Shown piece by piece: positions 1 to 64,000 of a stretch of 64,000 nucleotides of DNA. The DNA is from Octopus sinensis (lineage: Eukaryota): assembly GCF_006345805.1 (NCBI RefSeq), contig NC_043014.1:3348001-3412000 (forward strand), read 5' to 3'. How positions within the stretch are numbered: the first letter of the stretch is position 1; every line of letters begins with the position of its first letter. Below the pieces are notes generated by a model. It did not search any database. It worked only from the letters and a program-made list of their open reading frames with translations, and was not told where the DNA came from. A program made the position numbers and the translations under genes.

Positions 1-33
1 TTATTATTATTTATTTATTTATTTTTTTTGCAG

Positions 34-791
34 CCTACCCATTTGATATTTATTTTTCAAGCACCACCCCGCAGAAACTCCGTCTCCGTTTACTAAACAC
101 CGACAAGAAGATCTCAGTATCAGTCTACTACCAATTTCCAAATAGACAAGATGTCTTCGATTACACAAATACTTTTATTCTACCGAAAAACGCTTACATG
201 GACAATGACGAGATGAAATACAAGACGGTGAAAGAGTCAAACCGAAAGGCTTTTCTACCGACCACTGCTGATGCAGTGGCCACAAATTTCTTTGACCGTT
301 TGGAACAGAAAGTCTATGTCATAGTTGAAGGAGGGAAACCGGTAGATATTCGTGTCAACCCGATTGTAGTTGTTACATTCTCTTTCGGGGGAGTAAGTGA
401 GAGCGAATTCTTTGGAGAAAATCTGGTCAGAAACTTGGCACTTTTCCTCGGTATTTCCGCTAGTAAGGTGAGAATTGTAGATATTGTGAAAGAAGGTACA
501 GCCAGACGTAAGAAACGGGCTGTGTCCGGGGTGAAGGTCACCACGGAGATCGGGGATCAGCCGTCCAGTGAGAGTAATGTTACAAACTCCAGTGTTCCCA
601 CCAACAGTTCTTTGTCGTCTCAAAGTTTGCAGAACATCTCGTCGCAGTTAGTGAACAGCCGACAGTTGAGATCTTTGGATCAGCACCTTAATTACCAAAT
701 AGTCAGCATGGCGATGACCCCTCCTGTGGTTCCAGTCACTGACCCTAACTGGAGCAAGACGCAACAGACGAACTCTACTTACGCAGTCAAG
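34..791 (+). CDS. PKHD1L1: Fibrocystin-L (PKHD1L1-like) coding exon; upstream exons lie outside the window
   Basis: Acceptor tttttgcag at 31-33, donor aag|gtaaat at 792. Translation YPFDIYFSSTTPQKLRLRLLN...FLPT...NFFDRLEQKVYVIVEGGKPVDIRVNPIVVVTFSF...EFFGENLVRNLALFLGISASKVRIV...RRKKRAV...EIGDQP matches, from recall, the PKHD1L1 C-terminal region (YFTGTSPQNLRLMLLN...NLVKNLALFLKIPSDKIRI...RRKR). Ends in phase 0. Confidence 0.9.
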
Positions 792-816
792 GTAAATGAT
801 GATGATGATGATGATT

Positions 817-852
<36 letters not shown>

Positions 853-964
853 ATAATAATAATAATAATAATAATTATTATTATTATTATTATTATTATC
901 ATCATAATGATAATTAATAATAATGATGATTATTATAATAATGATGATGATGATGATGATGATG

Positions 965-1263
965 ACGGACTCCCCTGTCGAAGACGATGCATGAGTGTCC
1001 AGCACTTTTGCCCAACGACCTACACAAATGATTTGCTTATAGAGATCAAATGTTCATGCCGTACATTAGCTCCCCCTTCTCTCTCCCCGTCAAATCGACT
1101 TTGCATGAACAGGTGCACAAGTCTACCACGTGTCAGGTGTCGAAGTGATCGCAGAGCAAAGTGAGGTGAAATGTTTTGCTCAAGAACACAACGTGCCACC
1201 TGGTCTAGGAATTGAAACCACGATCTCGCGAGCGTGAAGGCAACACTTTAAACCACTAGGCCA
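965..1263 (-). mobile_element. tRNA-derived SINE (family E, head related to D)
   Basis: Minus-strand tggcctagtggtt...ggtttcaattcctagacc...gttgtgttcttgagcaa head. Confidence 0.65.
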
Positions 1264-1528
1264 GAAATTTGTGGGGAGGCGAATGGGGGGGGGGGCTAGT
1301 CGATTACATCGACCCCCAGTACTCAACTGGTACTTTTTTTATCGATCTCGAAAGGATGAAAAGCAAATACGACATCGGCGGAATCTGAACTCAAAAACGC
1401 GCAGACGGATGAAATGCCACTAAGTATTTTGTCCGGCATGCTGTGGATTCTGCTGTGGATTCTGCTAGCTCGATGCCTTCAATAACAACAACAAAAATAA
1501 TTGTTTCTAATTTAGTTACAAAGCTAAA

Positions 1529-1930
1529 GGCGCAGGAGTGGCTCTGTGGTAAGTAGCTGGCTAACCAACCACATGGTTCTGGGTTCAGTCCCACTGCGTG
1601 GAATCTTGGGCAAGTGTCTTCTGCTATAGCCCCGGGCCGACCAATGCCTTGTGAGTGGATTTGGTAGACGGAAACTGAAAGAAGCCTGTCGTATATACGT
1701 ATATATATATGTGTGTGTGTTTGTGTGTCTGCGTTTGTCCCCCTAGCATTGCTTGACAACCGATGCTGGTGTGTTTACGTCCCCGTTACTTAGCGGTTCG
1801 GCAAAAAAGAGACCGATAGAATAAGTACTGGGCTTACAAAGAATAAGTTCCGGGGTCGATTTGCTCGACTAAAGGCGGTGCTCCAGCGTGGCCGCAGTCA
1901 AATGACTGAAACAAGTAAAAGAGTAAAGAG
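1529..1930 (+). mobile_element. tRNA-derived SINE family A (about 400 bp)
   Basis: Head ggcgcaggagtggct.tgtggtaag (A-box-like) and gggttcagtccc (B-box-like), internal (TA/TG)n, tail (gagtaaa)n; near-identical copies occur elsewhere in the window. Confidence 0.9.
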
Positions 1931-2118
1931 TAAGGAGTAAAGCTGGTACTTGGTTGGTACTTTATCTTATCGACTCTGAAAGGATGAAAGGCAAAGCTTT
2001 CCTCAGTGGAATTTGAACTCATAACATAAAAACAGACGAAATACTGCTAAGCCTGTTGACCGATGTGCTAACGATTCTTCCAACAACCTCAATAAAATTT
2101 CTTTTACTTGTTTCGCAG

Positions 2119-2214
2119 GTACCAGACATAATGAAGCTGGTTATTAGCCCGAAGGTGTCCTACGAAGGTGGGGTATTTAATCAGGGGCCATGCCTTCAAT
2201 TCTTAGATACCTCG
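2119..2214 (+). CDS. PKHD1L1: Fibrocystin-L-like exon (VPDIMKLVISPKVSYEGGVFNQGPCLQFLDTS)
   Basis: tttcgcag| acceptor and tcg|gtgagt donor, 96 nt, phase 0/0; corresponds to the PKHD1L1 segment LLVITQP...GQPFPQQPSVKATDS. Confidence 0.85.
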
Positions 2215-2304
2215 GTGAGTATTTTCTTAAGAAGGTTCTCTGCTGAGATATTATATCCATGCAGACGTATATAAAAGGGTTTGTGATATGAATATGATGT
2301 ACAT

Positions 2305-2599
2305 TAGTGTGTGTGTGTATATATAAGAGAGAGAGAGAGTATGTATGCGTGTGTGTGTATGAGAGAGAGAGTATGTGTGTGTGTGTATGAGAGAGAGAGA
2401 GTATGTGTGAGTGTGTGAGTGTGTATAAGAGAGAGAGAGAGTATGTGTGTGAATGTGTGTGTGTGTGTATAAGAGAGAGAGTATGTGTGTGAGTGTGTGT
2501 GAGAGAGAGTATGTGAGTGTGTGTGTGTGTGTATGAGAGAGAGAGAGTATGTGTGAGTGTGTGTGTGTGTGTATAAGAGAGAGAGAGCATGTGTGTGAA

Positions 2600-2630
<31 letters not shown>

Positions 2631-2670
2631 TGTGTGTATAAGAGAGAGAATATATGTGTGTGTGTGTGTG
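2305..2670 (+). repeat. Compound (GT)n-(AG)n minisatellite
   Basis: Repeating gtgtgtgtat(a/g)agagagagagtat units. Confidence 0.9.
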
Positions 2671-4716
2671 ATATTTTGTGAATGTGTATGTATACGGCTT
2701 TATCCGTACATGTAATTATACACGCATGACTTTCAAAAATATTTTTTTACATCCAGAATTATCAAAGCAATAGATATACCACCTGCATCAGTTGTTAGGT
2801 GTGAGGACATTGTTTTCTTCAAAAATTCCCTGCTTCCTGAAATTCGCTAGCACTATTCCTGATGTGTAGAAGCATTGTTTCCTCTCTTTGGCTTTTCTGT
2901 CTGTTTGTCTTTTACTTTGTGTACTCTGCGCATGTACTTTTGATTATGCTTCCTTAAGAACTATCTAAATATTCCGTCCGCACTCTAGCGGTGCCATGGT
3001 GACGAAATTTAAAGCAAAATTGAGCAACCATCTTAATTCTTTTAATGATAAGAATCTACCAAGCACTTCATTAGCTAGATTAATCTAAGAGTTGAAAGTA
3101 ACTAACATAAACCACTCCAGCTTTTGGTCCATTATACAGACAAACTTTCTTTATGTTGAGGATCGGGTAGCTGTAACTTATGTTCTATGAAGGCACTAAA
3201 AATTCTAAAATGCATATCAAGTCTAATAAATAAGCATAATGAGCTAATAATAAGATGCAGGCACCAAATCAATAGAACATTCTTAAAATTCTGTTTACCC
3301 AAACCATAAACGAATCAGGAATATGTAAGTAATAACACATACACATATATTTTATATTAAATGTATTTCTTTTCTTTCTGCATTTCCACCTCAAGTGATC
3401 CTTGGTTACAGTGACATAACATTAATTTATCTTTACTATCCAGCCACCTAAGCTTTATACTCCAATTCCTTTTCTCGGCTGTATACATCCTATGTTTTGC
3501 ACTACATTATACTGAATGTCTACTAAAGATTTTGTTCTGCAGTATCCATTACATACTTATTTAATTAATTTATGCAATATGTGTGTGTGTGTGTGTCTGT
3601 CTGTGTCTGTGTCTGTGTCGGTGTGTGTGTCTGTGTATCTGTGTGTGAGTGTGTGTGTGTGTGTACACATGAGCTAGTGTGGATTTATATATCTAGATAT
3701 TTGAGCAGGCGTATGTGCGAATGTGTGTATGTTTGTATATGTATATTTATGCATAGGAGTGTGTGTGTGTATATATATATGTGTGTGTGTGTGTATACAT
3801 TCATTTGTTTGCTTGTGTACATCTGTGTATGTATGTATGGGGAGAATTCACAAAAAAACAAAAGACGAAGACAGGTGGTGTAGAAAACAAACAGATGTAT
3901 TAGTATAACGCTCGGGAATTGAAAAAGTCTTTTACGTTTCGTGTGGTGTGAAGTTTGTCTATAGACTCCATACGTGACTAACCAACTTAATGGCTTTATT
4001 TTCGTTGAAGAAGACTAGTGGTTTGCATAATATATCTTAAAATTGCCTTCGTATATACCGATGTAATTTTTCTTTTCAGTTACGAGATCCTGAGATACTG
4101 GCCTAACTTCGGCCTCATAGATGACTGAGTCCATCAAATACACCTGATCGAGTGAGCAAGCTCCGGGGTCTCAACAGTTACTACTGGAAGTGGGCTCTTG
4201 ATGAGACCTGTGACTGACAACGTCCTTTGTATAGGGGAAGCAGCTGTATGACTGTTTTATCGAGAGCCTATTAAAAAATCTTCTTGCATATATGGTTCAC
4301 TGGAAAATGCTTATCTAATAAAGCCAGGAATTTCTTGTCTACGTCAATTTTAACATTTACAGAGAATTGGGAAACGAACCATATTATTTTCCTGGGCCTA
4401 TCTTTAGGTTTTTAGTTTTAATTGAAGGGTTGTAATATATCTTATCTTCGAAACCGTTGTTAGTTAAAGCATTCTTATAATCGGGGTTGCTTATTGAAAA
4501 GCATCATTTTAGCGTCCACTTTTTCATGCTTGCTTGGGCCAGGTGGCATTTGTGGAGTAAATTTTGTATGGCTGAATGCTTTTCCTGTCACTAAACTTCC
4601 TGTTTCCAAGTCAGTTATTTCTCAAAGAACAGGCATCTTTTCATAAAATAATTATTATCATTATTGTTGTTGTTGTTATTTATGTTATTGTTAATGTTAT
4701 TATTATTTTATTCCAG

Positions 4717-5091
4717 GGTAACCCATTAAACATCCTTGGAACTCTCGAAAATCCATGGCGCATTTCGGCCACTTTAGTAAAGGGCAAAGGTAGCCACGCC
4801 AACGCTGTCCTATCGGGAACGACCGAAGTTTCGCTGTATGATGGCTGGGCCAACTTTACAAATATTGCTATATCTCACAAAGGCTCTGACTATGGCCTTA
4901 CATTCCAAGTTAGTTATCCCTCTGATGCTGGAAAATTCGCTGCCAAAGTAGAACCATCACTAATCGTGCCAAAACGGCCACTTTCATTGATGATAACACC
5001 ATCACAGTTTGTTGCAGGGAAGAGTAAAAACTTGAATATAATTCTCATCGACATCATCACGAAGCTGACGATCCCTAATATAAAATGGAGG
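4717..5091 (+). CDS. PKHD1L1: Fibrocystin-L-like exon (GNPLNILGTLENPW...LSGTTEVSLYDGWANFTNIAISHKGSDYGLTF...IKWR)
   Basis: ttccag| acceptor and agg|gtgagt donor, 375 nt, phase 0/0; LSGTT..S..DGWANFTNI matches PKHD1L1 LSGNTTIPFSSCWANYTDL. Confidence 0.88.
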
Positions 5092-5199
5092 GTGAGTTTT
5101 GTTTTAGATTTATTTGCAAACACTACTAAAATAGCATTTTTAGCTTTTGTTTCTAATATTTACAGGTCTGGTGCCAGACATTTTATACCTTAGACCAAC

Positions 5200-5620
5200 C
5201 TACAATGTTTGTCCTCTTCACCAAGCTCTAAAATATGTACCCCCTTCTTGCCCGATAACATGTTCCCTTTTCTCACTACAATGTGCACCCACTTTTTTCA
5301 GCCTCCTTCTAGTTCTACAATGTACCCTTCTTTTTCCCAGTCTGCAATGTGCACCCTCTTCAGCCAACCCTACAATGCGCATCCCTTTCTCCTACCCCCT
5401 ATAACATCTTATCCCCACAATGTACGCCTCCTTCTCTCAGCCCTTTAATATGTGTTCCTTTCTCCCAGTTCAACAATGTTCCCTTCCATCTCCAACCCTT
5501 ACAATGTATTCCCCTTTCTAACTCTACATGTGCCCTCTTTTCCCTGTATTGTGCAGCCCATTCTCCCAACCTTGCAATATGTGCCCCATTTTCCCCAGCC
5601 CTACAATGTGTGTTTCTCCT
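5200..5620 (+). repeat. Degenerate ~25-35-bp minisatellite (cctacaatgtg...cccttt)
   Basis: About 14 recurrences of a (t/c)acaatgt-like core followed by pyrimidine runs. Confidence 0.7.
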
Positions 5621-5949
5621 GTTAGCCCTCCATCTCCAATTTTTTCCTCAACATCCACCCATCATCTTCATTATACCTGCTGGAAAATGATGTAAAAAGT
5701 TATATTTAATTTGTAAACAAGAATTAAATACTTTATTATCTCTGTTCTATATACATATATATATATATATATATATAGAAATATTAAAATTACTAAGTCT
5801 CTATAAAAGAGATTATGGCAGCGTTTACTGGAAATTAATTGTTATCGCCATATTAATATGGCATTCTTATAGATATAAGAATAATCGCTGCCATGGTCAG
5901 CTCCATGAGGCCACCGCCATCAAGATAGCTATTGATACACGATCTGTAT

Positions 5950-8039
5950 CCATTATAACCTTCGAACAAGGGAGGTCAGCCGCTTCACACTGCCAGTCCG
6001 ACAGCTACAGATGCGTTTCGGGGTATTGCCCCTTGTCAATGTAGCGCAGTCAGACCCGCAGGTGTCGCCACTGACGTCTCTGTTCGAAGGCTTATATTTA
6101 CCTAGTTTCAGTGGAATACATCCACTTGTTTTCAATAATAGAAATATTAAAATTATATGAATTTGTACTCGCATTACTACCCGTCGCTGATCGGGTAATT
6201 ACTTTTACTGTTTCTCAGGGTGAGTATTTTGTGTTTGAGTGATTGTAGGTATTGTTGTGTTGTTTGGGGTGTCAATTTTGTGGGGATTTGGAGTAGTAAT
6301 TGTTTCTTCATTTTCGATGAGTGTCTTGCAGATGTCCTTGGTTTGGGAGTTGGTTTATTCTTGGTTGTTGTTGTTGGTGTTGTTTCTGTTCTTGGTGCAG
6401 TTGGTGGTGTTGTTTGGTTGGTGAGGTTTGTTTTTTGTTGATTTTCTGTGATTAGTCCTGTTTGTACAAATTGTGGTGTGGGTAGTAAAGCTGGCTTTTT
6501 TGTTTTTTCCGGCTGCTGTTGTTGTTGCTGTTGTTTTCTTGCGGCATATTTGCAATCTTTTTTTAGGTGTTGCTCACTGCCGCATATGTAGCAACGTGGT
6601 CTTCTGCCATCGACGACCACATACAACTTGTGGTCTTCTGATACACATATCTGGGTGGGTATTTTCTTTATGTCATCTTGGTTTATGTGTAGTAGAAATT
6701 CTACTCTTTTTCCCACCCAGTTTTTGTGTTCCGTGACCGTAGTTTCTAAAATTGTGAAATCTTCCATTTTCACACATAAGGCCTTTACTAGCCATAGATT
6801 GTTCGCTATTTTTGAGACATTGTTTAAAGTGATCTTAGTCACTTTCTGTCCACGATAGCTTGGTATTAATGTCAGTTCATCTGAATGAAGAGTTAGCGTT
6901 GAGAAACATTTTGCTAACTCTTCAGTGTGGAAGACCACTTGTATGTGTGCGAACTTGTTCCACCAGGTCACATACTCTTTGTAGTTCCAGATGGGTTTCA
7001 AGCATTTTTCGATTTTGCTTGTGTTAGCCTTCTCTGGACTTTTTGTTTTCTTATTAATTATTTTATATATAATTGTTCTTTTTTTTTTCATTTTCTAATA
7101 TTTCTTGTGGTATATTTATTTTTACTATACCATCTACTTCCGTTATTAAAATGTTCGTGTCTTTTATTTGTTGTGCAGTACTGTTGTCTTTTTTCTTTTA
7201 TCGCCTCGGCGAAATTTGTTGTTGTTTTGTTAATGTTGTTGCTGGTGGTGATGTTGTTGGTTGCAGTTGGTAAAATCGGTGTATTTGGTTTGATTGTGCA
7301 AGTAGGAAGGGGTGGAAAATTACTTGCATAGTTTGTCCCTGTGTTCGAGCAGCTTTTGTCAATTTGGTGGTCACAGTCTTTTGTTTATTTCCTTCAGTTC
7401 TTGGTGTTGGAGGAAACAAGGTCTGAACAGAATTGTTGTTGTTGTTATTGTTGTTTTTGTTGTTGGTGTTGGCGGTGGTGTCAGTGGCAGAAGAGACAGC
7501 CGTGGCAGCAGATGTCGAAATGGTGGCGCAATTGTTATTATTCTTGTTGTCATTGTTATTGTTGTTGTTGTTGTTGGTAGTTGAGGTAGTGGATGAGGTG
7601 GCAGTGGTGGTGGTGGTGGAGGCGGTGGTGGTAGCAGTAGTAGTCTCGTTGTTGTTGTTGTTATTAGTGGTGGTGGTGACAGTGCTGTCATCGCAAGTGG
7701 TTGCAGCGTTCACTGCCACGTCATTTAGGTTTGCACTTTCCGTGCATGAGTTCTTTTGTTCTCCTAGCGTTTCCAGACTAGGAAAATGTTGGTCGATAAA
7801 GGAACGCGACCAGCGTTCTACAATACAATTTCTCGACATTTTCAAAATGTCGAGAAGAAAATTACACAAATTAAATAGGGTTGAATCTGCCCCTAGGGGC
7901 GAATTCCTCCCTTGGAAAAGCACTCAAACGAAAGTTGGGTGCCTTACACACCTTATTTACAAAAATGTACACAAAATATGGGCTATAAATAGTCAAAATA
8001 AACGATTACCTTCGGAGCCGAAGTGACAGCACGTCCGTA
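5950..8039 (-). mobile_element. 5' part of an L1/Tx1-like non-LTR retrotransposon (frameshifted ORF1 with CCHC knuckle; ORF2 endonuclease stub)
   Basis: ORFs 7923-7198 and 7091-6177; VVVDGRRPRCYICGSEQHLKKDC is a C-x2-C-x4-H-x4-C gag-like knuckle; a degenerate APE-type ETHL motif follows near 6010-6030; the 5' end abuts (GATA)n at about 8040. Confidence 0.65.
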
Positions 8040-8043
8040 GATG

Positions 8044-8268
<225 letters not shown>

Positions 8269-8568
8269 GTTTCTTTATTGGCCACACAGGGCTGCACACA
8301 GATGGGACAAGTTACAAGGTAGAGCTTTTCTTTTGGGGGATGAAAAAAACAAAAAACAAAAGAAAAAAAGGGGGTGGCGTAGGTTTTCGATCAAGAGGGA
8401 TCGTAAAAGGGAAGAAAAGAACAAAAAGAAATAAATAAAATAAAAATAAAAAGAATAAAAAGAAAAAAAGGAAAAGGAACAAAAGAAAAGAGAAATGAAA
8501 AAAGAAGAAAAAAGGGGAAAAAAAGGGGAAGAGGAAAAAAAACGATCAATAGGGATCGTGTAGGTAGA
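8269..8568 (-). mobile_element. 5'-truncated Tx1-like LINE 3' end within a (GATA/GACA)n array
   Basis: Shares ctgtgtgcagccctgtgtggcYaataaagaaac, aaaagctctaccttgtaa and the cgatccct/gatcg motifs with the 3' UTR of the RT-bearing element at 17838-18060; flanked on both sides by GATA repeats. Confidence 0.8.
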
Positions 8569-8593
8569 TAGATAGGTAGACAGACAGACAGAC

Positions 8594-8684
<91 letters not shown>

Positions 8685-8837
8685 CAGGTACGTAGATATG
8701 CATCTGTGTGGTGTGTGCGTGTATGTATTTGTTGGATAACTATCCGGAGAAAAAATATTCCCTATCAACGAAATCTGCAGTATTTCATGAACAACTGATG
8801 AAAATTTTCAGAAAACTTAAAAAAAATTTTGATGAAG

Positions 8838-9035
8838 AGCTAGTAGAAACGTTAGCACGCCGGGCGAAATGCTTAGTGGTATTTCGTCTGCGGTTACGTT
8901 CTGAGGTCGACTTTTCCCTTTCATCATAAATTAAGTACCAGTGAAACACTGGGGTTGATATAAGCGACTTAATCCGCTTGTCTGTCCTTGTTTGTCCTCT
9001 GTGTGTTTAGCCCCTTGTGGGTAGTAAAGAAATAG
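8838..9035 (+). mobile_element. SINE family B (about 230 bp; internally deleted copy)
   Basis: gagctagtagaaacgttagcacgccgggcgaaatgc head and ...ccccttgtgggtagtaaagaaat tail. Many further partial copies with the core gcctttcatcctttcggggtcgataaattaagtaccag occur window-wide (e.g. 1270-1480, 40780-41230, 46050-48000, 55500-55730, 63185-63400). Confidence 0.85.
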
Positions 9036-9831
9036 ATAGATTTTAAAGCAATCTTACATGGACCTCCAACTGTCAAATTAACTACTGTTGGGAACCACTG
9101 ATTTGGGCCCTTGTAAATCCAATATTAAAATTGACTTGGATATGAATCGAATCTTCGTTATATCTCAGAGGCAATATGTCTGAAAATAAAAAAAATTAAA
9201 AAATTGAAAAAAAAAAAGGAACGGAGAAATGACTGCAAAAAAAGAATTGTTTGGATTGGGCAGACGTCGGAGGTAAACACAGCCACCACCAGCACTACTA
9301 CCACCACTACCATGACCACCACCACAACTACAACCATTGCCACAACCACCACCACCACCAACATCAACAACAAAAGCCTTCATTGTATTGCCGAAGGTAA
9401 AAGAGAAGACATGTCAGCAATATCAAAGTATTCCACCCCACCCCCCCACCCCGACCCCAGCACCAGAGATTGGGGTTTACAAAAGATCCTGTATTAAAAT
9501 CTAAGTGGAAACCCTTCTTCTTCCCGACATGTTGCTGCTATTTCTAAATGTCTCGGCCAGACTCACGCAAACAACGCCGGGTTCCTAATTCTAGAGAGAA
9601 TCGGTCGTATTAAATGTATTTTGTTCTTTTGGTTGTTGTTGTTGTTGTTTGTTGTCGTCGTTGTCGTTGTTGTAGTTGTTGTTGTTGTTGTGTTGTTGTT
9701 GTTGTTGTTGTTGTTGTTGTCCAGCCCTCACGAAAGCCTAATCGAACAGGTCCATGATCGAAGATATCCAGTCGTGACCAACCCATCTTTTATTCAGTTA
9801 CGTTTATATAAAAATAACAGCCAAAAGAATT

Positions 9832-12800
9832 GTTGGTTGGTCGCCTGGTTGGCTGGTTTGTCGGCTGGACGTGGATCGGTTGGTCATGACTGGTTTGTCG
9901 TTTGGTTGCTGGCTGGCTGGTTTGTCGGTTGGTTGCTGGCTGCCTGGTTGGTCGGTGGGTCGTCTGGTTGGCTGGTTTGTCGGTTGGTTGCTGGCTGCCC
10001 GGTTGGTCGGTGGGTCACCTGGTTGGCTGGTTTGTCGGCTGGACGTGGATCGGTTGGTCATGACTGGTTTGTCGGTTGGTTGCTGGCTGGCTGGTTTGTC
10101 GGCTGGTTGCTGGTTGGCCGGTTGGTCGGTTGGTCGCCTGGTTGGCTGGTTTGTCGGTTGGTTGCTGGTTGGCCGGTTGGTCGGTGGGTCGCCTGGTTGG
10201 CTGGTTTGTCGGTTGGTCGCCTGGTTGGCTGGTTTGTCGGTTGGTCGGCTGGTTGGCCGGTTGGTCGGTTGGTCGCCTGGTTGGCTGGTTTGTCGGTTGG
10301 TCGGCTGGTTGGCCGGTTGGTCGGTTGGTCGCCTGGTTGGCTGGTTTGTCGGTTGTTCGGCTGGTTGGCCGGTTGGTCGGTTGGTCGCCTGGTTGGCTGG
10401 TTTGTCGGTTGGTCGGCTGTTGCCGGTTGGTCGGTTGGTCGCCTGGTTGGCTGGTTTGTCGGTTGGTCGGCTGGTTGGCCGGTTGGTCGGTTGGTCGCCT
10501 GGTTGGCTGGTTTGTCGGTTGGTTGCTGGCTGGCTGGTTGGTCGGCTGGTTGCTGGTTGGCCGGTTGGTCGGTTGGTCGCCTGGTTGGCTGGTTTGTCGG
10601 TTGGTTGCTGGCTGGCTGGTTGGTCGGCTGGTTGCTGGTTGGCCGGTTTGTCGGTTGGTCGCCTGGTTGGCTGGTTTGTCGGTTGGTTGCTGGCTGGCTG
10701 GTTTGTCGGTTGGTTGCTGGCTGGCTGGTTTGTCGGCTGGTTGCTGGTTGGCCGGTTGGTCGGTTGGTCGCCTGGTTGGCTGGTTTGTCGGCTGGACGTG
10801 GATCGGTTGGTCATGACTGGTTTGTCGTTTGGTTGCTGGCTGGCTGCCTGGTTTGTCGGCTGGTTGCTGGTTGGCCGGTTGGTCGGTTGGTCGCCTGGTT
10901 GGCTGGTTTGTCGGTTGGTTGCTGGCTGCCTGGTTGGTCGGTGGGTCGCCTGGTTGGCTGGTTTGTCGGCTGGACGTGGATCGGTTGGTCATGACTGGTT
11001 TGTCGGTTGGTTGCCGGCTGCCTGGTTGGTCGGTGGGTCGCCTGGTTGGCTGGTTTGTCGGTTGGTCGGCTGGTTGGCCGGTTGGTCGGTGGGTCGCCTG
11101 GTTGGCTGGTTTGTCGGTTGGTTGCGGCTGCCCGGTTGGTCGGTGGGTCACCTGGTTGGCTGGTTTGTCGGCTGGACGTGGATCGGTTGGTCATGACTGG
11201 TTTGTCGGTTGGTTGCCGGCTGCCTGGTTGGTCGGTGGGTCGCCTGGTTGGCTGGTTTGTCGGTTGGTCGGCTGGTTGGCCGGTTGGTCGGTTGGTCGCC
11301 TGGTTGGCTGGTTGTCGGTTGGTCGGCTGGTTGGCCGGTTGGTCGGTTGGTCGCCTGGTTGGCTGGTTTGTCGGTTGGTTGCTGGCTGGCTGGTTGGTCG
11401 GCTGGTTGCTGGTTGGCCGGTTTGTCGGTTGGTCGCCTGGTTGGCTGGTTTGTCGGTTGGTTGCTGGCTGCCTGGTTGGTCGGTGGGTCGCCTGGTTGGC
11501 TGGTTTGTCGGTTGGTTGCTGGCTGCCCGGTTGGTCGGTGGGTCACCTGGTTGGCTGGTTTGTCGGCTGGACGTGGATCGGTTGGTCATGACTGGTTTGT
11601 CGTTTGGTTGCTGGCTGGCTGGTTTGTCGGATGGTGATCGATTGGCTGGTTGGCTGGTTTGTCGGTTGGTTGCTGGCTGTCTGGTTGGTCGGTGGGTCGC
11701 CTGGTTGGCTGGTTTGTCGGATGGTGGTCGATTGGTTGGTTGCTGGCTGCCCGGTTGGTCGGTGGGTCGCCTGGTTGGCTGGTTTGTTGGATGGTGGTCG
11801 ATTGGCTGGTTGGCTGGTTTGTCGGTTGGTTGCTGGCTGCCTGGTTGGTCGGTGGGTCGCCTGGTTGGCTGGTTTGTCGGATGGTGGTCAATTGGTTGGT
11901 TGCTGGCTGCCCGGTTGGTCGGTGGGTCGCCTGGTTGGCTGGTTTGTTGGATGGTGGTCGATTGGCTGGTTGGCTGGTTTGTCGGTTGGTTGCTGGCTGC
12001 CTGGTTGGTCGGTGGGTCGCCTGGTTGGCTGGCTGGCTGGTTTGTCGGCTGGTTGCTGGTTGGCCGGTTGGTCGGTGGGTCGCCTGGTTGGCTGGTTTGT
12101 CGGCTGGACGTGGATCGGTTGGTCATGACTGGTTTGTCGGTTGGTTGCTGGCTGGCTGGTTTGTCGGCTGGTTGCTGGTTGGCCGGTTGGTCGGTTGGTC
12201 GCCTGGTTGGCTGGTTTGTCGGTTGGTTGCTGGCTGCACGGTTGGTCGGTGGGTCGCCTGGTTGGCTGGTTTGTCGGATGGTGATCGATTGGCTGGTTGG
12301 CTGGTTTGTCGGTTGGTTGCTGGCTGCCTGGTTGGTCGGTGGGTCGCCTGGTTGGCTGGTTTGTCGGATGGTGGTCGATTGGCTGGTTGGCTGGTTTGTT
12401 GGTTGCTGGCTACCTGGTTGGTCGGTGGGTCGTCTGGTTGGCTGGTTTGTCGGATGGTGGTCGATTGGTTGGTTGCTGGCTGCCCGGTTGGTCGGTGGGT
12501 CGCCTGGTTGGCTGGTTTGTTGGATGGTGGTCGATTGGCTGGTTGGCTGGTTTGTCGGTTGGTTGCTGGCTGCCTGGTTGGTCGGTGGGTCGCCTGGTTG
12601 GCTGGTTTGTCGGATGGTGGTCGATTGGCTGCTTGGCTGGTTTGTCGGTTGGTTGCTGGCTGCCTGGTTGGTCGGTGGGTCGCCTGGTTGGCTGGTGTGT
12701 CGGTTGGTTGCTGGCTGCCCGGTTGGTCGGTGGGTCGCCTGGTTGGCTGGTTTGTCGGATGGTGGTCGATTGGCTGGTTGGCTGGTTTGTCGGCTGCACG

Positions 12801-15800
12801 TGGATCAGTTGGTCATGACTGGTTTGTCGGCTGGTTGCTGGCTGGCTGGTTGGTCGGCTGGTTGCTGGTTGGCCGGTTGGTCGGTTGGTCGCCTGGTTGG
12901 CTGGTTTGTCGGCTGGACGTGGATCGGTTGGTCATGACTGGTTTGTCGTTTGGTTGCTGGCTGGCCGGTTTGTCGGCTGGTTGCTGGCTGGCTGGTTGGT
13001 CAGTGGGTCGCCTGGTTGGCTGGTTTGTCGGCTGGACGTGGATCGGTTGGTCATGACTGGTTTGTCGGTTGGTTGCTGGCTGCCTGGTTGGTCGGTGGGT
13101 CGTCTGGTTGGCTGGTTTGTCGGATGGTGGTCGATTGGTTGGTTGGCTGGTTTGTCGGTTGGTTGCTGGCTGCCCGGTTGGTCGCCAGGTTGGCTGGTTT
13201 GTCGGCTGGACGTGGATCGGTTGGTCATGACTGGGTTGTCATTTGGTTGCTGGTTGGCTGGTTTGTCGGATGGTGGTCGATTGGCTGGTTGGCTGGTTTG
13301 TTGGTTGGTTGCTGGCTACCTGGTTGGTCGGTGGGTCGTCTGGTTGGCTGGTTTGTCGGATGGTGGTCGATTGGTTGGTTGGCTGGTTTGTCGGTTGGTT
13401 GCTGGCTGCCTGGTTGGTCGCCAGGTTGGCTGGTTTGTCGGCTGGACGTGGATCGGTTGGTCATGACTGGTTTGTCATTTGGTTGCTGGTTGGCTGGTTT
13501 GTCGGATGGTGGTCGATTGGCTGGTTGGCTGGTTTGTCGGTTGGTTGCTGGTTGGCCGGTTGGCCGGTGGGTCGCCTGGTTGGCTGTTTGTTGGTTGGTT
13601 GCTGGCTTCCCGGTTGGTCGGTGGGTCGCCTGGTTGGCTGGTTTGTCGGTTGGTGGTCGATTGACTGGTTGGCTGGTTTATCGGTTGGTTGCTGGCTTGC
13701 TGGTTGGTCGGTGGGTCACCTGGTTGGCTGGTTTGTCGGTTGGTGGTCGATTGGCTGGTTGGCTGGTTTGTCGGTTGGTCGCCTGGCTGGCTGGTTTGTC
13801 GGCTGGTCGTCAGATCGGCTGGCTGGCTGGTTGGTCGGTGGGTCACCTGGTTGGCTGGTTTGGACGTGGATCGGTTGGTCATGACTGGTTTGTCGGTTGG
13901 TTGCTGGTTGGCCGGTTGGTCGGTGGGTCGCCTGGTTGGCTGTTTTGTTGGCTGGTTGGCTTGTTTGTCGGCTTGTTGCTGGGTGGCTGGTTGTTTGGTG
14001 GGTCGCCTGGTTGGCTGGTTTGTCGGCTGGACGTGGATCGGTTGGTCATGACTGGTTTGTCGTTTGGTTGCTGGCTGGCTGGCTGGTTTGTCGGCTGGTT
14101 GCTGGTTGGCCAGTTGGTCGGTGGGTCGCCTGGTTGGCTGGTTTCTCGGCTGGACGTTGATCGGTTGGTCATGACTGGTTTGACGGTTGGTTGCTGGCTG
14201 GCTGGTTTGTCGGCTGGTTGCTGGTTGGCCGGTTGGTCGTCGATCGGCTGGTTGGCGGTTTGTCGGTTGGTTGCTGGCTGCCTGGTTGGTCGGTGGGTCG
14301 CCTGGTTGGCTGGTTTGTCGGCTGGACGTGGATCCGTTGGTCATGACTGGTTTCTCGTTTGGTTGCTGGTTGGCTAGTTGGTCGGTGGGTCGACTGGTTG
14401 GCTGGTTTGTCGGATGGTGATCGATTGGCTGGTTGGCTGGTTTGTCGGTTGGTTGCTGGCTGCCTGGTTGGTCGGTGGGTCGCCTGGTTGGCTAGTTTGT
14501 CGGATGGTGGTCGATTGGCTGGTTGGCTGGTTTGTCGGTTGGTTGCTGGCCTGCTGGTTGGTCGGTGGGTCGCCTGGTTGGCTGGTTTGTCGGCTGGACG
14601 TGGATCGGTTGGTCGTGACTGGTTTGTCGGTTGGTTGCTGGCTGCCTGGTTGGTCGGTGGGTCGCCTGGTTTGCTGGTTTGTCGGTTGGTTGCTGGCTGC
14701 CTGGTTGGTCAGTGGGTCGTCTGGTTGGCTGGTTTGTCGGATGGTGGTCGATTGGCTGGTTGGCTGGTTTGTTGGTTGGTTGCTGGCTACCTGGTTGGTC
14801 GGTGGGTCGTCTGGTTGGCTGGTTTGTCGGATGGTGGTCGATTGGTTGGTTGGCTGGTTTGTCGGTTGGTTGCTGGCTGACTGGTTGGTCGGTGGGTCGC
14901 CAGGTTGGCTGGTTTGTCGGCTGGACGTGGATCGGTTGGTCATGACTGGTTTGTCATTTGGTTGCTGGTTGGCTGGTTTGTCGGATGGTGGTCGATTGGC
15001 TGGTTGGCTGGTTTGTCGGTTGGTTGCTGGCTGCCCGGTTGGTCGGTGGGTCGCCTGGTTGGCTGGTTTGTCGGATGGTGGTCGATTGGCTGGTTGGCTG
15101 GTTTGTCGGTTGGTTCCTGGCTGCCTGGTTGGTCGGTGGGTCGCCAGGTTGGCTGGTTTGTTGGCTGGACGTGGATCGGTTGGTCGTGACTGGTTTGTCG
15201 GTTGGTTGCTGGTTGGCTGGTTGGTCGGTGGGTCGCCTGGTTGGCTGGTTTGTTGGCTGGACGTAGATCGGTTGGTCATGACTGGTTCGTCGGTTGGTTG
15301 CTGGTTGGCTGGTTGGTCGGTGGGTCGCCTGGCTGGCTGGTTTGTCGGTTCGTGGTCGATTGGCTGGTTGGCTGGTTTGTCGGTTGGTTGCTGGTTGGCT
15401 AGTTTGTCGGTTGGTCGCCTGGCTGGCTGGTTTGTCGGCTGGTCGTCAGATCGGCTGGCTGGCTGGTAGGTCGGTGTGTCGCCAGGTTGGCTGGTTTGTC
15501 GGCTGGACGTGGATCGGTTGGTCATGACTGGTTTGTCATTTGGTTGCTGGTTGGCTGGTTTGTCGGATGGTGGTAGATTGGTTGGTTGGCTGGTTTGTCG
15601 GTTGGTTGCTGGTTGGCCGGTTGGTCGGTGGCTCGCCTGGTTGGCTGGTTTGTCGGTTGTGCTGGGGCTGCCCCCGTTTGGTCGGTGGGTCGCCTGGTTG
15701 GCTGGTTTGTCGGATGGTGTCGATTGGCTGGTTGGCTGGTTGGTCGGTTTGGTTGCTGGCTGCCTGGTTGCTCGGTGTGTCACCTGGTTGGCTGGTTTGT

Positions 15801-17571
15801 CGGCTGGACGTAGATCGGTTGGTCATGACTGGTTCGTCGGTTGGTTGCTGGTTGGCTGGTTGGTCGGTGGGTCGCCTGGCTGGCTGGTTTGTCGGTTGCT
15901 GGTCGATTGACTGGTTGGCTGGTTTGTCGGTTGGTTGCTGGCTGGCTGGTTGGTCGGTGGGTCACCCGGTTGGCTGGTTTGTCGGTTGGTGGTCGATTGG
16001 CTGGCTGGCTGGTTTGTCGGCTGGTCGTCAGATCGGCTGGCTGCCTGGTTGGTGGGTGGGTCGCCAGGTTGGCTGGTTTGTCGGCTGGATGTGGATCGGT
16101 TGGTCATGACTGGTTTGTCATTTGGGTGCTGGTTGGCTGGTTTGTCGGATGGTGGTCGATTGGTTGGTTGGTATGGTTTGTCGGTTGGTTGCTGGTTGGC
16201 CGGTTGGTCGGTGGGTCGCCTGGTTGGCTGGTTTGTCGGTTGGTTGCTGGCTGCCCGGTTGGTCGGTGGGTCGCCTGGTTGGCTGGTTTGTCAGATGGTG
16301 GTCGATTGGCTGGTTGGCTGGTTTGTCGGTTGGTTGCTGGCTGCCTGGTTGGTCGGTGTGTCACCTGGTTGGCTGGTTTGTCGGCTGGACGTAGATCGGT
16401 TGGTCATGACTGGTTCGTCGGTTGGTTGCTGGTTGGCTGGTTTGTCGGTTGGTGGTTGATTGGCTGGTTGGCTGGTTTGTCGGTTGGTTGCTGGTTGGCT
16501 AGTTTGTCGGTTGGTCGCCTGGCTGGCTGGTTTGTCGGCTGGTCGTCAGATCGGCTGGCTGGCTGGTTGGTCGGTGGGTCGCCAGGTTGGCTGGTTTGTC
16601 GGCTGGACGTGGATCGGTTGGTCATGACTGGTTTGTCATTTGGTTGCTGGTTGGCTGGTTTGTCGGATGGTGGTCGATTGGTTGGTTGGCTGGTTTGTCG
16701 GTTGGTTGCTGGTTGGTCGGTTGGTCGGTGGGTCGCCTGGCTGGCTGGTTTGTCGGTTGGGTGCTGGCTGCCCGGTTGGTCGGTGGGTCGCCTGGTTGGC
16801 TGGTTTGTCGGATGGTGGTCGATTGGTTGGTTGGCTGGTTTGTCGGTTGGTTGCTGGCTGCCTGGTTGGTCGGTGTGTCACCTGGTTGGCTGGTTTGTCG
16901 GCTGGACGTAGATCGGTTGGTCATGACTGGTTCGTCGGTTGGTTGCTGGTTGGCCGGTTGGTCGGTGGGTCGCCTGGCTGGCTGGTTTGTCGGTTGGTGG
17001 TCGATTGACTGGTTGGCTGGTTTGTCGGTTGGTTGCTGGCTGGCTGGTTGGTCGGTGGGTCACCTGGTTGGCTGGTTTGTCGGCTGGTCGTCAGATCGGC
17101 TGGCTGGCTGGTTGGTCGGTGGGTCACCTGGTTGGCTGGTTTGTCGGTTGGACGTGGATCGGTTGGTCATGACTGGTTTGTCGGTTGGTTGCTGGTTGGC
17201 CGGTTGGTCGGTGGGTCGCCTGGTTGGCTGGTTTTTTGGCTGGTTGGCTGGTTTGTCGGCTGGTTGCTGGATGGCTGGTTGTTTGGTGGGTCGCCTGGTT
17301 GGCTGGTTTGTTGGCTGGTCGGCTGGTTTGTCGGCTGGTTGCTGGGTGGCTGGTTGTTTGGTGGGTCGCCTGGTTGGCTGGTTTGTCGCTTGGACGTGGA
17401 TGAGTTTGTCATGACTGGTTTGTCGGTTGGTTGCTGGCTGGCTGGTTTGTCGGCTGGTTGCTGGCTGGCTGGTTGTTCGGTGGTTCGCCTTGTTGGCTGG
17501 TTTATCAGTTGGACGTGGATCGGTTGGTCATGACTGGTTGGTCGGTGGGTCGCCTGGTTGACTGGTTTGTC
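9832..17571 (+). repeat. 7.7-kb modular G/T-rich satellite in the fibrocystin-L intron
   Basis: Built from GGTT/GGCT/GGTC tetramer-derived modules with about 29 copies (counted by eye) of the anchor GGACGTGGATCGGTTGGTCATGACTGG; adenine is nearly absent on the + strand. Confidence 0.97.
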
Positions 17572-17775
17572 AATTTCACTCAAATTTAGTTAATATATAC
17601 TTGAACTGGTTAATGCTATATACGATATTCATAAACAAATCCGAAAGGCTTTGCAAGTCATGTAGAGAAAATTATGACGGAAGGCTTATAGTATAATATA
17701 TTTATGTGTGTGTGTGCATATAAATATGAATATATATATTAGACAGACAAACAGACAGATATAAATAGATTGGCT

Positions 17776-17822
<47 letters not shown>

Positions 17823-17837
17823 GGATAGATAGATAGA

Positions 17838-20627
17838 TATGTTTCTTTATTAGCCACACAGGGCTGCACACAGATAGAACAAATTACAAGGTAGAGCTTT
17901 TCTTTTGAAGGTTTAAAAAAAAAAAAGGAAGGGGGAGTTTCGATCAAAAGGGATCGTAAAAGGAGAGAAAGAGGACAAAAAAAAGGGGGGTTAAAAAAAA
18001 AGGGGAGAGGAAAAAAAAAAAAATTTGATCAATAGGGATCGTTATCACAGAAATGTCAATATGAAGTGTAAAGGGGAGGACAGGTGAGGTTTACCCGTGG
18101 AAAGAAAAGCCTACGGAAAAGACCACGGTAACCTCGGTGAATGGAGTCACATGTTATATTTCTTTTTTTTTTTTTTTGCAAATAAGCAACTCTCTGTTTT
18201 CAATTTCTGGTTCATAGGATCATGCTCAAGGTGGCTTCGTCATTCATACGTGCCATTCTTGCTACATTCACCCATCTTTTTTTAAAACATTCGCTAGACA
18301 AAACTTGCCTCTCTACTCTCACTTTCCTTTTCAAGTGGTACTTGAAGAAGTTGATGAGAGATTGACCAGAGAGGAAAGTGTTTGTCTCCAATCCTTTCAG
18401 ACGCGTCCACCAGATACATTCTTTCACCATAGCCACAAGGATGATGAAAATAGCTCTTCCTTCCCGTTTGAAGGAGGGAGGCGTGACAATATTAACGATA
18501 GACTCAGCTGATAAACCGACTCGTCCCACACGTGACAGCAGTTGTTCGACACAAGCCCACAGGTCGGAAATTGTTGGACACTGCACGAGTGCGTGCAGAA
18601 CGGTTTCGTCGCTCTGACTGCATCTCGGGCAGGTCGGCCCCGTGTTTCTCGAGCCGTGTCTGTAGAGCTTATCCCGAACGGGTAGCGCTTCTCGGTAGCA
18701 CTGCCAGGCAGGGATCTCTGGAAGTTGTCCATGGGCCCTGGCCCGAAAGTCGTCCTGAACAGCGGGTCAGGTACTCCTCGTCGACGTCCAGGTTCGCCCC
18801 GAGCTCGTCGTCGTACCTCCCCTCCACTAAACCCCTATAGAATGCTTTGGTTGTGTTGAAGTCACTCAAGGTCGACCCAGGACGGCAGAGTTGCTTGAGA
18901 GCAACGCGACACTCGCTGTGCCATTCGCCCTTCTTCGGCCTCTTTTTGATCCACGACTGCAGTTCGGTCATGGAGACGAGCTGCGGGAAAGCGTGCCTCA
19001 CAAACGGCGACCACACCTGTTCACCGTCGTCTACATAGAGCCAGAGATGTCGCAGTCTCAGCGCGTGTCTGCGCATCATCAACCACGGCATGCCCAGCCC
19101 TCCTTTTAACGGGTATTGACAGCAAATGGATCGCCTGACCATCGGGACGCATCCTTTCCACAAGAAGCGAAAGAGAATGCGTTCTAGTTTGGTGATGGTA
19201 GGGTCGGGACAAGGTACGACGGTCAGGCGGTAGTAGATGACGGACGCGATGTACGTGTTCGCCACCTCCGCCCGCCTTTTAGGGACAGTTTCCTCTCTCA
19301 CCACCCATTGCCGGGCGAGAGTGACCACCCTACTCGTTATCTCGTTCCAGTTCTTCTCCACTTGGAGTTCCGACCAAACCAGACCCGAGCAACTCAATCG
19401 GGCCGTCGGTCCAGCGTCCCACGACGGAGGCGCTGGTGGACGGCATGGGCTTGCTTCTCCAGGTGCCGAGTCGCAGCCCACTGACTTTTCCCGGTTGATT
19501 TTCGCTCCTGTCACCGCTTCGTAGTTTTTCAGTGTCTCGCCGCCTGCTCGATGTGCTCGTGGCTAGACACTATGACGGTGACGTCGTCTGCATATGCAGA
19601 CACGCTCGTCCCGCATCCCAGTTCTTGCGGGATGCCTCTCAAGGTTGCCAGCTTCCGCAATAATGGCTCGAGAGTCAATACGTATAGAAGCGACGAGAGG
19701 GGGCATCCCTGACGGACCGAACGTGCGATGTCGAAGGGTCTCGATAGATGTCCATTCACGCGAATTACCGAACGGATGCCTCTGTACAAAGCGGCTATCC
19801 AGCCCGGAAGACGGGACCGAAGCCAGCCGCTCCGAGGACCGCCTCCAAGTATCGATGGTCCACCCTATCGAAAGCTTTCGATTGATCCAATTGATCAGCG
19901 CCCCACCCATGCCAGGTTCGTTAACTACCCTGTCTATGATGTAGCGCATCATCAGTGGAGGTTGTCATGGATGGTCCGGCCTGGCACGGCGTATGTTTGC
20001 GCCCTGTCGACCAGTTTCTCGATGACAAGCGCCAACCTCTTGGCTAGCACCTTGGCCAAAATTTTCAAGTCTGCATTAAGCAGAGTGATGGGCCTAAAGT
20101 TATCTATTACATTTCCCTTGTTTAGATCTTTCTTCAGCAGTGTTACGGCTCCTCGGCTCACAAAACCAGGAATGCTCCCGTTTTGCTGCCAGTTGCAGTA
20201 CACCGCCGCCAAGAGATCTCAAACAAGTCTGGCATACAATTGTAAAGCTCGTAGGGTAGACCATCCAAACCCGGTGATTTGTCCCCCGAGCATTCTGCCA
20301 TCGCTTCCTGCACTTCCGCCGCCGTGATGGCACCTTCGCAGCACCCCTGCCTTTCTTGTCGAGAGTCGTGGTAGGCTATGTAGGTAGCACTGAAGTCCAC
20401 CCTACGTTCTGCCCTCCACTCGTTCCGAACAGTCGGGCAAATGCTGCTGAAAGGCCTCACACATTTTACTTGGCTCGAGCAATTCGCGCCCCTGTTCATC
20501 TACCAGGGACCGAATGGTGGCTTTGTTGCCCTGTTGCGCCTCTGCCACCCGGGCCTCTCTCGCGGCTCCAACACCTTCGTTCCTTAGAGCACGCATCCTA
20601 GCTCTGACAGCACATCCTTCGTGTTTG
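17838..20627 (-). mobile_element. 5'-truncated, frameshifted Tx1/L1-clade LINE (RT plus 3' UTR)
   Basis: RT motifs in broken frames: KSPGLDGLPYELY, NFRPITLLNADLKILAKVLAKRL, RQGCPLSSLLYVLTLEPLL, SAYADDVTVIV, GAKINREKS; the 3' UTR ends aataaagaaacata(tcta)n; both ends lie in (GATA)n. Confidence 0.92.
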
Positions 20628-20629
20628 GC

Positions 20630-20677
<48 letters not shown>

Positions 20678-20718
20678 GGATGGATGGATGGATGGATGGA
20701 TGGATGGATGGATGGATG

Positions 20719-20752
<34 letters not shown>

Positions 20753-20784
20753 GAGATGGATGGATAGATAGATAGCTAGCTAGC

Positions 20785-20852
<68 letters not shown>

Positions 20853-20853
20853 G

Positions 20854-20891
<38 letters not shown>

Positions 20892-20894
20892 ATA

Positions 20895-21087
20895 CAAGGG
20901 GATGCTGAAAAGTTCCTGGTTTTGGGTAAAAGATAATACAGGAGGATCAGCTAATTATGAGTTTTGTTCAAGGTTTTCCCCTCTCAGATTCACACACATA
21001 TTGCAACAGCCCTTTAGTTTTTCTAAGCCTTGTGAACCAGGCCTTTGTCAGTACCCTTAAAACCAGGAATTGTTCATACACCCCTCG
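20895..21087. mobile_element. Tc1/mariner-type MITE
   Basis: TA TSDs (20893-20894, 21088-21089); imperfect ~29-bp TIRs caaggggatgctgaaaagttcctggtttt / aaaaccaggaattgttcatacacccctcg. Confidence 0.75.
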
Positions 21088-21123
21088 TAGATAGATGGAC
21101 AGACACATAAATAAGTACTGCAG

Positions 21124-21535
21124 CGAGCTGGCAGAAACGTTAGCACGCCGGGCGAAATGCTTAGCAGTATTTCGCCTGCCGTTACGTCCTGAGTTCAAAT
21201 TCCGCCGAGGTCGACTTTGTCTTTCATCCTTTCGGGTCGATAAATTAAGTACCAGTTACACACTGGAGTGGATATAATCGACTTAATACCTTTGTATGTC
21301 CTTGTTTGTCCCCTCTATGTTTAGCCCCTTGTGGGTAGTAAAGAAATAGGTATTTCGTCTGTCTTTACGTTCTGAGTTCAAATTACGCCGAGGTCGACTT
21401 TGTCTTTCATCCTTTCGGGGTCGATAAATTAAGTACCAGTTACACACTGGAGTGGATATAATCGACTTAATACCTTTGTATGTCCTTGTTTGTCCCCTCT
21501 ATGTTTCGCTCCTTATGGGTAATAAAGAAATAATA
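21124..21535 (+). mobile_element. SINE family B dimer (full copy plus head-less copy)
   Basis: The second unit starts at the junction aaagaaat|aggtatttcgtctg near 21348. Confidence 0.88.
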
Positions 21536-21577
21536 AATAAGTACTGCATAATTATATTTCTTTATATATTAAAATAG

Positions 21578-21980
21578 AAACACAAGTGGCAGGTGAAAGC
21601 TGTACTGGTAAAGCCATACCTGTACTATGGTTCCGTGTACAACATCGATACAGAAGTGAAAGAGGACACAGTCAACAACCAGTTGGTTTTCAACGATATA
21701 ATGTTTACAAAACCAGGCGTCTACATCATCCAACTGACCACCACGTCGACACCGAATGAATACACGATCGTTGCCGAGGAAGAAATTCGAGTGAAGCAGT
21801 CGCACGTTCTGGTGTTTAGCGACCCCGTGTCAAGTTCAATTAAGATACTCGTTGACATCGACTACAACAAGGTTGGGTCAACCAACGAAAAGTATTTCCG
21901 AGTGTTAATGGAAAACTACTTAATCTATAAGTACCCAAAGGTCACTTTTCCAGAGGTACTGGTGTCCGAATCGGAAAATA
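21578..21980 (+). CDS. PKHD1L1: Fibrocystin-L-like exon (KHKWQVKAVLVKP...VFNDIMFTKPGVYIIQL...SESEN)
   Basis: aaaatag| acceptor and aat a|gtaagt donor; open frame, phase 0 start fits the upstream KWR exon, phase 1 end; beta-rich, repeat-free coding-like sequence. Confidence 0.75.
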
Positions 21981-22274
21981 GTAAGTAACTTGATTAACAA
22001 CCTTCTTAATTTAAGCTTTAATTATATAATTAGTATAGTAATTAAAATGATAATCTGTAAAGGTTGTGCCTATAATAATCGGTCCCTAGGGAACGGTAAA
22101 CAAAGATATAAGACTAATGATTGAAGAAGATTGGACAAGAATATCCTGCAGGGCTTCTATAGAAATTTTGCCTGTTAGGGACACGAAGGGTTTTTGGGAG
22201 GGTCTAAGGTTACAGGTTGTAACCTGCTTCTCATGTAAATACTACTGAACCTAAGTCAAATCAATAATAATATG

Positions 22275-22393
22275 TACAAAACTAAATATATGGCACTCTA
22301 GGCATAACAACAACATGAACTTCTAACTTGTGTCTTGAGGTCTCTGGGTGAGACTTGGAGCCAACTTGTGCAAATGCAAAGCCAAAGTCAAAC

Positions 22394-22430
<37 letters not shown>
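22275..22430 (+). mobile_element. Second, shorter copy of the R4/Dong-like 3' UTR
   Basis: atatggcactctaggcataacaacaacatgaac...gaggtctctggg...ccaaagtcaaacatat(aat)n is nearly identical to 24538-24650. Confidence 0.75.
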
Positions 22431-22432
<2 letters not shown>

Positions 22433-22662
22433 GACGGCATGCTGGCAGAATTGTTAGCCCACCGGACAAAATTCTTAATGGAATTTCATCTGTGCTTATT
22501 TTCTGAGTTGAAATTCCACCGAGGTCAACTTTGCCTTTCATCCTTTCGAGGTTGATAGATTAAGCACCGGTGAAACCATGGCGGTCGATCTAATTGACCA
22601 GCACCCCACCCGCCACCCCCTACACCCAAATGTCGGGCCGTGTGCGTATAGTAGAAAGGATT

Positions 22663-23075
22663 ACTCTTACTCTTTACTCTTTTACTTGTTTCAGTCATTT
22701 GACTGCGGCCATGCTGGAGCACCACCTTTAGTCAAGCAAATCGACCCCGGGACTTATTCTTTGTAAGCCCAGTACTTATTCTATCGGTCTCTTTTGTCGA
22801 ACCGCTAAGTGATGGGGACGTAAACACACACCAGCACCGGTTGTCAAGCAATGCTAGGGGGACAAACACAGACACACAAATACACACACGCATATATATA
22901 TATACATATATACGACAGGCTTCTTTCAGTTTCCGTCTACCAAATCCACTCACAAGGCATTGGTCGGCCTGGGGCTATAGCAGAAGACACTTGCCCAAGA
23001 TGCCACGCAGTGGGACTGAACCCGGAACCATGTGGTTGGTTAGCAAGCTACTTACCACACAGCCACTCCTGCGCC
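22663..23075 (-). mobile_element. SINE family A, full length
   Basis: Reverse-complement match to 1529-1930. Confidence 0.9.
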
Positions 23076-23324
23076 TATTATTATTATTACTATCAAGATG
23101 GTGAGCTGGCGGAATGATTACCATGCCGGACAAATTACTTAACAGCATTTCGTCTGACTTTACGCTCTAAGTTCAAATTCCACTGTGGTCGACTTAACCT
23201 TTCATCCTTTTGAGATCGATAAAATAACCCTGGAGCCAATGTAAATCGACTTTGACCCTCCTCTCAAAATTGCTGGCCTTATTATTCCTTAAAATGATAA
23301 ATTAGAAGAAGGTGCAGAAATGTT

Positions 23325-23670
23325 TACCAGCCACATGGTTCTGGGTTCAATCCCACTGCGTGGCACCTTGGGCAAGTGTCTTCTGCTATAGCTTCGGGCC
23401 GACCAAAGCCTTGTGAGTGGATTTGGTAGACGGAAACTGAAAGAAGCCCGTCGTATATATGTATGTGTGTGTGTGTTTGTGTTTGTGTGTCTTGACAACC
23501 GATGCTGGTGTGTTTATGTCCCCGTCACTTAGCGGTTCGGCAAAAGAGACCGATAGAATAAGTACTGGACTTACAAAAGAATAAGTACCGGGGTCGAGTT
23601 GCTCGATTAAAGGCTGTGCTCCAGCATGGCCGCAGTCAAATGACTGAAACGAGTAAAAGAGTAAAAGAGA
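23325..23670 (+). mobile_element. SINE family A, 5'-truncated
   Basis: Matches family A from accagccacatggtt onward. Confidence 0.85.
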
Positions 23671-23915
23671 GAGTTATTACATCACACAAAATGCTCAAGG
23701 ACATTCTGGTTCTCAACGTTCTGAGTTCAAATTCCGCCGAGGTCAGCTTTGCCTATCATCCTTTTTTGTTTTTGTTTTTTTTTTGTTTTTGATGAAATGA
23801 TGTACCAGTCAAGTACTGGGGTCGATGTCTCTTCCTTGTCGTTCCATCTCTCATACTTCTCTCCCTGCCATTCCGTCCCTGACATTTCTCTCTCTCTTTT
23901 CTTCCCTCCTCCCAG

Positions 23916-24097
23916 ATATGATGGATGTCTTCGTCAAGTTATACGGTAACATCAACGAGGTATCAGCGGCATCAAAGATGATCTGTGACATGGCCAAGGA
24001 ACAGCAAAAGATCACATTCAACTCACACCAGGCCTACATTATTTTTAGCATACAAGTGAATGGGACACGATTTCTTGGTTCATCTTGTGGATCAAAG
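23916..24097 (+). CDS. PKHD1L1: Fibrocystin-L-like exon (NMMDVFVKLYGNINEVSAASKMICD...FLGSSCGSK)
   Basis: Pyrimidine tract + cccag| acceptor and aag|gtatgt donor; phase 1 start matches the previous exon, phase 0 end. Confidence 0.75.
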
Positions 24098-24430
24098 GTA
24101 TGTTATACCGTTGTACTTGTTGTTGTTGTTGCTGTGGCTGTTGTTGTTGTTGTGGCCAGTGTTGTTGTTGTATTATTGTTGTTGGAGGAGGGGGATAATT
24201 TTTTTATTTTGTTTGAAAAGTTGACATTTGGTTGTCTCTGTATATTTAAATATAGAATTAGAAATGAAACAAAAATCTCCCAAAATTTCTTACAAGGAAA
24301 AAAATTTCATTGGTGAGAAGAGCAAAGTGAAATTTTAAAATGATGACTTTATATTTTTCATTAATTAATTAATTAATTAATTAATAATAATAATAATTAT
24401 AATAATAATAATGATAATATCAGATATCAG

Positions 24431-24646
24431 ATACAAGGAAACCCAAAAATGGCAGAAATTCAAAAGATAGTGCTCATGGGAACTGCTCATATCCTACGCA
24501 AAATACTTTCTATGTAATCTCAGGGTTTAAAACAAAAATATGGCACACTAGGCATAACAACAACATGAACTCCCAACCTGTTGTCTCTTGAGGTCTCTGG
24601 GTGTGACTTGGAGCCAACTTGTACAAATATAAAGCAAAAGTCAAAC

Positions 24647-24700
<54 letters not shown>
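24431..24700 (+). mobile_element. Short 3' end of an R4/Dong-like element with an (AAT)n tail
   Basis: Encodes IQGNPKMAEIQKIVLMGTAHILRKILSM* (24431-24517), the RLE C-terminus; its 3' UTR is shared with 22275-22430; (AAT)n on both sides. Confidence 0.75.
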
Positions 24701-24702
<2 letters not shown>

Positions 24703-25170
24703 TTAAAAGATGGGCTACAGCAAATATTCTGCTCAATACCACAGATTTGCTTGTCAGTTGTTTGACCTTAACCAGTTGAGCATGTCCCTTAGTGGCTGAT
24801 GATATGTGCATCTCTGATCACGAGCAGAAGTAGTGGGGGAGCATCATAGCTATGTGTTGAGAGGGATTCTTTGAGGTTTGAATAATTCACCTCTGGAAAC
24901 ATGGGTGGTTCTTTCAACATCCTTAAACAATCCTTATTCAAGGACCTTTTGAGCGGGATGGGCTACTCAACCAAAAGAAAATTCTAACTTTGCCCCATCT
25001 GTAATGTCATGCACAGTTTATCTTGATATGAGATCACCCTGTCACGCACATATGGTTGTGATGCATGTGCCTGGTGTACCCTTATCAGACGGGTAGTCAT
25101 GATGGGTATACTGGGCTTCGTATATTTTACCCCAGTGTCACTTTGATGGCATGCACTGCTCTCTCACTTA
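24703..25170. repeat. Probable interspersed repeat between (AAT)n and (TTA)n tracts
   Basis: Complex, GC-richer 470-bp block bounded by trinucleotide microsatellites; single copy in the window, so the family assignment is unsupported here. Confidence 0.4.
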
Positions 25171-25194
25171 ATTATTATTATTATTATTATTTTA

Positions 25195-25242
<48 letters not shown>

Positions 25243-25551
25243 GGTAGTGAGCTGGCTGAATTGTTAGCATGCTGGGTGAAATGCCTTGTGGCATTTCATC
25301 TGTCTTTACGTTCTGAGTTCAAATTCTGCCGAGATTGACTTTGCCTTTCATTCTTTAGGGGTCAGTAAAAGGAGCACTGGCTGTGCACTAGGGCTGACGT
25401 AATCAACTCTCCCACTTCCCCACAATTTCAGGCCTTGTGCCTATAGGGGAAATAATTATTATTACTAAGGCATTGTCTTTACATTCTGAGTTCAAAATCA
25501 GGGTTGATAAAATAAGTACCAGTTGGAGACTGGGGTCAAATGCGTGGCCAT

Positions 25552-26101
25552 ATTATGTCTGCCGCTACGTTGTGAGTTCAAATTCTGCCGAGGTCCACTT
25601 TGCCTTTCATCCTTTCGGGGTCGATAAATTAAGTACCAGTTACGCACTGGGGTTGATGTAATCGACTTAATCCCTTTGTCTGTCCTTGTTTGTCCCCTCT
25701 ATGTTTAGCCCCTTGTAGGTAGTAAAGAAATAGGTATTTTGTCTGCCGCTACGTTCTAAGTTCAAATTCTGCCGAGGTCAACTTTACCTTTCATCCTTTC
25801 AGGGGTCGATAAATTAAGTACCAGTTACGCACTGGGGTCGATGTAATCGACTTAATCCTTTTGTCTGTCCTTGTTTGTCCCTTCTATGTTTAGCCCCTTG
25901 TGGGCAATAAAGAAACAGGTATTTTGTCTGCTGTTACGTTCTGAGTTCAAATTCCGCTGAGGTCGACTTTGCCTTTCATCCTTTCGGGGGTCGATAAATT
26001 AAGTACCAGTTACGCACTGGGGTCGATGTAATCGACTTAATCCCTTTGTCTGTCCTTGTTTGTCCCCTCTACGTTTAGCCCCTTGTGGGCAATAAAGAAA
26101 T
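25552..26101 (+). mobile_element. SINE family B trimer of head-less units (about 183 bp each)
   Basis: Units at about 25552, 25733 and 25918, joined at aaagaaaY|aggtattttgtctg. Confidence 0.88.
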
Positions 26102-26330
26102 AAGGGATATAATAGGAACCAGCCCTACTAAATTCTATTTTCCTTTTTCAACTTTACCTGTCATCCTTTCGGGGTCACTAAAATAAGTACCAGTTGGGTA
26201 CTGGGGTCGATGTAATCAACTACACCCCTCCCTTAAATTTCAGCCCTTGTGCCTATAATAGAAAGGATCTTATCTTCCTTTTTGTGTAAGTATACTCAAT
26301 AATTCTTCGTATATGTCTGTGTGTTTTTAG

Positions 26331-26459
26331 GATGGTAAAGTTACGAAGACCAAGACGTTTCCTTTAGAGATCGTCGTTGGAGTGTCAGTGGCCGTCACCC
26401 TCCTGCTTGCTGGCGCCATCTTCTTTCTTTTGCTGAAATTCCAAGTGATTCCCAAATAA
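26331..26459 (+). CDS. PKHD1L1: Fibrocystin-L-like TM exon (DGKVTKTKTFPLEIVVGVSVAVTLLLAGAIFFLLLKFQVIPK*)
   Basis: gtttttag| acceptor, phase 0; about 23 hydrophobic residues followed by K (type I TM helix); TAA at 26457-26459, then donor ag|gtatgt at 26462. Confidence 0.75.
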   Translation, partial: DGKVTKTKTFPLEIVVGVSVAVTLLLAGAIFFLLLKFQVIPK

Positions 26460-26600
26460 AGGTATGTTTTTAATCTTACTTTTGAACTCAAACAACAGAA
26501 ATAGTATCTATAGAGGAATGGTCATAGCCTTCTGAATGAACTTGGTGGATGGACAATCAAAGACACTTCTTGTACATGCATCTATATTCTTTTCTTTTGT

Positions 26601-26983
26601 GGAGGCGCAATGGCCCAGTGGTTAGGGCAGCGGACTCGCGGTCATAGGATCGCGGTTTCGATTCCCAGACTGGGCATTGTGAGTGTTTATTGAGCGAAAA
26701 CACCTAAAAGCTCCACGAGGCTCCGGCATGGAGTGGTGGTGATCCCTGCTGTACTCTTTCACCACAACTTTCTCTCACTCTTACTTCCTGTTTCTGTTGT
26801 ACCTGTATTTCAAGGGGCCAGCCTTGTCACTCTCTGTGTCACGCTGAATATCCCCAAGAACTATGTTAAGGATACACGTGTTTGTGGAGTGCTCAGCCAT
26901 TTACACGTTAATTTCACGAGCAGGCTGTTCCGTTGGTCGGATCAACCGGAACCCTCGTCGTCGTAACCGACGGAGTGCTTCCA
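26601..26983 (+). mobile_element. tRNA-derived SINE family C
   Basis: Head ggaggcgcaatggcccagtggttagggc...ggtttcgattccc (A/B boxes); the head and mid-body are shared with 62463-62755. Confidence 0.85.
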
Positions 26984-26994
26984 TTCCACATATT

Positions 26995-27466
26995 CTTTTC
27001 TTTTATTCTTTTACTTGTTTCAGTCATTTGACTGTGGCCATGCTGGAGCACTGCCTTCAGTCGAGTAAATCGACCCCAGGACTTATTCTTTGTAAGCCTA
27101 GTACTTATTCTATCAGTCTCTCTTGCCAAACCGCTGAATGACAGGGACATAAACACACCAGCATCGGTTGTCAAGCGATGTTGGGGGGACAAACACAGAC
27201 ACACAGACATATACATATCATCATCATCATCGTTTAGCGTCCGCTTTCCATGCTAGCATGGGTTGGACGGTTCAACAGGGGTCTGGGAAGCCAGAAGGCT
27301 GCACAACGGGCTTCTTTCAGTTTCCGTCTACCAAATCCACTCACAAGGCTTTGGTCAGCCCGAGGCTGTAGTAGAAGACACTTGCCCAAGGTGCCATGCA
27401 GTGGGACTGAAACCGGAACCATGTGGCTGGTAAGCAAGCTACTTACCACACAGCCACTCCTGCGCC
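26995..27466 (-). mobile_element. SINE family A interrupted by an RTE 3'-tail fragment (27218-27303)
   Basis: Family A halves flank catcatcatcgtttagcgtccgctttccatgctagcatggg. Confidence 0.85.
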
Positions 27467-27854
27467 TATATATATATATATATGTATGTATGTATGTTTG
27501 CATGTGTGCGTGAGAATGCGTGTGTGTGTGTGTGTTTTGTGTGTACACATGTCTTGACACCATGTAATGATTATAAATGAATATTACTGTCATACCATGT
27601 GGCCATGGCAAAATATTACTTTGCTTGGAAACAGGTGATGGTTGGCAATAGGGAGTGCATCCTGCTGTAGAATACCTGCCTCAGCAGAATTCCATCTATC
27701 TCATGCAAGTATGCCACTCTACAAGACACCATCAGATTATAAAAGACATCTTTCCCCCAATACCCCCACAGCATCATAACAAAAGTGAAAACAGAATTAA
27801 ATTAAACATTTCTAAATGACCAAAATAACTACTTTTTTTCTTATTTATTTTCAG

Positions 27855-28200
27855 ATTTGGAAAGTAAATAATGACCTGTCAGTGCCCAATGGTCAATGTC
27901 TGATGTTTGATGTCTTGTATTTTTACGTCTAATGTTTTTTGCCTGAAGATTGTTTCATGTTTTGGTAGTCTCATCTATGATGGCTTACTCAATACCTGAT
28001 GTCTGATGTATTGTTACATTAAATAATCTCCTTAATGTTTTTTATGCCTGATGGTTAATGTTGATGTTTAATGGTTAATCATTTATGTCTGATGGTTGAT
28101 GTTAACACCTGATGTCTCTGAATGCTTGAAATGTAATATTCAATACATGTCCTTTCTCTGATAAATACCTGATGACAAGTAAATGTTTCCTGTTTGATCA
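27855..28200 (+). other. Probable terminal exon of the fibrocystin-L-like gene (3' UTR, or a short cytoplasmic tail if the upstream stop is an indel)
   Basis: Strong acceptor ctttttttcttatttattttcag| at 27854; pairs with the unused donor at 26462; ATTAAA near 28018; phase-0 frame open for 25 codons. The 3' end is uncertain. Confidence 0.5.
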
Positions 28201-28848
28201 ACACAGAGAGAACATCTCTTTTCCATATCTTCTTTAATTATTTCAAATATCTCATATATCTCCCAAACCACTTATGAATTGCTACAAATTTCTCACCTCC
28301 CTTACGCCCTCCTCCCATTTCATACGTCCTTCCACGTCTATAAATTGCTACAAAATTACCATGACCATCCACCCCCCATAAACTGCTATGAATGAATAGT
28401 GTTCTTTTCATAAACTGCTGCACATGTCTCCTGAAGATCTGCAATAGGAAATTCCACATACATATATATATATTATGTATGTGTGTATGTTAATACATGT
28501 GTGAATGTATGTAAGTGTTTATATATATATATATACCTGAATCACAACTATGTATGCAATCGATTGGACCACATGGGTACTTGACGCTCGTGAGGGTCCA
28601 ATAAATTGTATCGAAGACAAATGCTGCTGATGACTTATAGATAAATATGTGAGTATAATTGCATATTATATTGATTATATTGATAAAGAAACAATTGTTC
28701 AGCATTAATCTATCTTTTCGTTGTGTTTCACTTTCCTTACATTGAGGGTAATGTTATTTCTTTGTGGAAACAACTTCGGTGGCTATACCAGAATAAGGAG
28801 CTATTTTTAGCACTAGAGTTAACCACTTAACAGTAACTCTCTTATATT

Positions 28849-28918
<70 letters not shown>

Positions 28919-29111
28919 ATATATGTGACCATGTGTGTATCGTTGGTGATTTTTTTCCTCCGTCTTCCCTTTCTTGGATCTTTCCTTTTCCTATGTTTCT
29001 GATGAAGAGCTCCGCTCGAAACATTAAACCTCCTTCTTTCTTCCTTTCCTGAGTGTCCAATAACACTATACTTGTTCCACGTCCTCATGTTGTGTTTTCA
29101 TGTTTGGGTTA

Positions 29112-29183
<72 letters not shown>

Positions 29184-29190
29184 CTATATA

Positions 29191-29228
<38 letters not shown>

Positions 29229-30008
29229 TATATATATTATATATATATATATACACACACATTCATATAAATAAATATCCATATTGTCACATACATATAC
29301 AATATATACATATACACATATATACTATACATACATATAATACATATATATATAAATGTATATATATATATGTATATATAACTACATATATATATAAACA
29401 TATAGATGTGTGCCCGTGCACACACACACACACACATATATTATACATATTACACACACACATTCTTGCATGCATATACCTCTATACATACATACACATG
29501 CACCAATACACACATAGAAAACATACCATCCAGTCATGACCCTCCAAACTGATCAACCACCCTCCCTATGCCAGCATCTTCAGGGGCCCTTCCCCGAGAA
29601 CACAGTTCCTCAATACCATCATCACCCTTACAAACTGCTGACCTTTGGCCAATGTACCAATCACTTCACCTCTCTGTGGATATGGTCATCATTATTATTA
29701 CTATTATTATTATTATTATTGTTATTATTATTATTATTTGTTGTTGTTATTGTTATTGTTGTTATTATTATTATTATTATTATTGTTATTATTATTATTA
29801 TCCCCTAAAGTTTGTCTATATCAACTAACAAACATATTTTCTTTGATATACATTTTCTATTTTATTTGAAAATATTTTTTGGTTTGCTTTCCACAATATA
29901 TTCTTGGTGTTTATCTCACATATAGACAATGTAACCTGCGTGTTATTCACACACACACACACACAATATATATATATATATCATACATACATACATACAT
30001 ATTATACA

Positions 30009-30111
<103 letters not shown>

Positions 30112-30756
30112 ATATATATATACATAATATACATATATATTGGAAGGTTTGGAGATGATGTACAGGTATTATATATTAGAAGAAATGAGGTACTCAGAAA
30201 TTCGGATGGTTTTATATTTACAGATATTTATTAAATATCTGTAAACATAAAAACCATCCGAATTTCTGAGTACCTCATTTCTTCTAATATGTATATATAC
30301 GTGTGTGTGTGTGTGTGTGTGTATGTATATGCATATATATATATATATATATACGTTTATATATTTGTTGTGCAAGACCTTTTATGTGAAGTCATGTGTT
30401 GAAACAGATATTGTTGTATTTCGGAATGGTCATTTTGCCAGTTTAGTCAATAAAAACACACGCACTATATATTTGGTGTTACTTTGCTTCAGTGTTATTT
30501 ATTTTTTACATTAATCTTAATCTTATTTTGTATTTTGTATTTCTATGGCTGACATTTAGTAAGGAGAGACACAAATAAGAAAGAAGAAAACAAAGGACCA
30601 CTGATGCGGTCACAGGAGTGCGACAAAAGAACTCTGGCCGAAATAAGATTAAGATTAATGTAAAAAATAAATAATGCTGAAGCAAAGTAACACCAAATAT
30701 ATAGTGCGTGTGTTTTTATTGGCTAAACTGGCAAAATGACCATTCCGAAATATAAC

Positions 30757-30824
<68 letters not shown>

Positions 30825-31256
30825 CATATATAGATATGCATGTGTTTGAAAGTAGGTGAAAGCAATTTCCCTCAAACCACACCAACCAACCAACCAACCA
30901 ACCAATACTTGTCAGTATTCTGTATGTGAAGCATTTTTGTCAAGAGAATGGGAGGGTGGGGTGGAGGGGAGATACACACCATATCAAATTGTTTGAATTT
31001 CATATTTTTTGTACTCTATAACCTGGAACACTTGTTTTTATTATCCGATTGATCTATTTTAAAATTAGTATTTTTATTGTTATTGTTGTTATGGTTAAAG
31101 AAGTGGACACTATACCTGTTATCACTTATATATCTTCTGTGAATATTTTACATATCAGTATACTATACTATACATACATACATTTATATACATAGCACAA
31201 GTATATATATATATATATATATATACATATGTGTGTGCATGTGTGCGTATCGTATA

Positions 31257-31452
31257 AGGACAATTACCCCCCATAGGACAAATCCCTCCGATGACAACTA
31301 CCCCCAGGACAATTACACCTCCCCCCCACCCTTGGTTAATTACCTCCTCTCCAATATATTAAGAAGTTTTAAATCATAATTTGTTGTCCTCAAGGGTAAA
31401 TTGTCCTGGGGAGGTGGGGGGTAAATGTCCATGGAGGCAGTAAATGTCCTAG
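31257..31452. mobile_element. Small foldback-like element with modular inverted repeats
   Basis: Four ggacaattacccc-like modules on the left and three gggggtaaatgtcc-like modules in inverted orientation on the right; superfamily not assignable. Confidence 0.6.
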
Positions 31453-31499
<47 letters not shown>

Positions 31500-31574
31500 T
31501 ATGTATATATTTATGTATATATATATATATATATATTATGTGTATTATATATATATATATATGTATATATATAC

Positions 31575-31615
<41 letters not shown>

Positions 31616-32934
31616 CATACATACATACATACATACGTATATGTTCACACACATACACATATATATATATGTATATAGACATATACATGTTTTATATATA
31701 GATATGTACACACACACACACACACACACACATGCATACATCAATTACTAATCAATTACAGATCATTTCATCAGATGGAAGATATCAAAATATAACCTGA
31801 TTGAAATGTTACCCTTTCATAAAAAAGACAAAAACAATATATCTAAAAGATAAAAAATAGCATAATTGATAAATAACAAAAGGCAAAAGTGTTATAACTT
31901 TAATTTTTTTATTTTTCATTATTTCACATTTTTATTTTTATTCTTTTCTTCTCACTATTTTATGATATCCCCCAGACCTCCTTGTTATACTCAACGCTGA
32001 TTATCTTTTATCAATTATTGATCACTTAAGTTGTTTATTTTCTTCTTTGTCTAAGTGTGATTCTTTTTTTATATAAATGCAGTTTCTTAGTTGGTCTTTA
32101 TATTTCGATATATTCCATCTGATGAAATGACATATAATTTGATGGTTGTTGAAACGTATGTAATAACGCGTATGTAATATCAATAACATGCTTTCCATTC
32201 ATTCCAACTATATATATATATATATAGATATATAATATATATATATATAATATATATATATATAATATATATATATATATACATATATACATACACACAC
32301 ATAAAAATACACACATACACAAACATATATATATAGTAAATGTATGTATAAAGAAATTTGAATAAAGTTTTTTCTACAACATTTTTGAACAAGTCTTTTT
32401 TCATTTGATTTCCTAAAAAAAATACATTGAAACAAAAGTTTGGATGACATATATCACTGCTATATTTTTTATTGATCCTACCATGACCACCACTACAGCA
32501 AGTAGAAGGAACAGATTTGGAAATACAACCAACCGTGTGTGAATGGCCGGAATGCCTGGTTAATAGCTGCAACTTGTAAACCCTACAGACCCAGGAGCCA
32601 ATATTAAAATCCTTTCATCAGATGGAAGATATTGAAATATTGTCTTAAATAAGTATCAAGCCTAATCGTGTTTTATCTGCATAATTATCTCCATATCATC
32701 TCACCTGGATTTCTCTTAGAGCCACTCTTTACCCTGTGGACTTAGCACTCAATAAATATTTCTGAAAGCAGACATTGGAGCCTAATGCAGTCTTTGCACT
32801 CATTGGCTATTGTCTGAGCATGTGACCAATGCCAGCATGGAAGACAAGCATCAAAAGATGATGATATAATATTCCCCATTGGACGTGACATTTAACCCTT
32901 TCATTACTGTATTTATTTTGAGATGCTCTGTGTT

Positions 32935-33343
32935 TGCTCTTTACTCTTTTACTTGTTTCAGTCAATTGACTGCGGCCATGCTGGAGCACCGCCTTTAGTC
33001 GAGCAAATTGACCCAGGGACTTATTCTTTGTAAGCCCAGTACTTATTCTATCGGTCTCTTTTGCTGAACCGCTAAGTGACGGGGACGTAAACACACCATA
33101 ATCGGTTGTCAAGCAATGCTAGGGGGACAAACACAAACACAGACACACAAACATATACACACACACTTATATATACATACACATATACGACAGGCTTCTT
33201 TCAGTTTCCGTCTACCAAATCCACTCACAAGGCATTGGTCGGCCCGGGGCTACAGCAGAAGACACTTGCCCAAGATGCCACGCAGTGGGACTGAACCCGG
33301 AACCATGTGGTTGGTAAGCAATCTACTTACCACACAGCCACTT
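32935..33343 (-). mobile_element. SINE family A
   Basis: Reverse-complement match to family A. Confidence 0.88.
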
Positions 33344-33449
33344 CTTTCAGCTATTTTAAATATAACAAATGCTTTCCTTCTGGATTTTCAAGACCACCCC
33401 CCCGAAAGTGAGACTGTGGACATAATCCAACCATCTTGCTCTTGGTTTG

Positions 33450-33700
33450 CTACTCAGTCCCCTGATGTTTGGCTCAACTTGAAATTCTTTCCTGTGACAT
33501 TCTAATCATATAATAACTAGAGTAGCAAAGCTGTGATCTTTCAATGCAGAGAAGTCGCAACTCAACCTGGAGAGACTTCCTAATCTCCAAGACATGCACC
33601 CTTTTGCTTCTATTCCCGACCGTATTCTTCTGGCCATGATCCAACATTCTTGACCATAAATGAGGATTGGTATGCAAACTGAAGGTAGTGAGTTTGTGCG
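33450..33700 (-). pseudogene. Highly degenerate RTE-like ORF fragment
   Basis: SVCIPILIYGQECWIM...RIRSGIEA resembles the RTE C-terminal PILTYGxExW motif. Confidence 0.45.
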
Positions 33701-33752
33701 TGTGAATGAGCCAGTATTCTCTATTCTCTCATCTATGCGTGTGAGTGTGTGT

Positions 33753-34091
33753 GTGAAGGCACATGGCCCAGTGGTTAGAGCATTTGACTCACAATCTTGA
33801 GGTAGTGAGTTCAATTCCTGGACCGGGCTACATGTTGTGTTCTTTAGCAAGACACTTTATTTCACGTTGCTCCAGTTCACTCAGCTGTAGAAATGAGTTG
33901 TGACGTCACAGGTGCCAGGCTGTATCAGCCCCTTTGCCTTTCCCTTGGATAACATTGGTGGCATATAGAGGGGAGGCTGGTATGCATGGGTGACTGCAGG
34001 GCTTCCGTAAATCACCTTGCCCTGACTTGTGCCTCAGAGGGTAACTTTCTAGGTGCAATCCCATGGTCATTCATGACCAAAGGGGGTCTTT
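33753..34091 (+). mobile_element. tRNA-derived SINE family D
   Basis: gtgaaggcacatggcccagtggttag...gagttcaattcctggacc head; second copy at 37393-37728 with the same end gtgcaatcccatggtca...gggggtct. Confidence 0.85.
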
Positions 34092-34769
34092 AACCTTTTA
34101 TATGTGCATATGCTGATTATAAACAATAGCATTTTATTAATGATGTCATTTGCTTGAAGTCCATTTTAAAAGCATATCCAGGTTTTTTCTTTTGCGTAGT
34201 AGTGTTTGTAAACAAAAGGCTCATTCATAGAGTCATTTGTTTTCTGTTCTAACATGTCCAAACTTTTTGTTGTTTAATAGACTGGAAGATTATTGCCCCA
34301 CATGAAAACATGTAGGGGCCGGCAATAGGAAGGGCACCTGGGAGTAGAAAACTCTGGCTAAACATACTCTTGGCAGAATTGTTACTGCACCGAACAAAAC
34401 GGTTAATGGCATTCTTTCCAACTTTATGTTTTGAGTTCAAATCCAGCCAAGGTCAACTTTGCAGACATAAAAAAGTAGTCATTAAAATAATGATGGAAAT
34501 ATCATCATCATTATCTTCACTGGTTTAACATCTACTTTTTCCATGCTTGCATGGGTCAGATGAAATTTGGTGCTACAGAATTTCTATGACCAGATGCCCA
34601 TCCTGTCGCCAATGGCTCAACAGTTTGAAAGCAACATAATGTTATCCCAGGGCCAGAATGCTTTTCATAGAGAACAGGCAAATAAACAACACCACTTGTA
34701 TGATGGTGATTCTCATTTACAACTTGTGATATCATGGTAAAGGTACACACAAACAAGTGTATACACACA

Positions 34770-34815
<46 letters not shown>

Positions 34816-34844
34816 TAGGTAGATAGATAGCTTTAAAGGAAGAA

Positions 34845-35604
34845 GAGAATCAAGCGACGAAGAAGGAGATGAGCAGAAAGAAGAGAAAGAAAAGCAAAAG
34901 GTGGAAAGAGAGGATCAAGAAGAAGAAGAAGGAGGAGGAGGAGAAGAAAGAAGGAGGGGAGGAGAAGAGGAAGAAGAAGGGAGGAGGAGAGGAAGAAGAA
35001 GAAATGGGAGGAGGCATGTAGGAGGAAGAGGAGAGGAAGAAGAAGAAAGGAGGAGGAGGAGAAGAAGAATGAGGAGAAGTAGAAGAGAGAGGAGGAGGAG
35101 GAGAAGTAGAAGAAAGAGGAGGAGGAGGAGGAGAAGTAGAAGAAGAAAGAGGAGGAGGAGAAGAGGAAGAAAGGGGAGGAGAAGAAGAAGAAAGAGGAGG
35201 AGGAGGAGAAGAAGTAGAAGAAAGAGGAGGAGGAGGAGAAGTAGAAGAAGAGAGAGGAGGAGGAGGAGAAGTAGAAGAAGAAAGAGGAGGAGGAGGAGGA
35301 GAAGTAGAAGAAGAAAGAGGAGGAGGAGAAGAGGAAGAAAGGGGAGGAGAAGAAGAAGAAAGAGGAGAGGAGGAGGAGGAGAAGAAGAAGAGAAGAAGAA
35401 GAAAGAGGAGGAGGAGGAGAAGAAGAAGGAGAAGAAGAAGAGAAAGAAGAAGGAGAAGAAGAAAGAAAAGAAGAAGAAAGGAGGAGGAGGAGAAGAAGAA
35501 GAGAAAGAAGAATAAGGAGAAGAAGAAGAAGACGAAGAAGGAAAAGAAGAAAGGAGGAGGAGGAGAAGAAGAATGAGGAGAAGAAGAAGAAGAAGGAGAA
35601 GAAG
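34845..35604 (+). repeat. Polypurine (GAA/GGA)n compound microsatellite
   Basis: About 760 bp of nearly pure A/G with internal longer-period duplications. Confidence 0.95.
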
Positions 35605-36582
35605 TCCATTTGAGATGTTGGATCTATTTTATTCAACAATACTTGGAAGTTTGTCTTAGAGCCAAGTCAGCTGAGTGTATGATGCATTTGTCTTGTCAAT
35701 GGACTGGCACTGGGGGGGGGGGAGCAGCTGAAGGTAATACAGTGACAGTAGTAGTAGTAGTAGTAGTAAGAGTAGTAGTATTCGTAATGGTGGTGGTGGT
35801 GGTGGTGGTGGTGGTGGAAATGAAGCTAGTTTCAACACACAAAACAGACAGTACGGGAGATAGCTTTGAAAATGGAGGGAACAGCTAGACACTAGATACA
35901 GTAAGAGTAGTAGTGGTGGTTGATGGTGGTGGTGGTTGTGGTGGTGGTGGTGGTGGCTGTGATGGTGGTTGGTGGTTGGCGAGTGTCGGACTCAATATGT
36001 TATTTAACCTTGACTCGCTCGACTCTGATCAAGTGAACCAACCACCCCACCGGTCAACAATGATTCAGCAACAACCATCCTGTTGTTCTGAAAATGCAGA
36101 GAGCAACTATAGATTAGATGCAGCAGCCGTCCAAGAATTTGGACCTGGAGATCTCCATTTCCAGCGACTTCGAGGGCCACCTCCCAGTGGTGTCGGGCGT
36201 CAACAAAGAGCCCTCAACTACAAGACGACCAGTTTTTTTTTCCTCCAAGGACTGGGGTCTCCTGCCCCTAAGCCCTAGACCTTCACCTAATCACCCTTAC
36301 CGGTCTTGTTGCTTAACAACAACAGCAGCAGCAGCAGTAGTGGTGGTGGTGGTGAGTGGTGGTTGTGCTATTCAGCCCTGGGCCAACCGATCAAGCAGCC
36401 CACTGCAGTGATCAATGAGGTCCCAGCTCTGTAATCGTCCCCTTATTTTGCATATCAAGGATAACATCATTCAACACATTCCATATTTTTTCAAGAAGGT
36501 TTGGCAGTAATTTAAAGGATTAGGGACTTCTGCTGCTGCTGAAGGTGGCCATGGTTGGTGTCAGGCATGATGACAGATCCAA

Positions 36583-36884
36583 AGAATTATCACTTCTTTC
36601 TTTATTGCCCACAAGGGGCTAAACATAGAGGGGACAAACAAGAAGATTAAGTCGATTACATTGACCCCAGTGTGTAACTGGAACTTAATTTATTGACCCC
36701 GAAAGGATGAAAGGCAAAGTCGACCTCAGAATTATCACTTCTTTCTTTATTGCCTACAAGTGGCTAAACACAGAGGGGGACAAACAAGGAGATTAAGTCG
36801 ATTACATTGACCCCAGTGCGTAACTGGTACTTAATTTATCGACCCCGAAAGGATCAAAGGCAAAGTCAACCTCAGAATTATCAC
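36583..36884 (-). mobile_element. Two tandem truncated SINE-B copies separated by a triplicated flanking motif
   Basis: agaattatcac occurs at 36583, 36728 and 36874, bracketing two 145-146-bp units. Confidence 0.85.
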
Positions 36885-37392
36885 CTCTGGCACCAAAATC
36901 ACAAAAATATATATATATGGCTGTTTGATAGTCAGAGAATGATTTCAATGTGAATCCAGTGACATTGTGGGAACTAGATTATATCCAAAGAGTCGGAGGA
37001 ATAAGGGAGCATCCATTATTCATTGTTCCCTTACAAGAAGAAGCCTCACAATTCATTTGTAACAAGGCTTGCGCTTGCTTGGCTACTACAAGGTCTCAAA
37101 TATATTAAAATCTTATGAGTGATTGTATCGGTTATTTGGTAGGGTCAAACGAGACACCACACTGTAAACTAATCGTTATTATAGACTATGGGTCTGGGAC
37201 AGGTAAGGTAGATATTGTAATTGTCAGGGGACGGGGGGGGGGTAACAGTGATATCCCTGGACTAGCGAACATCTATCAGGTACCTTACTGTAGTATGTAC
37301 CTTTGATATACAGACAGGTTATATATACCTTCATCAAAATGAGGTAGCCCTACTTAGTACATACATACATATAGATATATGTATATACGTAT

Positions 37393-37728
37393 GTGAAGGT
37401 GCATGGCTCAGTGGTTAGAGTATCGAGCTTACGATCGTGAGGTTGTGAGTTCGATTCCCGGACCGGGCTGCATGTTGTGCTCTTGAGCAAGACACTTTAT
37501 TTCACGTTGCTCCAGTTCACTCAGCTGTAGAAATGAATTGCGAAATCACAGGTGCCAAGCTGTATCGGCCTTTGTCTTTCCCTTGGATAACATCAGTGGC
37601 ATGGTGAGGAGAGGCCATTATGTATGGGCGACTGCTGGCCTTCCACAAACAACCTTACCCGGACTTGTGCCTGGGAGGGTAACTCTCCAGGTGCAATCCC
37701 ATGGTCAGTCATAACCGAAGGGGGTCTC
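37393..37728 (+). mobile_element. SINE family D
   Basis: Collinear with 33753-34091. Confidence 0.85.
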
Positions 37729-38883
37729 AGCATAAGTATATAAACATACAAGCACATACCCATGCAAGCTTGGGAAAATGGACATTAAAATGATAATGAT
37801 GGTGATCATGTGTGTGTGTGTGTGTGTATGCATATACTTATAACATATATATATATATACATATATAAATATACATTTACTGAATGATATTATATATATC
37901 AATGTGTGTGCATACATGTATAAAATAAATTTCATCATCATCATCATCATCATTTAACGTCCGTTCTCCATGCTAGCATGGGTTGGACGGTTCGACCGGG
38001 GATCTGGGAAGCCAGAAGGCTGCACCAGGCTCCAGTTTTATCTGGCAATGTTTCTACAGCTGGATGCCCTTCCTAACGCCAAATTTATGTATACTATATA
38101 TAAGTATACATTTGGTATGTATGCTTGTATATATTATCTACATATATATACTTACATGCGCTTATACATATATATATATATATATTTCGTTTTTGGATTT
38201 GGTTTGCAAGATTCTTTATGTGAGTTTGTGTGTTGAAGCATATTTTGTTGTGTCTGGGGAGAGTCACTCTCTATTGGGGCCTTATAATTTAACACACTCA
38301 CTGGTAAAATTTCCTCTTATTTTTTTTTTGAGAGTCAAAACTATTGGAAAGGTTGCAAGACGCCACAAAAATTTTAGAAAAATAAAAAAGAAATAAGTGG
38401 AAATTTTACCAGCGAGTATTTTAAATTATAAGGCACCAAAAGAGAATGACTCTCCCCAGACACCACAGTATGTATATATATATGTATGTATGTATATACA
38501 CACAAGTATGATCTAAATTACAGAACTGTTGTGTTCTTGAAAACCTCACAGCAACAGGAAATTCATTTCCTATTTGCCTTCACATCACACACAATTCAAT
38601 GGCAACCACATTTTTGCATCACGGAATCCCGTAAGATCGTCAGAAACGCAAAAGGTTCCATTACTCATTGGATGTCTTACAAAATCCATCTAATTAAATA
38701 TTTCATTTTTAATTACTTTATTATAATCATTATTTTGTTTTTCTCTCCTTTATAATGAAGACTGAAGATTTTTTTTTTAAATACGTTAAAACGAAAGGCA
38801 TTATTATTATTATTATTCAGCCCTTGTGGCCAATAAAGTATCATTATTATTATTATTAACAGTACTGGTGGTGACGGATTTAA

Positions 38884-39073
38884 CTCTTTAGCATTCAGAT
38901 TATTCTGTCAAATGTAATCCTGGATTATCTCATAGCTTCAAGATATTGATAATCTGATTGTTTATTTTTAGAATGACATCATAGGGTAGGTGTGAAAGGT
39001 CAGAGCCGGCCAGTTTGAGCATAAGACAGGTTGAATATTTTGGCTGGACATAACCAGTTTAAATGCTAAAGGG
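38884..39073. mobile_element. piggyBac-type MITE
   Basis: TTAA|c(t)ctttagcatt ... aatgctaaaggg|TTAA; the family also occurs at 42699-42916, 44968-45163 and 60162-60382. Confidence 0.85.
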
Positions 39074-39826
39074 TTAAAAACAAATACATATTTCTAGAAA
39101 GATCACCACGTGTTGCTTATTGAGGAAGCAGTGTGATCTTGGAGCATGAGCACACAGGGTGGTTCTCTAGAATCAACATGGGTTTAAGGGCCCCTGCACC
39201 ATATGTAATGAGGTTGTATATGTAGGAGAATCAGTGCCTAGTTTGGCCTACAGCCCTGTAATGTTCATATGGCCCTAGACATAGGGTTCATGGTAGAGGT
39301 GACGATGGTGGTGATGATGATGATGAGGATTGTAATGATGATGGTGGTGGTGGAGGTAAGTGTTCCTAATTTAGGTACAAGGCCAGCTATTTCAAGCAGG
39401 GATTGGGTTGGTCAGTTACAAGGACCCCAGTACTTGACTGTGTATTTTGAGAGTATTTTATTGACCCAGAATGTATGAAAGGCAAAACAGACCTCAGTAT
39501 GGTAAGAACTCAGAACCTAAAGAGCTAGAACAGATTTCACAAGTTCTATCAAACCATTCCTCTTGTGGTAGTCCTAACAATGGTTTCTAATTTAGGCACA
39601 AGGCCAGCAATTTCGAGGTGAAGAGGGTTAGTTGATGCCATCAACCTTCGTACTTGACTGATAGTTCCTTTCACCCCCCCCGCCCCCGACCCCCCCAAAA
39701 AAAGAATGAAACAAAGCTGGCCTCAGTGGGTTTTGAACTCAGAATGCAAAGAGCCAAAACAAATAGTGCAAAGCATTTCTTCTAAGGCTTTTATGATTCT
39801 GCCAGCTCACCACCTTAATAATAATG

Positions 39827-39895
<69 letters not shown>

Positions 39896-39949
39896 TGATG
39901 ATAATAATAATGATAATGATGATAATGATGATGATGATGATGAAGATAA

Positions 39950-40745
39950 GACAAACAGAGAAAAAAGATGGCAATGGATGACTAAAAGTGATTTAAAACC
40001 AGAAATGGAGGCTCTAATCTGTGCTGCCCAAGAGCAGGCATTAAGAACTAATTACATCAAATACAGAATGGACAACACATCAGAAAGTGATAAGTGAAGA
40101 ATTTGTGGACAAAATGGTGAAACCATATGGTATATTACCAACCAGTGTACGCCACTAGCCCAGAAAGAATATGAGAGACATCATGATAATATAGCAAGGA
40201 TTGTCCATTGGACACTTTGCAACAAGTATGGACTTGACAGAGCAAAAAAAAAGGTATGAACATAAACCCGAAGTCATCATCGAAAATGATAATGCAAAGA
40301 TCCTGTGGGATTTTATGATTCAGAGCAACCATGAGATAGAGAATAGGAAACCAGACATTGAATTAATTGAGGAAGATAGCAAACTATGCTGGATCATAGA
40401 TATAGCATGCCCAGCTGAAAACAAGGTATGCGATAAGAAAGAAAGAAAAGTCGAGAGATACGACAGGTTAGCTTGGGAGGTTAAGCAGTGGTCAATGAAA
40501 CAAGTGGTAGTAGGACCAATAATTGTCAGAGCCCTGGGATCAGTGAGTAAAAATCTTGAGAAGTACATGGAACAAATAGGGACTGCAATAAGGGTGGAGT
40601 ACTTGCAGAAAACAGCACTGCTTGGAACTGCTTGAATACTCTGGATGGTGCTTGAAAAATATGGGATGTTACCTTAGTTCACTGGTAGTGAACAGCTGGC
40701 ACCATAGTACATCTCCAGCATTAGAAGCTGTGCAAAGGCAACAAT
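39950..40745 (+). mobile_element. 3' part of an RLE-type (R4/Dong-like) non-LTR retrotransposon
   Basis: ALICAAQEQALRTNY, degenerate CCHC (RICG...ETIWYI..QC), HHDNIARIVHWTLC, ILWDF.IQ..HEIENRKPDIELI...IIDIACP (PD..D endonuclease), QKTALLGTA; flanked by (AAT)n on both sides. Confidence 0.85.
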
Positions 40746-42166
40746 AAATAATAATAATAATAATAATACTTTCTACTATAGGCAAACGGCCTGAAATTTT
40801 TTGGGAAGGGACTGGTCAATTATATCAACCCCAGTATTTCACTGGTACTTAATTTATTGACCCTGAAAGGATGAAAGGCAAAGTCGACCTCAGTGGAATT
40901 TGAACTTAGAATATAAGGACAGATGAGATGCTGAGAAGCATCTTGCCTGGGATGCTAACAATTCTGCCAGCTTACTGAAATTTGGGGGTGGCAAGTCGAT
41001 TACATCGACCCCAGTGCTTGACTGGTACTTAATGTATCACCCCCCCATTGAAGGGCAATGTTGGCCTGGGCAGAATTTGAACTCAGTGTTTCACTGGTAC
41101 TTAATTTATTGACTCCAAAGGATAAAAGGCAAAGCTGACCTCAGTGGAATTTGAACTCAGAACGTACAGATGGATGAAATGCTACTGAGCATTTCACCCA
41201 GTGTGCTAATGATTCAGCCAGCTCGCCACCTTAAAAGTAGTAATAATAATAATAATAATAATAATAATTTCTCTTTACTGGCCACAAGGGCTGAACACAA
41301 AACAAATAGGTACAATACTACACAATAAAAGGAACGGACACAGCTTGACCAGTGGTAATATAAGGGGTTTATTCATTGTTAAATAAAGAAAGGTTCACAT
41401 GTAAATGTTTAGCCAACCCATACCCCTCCACATTCCCTAACATCACCACCACCACCACCACGGTGCCACATTGTTATGTTGCTTGAATCTCCCCCCACCC
41501 CACCTAAATACAAGTGCTTGTTTTTATTATTTCTTTTCTTTTTAATCATGTTTTAATTCAGTTTAATTATAGAAGGAAAGATGTATGTATATATATATAT
41601 ATATATATATAATAACAAAGGGTAAAATTAATTAATTAAGAAGTAATCAATAATTTCACCAAGTAGAATTCGGTATGAAAAAAGGACCATTTCACGGTAA
41701 ACTTAAGTAATACTTAATAAAAAGGGTTCAGCAAAGATTTGCTTTACCACATACCGAAGTTTAGAAATAGCAGCCAAAAATCTTAGCTATTTCTTCTACT
41801 TTAAAAAGGTTTCTTTTGGTTTCTCTAGGAGTCCCTTTTTAAAGTAGAAGAAATAGCTAAGATTTTTGGCTGCTATTTCTAAACTTCAGTATGTGGTAAA
41901 GCAAATCTTTGCTGAACCCTTTTTATTAAGTATATATATATACACACACACATATATTACCCTTAATACAAATATATATTTCCTTGTATATAAACATATA
42001 TATGCATATATGTATATACACACACACACGTACATGTATCTATATCTATATGCATATATATACACACATAAATATTATTCTCACACACACACATATGAAC
42101 ACGTACAACATTCAAAATATAAACAAATATGTCTTCTATTCCCTTGACCTTTGTTACATTTTACAA

Positions 42167-42570
42167 GGCGCAGGAGTGGCTGTGTGGTAAGTAGCTTGCT
42201 AACCAGCCACATGGTTCCTGGTTCAATCCCCCTGCTTGGCATCTTGGGCAAGTGTCTTCTGCTATAGCCTCGGGCTGACCAATGCCTTGTGAGTGGATTT
42301 GGTAGACGGAAACTGAAAGAAGCCTGTCGTATATATGTATATATATGTATGTGTGTCTGTGTTTGTCCCCCTAGCATTGCTTGACAACCGATGCTGGTGT
42401 GTTTACGTCCCCGTCACTTAGCGGTTCGGCAAAAGAGACCGATAGAATAAGTACTGGGCTTACAAAAGAATAAGTCCCGGGGTCGAGTTGCTCGATTAAA
42501 GGCGGTGTTCCAGCATGGCTGCAGTCAGATGACTGAAACAAGTAAAAGAGTAAAGAGAGAGAGTAAAGAG
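42167..42570 (+). mobile_element. SINE family A, full length
   Basis: Direct match to 1529-1930. Confidence 0.9.
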
Positions 42571-42698
42571 TATCTTCTACAAAAACCATCATTGATCAGC
42601 TCAACAATGTTCACCAAAATACTTCAACCCTGCATAATACACCCTGATATTACCAAACAAAAGAGACAGGGGTAAACAACAGCACCCGTGACATTTAA

Positions 42699-42916
42699 CT
42701 CTTTAGCATTCAAATTATTCCATCAAATTTAAGGCTTATTTATTCCCAATGTTTTGAATTATTCATACTTCATCTCAAGCCTTGAAATTTTGGTGATATG
42801 ATTGTATAATTGTAGAATGACTTTGTAGGATGGAAGTAAGAGACCAGCTCTGGCTAGTTTGGCCATAAACAGGTAGAATGTTTGGGCTGGACATGACCGG
42901 TTTAAATGCTAAAGAG
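42699..42916. mobile_element. piggyBac-type MITE
   Basis: TTAA|ctctttagcatt ... aatgctaaagag|TTGA. Confidence 0.8.
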
Positions 42917-43349
42917 TTGAAAGCAAACATGACTCTGCAATGATGCCCTTGTTGCATCTCATATTACTGGTATCAGGTTTGTCTCAAGTATGTCTGAAGT
43001 AAACTACTTTGAAGCCTGATGTGGTTTCTGGCCCTAATGAAGACCCATGAATAGGGGTTTTACTGAGGGGCATAACGCAAGGGGCAGGGTGTGCTTTGAG
43101 TAGGGCGCATGGAACTATATATAATGCGTTTGTTGACATGAGGAAAGGTTCCATCCCAGTCAACCGAGAAGCTTTGACCTATTGCCTCTCTCTTTCTTTC
43201 TCTTGCCCACCCCCACTCATTCATGTGTGCATGCATTTGTGAGCGTGTGTGTGTATGTGTCAGTGTGTTCACATATTTTTTAACTGCCCTACTGAAACCT
43301 TTTTTAATTTATTCTGTTCAAGAGTTTTCACAATGTATGTGGTCTCTCA

Positions 43350-43379
<30 letters not shown>

Positions 43380-43381
<2 letters not shown>

Positions 43382-43780
43382 CATAATTTTCGAGACGCAT
43401 AAATTTAATGATTATCGACAATTTTTTTGTTTCGGCGTATCTGGCATTAGAATTTTTCTTCTGCCCTTATCTTGTAAATTATGTATAAATTTTACCTTTA
43501 AAGGCATTTTTTGATATGCTGGCCATTGATAAAATTTTTTTCCTGAAAAAAATTTTTATCCTATATCAATTATATATATAATATATATATATATACATAA
43601 TTTTCGAGACGCATAATTTAATGATTATCGACAATTTTTTTGTTTCGGCGTATCTGGCATTAGAATTTTTCTTCTGCCCTTATCTTGTAAATTATGTATA
43701 AATTTTACCTTTAAAGGCATTTTTTGATATGCTGGCCATTGATAAAATTTTTTTCCTGAAAAAAATTTTTATCCTATATC

Positions 43781-43790
<10 letters not shown>
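43380..43790. repeat. Direct duplication of a ~200-bp unit separated and flanked by (TA)n
   Basis: acataattttcgagacgcata...atcctatatcaatt occurs at about 43380-43578 and 43595-43790, nearly identical. Confidence 0.9.
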
Positions 43791-43839
<49 letters not shown>

Positions 43840-44967
43840 ATATATATGCATACATATATATGTATGTGTGTCATCCTTTGAAAAATAGCTACAGGTTTAA
43901 GGGTTAGTGACAGGAAGTGTATCCGGTTGGAAAATCCTACTGAAGACAAATCCTCTTCCATCCCATGCTAGCAGGGCAAAACAAACATTAAACGAACAAA
44001 CAAATTTATATATATACACACTCATATATACACATAAGCACAAACACACACACGCATATATACTTACACATAAACAAACACACACACACACGCATATATA
44101 TAATGGAGAGATAAATAATGAGACAAATTTCCTTTTCCTCGCAGCATATTACACATAAAACAAACAAACAAAAGCTGACCCTGGTAGCTGACCACAACTT
44201 TATTTGGTGATGGTCACAGCTGATTAAACTGACTCCAAAGGAGGCAAACACGGAAATCTAACCTGGTAGAAATGAATTGTTATCGCCATATTAATATGGC
44301 ATTCTTATAGATATAATATTTTATAGAGACTTAGTAATTTTAATATTTCTATTATAACCTGGTAGAATTTAAAGTCAGAATGCATGAAACAATAATCTTC
44401 AGGTATTCTTTGCTATTATCCTAATAGGACTTGTCTGTAATACCATAATCCTCTTCACACCAGCCTGGGATTAACCCTAGTTCTACGATAAAAATTCCAT
44501 TTTAAAGTTGGACAGGTTTGCAAATTTCAACATTTAATATTTGTGACACCAACTTTATTGTTGTTTAGCCTCAGATCAACTCTGAACAATCAAAGCTTTG
44601 ATCAAAGGCATTCCAGCTATGACCATCCCACTTGAAACTTTGCAGACCCAGTGTAACACAAACTACACTAAGATTTTGTTTAAGACAACAAGGTGCAACA
44701 TGAGGGACATTTAGCTGTTATTTTCAATGTTGCCGATGTTGTTTAGCCCAAGGTCAACCCTAACTGGACAGGCATATGATCAAAGTTAATCCAACCAGCC
44801 GCTACCGTCTTATTTTATTTTTTTCTTTATGTACATAGGACTCAGGGCCACGTTATTCAATGACATTCAAAGAGGGTGTGATTTGAGGTAGATTTGACTG
44901 CTATTTCCAGCAGGTTTAGCAACCATAGAGAGGCTCCCCCCCTCATTAAATACGTTGCTGGACTTAA

Positions 44968-45163
44968 CCCTTTAGCATTCAGATTACTCTGTCAGATGTG
45001 ATATTTAGTCCTTCACATTGTTTCGAAATAATCCTGGATTATCTCATAGCTTTCAGATTTCAATGAAGTGATTGTTTATTTTTAGAATGACATTGTAGGG
45101 TAAGTGTGAGAGGCCTGATCTGACCAGTTTGGACCGGATATGGCTGGCTTAAATGCTAAAGGG
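44968..45163. mobile_element. piggyBac-type MITE
   Basis: TTAA|ccctttagcatt ... aatgctaaaggg|TTAA, perfect 12-bp TIR. Confidence 0.88.
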
Positions 45164-45759
45164 TTAAACCACAATTGTCAGTGGTGGTGGCAGTGTAGGT
45201 AAGGGTTATCAGTGGTGGTGGGCATGTTGGATTATTCCTTTACTATAATTAATTGCTGCAGAGCTTGATTAATTAGATAAAATCAAGCACTTGAATGGCA
45301 GAGGGAGGAGGGGTATGTGTTTTATTGGTTTCCAGAGCCATGAAAGTTCAAAGCTAGCCACAGTGGGATTTGAACTCAGAACCTAAACGATTGCGGCTAA
45401 ATACACTTGTCCACCGCCCTTGTTGTAAATGATGAGAATGGTTACTGGCACAGGAAGAGATGGGGTGTGGGCTGGCATTTTCAGGGAGGGGGAGGAGGGG
45501 GAAGTCATTAAAACGAAACCCCATCAGTAAATCATCTTAATGAGTCCCCCATCACTGCTAACCCCACCCTGGAAAATTACATGCAACACCAAGCTGACTT
45601 TCATGAGATTTTAATTCAGGAAAAAAAGTGGGGGCAGGGAAACATAACCCCAAATTGCTTGGGTGATTCTCAATAAGGTATGTGTGGGTGTTTTTGGTGG
45701 GGTCTACACTTTATACTTTCCACCACACTTGTTATAATAGAATAAAGGTTTGACTGGCT

Positions 45760-46030
45760 TCTGTGCCGGTGGCACGTAAAAAGCACCATCCGATTGTGGG
45801 CGTTTGCCAGCCTCGTCTGGCACCTGTGCAGGTGGCACGTATAAAGCACCCACTACACTCACGGAGTGGTTGGCGTTAGGAAGGGCATCCAGCTGTAGAA
45901 ACACTGCCAGATCAGACTGGAGCCTGGTGCAACCATCTGGCTTCCCAGATCCCCGGTCGAACCATCCAACCCATGCTAGCATGGAAAACGGATGTTAAAC
46001 GATGATGATGATGTTGATGATGATGATGAT
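45760..46030 (+). mobile_element. Isolated RTE 3' end with a (GAT)n tail
   Basis: Matches the 3' UTR of the 55846-59036 RTE; other such ends lie at 37941-38082, 59596-59745 and 63864-64000 (minus strand). Confidence 0.88.
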
Positions 46031-47062
46031 GATGAGAGGTTTCTAGGCAAAGGACACAGGGCCAGAAACTTGAGGAGCAGGTTTTATCAATTACATCAAC
46101 CTCACTATATGACTGGTACTTTGTTCCATCAACCTCAGAGGGGCAGAAAGCAAAAGCAACCATAGCAGGATTTGAACCCAGAATGTAAAGAGCTGGGGGC
46201 AATACTGCAAAGTATTTTTTCTTTCTTATGCTCAAACAGTTCTGCCAGCTCACTGCCTTGAAAATACCGATAATGGCTTCAAATTTTGGCACAAGGCCAG
46301 CAATGTTAAGGGAGTGGAATTGGTCGATTACACTGACCCCCGGGGTTCAACTGCTAATTCTTTGATTGGCCTTGAAAGGATAAAAGGCAGAGTCGACCTC
46401 AGTGAAATTTGAACCCAGAGCACAGAGCTGAAGGAAATGTGAAGCATTTTATCCGCCACACTAGCAATTCCACCAGCTCGGCCTTAATTCTAATTTAAGC
46501 ACAAAGCCAGTAATTTTTAGAGGATACCATGACTGGTACTTTATTTTATCAAATTTGGAGGGGAGAAAAGCAAAGCTGCTTTCAACAGAATTTGAACTCA
46601 AATCATAGAGAGCCAGGGTGCATACCACAAGGCATTTTTTCTGATGATCAAACGGTTCTACCAACCCACCACTCTTCAGAACAAAGGTTTCAGTAATTTC
46701 GAAGGTTGGAGATTTAATTGGTTACATTAACTCCAATATTTAACAAGTACTTCATTGTATTGATCCCTGAAGGATGAAAAGGGAAAGATGATTATCATGG
46801 GGTTTGAACTCAGAACCTAAACTGCCAGAATAAACAAAACACTTCTCTTTCATGCTCAGACAATTCTACCAATCCACCACACTCTATGATGATAATAATA
46901 ATAGCTTCAAATTTTGACACAAAGCCAGTGCTCCACTGGTACTTAATTTATCAACCCCTAAAGGATGAAAGGCAAAGTTGACCTTGGCAGAATTTGAACT
47001 CAGAACATAAAGACAGACAAAATGCCAGCTCACCAGCTTAGTAATAATAATGATAATAATAG

Positions 47063-47096
<34 letters not shown>

Positions 47097-47534
47097 CTCT
47101 AACTTTGGTAAATGTGATAGGAATGGGTTAGTTGATACCATTGACCCCATTATTCAATTAGTACTTTATTTTATCAACCCTAAAAGGATGAAAGGCAAAG
47201 CTGACCTCGGCAGGATTTGAACTCAGAATATGAAGAGCCGGAAGAAGCCATTCAAAGCAGTTTTTCCAACTCCCCCAATGGCTCTGCCAGTTTGTCACCT
47301 GATCTGATAAGAACAGGGGACAAGTCTTTCCCCCTACAGGAACAAGAGGAGGAGGAGGAGGAGGAGGTGTTGGCCGATCGTTTCAAAACCCCAGTATTCA
47401 ACTGGTACTTTATTTTATTAATCTCAAGTGGATGAAAGGCAAAGTGGACCTCAGTGGAATTGGAACTCTGAATGTAAAAGGGCCGAAAGAAATGTCGCAA
47501 AAGATTGTGCCAACACACCACAGTAATGATGATG

Positions 47535-47580
<46 letters not shown>

Positions 47581-50076
47581 TGATGATCCTTTCTACTAAA
47601 GGCATAAGGCCTGAAATTTGGAGGGAGGGGACTAGTCGATCACACTGACCCCAGTGTTTCACTGGTACTTAATTTATCGAACCTGAAAGGTAAAGTCGAC
47701 CTCAGCAGAATTTGAACTTAGAATGTAAGGACAGATGAGATGCTGAGGAGCATTTCGCTTGGGGTGCTAACAATTCTGCCAGCTTACTATTAATCCCTTT
47801 TTATTAGAGGTACAAGACCTGAAATTTGGGGGTGGCTAGTCGATTACATTGAACCCAGTGCTTGACTGGTTCTTAATGTATCACCCGCCACCCAAAAAAA
47901 AGATGAAGGGGCAATATTGGCCTGGGCAGAATTTGAACTCGGAACGTAAAGACTGACAAAATGCCACTAAGCATTTTGCTCGGCGTGCTAATGATTCTGC
48001 CAGCTCACCACTTTCATGATGATGACGATGATGATGATGAAAATTGTTATCACTGAAGCAAAGCAATACTCTCACACACACACACACACACACACATAAA
48101 GATACATTTATCCATAGACAGGAATAACTATTGACAAATCAACAGAAATGAAATAAAAAAAATAATTAAACGAAGATCCTTATTATATTTGCTGACAGAC
48201 ATTTGTGGTTTTGTTACAAAAATAATTCTTCACAAACATTTGGGTTTCTAATGCCTTTTTTTTTGTCTTTTTTTTTCCGCATTTTTTGTCACCACACACC
48301 AAAGCATTTCTACAGATGTCGAAACAGAAAGAAAAAAAACAATCGAAAAACAAAACAAAATAAAAAAAAGAAAATGATATTTAAACAGGAATTCCAAAAA
48401 TATTAGTGGACAAAGGGATAAATTTTTTTTCTTCTTTGTATGTTTGTTTGTTTGTTTGTTTTGCTATTTTTTTGCAATTTAAAGTAATTAATCGATTTCT
48501 ATAAAAAAAAACAACTTTGGATTTGATTGGCTTCAAAGACAAGAAGGGACAACATAAAAGGGAAGGGTATGATAGGGGGTTTGAAAGAAAAACCAAAAAA
48601 TAACACCTTGGCTTCCAACAACAACAAAAAAAAATGATTTAAAATGTATGAAATGAAAGATGACAATGTGAACAGAAAGAAAGTTAATCGGCCTCTGTAA
48701 TCATTTACAGATTGTTCTTCTGGTTGTTATTGTTCGTTATGTTTCACATCAATTAGTAATAATGATAATTTACAAGCTAACCCAAGGCTTCACATTAATT
48801 AGTAGTGAAATAAAAGGTTAAATTCTATCAAGCTTTGACTTCCTCGAGAAGTGGTATGAATGACCCCTCAGCAAGATGATGCCAAAACCCTAGTCGCAAA
48901 TTTGGTTTCCAACTTGGACTTCACCAGAGTATAATCTAGTATCCCTGGTGCTGTTTGCTGCGTGGTAGTTCCAAAATGGTGATTCCTTATCAAACTGCGA
49001 AACCACCAAGTGTGAAATTGGACAAAATAAGTTGTTCCTTTTCCGGGAAGTTAAAAAAAAAAAAAAATGAAGTGTCTTGCCGAAGGTTGGTTTTGTGACT
49101 TAATTTCTGCAGCAGGACAGGACCCTGAAAACGTGACAGAACAAATAAAGTGTTGTATTCATTGGGGGTGCCAGTCTTGTACCTTTTCTTCCCAGCCAAG
49201 CTTTATCTGAAGGGGGCCAAGTATAATAATCAAAAAAAAAAAAAAAAAGGGGATTGGGGTTAGAAAATATTACTTACAAAAGACAACTGATGGGAAAGAA
49301 TATTAAATTTGTTTGCAGGGGGAAACGACAGGGTTAGCATCAGTGAGGTCACAATCCAAAGACAGGGTTTAGATAAGGAAATCATAGTGAAAAGGTGGAA
49401 ACAAACAGGGCAGTCATAATACTGGTTTTTGGTATTAGATGGGATAGTCACAGTATAGGACTATGATCTGGTGGTAAGGTTAGGGCACAGGGTTAGGGTC
49501 AGATGGTGAAATGAGGACATAGGTTTAGGGTCAGACGTTGAGGTCAAGACAGAAGGTTAAAGTGCAAGATCTGAGTCTGGATTTAAGAGCAATGACACGG
49601 CTGGATGCCTGTCTTAGGATGAAAGCAGAGACCAGGTCGTGGTGCAGGTTTTGATCATGGGAGTGCTGCTTCTGAGGGAGACAGCACTGTCTTGAGGGGA
49701 AGGGCACAGAATGAGAGAAAGAGAGAGAAAGGAGAGGGAGGGAGTGAGGGTCATGTTTTCCGATGAAGAGAAAGAGAAGTTTTGGGTTTTTTTTTTTCAG
49801 TGTCAAAGAGTAGAGATATATTTCAAGGGAGAAAACCGATTCTGGAGGTGGACATATGCCTGATAGAAACCAACTGGCTTTCATAAATACATAGATTTTG
49901 CATTTATATGTGACAGTTTGTTCTTTTTTTTTTGCCTGTTTTTTTCTGGTTTTTTTTTTGTTTGTTTGTTTGTTAGTTTTGAGTGTAGAGTAGTTAAGAT
50001 GGAGTGAGAGTGAAAGTGGAGTGATAGTGGAGTTGAGTGTTGTTTCGAAAATGCATGTTACGAAACAACAGAAAAA

Positions 50077-51578
50077 TTAACTGACGGGGTTCGGAAATAA
50101 GTGGTAGTTCCTTTTTAATTTTTCACAGGTCTTGCATATCCACTGCTTCTGCTCGTCAGCAAGTTTATTGGGGTCGTGATCCGGGATCAGCGAACCAGGA
50201 AATGGTGAAAATCGACTCAGTTGGTCTCTGGGCAATGGTCTTTCACACGAAATACACATATAGCCCAAACTCTGCTTGGAATACATTTGCATCCCAGCGT
50301 CAGCAGATTTTCCATAGTTAACAACAGAAGAAGAAAATGCAGAACTAGAAGACTCAACCTCTTTTTTCCGATGACCATGGTCAGTTTTTTTCCTAACGTC
50401 TGGCACCGATTTCAGATAAGAGCAGTTTCCATCGCGGTCAATATTACTGCCAGGAACCCCGTGGTACGGATTCATGTAGGAGAAGTTTGACATTCGGTTT
50501 TGCTCAGGGATTATACAGGGGAAGTTTATATCTCTGTCATTGAGGTTGCGACTTTGGTTTTGGTTGAAGAATGGATGGATCACGCCACCGGCTTTGTCGT
50601 TCGGGTCTTTGTTCTGCGACTGAACGCCATAAGGAAACATAGATGCCCTATCAGCTGAAGGGACCTCAGTCTGATAGGGATTCAGGCAGAACGATCCCGC
50701 TGCCATTCCGCTGCTGCCCCCTGATGTTGTTGCTCCACCACCGCCGCCACCACCAGTTGCTGCTGCCGTTGCCGCAGAGACATCCGCACCGGCCCCTGCA
50801 CCAGTTACTCCACGGTCGGCAGGGAGATTTTTGTTTTGTTCCTGATCCATGCAAGGGAAGACCGGGCCCTTGTCATGCGTGTCTTTGTTAGGGATCAACG
50901 TCATACCTGGAAACACTGGGCCCCCTAAACCAGCCCTGTCCAGTTCGTTCTTGTCAGCAATCTGATCCATACACGGGAACACGCTTCCCCTTTCAGGAAC
51001 AATTTTGTTTACTTGATTTCGGCTCATAAACACGCTGTCTCGATCCGACATTGTCTTGCCATGGTTTTCCGATGACATGTTCGACTTGGAGTAAAGGTAG
51101 TCCGATTGCCTGTTCGTCACTGCCTTTTGGTTTGAGCCGACGTATGCAAAATCAGGAGACTGCTCCTCATTAGGATTCGGTTTTGGGGTCTGCAGACGGT
51201 CGTCTTTACTTTTCATTTGATCAATGCAGAAACTGTCTACATTTCCATCTGGGCCGCAGGTGTCTGTGTAGCGTAGCAGAGAATCTTGTTCAACCATAGT
51301 TGACCCTTTACCACGGGGTTTTTGTCCCGTCTTCATCATTTGTACCATAATGCGCTTTCTCTCCACACGCATCTTGGAATTCATTCGCATGCGTTCCAAC
51401 CGTTTCTGGCGCTCGTCAAGTGACTCAGTCTCTAAGCGACGCCTTTGGTACTGTCGCATCTGTTCCAGTCTTTTTTCACGAGGATTTATGCAGCCACCAC
51501 TAAACTGGTTTCCATTAGATTTCGACCCCTGGTCACAGTTTGGTCCACACATCATGTTACTAGCACATTCATAACAAT
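50077..51578 (-). CDS. STPR-repeat protein, terminal coding exon B (two STPR-like repeats, FPCM-type repeats, C-terminal CxxC-x36-CxxC)
   Basis: Minus-strand acceptor ttttatctatttgcag|AT at 51578 (phase 1, in frame with exon A); 500-codon open frame ending TAA at 50077; CISC...WICKTC at 50256-50125. Confidence 0.88.
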
Positions 51579-52059
51579 CTGCAAATAGATAAAATATACA
51601 AAATATACGAGCTTTTAATTACAATATAGACATAATTTAAAGTGTGTGTGTGTGGGGGGAGTCTATATGCATTGATTCTCCAGTCTCTCATCCTCTCTCT
51701 GCCTCTATTCACACACACGCACCCGCTCCCTCATGCATGTGTGCATGCATCTCACATATGCGTGTATCTTTGTCTCACACACACTCACAAAACTATCCTC
51801 TTACATGTATGAGTCTACATATATATGTATGTGTGTGTGTGCGCATGTATATATGTATGTATGTATATTTATAGAGAGAGAGAGAGAGAGAGAAAGAAAG
51901 ACAGACAGATAGCTATATGTAGATACATGTGTGTGCATATGTATCATGTTTATTCTCCCCATACATACCAGTTAACCAGTATGTAAGAGGGTGGTATGTG
52001 TGTATAAGTATACACACATACCACCCTCTTACATACTGGTTAACTGGTATGTATGTGCA

Positions 52060-52099
<40 letters not shown>

Positions 52100-54010
52100 C
52101 TGTATATTTCCGCGTATAAGACAACCTTTAAATCCTAAAATTTACCCTAAAAATTTGGGGTTGTCTTATACCACCTTTCAAAAACCCAAACTTTGGGTTT
52201 TAAGTGATTTTATAAGTAAGCTAACCTCAGCCTCGGTGCAATAACCACAGACATACATGAACAGATTAGTAAACGAGAAAAATTATAATATAGGTAATAA
52301 AAATATTAGTAATATTATTGGTACATCTTCATAATAAATTCTATATTATTGAAATCAACTTTTATCTATGCAAGCTCAGCTGAGAAAATGTAAACATCGA
52401 GTCATGGTTACACTCACAACTACCTTTATCTTTCGTTAACCTTTCAAAAATTTTAATGGTGATATATAACTGTAGTAATAACATTTAGAATAACATATTT
52501 AGATTTTTCATAATATACCTATTATCATTTGGTGGTAAATAACACAATTTGGATTACACACAAATCCATAAAACTATTCTATAAAATTTTTTTCCATGAA
52601 ATTATTCTACAGTAGTTGCATTTAAAACATAAGACATTGTAATATGTTTCTTTCCTATTAAGTTAAATAATATTAATAAAACATCAAACCTGTCAAAATG
52701 TTTTTATCTAAACCCCATCAAATTCCTCATTATCATCACTATCTGCTTCTAAAACTTCCCTCATACATATCACAGGATTCATCACATATGGCATCATCGT
52801 AAGGATTCCACTCTGGTGAATCGACTTTGTTGTCGCTATTGTACAGAATATCATCTTCGGTACCATCCATGGCATTAGAGACACTGCCTTTTAAAAATGA
52901 TTTTATCACATTTTCTACTTTCACTTTGTCCCATGCCTTTATAACAAAATCACAGAGAACTTCAAGTGAGGCAGCACAATTAGCTCCCCCTTTTGTAAAA
53001 GATACTTCTCCATTCAACCTCCAGTCATTCCATTGCTTTCTCACATTATCTTTAAATGGTTTGTTTAAACTGACGTCAAGTGGTTGCAGTATAGAAGTCA
53101 AATCACCAGGAATAACAGCAATATCAGAATTGCTTTTGGATAACCATGTTTTAGTAGTTGCTGTTACGTGGCTACAAAACATAACCCAAACCAATAAACT
53201 GCGTTTGTTTTGTATGACACCTGGCCACCTGTTCCAAATATTCTCAATCCATAATTTTACACCACTCAACTCCATCCACCCTTTCTTGTGAAAATGAACA
53301 AAAATGCCAGAGGGAAACCTATTTTGGGCTTTGACTTATGTTTAAAAATAACCATGGGTTTAATTTTCTACTGTCAGCCATGCAGGATAATACCCCCATA
53401 AACCTCGTTTTCTCGTATCTCGTGCTTTTAACATGCAGTTTTTACCCCTTTCAAATCTACCATTTTGTTACCCAGCACGTCAAAGTTTAACGGAGTTTCA
53501 TCCATATTTCCAATATGAGACAATGGAAACTGATCCCTTTTTCTCAGCTGGATGATGAACTGGTGAAAATTGGTTTCTTTGTGATCGAGATCTCTTGGGA
53601 GTTTTGGGGTGATTTTTATTTTCTCCTTTATTACCAGATTTTTTTTCTGTACATAAAACGATTGCACCAGCTTACTGTTGCTTTAAAATCTTGACTTTCT
53701 TCTTTATATGATTTAGCTCCTTTTAGGGTGTAAGATCTTATTCTATTTCATGTTACAATGTAGCCATCTTGTCCCTGCTGGAGGACCCATTTTGCTACAG
53801 CATTTTTCAACTTTGGCCAACGAGTTCTTCCTCTTCTTATTGCACGTTTTTGTTTTGGCATTTGTCTCAATTTTCCCCTCATTCTTTCTCCACTCTTGGA
53901 CCATCTTCTCGGCAGCATCGAAAGTTTTAGCAGCAGCTGCTTCTATAACTTCCAATTTGAAACTAGCCTCATATTTTCTTCTTTTGTCTGGTGGTTGCAT
54001 ATTTCTATGG
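52100..54010 (-). mobile_element. Decayed pogo-superfamily (POGK/Passer-like) DNA transposon in the intron of the STPR gene
   Basis: Fragments: Brinker-like DBD KRRKYEASFKLEVIEAA (53743-54000), IGNMDETPLNFD (53428-53667), DDE_1-like AVIPGDLTSILQPLDVSLNKPFKDNVRKQW (52739-53275). Terminus TA|CTGTATATTTCCGCGTATAAGAC at 52098 with an internal 13-bp IR (52114-52126/52159-52171). The other TIR was not found. Confidence 0.88.
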
Positions 54011-54294
54011 GTATAAAATAATTATAAAATTCACTTAACTACACAATTTGTGATTTTACTTGAAATATAGGTAAATGATTATTAATACACCTGGTTGTTT
54101 GTAACTGTTTAGAACATTTCAGTATTATGAACCACCATTATCGTATTGAAGTCAAGGCAAGGCAACACAAACATATGCACACCAACACACACACATACAG
54201 GATGGGCTTCTTTCAGTTTCCATCTACCAAGAGAGAAACATCATCACACAGTGGGAGAATTACAATAAGTTCATGATATTGTTATACTACTTAC

Positions 54295-55203
54295 CTTCAT
54301 CAATAGAAGACATTGGTGGTGTAGAAAGACAATCGCATCCTTTTTTCCTCTTTTTGCAGTCTTGCGAGCATTTCATGTTGGCATAGCAGCCATCTTTCCC
54401 CATATTGCAGTTGTTCATGTAAGAACAATCGGACATGCTGTTGGACATGGATTTATTCTGATCCGAAGAGTAGCAGCCGAAGCTGTTTCCGTCTCCGTTT
54501 GTGGTCACTTGGTTCTGAATCTGGTTGAAAGACGGGAAGACGACTTCTCCGGTGGAGCTCCTGTCCATCACATCTTTATTGGTACTGAGTGGTTCCATAC
54601 AAGAGTAAGAGCCAGCCGAAGTTCCGTTCGAGTGGCTTCTGCTCTGGCATTGTCTACCATTCTCTTTCATGCAAGGAAAATCTCCGTTGCAACATAGATT
54701 CTCTTGCTGACATGACTTCCCACACTGGTCCGAGCAACAGGGGCTGTTTTGCATGCTGCTGCAACTTTTGTCGTTCTGACACATGTAGCCGCAATTTTTA
54801 TCCATGTTCTTGGAGCTTAATTTCATCGGGAAACTACCACTATCCCGGTTAAGAATCGACTGGTATTGTAATATATTCTCGTTATCTTTCATGCGTCGCA
54901 TCAGAATTGAAATCGCCTGCGACTTTTTCTTCCCTTTCTGAGTGTTTCCCAATATTTGTGCCACGGCTTTTTTCCTCTCTTCGCGCCGCCTCGCGTTCTC
55001 TCGCATGCGCACCAGCCTTCTCTGTCGTTGCTCGGGGGGTTCGTTTGCCATGCGCTGGTGCTGATACCGCTTCATGCGCATCAGTCGCTTTGTGCGCTGT
55101 GCATCAGTCTCCGTATGAAGACGCCTTCGTTGCTTCAGTCTCATTTTCAGCAATTTTCGGTCTTTTGGCGTCATCATCTCAGCTGTAGTGTTGTCATAGT
55201 AAT
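54295..55203 (-). CDS. STPR-repeat protein, exon A (three 23-aa STPR-like repeats plus Cys/Ser/Asn-rich region)
   Basis: Minus-strand acceptor tttgttttgtag|AT at 55203 and donor GAA G|gtaagt at 54295; 909 nt, symmetric phase 1/1. ETDAQRTKRLMRMKRYQHQRMAN and EPPEQRQRRLVRMRENARRREER fit the E-x4-R-x2-RL-x2-M-x2-Y-x3-R pattern of Bombyx FMBP-1 STPR repeats. Confidence 0.85.
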
Positions 55204-55845
55204 CTACAAAACAAATGACACAACAGAAACAAACATTAAGAAAATATCTCAGAAGAATAACAAGAATGACAACAACAATTCTTACAAATTTAGCACAAGG
55301 CTAGCAGTTCTGATGGGAAAGGGCAGGTTGATAATCAACCCTAGTACATGACTGGTACTTAAGATCCCTAAAGGATGAAAGGCAAAACTTGACCTCAGAA
55401 CTTAATGCCAAAAGAAATACTGTTAAGCATTTTAACCAGCATTCTAATGGTTCAACCAGCACACTGCCTTATTAATAATAATAATACTAATAATAATGAT
55501 AATAATAATAATGATCCTTTCTACTGAAAGCAGAAGACCTGAAATTTGGGGGAATGGGACTAGTTGATTACATCGGCCCCAGTGTTTCATTGGTACTAAA
55601 CTTATTGACCCCGAAAGGTTGAAGGGCAAAGTCGACCTCAGCGGAATTTGAACTCAAAACATGGAAATGGACAAAATGCTACTGAGCATTTTGCTCATCA
55701 TGCTAAGGATTCTGCCAGCTGGCCACCTTAAATAATAATAATAATAATAATAATAAGTAATAATAATAATAATAATAATTATTATGATAATGATGATAGT
55801 AATAATAATAATAATAATAATTATTATGATAATGATGATGATGAT

Positions 55846-58800
55846 GATCATCATCATCGTTTAACGTCCGTTCTCCATGCTAGCATGGGTTGGACGGTTC
55901 GACCGGGGTTCTGGGAAGCTAGAAGGCTGCACCAGGCTCCAGTCTAATCTGGCAATGTTTCTACAGCTGGATGCCCTTCCTAACGCCAACCACTCCGTGA
56001 GTGTAGTGGGTGCTTTTTACGTGCCACCTGCACAGGTGCCAGGCGGGGCTGGCAACGGCCACGGTCAGATTGGTGTATTTTATGTGCCACCGGCACGGAA
56101 GCCAGTCGAGGCGGTGCTGGCATCGGCCACGAGTCGGATAGTGCTTTTTACGTACCACCAGACCAGGGATCCTGGCTGGTTCAATTCGATTTCGATTTCG
56201 CTTGCCCCAACATGTCCTCACAAGCAAAGGGGGTTGGCATGGGTGCCTGTCGTACGGTCGCATTGGAGTATTTTACGTGCCACGGCCACGAGTCGGATAG
56301 TGCTTTTTACGTACCACCAGACCAGGGATCCTGGCTGTTCAATTCGATTTCGATTTCGCTTGCCCCAACATGTCTTCACAAGCAAAGGGGGTTGGCATGG
56401 GTGCCTGTCGTACGGTCGCATGGAGATTAGTATTTTACGTGCCACGGCCACGAGACGATAGTGCTTTTTACGTACCACCAGACCAGGGATCCTGGCTGGT
56501 TCAATTCGATTTCGCTTGCCCCAACATGTCCTCACAAGCAAAGGGGGTTGGCATGGGGCCTGTCGTACGGTCGCATTGGAGTATTTTACGTGCCACGGCC
56601 ACGAGTCGGATAGTGCTTTTTACGTACCACCAGGCCAGGGATCCTTGGCTGGTTCAATTCGATTTCGCTTCCCCAACATGTCTCACAAGCAAAGGGGGTT
56701 GGCATGGGTGCCTGTCGACGGTCGCATTGGAGTATTTTACGTGCCACGGCCACGAGACGGATAGTGCTTTTTACGTACCACCAGACCAGGGATCCTGGCG
56801 GGTTCAATTCGATTTCGCTTGCCCCAACATGTCTTCACAAGCAAAGGGGGTGGGCATGGGTGCCTGTCGTACGGTCGCATTGGAGTATTTTACGTGCCAC
56901 GGCCACGAGTCGGATAGTGCTTTTTACGTACCACCAGACCAGGGATCCTGGCTGTTCAATTCGATTTCGATTTCGCTTGCCCCAACATGTCTTCACAAGC
57001 AAAGGGGGTTGGCATGGGTGCCTGTCGTACGGTCGCATTGGAGTATTTTACGTGCCACGGCCACGAGTCGGATAGTGCTTTTTACGTACCACCAGGCCAG
57101 GGATCCTGGCTGGTTCAATTCGGTTCGATTTCGATTTCGCTTGCCCCAACATGTCTTCGCAAGCATGGGGGGTTGGCATGGGTGTCTGTCGTCGGATGAG
57201 GTTCTATATCGTCTTCGCTTGCCTCAACCGGTCTTTGTGTCCAAGGGAGGAAAGGCATTCATAAGTGGGCTGGGCTCACTTGTCCTGCCTGGTCTTCTCA
57301 CGTACAGAATATTTCCAAAGGTCTCGGTCTCTGGTCATTTCCTCAGTGAGGCCTAAAGTTCGAAGGTCGTGCTTCACCACCTCGTCCCAGGTTTTCCTGG
57401 GTCTACCTCTTCCACGGGTTCCCTCAACTGCCAGGGATTGGCACTTTCTCACACACCTATCTTCATCCATTCTCGCCACATGACCATACCAGCGCAATCG
57501 TCTCTCTTGCACACCACAACTGATGCTTCTTAGTTACAACATTTCTCTCAAGGTGCTAACGCTCTGTCGAGTATGTACACTGACATTACACATCCATCGG
57601 AGCATACTGGCTTCATTCCTCACGAGCTTACGCATGTCCTCAGCAGTCACGGCCCATGTTTCGCTGCCATGTAGCATGGCTGTTCGTACACACGCATCAT
57701 ACAGTCTGCCTTTTACTCTGAGCGAGAGGCCTTTAGTCACCAGCAGAGGTAAGAGCTCCCTAAACTTTGCCCAGGCTATTCTTATTCTAGCAGTTACACT
57801 TTCAGCGCACCCACCCCCACTACTGACTTGGTCACCTAGATAACGGAAGCTATCAACTACTTCTAGTTTTTCCCCCTGGAAAGTGACGGAAGTTGTTTTC
57901 TGCAGATTTTCGGAGGTTAATGCTCCCGAGCATCTGCCACATACAAAAACTATCTTCCCAGTTAGCCTACCTTTGACATTGCTGCACCTCTTATGTGTCC
58001 ATAGCTTACACTGGGTACATCTTATAAGTTTCTACCTACCTACAACCCTTTCTACAGATCGAGCAGGGCCATCTTCCTGAAGATATTTGTGGATTGTCTA
58101 CCTTTCTACTTATTAGTACTTTGGTTTTAGCTAGGTTGACTCTAAGGCCCCTTGATTCTAAACCCTCCTTCCACACCTGGAACTTCTCCTCCAGTTCTGA
58201 TAGTGACTCAGCAATAAGAGCAAGGTCGTCAGCGTAGAGGAGCTCCCAGGGACAGCCTGTCTTGAATTCCTCCGTAATTGCCTGGAGTACTATGATAAAT
58301 AGGAGGGGGCTGAGTACTGAACCCTGGTGGACCCCAACCTCTACTTTGAATTCTTCTATGTACATGTTGCCAACCCTAACCTTACTTACGGCATCTCTGT
58401 ACATGGCTTGCACAGTCCTTACCAGCCATTCATCTATCCCTAGTTTCCTCATTGACCACCAGATAAGGGATCGGGGGACCCTATCAAAAGCTTTCTCCAT
58501 GTCAACGAAAGCCAGGTACAGGGGCTTATCTTTGGCTAGGTATTTCTCCTGCAGCTGCCTTACCAGGAATATAGCATCAGTGGTACTTTTCCCTGGCACG
58601 AACCCAAACTGCATCTCATCTAAACTAACTCTCTCTCTAATTAGTTGGGCTATGACCCTCTCCGTAACCTTCATTACTTGATCCAACAGCTTGATACCTC
58701 TGTAATTATTTGTATCTAGGGCATCACCTTTACCTTTGTAGCAGTTGACTAGTATGCTGCTGCACCAGTCATTGGGTATGACTCCTTCGTGTATCACCTG

Positions 58801-59036
58801 GTTGACTATACGGGTGACTAGGTTATAGCCGACACTGCCAGATATTTTGAGCATCTCTGCAGTAATTCCTGATGGGCCTGGGGCTTTCCCTGTCTTCATG
58901 CTTCTAATTGCCTTAGCTACCACGGAACTATCAACTCGGATAGCTGGTCCCTCTGTAGGGTCAACATTCGGCAGACTCTCTTTATCCCATTCATTTTCCT
59001 CATTCAGTAACCTTTCATAGTGGCGTCTCCAAGCTT
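55846..59036 (-). mobile_element. 5'-truncated RTE-clade LINE with a (GAT)n tail
   Basis: ORF 58923-58036 has GKAPGPSG, NYRGIKLL, QFGFVPGKSTTDAIF, FVDMEKAFDRVPR, GVHQGSVLSPLLF and LLYADDL; it continues through frameshift/stop to AMLHGSETW and RRLRWYGHVARM...RGRGRPRKTW; the 3' UTR ends gttaaacgatgatgatg; embedded in (AAT)n. Confidence 0.95.
56127..57190. repeat. Tandem array of about 7 copies of a 150-161-bp unit inside the RTE 3' UTR
   Basis: The unit ccacgagtcggatagtgctttttacgtaccacc...gtattttacgtgccacgg starts at about 56127, 56287, 56448, 56600, 56750, 56903 and 57061. Confidence 0.95.
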
Positions 59037-59070
59037 GATAGTAATAATAATAATAGTAATAGTAATAGTA

Positions 59071-59104
<34 letters not shown>

Positions 59105-59530
59105 ATAATAATAATAATGATGATGATGATAATAATAGTTCAAAGTTTTGGCCGATAGAATATATATATATATATAGTCAATAATAAAAGGGTAAAACTA
59201 ATTAATTATTAATTAATTTTACCAAGTAGTGTTCAGTATGTAAAAAGACCATTTACGGTATATTTAAAACATTACGTTATATAATTAGGGTTCAGTAAAA
59301 TAATTTACTTTACCACACACCAAACTTTTTAGAAATAGCAGCCAAAAATTTTACCTATTTCTTCTACTGTAAGAAAAATCTCCCAGACAATGCATAGTTA
59401 TTTTTGAGTATGCATTGTCTGGGAGATTTTTCTTACAGTAGAAGAAATAGCTAAGACTTTTGGCTGCTATTTCTAAAAAGTTCGGTGTGTGGTAAAGTAA
59501 ATTATTTTACTGAACCCCATTTTTATAACG

Positions 59531-59596
<66 letters not shown>

Positions 59597-60161
59597 TCAT
59601 TGTTTAACATCCGTTTTCCATGCAGGCATGGGTTGGACGGTTTGACTGAGGTCTAGAAAGCCAGTGGCTACACCAGGCTCCAATCTGATCTGCAATGTTT
59701 TTACAGCTGGATGCCCTTCCTAATGCCAACCACTCTGAGAGTGGCATTAGGAAGTTTTTTAAAAGTTAATTCTGATTTTTGTCAGTGAACAGGTCGCAGT
59801 CTTAAAGCGACGAAAATATTTTGACAAAATTAAACTTAAATGTTGAAGTGAATCAAATGGCTTTTGTGTTTCTTAAATGGCTTACAAACACCTTCCACGC
59901 TGCAATTGTAACTCTGTATAATTTTGTTGCTTTGCGATTTTGAAGATGCACCCTTCGAACATTGGGTGATATGCCACGCTTGAGAAGACTCGTCAAGCCA
60001 AGTGAAATCATGCTTATGGTTGATGTCAGTGTTGCGTAACTGGGCACCCGTGGCGAGGGCCTTGTAAGAAGCACTGTTTGAACATACAGAATTAACTTTT
60101 AAAAAACTGTGAATAAATAGGCATAACATTTGACAAAGCAATCTGGATGCTGAAGGGTTAA

Positions 60162-60382
60162 CCCTTTAGTGTTTGCATTATTCTGCCAAAATTAATGCTT
60201 TTACATCCTCATTGTATTGAACTAATCATGCATCATCTTGTAGCTATGAGATTTTGATGATGTAGCTGTTAATTTTTAAAACGATATTGTGGGGTTGGTG
60301 TGAGAGATCAGATCTGGCCAGTTTGAACATAAAACAGGTAGAATACTTTTGGCCGGATATGACCGGTTTGAATGCTAAAGGG
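60162..60382. mobile_element. piggyBac-type MITE
   Basis: TTAA|ccctttag ... aatgctaaaggg|TTAA. Confidence 0.85.
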
Positions 60383-61139
60383 TTAAACCAGATTATTTCT
60401 CTCTGTGAATAAAAAAAGGTGAAATTAATATCTTTGGAATTAGTAATTTTAACACTTCATGCGACAGTTTACCAGAGCTGGTACAGCTTCACCGGTACCA
60501 AAATCTAGTAACCCAATAACTGAGTCTGACTCCAAACTATGGTTGTGGCTGTAGTTTAGGTGGTCGTGGCTATTTATAAGATAGTAGCTGCTGTAGCTGA
60601 GGCATGGTGGTGAAGATAACTGTAATGGTATAATGTGGTGGTGGTGGTGCTGGTGGTGGTAATATGGTGTGATGGTAATGGGTGCAGTAGAACTGTGGTG
60701 GTGATGTTGGCCTTAGTGTAGTAGTGGTTGTAGTAGTGTGGTGATGGTGGTGGTGTTGGCGGTGGTAGTGTTATGGAGGCTGGGAAAGGTTACTGTAGTT
60801 CCACCCACCCCTGTTTATTTGTTTGTTTATTTATCTATTTATTTATTGTAAAAAGAATCTCTGGGCAGATGGGAAGGAGGGGGAAGGGGAGGAAGCAGGC
60901 AGAAGGACGGGGGGGGGAGGGGGAGGAAGCAATCAGGATGCAGCGGCAGTTAATATCTATGTTGCTTAGCAACAGATCAGTCACTCCCCCCACCCCCCAC
61001 CGCCATCACTGCTCCAATATACACAACCACATCCCAATTCAGATATCACACACACACACACACAGCACACACACCTAAACATACGCAAGATATTATCTAC
61101 CTCTGCTAGATAAGAAAATACAGGATTGAGAATACAGGC

Positions 61140-61178
<39 letters not shown>

Positions 61179-61254
61179 AGATGGAGAAAGAGATAGAGTG
61201 AGAGTGGGAGAGAGAGAGACAGACAGACAGAAAGGAGTCTGGTAAGAGGAGTAT

Positions 61255-61845
61255 GTATGGAAATACATCAATATATATGCAAATGTGTGTAGATGAGCAT
61301 ATATATGTGTGAGTATATTTATGTATGTGTGTATGTATGTATGTACATATATATGTGTGTATGTGTGTGTGTGTAAATGAAAATGTGTGTATATGTGTGT
61401 TTGTAAATGAATGTGTGTGTGTGTGTAGATGAGCATATGTATGTGTGTGTATGAATGCGTGAGTATATATATATGTATGTATGTATATATATGTGTGTGT
61501 ACATATATATATGTGTGTGTATGTACATATGTGTGTGTGTGTGTGTGTAGATGAGCATATGTATGCATGTGTACGAATGTGTGAGTATATATAAATGTAT
61601 GTATGTATGTATGTACATATATGTGTGTACGTGTGTGTAAATGAAAATATGTGTGTTTGTAAATGAATGTGTGTGTGTGTATGAATGCGTGAGTATATAT
61701 ATATGTATGTATGTATGTACATGTGTGTATGTGTATATATACATATATATATGTGTGTGTGTGTGTGTGTAAATGAAAATATGTGTGTAGATGAATGGGT
61801 ACAAGTGTAAATAAATATGTGTGAATGTGTGTGTGTGCTTGCATG
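61255..61845. repeat. Compound (TG/TA) low-complexity array with recurring aaatgaaaatatgtg and agatgagcata modules
   Basis: Visible periodic modules. Confidence 0.85.
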
Positions 61846-62462
61846 GGGTAGGAAAATTGGGTGCCAGCCTCCACCAGCCAAAAAAAAAAGTGATTTGTCA
61901 AGATAAAGGGGAGAAAAAAGCAGGAAAAAAAGACAGATATGAGCCCAGCGAAAAATCTAGTGAATCAGAGTGTCTGAGTTAATGGAAGGTTCTAGAAAGA
62001 AATCACCCATCCCACAGACCCCTACCCAGTTTGGATTTCTTGTAAGGCTTCTTTGTGAAAAAAAAAAAAAAAAGCGGGTCCTGATATAATAATGATCCTA
62101 AATGTTTAATTATACCACCAGTATACGCTCAAAAAATTAACAAAGATTTCAAAAATTAGGGTCCTTAAATTTATACAGATCATTACAAAATTGACACCAA
62201 ATTCTGGAAAACAGTATGTGTATGTGTGTGTGTGTTTATTCTTTTACTTGTTTCAGTCATTAGATTGTGGCCATGCTGGAGCACCACTCAGAAAGTTTGA
62301 ATTAAACAAATCGATCCCGATATTGATTTTATTTTCAAGCCTGTACTTAATCTATTGGTCTCTTTTGCTGAACTGCTAAGTTATGGGGAACGTAAACAAA
62401 CCATCACCAGTTGTCAAACAGTGGTTGGGGACAAACACATGGATATATATATATATATATAT

Positions 62463-62755
62463 ATCACATGATCACGTGACCGACCAGACCATCAGATGTT
62501 GCTACACATCGCTGGTCACAATGCATTCGCATTGTTTTAGCCTTCGAACGACGCCACCCCGCTGGCTAAGCGAGCAGGCTAACAGAAGAAAGAGTGGTGA
62601 AAGAGTACAGCAGGGATCACCACCCCCTGCTGGAGCCTCGTGGAGCTTTTAGGTGTTTTCGCTCAATAAACACACACAACGCCTGGTCTGGGAATCAAAA
62701 CCGCAATCCTCCGACCGCGAGTCCACTGCCCTAACCACTGGGCCATTGCGCCTCC
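62463..62755 (-). mobile_element. SINE with the family-C head but a different 3' part
   Basis: Matches 26601-26765 then diverges to an unrelated tail ending cacgtgatcatgtgat(at)n. Confidence 0.8.
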
Positions 62756-64000
62756 ATATATATATATATATATATATATAAGTAGGCTTCTTTCAGTTTC
62801 CATCTACTGAATCCACTCAGTTTCCGTCGACCAAATCTACTCACAAGGCTTTGGTCAGCCCAAAAATGCCATGTGGCAGGACTGAACCTGGAACCTTAAA
62901 CAGGTGAGAAAGTACCATGAAGGCAAATCCAATCTGTGTTGGATGGATTCATCAACATCATCAAGATATCTCACCTGTTTATAACTTTATCTGAAGATGG
63001 TGGATTATATGTTATGACACATCTATAAAATTCTACTGAAACAGCTGCTGTAAATTTTTAAATCTATTTATGCTCCCTTTTTTTATGCCCATGTTGCACC
63101 TAGACCCAGTCCAAAGTTCTAGGTGCAATATAGGACTTTGTTGCACCTAGTTCTATGTGCAACATAGATCTACAGCTTAAATAAGGCGGCAGGTTGGCAG
63201 AAACGTTAGCACACCAGGTGAAATGCTTAGTGGTATTTTGTCTGTCTTTAGGTTCTGAGTTCAAATTCCTCTGAGGTTGACTTTGGCTTTCATCCTTTTA
63301 AGGTCAATAAATTAAGTACCAGTTGCGTACAAGGGTTGATCTAATCGACTGGCCCTCTTCCCCAAAATTTTGGGCCTTGTGCCTAGAGTAGAAAAGATCT
63401 ACAGTTTAAACTGGATTTGGTATGTACATATCTACAATATCCTACCAACACCTGATAACTTCATGTTTGTTTCACTTCACTATGAACCTTATGCTATTGC
63501 ACCTAGCCATTTGTGGCATCCTACATCTTGATGTACCTGGATTCTATTGAAACCAATAGCTAATCTATATGTGTGCGTGTGCGTTAATATGCTTCTATAA
63601 TGCAAAACATAACCACTTATTTAGCACAGTATATGCTCTATAACATTCCAATACATACACCCAGTAAATATATTTGTGTTAAAATTCACCTGAACACATA
63701 ATGTAGGTGTGCAGGTGGTAATAATAAAGGTGATTGATTTAATGACTTTCATCTATTTTCCAGGTAAAGGATCTTCATTTCACACATCAAAAACAATAAG
63801 ACTGCTCACATCATGAAAATGCACACACACATGCAAACAAACATGCACACATACACACACAATCATCATCATCGTTTAACGTCCGTTTTCCATGACAGCA
63901 TGGGTTGGATGGTTCAACTGAGGTCTGTGAAGCCAGAAGGCTGCACCAGGCCCAGTCAGATCTGGCAGTGTTTCTACAGCTGGATGCCCTTCCTAACGCC

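Follow-up and report, generated by a model that had tools for sequence, protein, structure and literature searches.

The analysed window, a 64,000-nt stretch of DNA placed on Octopus sinensis chromosome contig C18, carries the last two of the three large coding exons of LOC115221555, a gene that is already annotated though uncharacterised. These two exons lie within ORF A (54287..55300, minus strand, 337 aa) and ORF B (50077..51618, minus strand, 513 aa), and coding exon 1 is located ~15 kb upstream. Following the gene from its 5' end, the locus comprises:

C18:3418193-3420113 (window coordinates 70193-72113, outside the window): coding exon 1 of LOC115221555
55204..64000, minus strand: 3' part of intron 1, which continues to C18:3418192, 6.2 kb past the window end
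57534-59139, minus strand: LINE reverse-transcriptase fragment in intron 1 (RVT_1 E=6e-32)
56124-57192: 158-bp tandem repeat in intron 1
54295..55203, minus strand: coding exon 2 (exon A), 909 nt, phase 1-1, residues 641-943, with STPR array 2, a KKAVAQILG tail, a Cys/Ser/Asn-rich low-complexity region and a KKRKKG basic cluster
54974..55180, minus strand: STPR array 2, three 23-aa repeats in register, EMMTPKDRKLLKMRLKQRRRLHT / ETDAQRTKRLMRMKRYQHQRMAN / EPPEQRQRRLVRMRENARRREER
51579..54294, minus strand: intron 2, 2716 nt, gt...ag
52739..54021, minus strand: decayed pogo/Tigger-type DNA transposon in intron 2, with fragments of a Brinker/HTH DNA-binding domain and DDE_1, frames broken
50077..51578, minus strand: coding exon 3 (exon B), terminal, residues 944-1443, with a vestigial first repeat, STPR array 3, FPCMDQ/FSYM-type low-complexity repeats, a Gly/Ala tract, a basic cluster and a zinc finger
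51358..51495, minus strand: STPR array 3, two 23-aa repeats in register, GCINPREKRLEQMRQYQRRRLET / ESLDERQKRLERMRMNSKMRVER
50125..50256, minus strand: CxxC-x36-CxxC finger (CISCERPLPRD...QWICKTC), residues 1385-1428 by regular expression, followed by 15 residues and the stop
50079-50077, minus strand: stop codon TAA at the end of exon 3

Structure of the gene

An earlier, sequence-only reading of this DNA had described two intact exons joined by canonical phase-1 splice sites, and both ORFs and both sites were found as it described them: exon A ends at base 54295 with the donor GAA G|gtaagt, and exon B begins at base 51578 behind the acceptor tttgcag|AT, each in phase 1. The junction reads ...IDE-D-CYE and the two-exon product is stop-free for 794 aa from its first Met, in keeping with the ~800 aa proposed; that product, however, lacks the first coding exon, and the full protein has 1443 aa. 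Exon A begins upstream of its Met, at the phase-1 acceptor ttttgtag|AT (55203), and is joined in phase by the 1921-nt exon 1 (C18:3420113-3418193) through the donor CAAG|gtgagt. Exon 1, whose ATG follows an in-frame TAA, contributes the translation start, an N-terminus of 163 aa that is single-copy, and five STPRs. With compatible phases throughout (1 / 1-1 / 1), the three exons translate into 1443 aa without a stop, and the predicted RefSeq protein XP_029647615.2 ("uncharacterized protein LOC115221555") is this product, at 100% identity over 100% of the length. The label "unnamed" given earlier thus holds in the sense of uncharacterised but not of unannotated; UniProt lists the orthologues as "STPR domain-containing protein". 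The N-terminus is possibly ubiquitin-like; its PDB matches have E values of 0.017-1.5, and its AF2 model a pLDDT of 36. Separately, the symmetric 1-1 phase of exon 2 means that its skipping would also be in frame.

The pogo/Tigger relic in intron 2 (Pfam DDE_1 E=4.8e-18, BrkDBD E=1.4e-6) is not part of the LOC115221555 product. Intron 2 of O. bimaculoides has 1428 nt, ~1.3 kb fewer, and can be aligned at its two ends (86-89%) and in two internal stretches of ~50 nt but nowhere else; that species therefore seems to lack the element.

STPR arrays and C-terminal finger

The repeats of ORFs A and B are, by sequence comparison, STPRs well beyond chance. The two-exon protein matches Pfam STPRs (PF21107) at E=7.8e-11 and 42.7 bits (cut-off 27; best stretch residues 7-65) and the STPR structure of Bombyx mori FMBP-1 (PDB 5d23) at E=6.8e-12, with ~45-50% identity to array 2; exon 3 alone reaches 20.4 bits against PF21107, under the cut-off of 27, and 24 bits against FMBP-1. 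This bears out the earlier assignment of the in-register 23-aa repeats, three at 55180-54974 and two at 51495-51358, to the FMBP-1 type. The "two-module 3+2" layout offered with it gives way, once exon 1 is added, to three modules with ten 23-aa repeats distributed 5+3+2 over exons 1, 2 and 3.

In the FMBP-1 crystal structure, Arg6, Arg9, Leu10 and Arg20 make DNA-backbone contacts (PMC4856987), and these residues are mostly retained in the octopus protein: positions 6 and 9 are each Arg in eight of the ten repeats and Lys in two, Leu10 is kept in 9/10, and position 20 is Arg in nine and Lys in one. Since Tyr16, a DNA contact in FMBP-1, is frequently Asn (5/10, with Tyr in 4/10) and Glu1 is absent from three of the ten repeats, target preference may differ from that of FMBP-1. 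Likeness to FMBP-1 (PDB 5d23/5d2q/5d2s) extends to strict 23-aa repeats in the same register, with 45-50% identity over 46-53 aa and 24-60 bits per octopus array. The overall architectures differ, FMBP-1 being a 218-aa protein with one C-terminal array of four repeats and no zinc finger, whereas the octopus protein spaces its three arrays with long low-complexity linkers between a separate N-terminal domain and a C-terminal Cys4 finger.

Other animal STPR proteins include vertebrate ZNF821 and Drosophila CG14440 (PMC4856987). Both resemble the octopus gene as host proteins that pair an STPR array with other domains, among them zinc fingers in ZNF821. The fingers of ZNF821 are of C2H2 type and its STPR array is single, whereas the octopus finger is of the CxxC-x31-36-CxxC type, for which no Pfam match was found; no orthology of the octopus gene to ZNF821 or other animal STPR proteins was detected. 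Closer at hand, O. sinensis itself has small STPR genes of the FMBP-1 kind (C3:141.946-141.973 Mb; L010, L022, L025), whose arrays are host-type and Pfam-positive (66 bits). Each of them, however, is a single ORF of ~170 aa with four repeats, and reading these ORFs turned up no Cys4 finger. Their arrays are only distantly similar to those of LOC115221555 (-1 to 26 bits).

The protein ends, as had been noticed, in a CISC-x36-CKTC finger, whose core is invariant across distant homologues. Among 1.84 billion representative proteins, the finger profile retrieved only the cephalopod-type clusters P0001, P0002 and P0010 together with P0012 (E 9.8e-8), a protein with DUF6570 and OTU that has this finger five times, the final copy stopping 5 residues short of DUF6570; DUF6570+OTU relics of the octopus genome carry the same finger at the same place, directly N-terminal to DUF6570. 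The association made earlier of a CxxC...W[IV]CxTC finger with Helitron-like ORFs is real, and it leads to the HLE2 (Helentron/Helitron2-type) transposases with DUF6570 (PF20209), with or without OTU, which share with the gene the pattern [YF]-x-C-[IV]-[SA]-C-x-R ... [WY]-[IV]-C-x-T-C. Profile-profile comparison of the gene finger with the HLE2 pre-DUF6570 fingers (hhalign) gave a probability of 96.2% and E 2.2e-9 over 44 columns, a score dominated by Cys, aromatic and Ile positions. Single HLE2 fingers score 8-18 bits each against the gene's profile; the significance comes from the recurrence of the matches and from the profile-profile score. As a negative control, a Helitron ORF of the HLE1 type was compared and did not match. 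The predicted structure of the finger has a pLDDT of 52. This Cys4 finger probably binds zinc and would give the protein a further contact to nucleic acid or protein.

Conservation and duplication of an exon unit

Purifying selection acts on each exon of LOC115221555. In the comparison of O. sinensis with O. bimaculoides, dN/dS is 0.128 overall (dS 0.17) and 0.11-0.15 per exon (0.153 in exon 2, 0.120 in exon 3), falling to 0.05 in STPR array 3; across the C-terminal segment with the finger (residues 1371-1443), 4 synonymous changes but 0 non-synonymous ones separate the two species. The orthologues in O. vulgaris and O. bimaculoides are collinear and use the same splice-site sequences, and in O. 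bimaculoides flanks and introns are collinear too. The gene is effectively single-locus: exon 2, exon 3 and the N-terminus each match at this locus only in the 2.72 Gb O. sinensis genome. A Pfam scan of the protein at E<=10 returned STPRs only, with no Rep, helicase or DUF6570, which together with the single locus identifies it as a host gene rather than a transposon. An intact spliced host gene was what the sequence-only reading had expected; it had named dN/dS and synteny as checks and dispersed near-identical copies as evidence to the contrary, and selection, collinearity in three Octopus species and the single locus all fall on its side.

Alignment shows that the three exons arose from a single ancestral unit by tandem duplication and divergence, exon 2 being 39% identical to exon 1 and 29% to exon 3. 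The unit runs from a phase-1 acceptor through an STPR array, which ends R-V/E-E-R-K/R-K-A-I/V-A-Q-I-L, a low-complexity stretch of ~200-350 aa studded with short F/L-S/P-Y/C-L/M motifs, and a K/R cluster to an S-x-I-x-Q|G boundary; the acceptor context |AT-x-Y/N-E/D and the Q|GK boundary are both conserved. In the distant homologue P0001, exon 2 matches residues 17-286 and exon 3, end to end, residues 46-436; the P0001 array is 62% identical to STPR array 2. In the single-unit homologue (P0001/P0008) the boundary CAAG|GTAAGT is read through as coding sequence, at the position that forms the donor of exons 1 and 2 in Octopus.

Proposed origin and function

We consider LOC115221555 best explained, at a probability of roughly 0.72, as a three-coding-exon, 1443-aa host gene that combines FMBP-1-type STPRs with an HLE2-type finger and whose unit was triplicated. 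As a candidate direction of transfer, a host gene with FMBP-1-type STPRs would have gained, at the end of its coding sequence, the N-terminal finger of an HLE2 transposase, severed precisely at the start of DUF6570, and the unit would afterwards have been triplicated through tandem exon duplication in the octopod lineage.

It is unlikely that the gene is instead purely host-born, its ordinary Cys4 finger (or a look-alike) having been captured by Helitron-like elements, with a resemblance that may be convergent and no domestication involved. Such elements do capture genes recurrently, STPRs included (PMC11417382), and both the host type of the STPRs and the weak single-finger scores agree with this view; against it, HLE2-type proteins of two different origins (P0012 and the octopus relics) have the finger in one fixed place, right in front of DUF6570, the gene ends exactly where DUF6570 would begin, and DUF6570 marks a widespread HLE2 group (PMC11417382) whereas the gene family comprises three 50%-identity clusters only, among 1.84 billion representatives.

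We regard as improbable the domestication first proposed, in which a single Helitron-like transposase would have contributed both STPRs and finger through its N-terminus, lost Rep/helicase and been recruited as a regulator. Helitron ORFs of this genome have Pfam-positive STPRs upstream of Rep/helicase, octopus HLE2 relics place basic ~23-aa repeats before the finger in the N-to-C order of the gene, and the finger part of the proposal stands (hhalign 96%). The arrays fit it far less well, and judged by their scores they are not Helitron-like: against Bombyx FMBP-1 they score 24-60 bits, whereas comparison with HLE1 and HLE2 N-termini sampled from the octopus genome itself yields -3 to 10 bits. 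The basic repeats of the HLE2 relics, which the gene's arrays do not resemble, go undetected by the Pfam STPR model even at E<=10. HLE1 Helitrons here bear a different finger (CxFCxAKKW...CC) that does not match the gene's. Published surveys find STPRs almost exclusively in HLE1 and DUF6570 in HLE2 (PMC11417382), which leaves no known Helitron lineage as the source of both STPRs and finger. The gene further differs from HLE2 elements in having no DUF6570, OTU, Rep or helicase and in being single-copy and conserved at one locus.

That ORFs A and B are separate genes or pseudogenised tandem paralogues is highly improbable: ORF A does end EGK-stop two codons beyond the donor, ORF B could begin at an in-frame internal Met-Met near its start, and each is a partial copy of a P0001-like unit, but every junction is phase-compatible, donor and acceptor sequences are unchanged in O. 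bimaculoides, RefSeq and ENA models from three species join the ORFs into 1441-1443 aa proteins, dN/dS marks none of the exons as a pseudogene, and exon 2 homology reaches upstream past the first Met to the acceptor.

From its sequence features, LOC115221555 most likely encodes a multivalent AT-rich-DNA-binding nuclear protein. With most phosphate-contact positions retained, the protein would carry three separate DNA-binding arrays, which would cover roughly 20, 12 and 8 bp with long disordered linkers between them, and the basic clusters could act as nuclear localisation signals. Such a product would bind, at several points at once, DNA that is AT-rich or repeats periodically.

The gene and its STPR arrays

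The two long reading frames in which the sequence-only reading had recognised a protein with STPRs (the 23-aa DNA-binding repeats of silkworm FMBP-1 type) belong to the minus-strand gene LOC115221555, the parts of which are listed here in window coordinates unless chromosome C18 is named; the window itself corresponds to C18:3348001-3412000.

ORF A: 54287..55300, minus strand, 337 aa
ORF B: 50077..51618, minus strand, 513 aa
Exon 1: C18:3420113-3418193, minus strand, outside the window
Exon 2 (exon A): 55203-54295, minus strand, 909 nt, symmetric phase 1-1
Exon 3 (exon B): 51578-50077, minus strand, terminal segment of the 1443-aa join

Two exons with canonical splice sites and a product of about 800 aa had been proposed, and direct reading of the DNA bears this out: the exon 2 donor is ATT GAT GAA G|gtaagt, with 54295 as the final exon base, the exon 3 acceptor is ctatttgcag|AT TGT TAT GAA, with 51578 as the first, and splicing ORF A to ORF B gives 794 aa from the first Met without interruption. 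These exons stand, and the two-exon extent of the gene does not. The frame of exon A is open 5' of its first Met, up to a good phase-1 acceptor (ttttgtag|AT) at 55203, and a six-frame search of the 2.72-Gb O. sinensis genome with exon A gave three matches, namely exon A, exon B and an upstream frame; exon B matched the identical three places. Some 15 kb upstream and in the same orientation, this frame (exon 1) encodes 643 aa, with its ATG directly after an in-frame TAA and a phase-1 donor at its end (...ATT AGT CAA G|gtgagtaa). Joined, the three exons encode an uninterrupted protein of 1443 aa that matches XP_029647615.2, "uncharacterized protein LOC115221555 [Octopus sinensis]", at 100% identity and 100% coverage. 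Skipping of exon 2 would preserve the frame and give 1140 aa. The idea that the two ORFs are separate genes or pseudogenes was rejected, given that their in-phase join is part of the RefSeq protein, with conserved splice sites and under selection. Two full-length orthologues share the gene's 90%-identity cluster, O. vulgaris CAI9737178.1 (1443 aa) and O. bimaculoides XP_014771913.1 (1441 aa). Because RefSeq calls the protein "uncharacterized" and UniProt names both orthologues "STPR domain-containing protein", the gene is annotated but uncharacterised; a literature search for its LOC and XP identifiers found no paper mentioning them.

The repeats first noticed, three units of 23 aa at 55180-54974 and two at 51495-51358, are in register when read directly. 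The split 3+2 layout built on them gives way to 5+3+2 once exon 1 is included: the full protein has ten repeats in three arrays (residues 164-278, five; 649-717, three; 972-1017, two), with an unbroken 23-aa register within each. Their identity as STPRs was confirmed by profile. Against Pfam PF21107 (STPRs; curated gathering threshold 27 bits), the two-exon protein scores 42.7 bits (E 7.8e-11) and exon 1 30.1 bits, both above threshold, and exon 3 alone scores 20.4 bits, under it; the STPR domain of Bombyx FMBP-1 (PDB 5d23) is matched at E 6.8e-12 and ~45-50% identity. No family besides STPRs was found for the two-exon spliced protein in Pfam down to E<=10.

In FMBP-1/DNA structures, one repeat forms one helix that spans 4 bp along the major groove; backbone contacts come from Arg6, Arg9, Leu10, Tyr16 and Arg20, and Glu1, Thr/Ser2 and Arg9 are helix stabilisers conserved in each repeat (PMC4856987). 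The octopus residues at these positions are tabulated below; the first repeats of arrays 1 and 3 are degenerate.

Table. FMBP-1 residues and their occurrence in the ten octopus repeats
Residue; role in FMBP-1; octopus repeats
Glu1; helix stabiliser; 7/10
Thr/Ser2; helix stabiliser; 5/10
Arg6; backbone contact; 8/10, Lys 2/10
Arg9; backbone contact and helix stabiliser; 8/10, Lys 2/10
Leu10; backbone contact; 9/10
Tyr16; backbone contact; 4/10, Asn 5/10
Arg20; backbone contact; 9/10, Lys 1/10

Each array is followed by a conserved tail (RKAIAQILG, KKAVAQILG or KRIMVQMMK), then by 200-350 aa of low-complexity, Ser/Gly/Asn/Asp-rich sequence with recurrent FSYL, FPCMD and FPYL-type motifs (Cys-rich instead in exon 2), and finally by a K/R cluster (KRKKKK, KKRKK or RKK...HRKK). 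The N-terminal ~100 residues open with MQICFRIDSGRDFTLDF and have no match in Pfam; their best PDB matches are several ubiquitin chains, at E 0.017-1.5 only, and a single-sequence AF2 model (pLDDT 36.5) makes only a beta-beta-alpha-beta-beta order visible. We tentatively suggest a ubiquitin-like (beta-grasp) fold for this segment, the dN/dS of which (0.022) is the gene's lowest. Judged from its sequence, the product is probably nuclear. Its three arrays are predicted to read the major groove independently over about 20, 12 and 8 bp, and would be tethered through long disordered linkers bearing the repeated short motifs, a layout that may suit multivalent contacts with DNA that is AT-rich or periodically repeated, and the bridging or clustering of sites.

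A constrained single-locus gene among transposon remnants

As the sequence-only reading had supposed, this is a host gene and not a transposon; it is also constrained. Dispersed copies were looked for across the 2.72 Gb of the O. sinensis genome and only one locus was found: matches to exon 2, to exon 3 and to the N-terminus are confined to C18:3.398-3.420 Mb, and the N-terminal 171 aa are single-copy. The absence of replication functions holds as well, none of the exons matching Rep (Helitron_like_N) or a PIF1-type helicase in Pfam down to E<=10. Nor does the protein match DUF6570 (PF20209), the stop coming 15 residues past the C-terminal finger. Orthologues are present in three Octopus species, and the O. 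bimaculoides locus (CM046620.1:44634445-44653972, including 1258 N) has the same three exons with donor and acceptor sequences letter-identical to those of O. sinensis. The two loci are collinear across flanks and introns; exon-bearing blocks are 90-93% identical, against mostly 77-88% for other non-coding blocks. Between these species the whole gene has a dS of 0.170, a dN of 0.0219 and a dN/dS of 0.128 (Nei-Gojobori), indicating purifying selection, with values of 0.112, 0.153 and 0.120 for exons 1, 2 and 3; all 4 differences in the finger segment are synonymous, with 0 non-synonymous. An active transposon is thus rejected on three grounds: the single locus, the lack of Rep, helicase and DUF6570, and orthologues under selection.

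The introns contain mobile-element remnants.

Intron 2, 52739-54021, minus strand: decayed pogo/Tigger-like transposon (Brinker-type HTH BrkDBD + DDE_1, by Pfam)
Intron 1, 57534-59139, minus strand: LINE-type reverse-transcriptase fragment (RVT_1 E 6e-32), then a weak PHD-like finger

Intron 2 measures 2716 nt in O. sinensis against 1428 nt in O. bimaculoides, and the pogo-type element is seemingly missing from the shorter intron, which therefore points to a lineage-specific insertion or deletion. Intron 1 is ~7.8 kb in O. bimaculoides and ~15 kb in O. sinensis, where it includes a tandem repeat at 56124-57192 (158-bp unit, 6.8 copies, 93% identity); related sequence is found in intron 1 beyond the window and near the O. 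bimaculoides locus.

Elsewhere in the window, a 7.6-kb G+T-rich minisatellite at 9890-17512 has ~130 copies of a 55-nt period made up of TGGT/CTGG units, with a G+C of 0.60 and extreme strand skew (AT skew to -0.9). Tandem duplications at 21167-21532, 25551-26221 and 36583-36888 share a ~146-185-bp unit (GTATTTCGCCTGCCG...GGGTCGATAAATTAAGTACCAGT...) resembling a SINE family that is frequent in the O. sinensis genome, and a further copy is located at 55300-55420, just upstream of exon 2. Retroelement remnants lie on the minus strand: at 6177-7094, a frame of 305 aa that includes a CCHC-knuckle-like motif (CYICGSEQHLKKDC); at 18212-19562, two overlapping frames resembling the C-terminal part of LINE ORF2.

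Proposed growth by exon duplication

All three exons derive from a single unit: exon 2 is 39% identical to exon 1 and 29% to exon 3. A distant homologue is encoded as a single ORF on contigs of two other samples, P0001 (436 aa, ERR3431203) and P0008 (ERZ21867824), and contains three STPRs, FSYL/FPCMDQ repeats and the finger. Its residues 17-286 align to exon 2 and its residues 46-436 to exon 3, and, array against array, its STPRs share 62% identity with those of exon 2, 42% with those of exon 3 and 37% with those of exon 1. The homologue's ORF is preceded by tccttag|AT, likewise a phase-1 acceptor, and the sequence that ends exons 1 and 2 in Octopus (ISQ|G, IDE|G) corresponds in the homologue to CAAG|GTAAGT, read through as ...INQGKF.... 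No further unit or N-terminal exon was found within +/-10 kb of the homologue, and a search of other taxa for exon-1-like ORFs, within the length range covered, found none.

In the mechanism we propose, a stretch from the acceptor to the latent donor was duplicated in tandem, which would generate the symmetric phase 1-1 exons, and exon 3 would have retained the finger as its first STPR decayed; the vestige ASNMMCGPN in exon 3 corresponds to AEMMTPKD.

Provenance of the repeats and of the terminal finger

The C-terminal CxxC-x36-CxxC finger noticed at the outset is indeed there: the protein ends in CISC-x36-CKTC plus 15 residues. Among 1.84 billion representative proteins, a profile built from the final 100 residues gave credible matches only to the homologue clusters (P0001, P0002, P0010) and to P0012; of the low-ranking matches, P0013 (TPR/CHAT) and P0014 (Ig/GPCR) are spurious by their Pfam content and P0011, a repeat protein, by its sequence. 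P0012 (E 9.8e-8) combines DUF6570 (E 6e-23) with an OTU domain and has five fingers of the form CxxC-x41-44-[YW]ICxTC, the last of which ends 5 residues ahead of DUF6570. The O. sinensis genome has five decayed DUF6570 copies with the same finger as P0012 in the same place; an OTU domain was present in one of the two scanned. In the HELIANO survey, DUF6570 marks the HLE2 group of Helitron-like elements (Helentron/Helitron2-type), within the transposase ORF (PMC11417382). The kinship with Helitron-like ORFs that had been proposed for the finger is upheld by profile-profile comparison (hhalign) of the gene's finger with seven HLE2 fingers (probability 96.2%, E 2.2e-9, 34% identity over 44 columns), individual HLE2 fingers scoring only 8-18 bits against the gene's finger profile; an HLE1 Helitron ORF did not match that profile. 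HLE2 proteins share a CxxC...[WY][IV]CxTC finger with the gene but differ from it in having DUF6570. An AF2 model of the finger has a pLDDT of 52 and, like that of the N-terminus, is of too low a quality for fold comparison.

With the repeats it is otherwise: for them, the Helitron origin initially suggested for the gene is not supported. At least 111 STPR matches occur in the O. sinensis genome, and the loci inspected are of three kinds, represented by the following.

C4:77915582-77920728 and C3:40844000-40848458: Helitron ORFs of 794-1353 aa with no internal stops and with N-terminal STPRs
C29:2625000-2645200 and 3036000-3048500: a 69-bp unit repeated in tandem over long stretches, with an STPR-like 23-aa repeat in one frame (ASETAEQRALRNTQNAAATAKAR)
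C3:141946000-141973100: tandem cluster of three single-ORF genes, ~170 aa, with four FMBP-1-type STPRs each

The HLE1-type Helitrons are dispersed. Their ORFs combine STPRs rich in Ala/Ser with a CxFCxAKKW...CC finger, and are followed by a long ORF in which Rep and PIF1-type helicase regions were read by eye. The C4 and C3 Helitron ORFs have such putative regions, likewise by eye, and their many relatives, 5'-truncated or short, are scattered across chromosomes. The C29 arrays yield dozens of Pfam-positive STPR matches and have the look of a satellite that arose by amplification of Ala-rich STPRs at a Helitron N-terminus. The clustered C3 genes, one of which scores 66 bits against Pfam STPRs, are the best candidates for genuine FMBP-1-like host genes in the octopus.

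The arrays of LOC115221555 score 24-60 bits to Bombyx FMBP-1, against -3 to 10 bits to the sampled O. sinensis Helitron N-termini, and searches of the O. sinensis genome with the exons of LOC115221555 did not bring up these Helitron STPRs. Basic repeats 5' of the octopus HLE2 finger were also tried as candidate STPRs and rejected, since Pfam gives no match. The HELIANO survey finds STPRs almost only in HLE1 (PMC11417382), and because DUF6570 belongs to HLE2, no single known Helitron lineage supplies both halves of the gene. On our reading, the gene is probably a chimera: a host gene of FMBP-1-type STPRs would have taken the N-terminal finger of an HLE2 transposase as its terminal coding segment, cut off where DUF6570 begins. 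The finger match may also reflect transfer in the reverse direction, with the transposon capturing the finger from the host.

Taken as a whole, our tentative proposal, to which we give a probability of roughly 0.2, is that of a chimera of octopods (and of one related lineage so far) in which an FMBP-1-type STPR binder with a captured HLE2 finger grew by tandem duplication of one giant exon, via latent in-frame GTAAGT donors, to three arrays and ten repeats, and which, through its transposase-derived finger and its multivalent reading of AT-rich DNA, could act at the ends of Helitron-like elements or at periodic satellite DNA, for example by repressing or competing with the elements from which it descends. 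The gene is a new architecture within a known DNA-binding family and not a new class of system, and automatic annotation already marks the locus as an STPR-domain protein; its importance is therefore moderate. To our knowledge, STPRs are a rare all-alpha DNA-binding fold whose function is known from one silkworm transcription factor only. LOC115221555, under strong constraint, strings together three such arrays. It provides a natural setting for asking how the length and spacing of arrays determine DNA-target preference, a clean case of growth through symmetric phase 1-1 exon duplication with latent donors, and a candidate for the recruitment of a Helentron-type transposase finger by a host gene.
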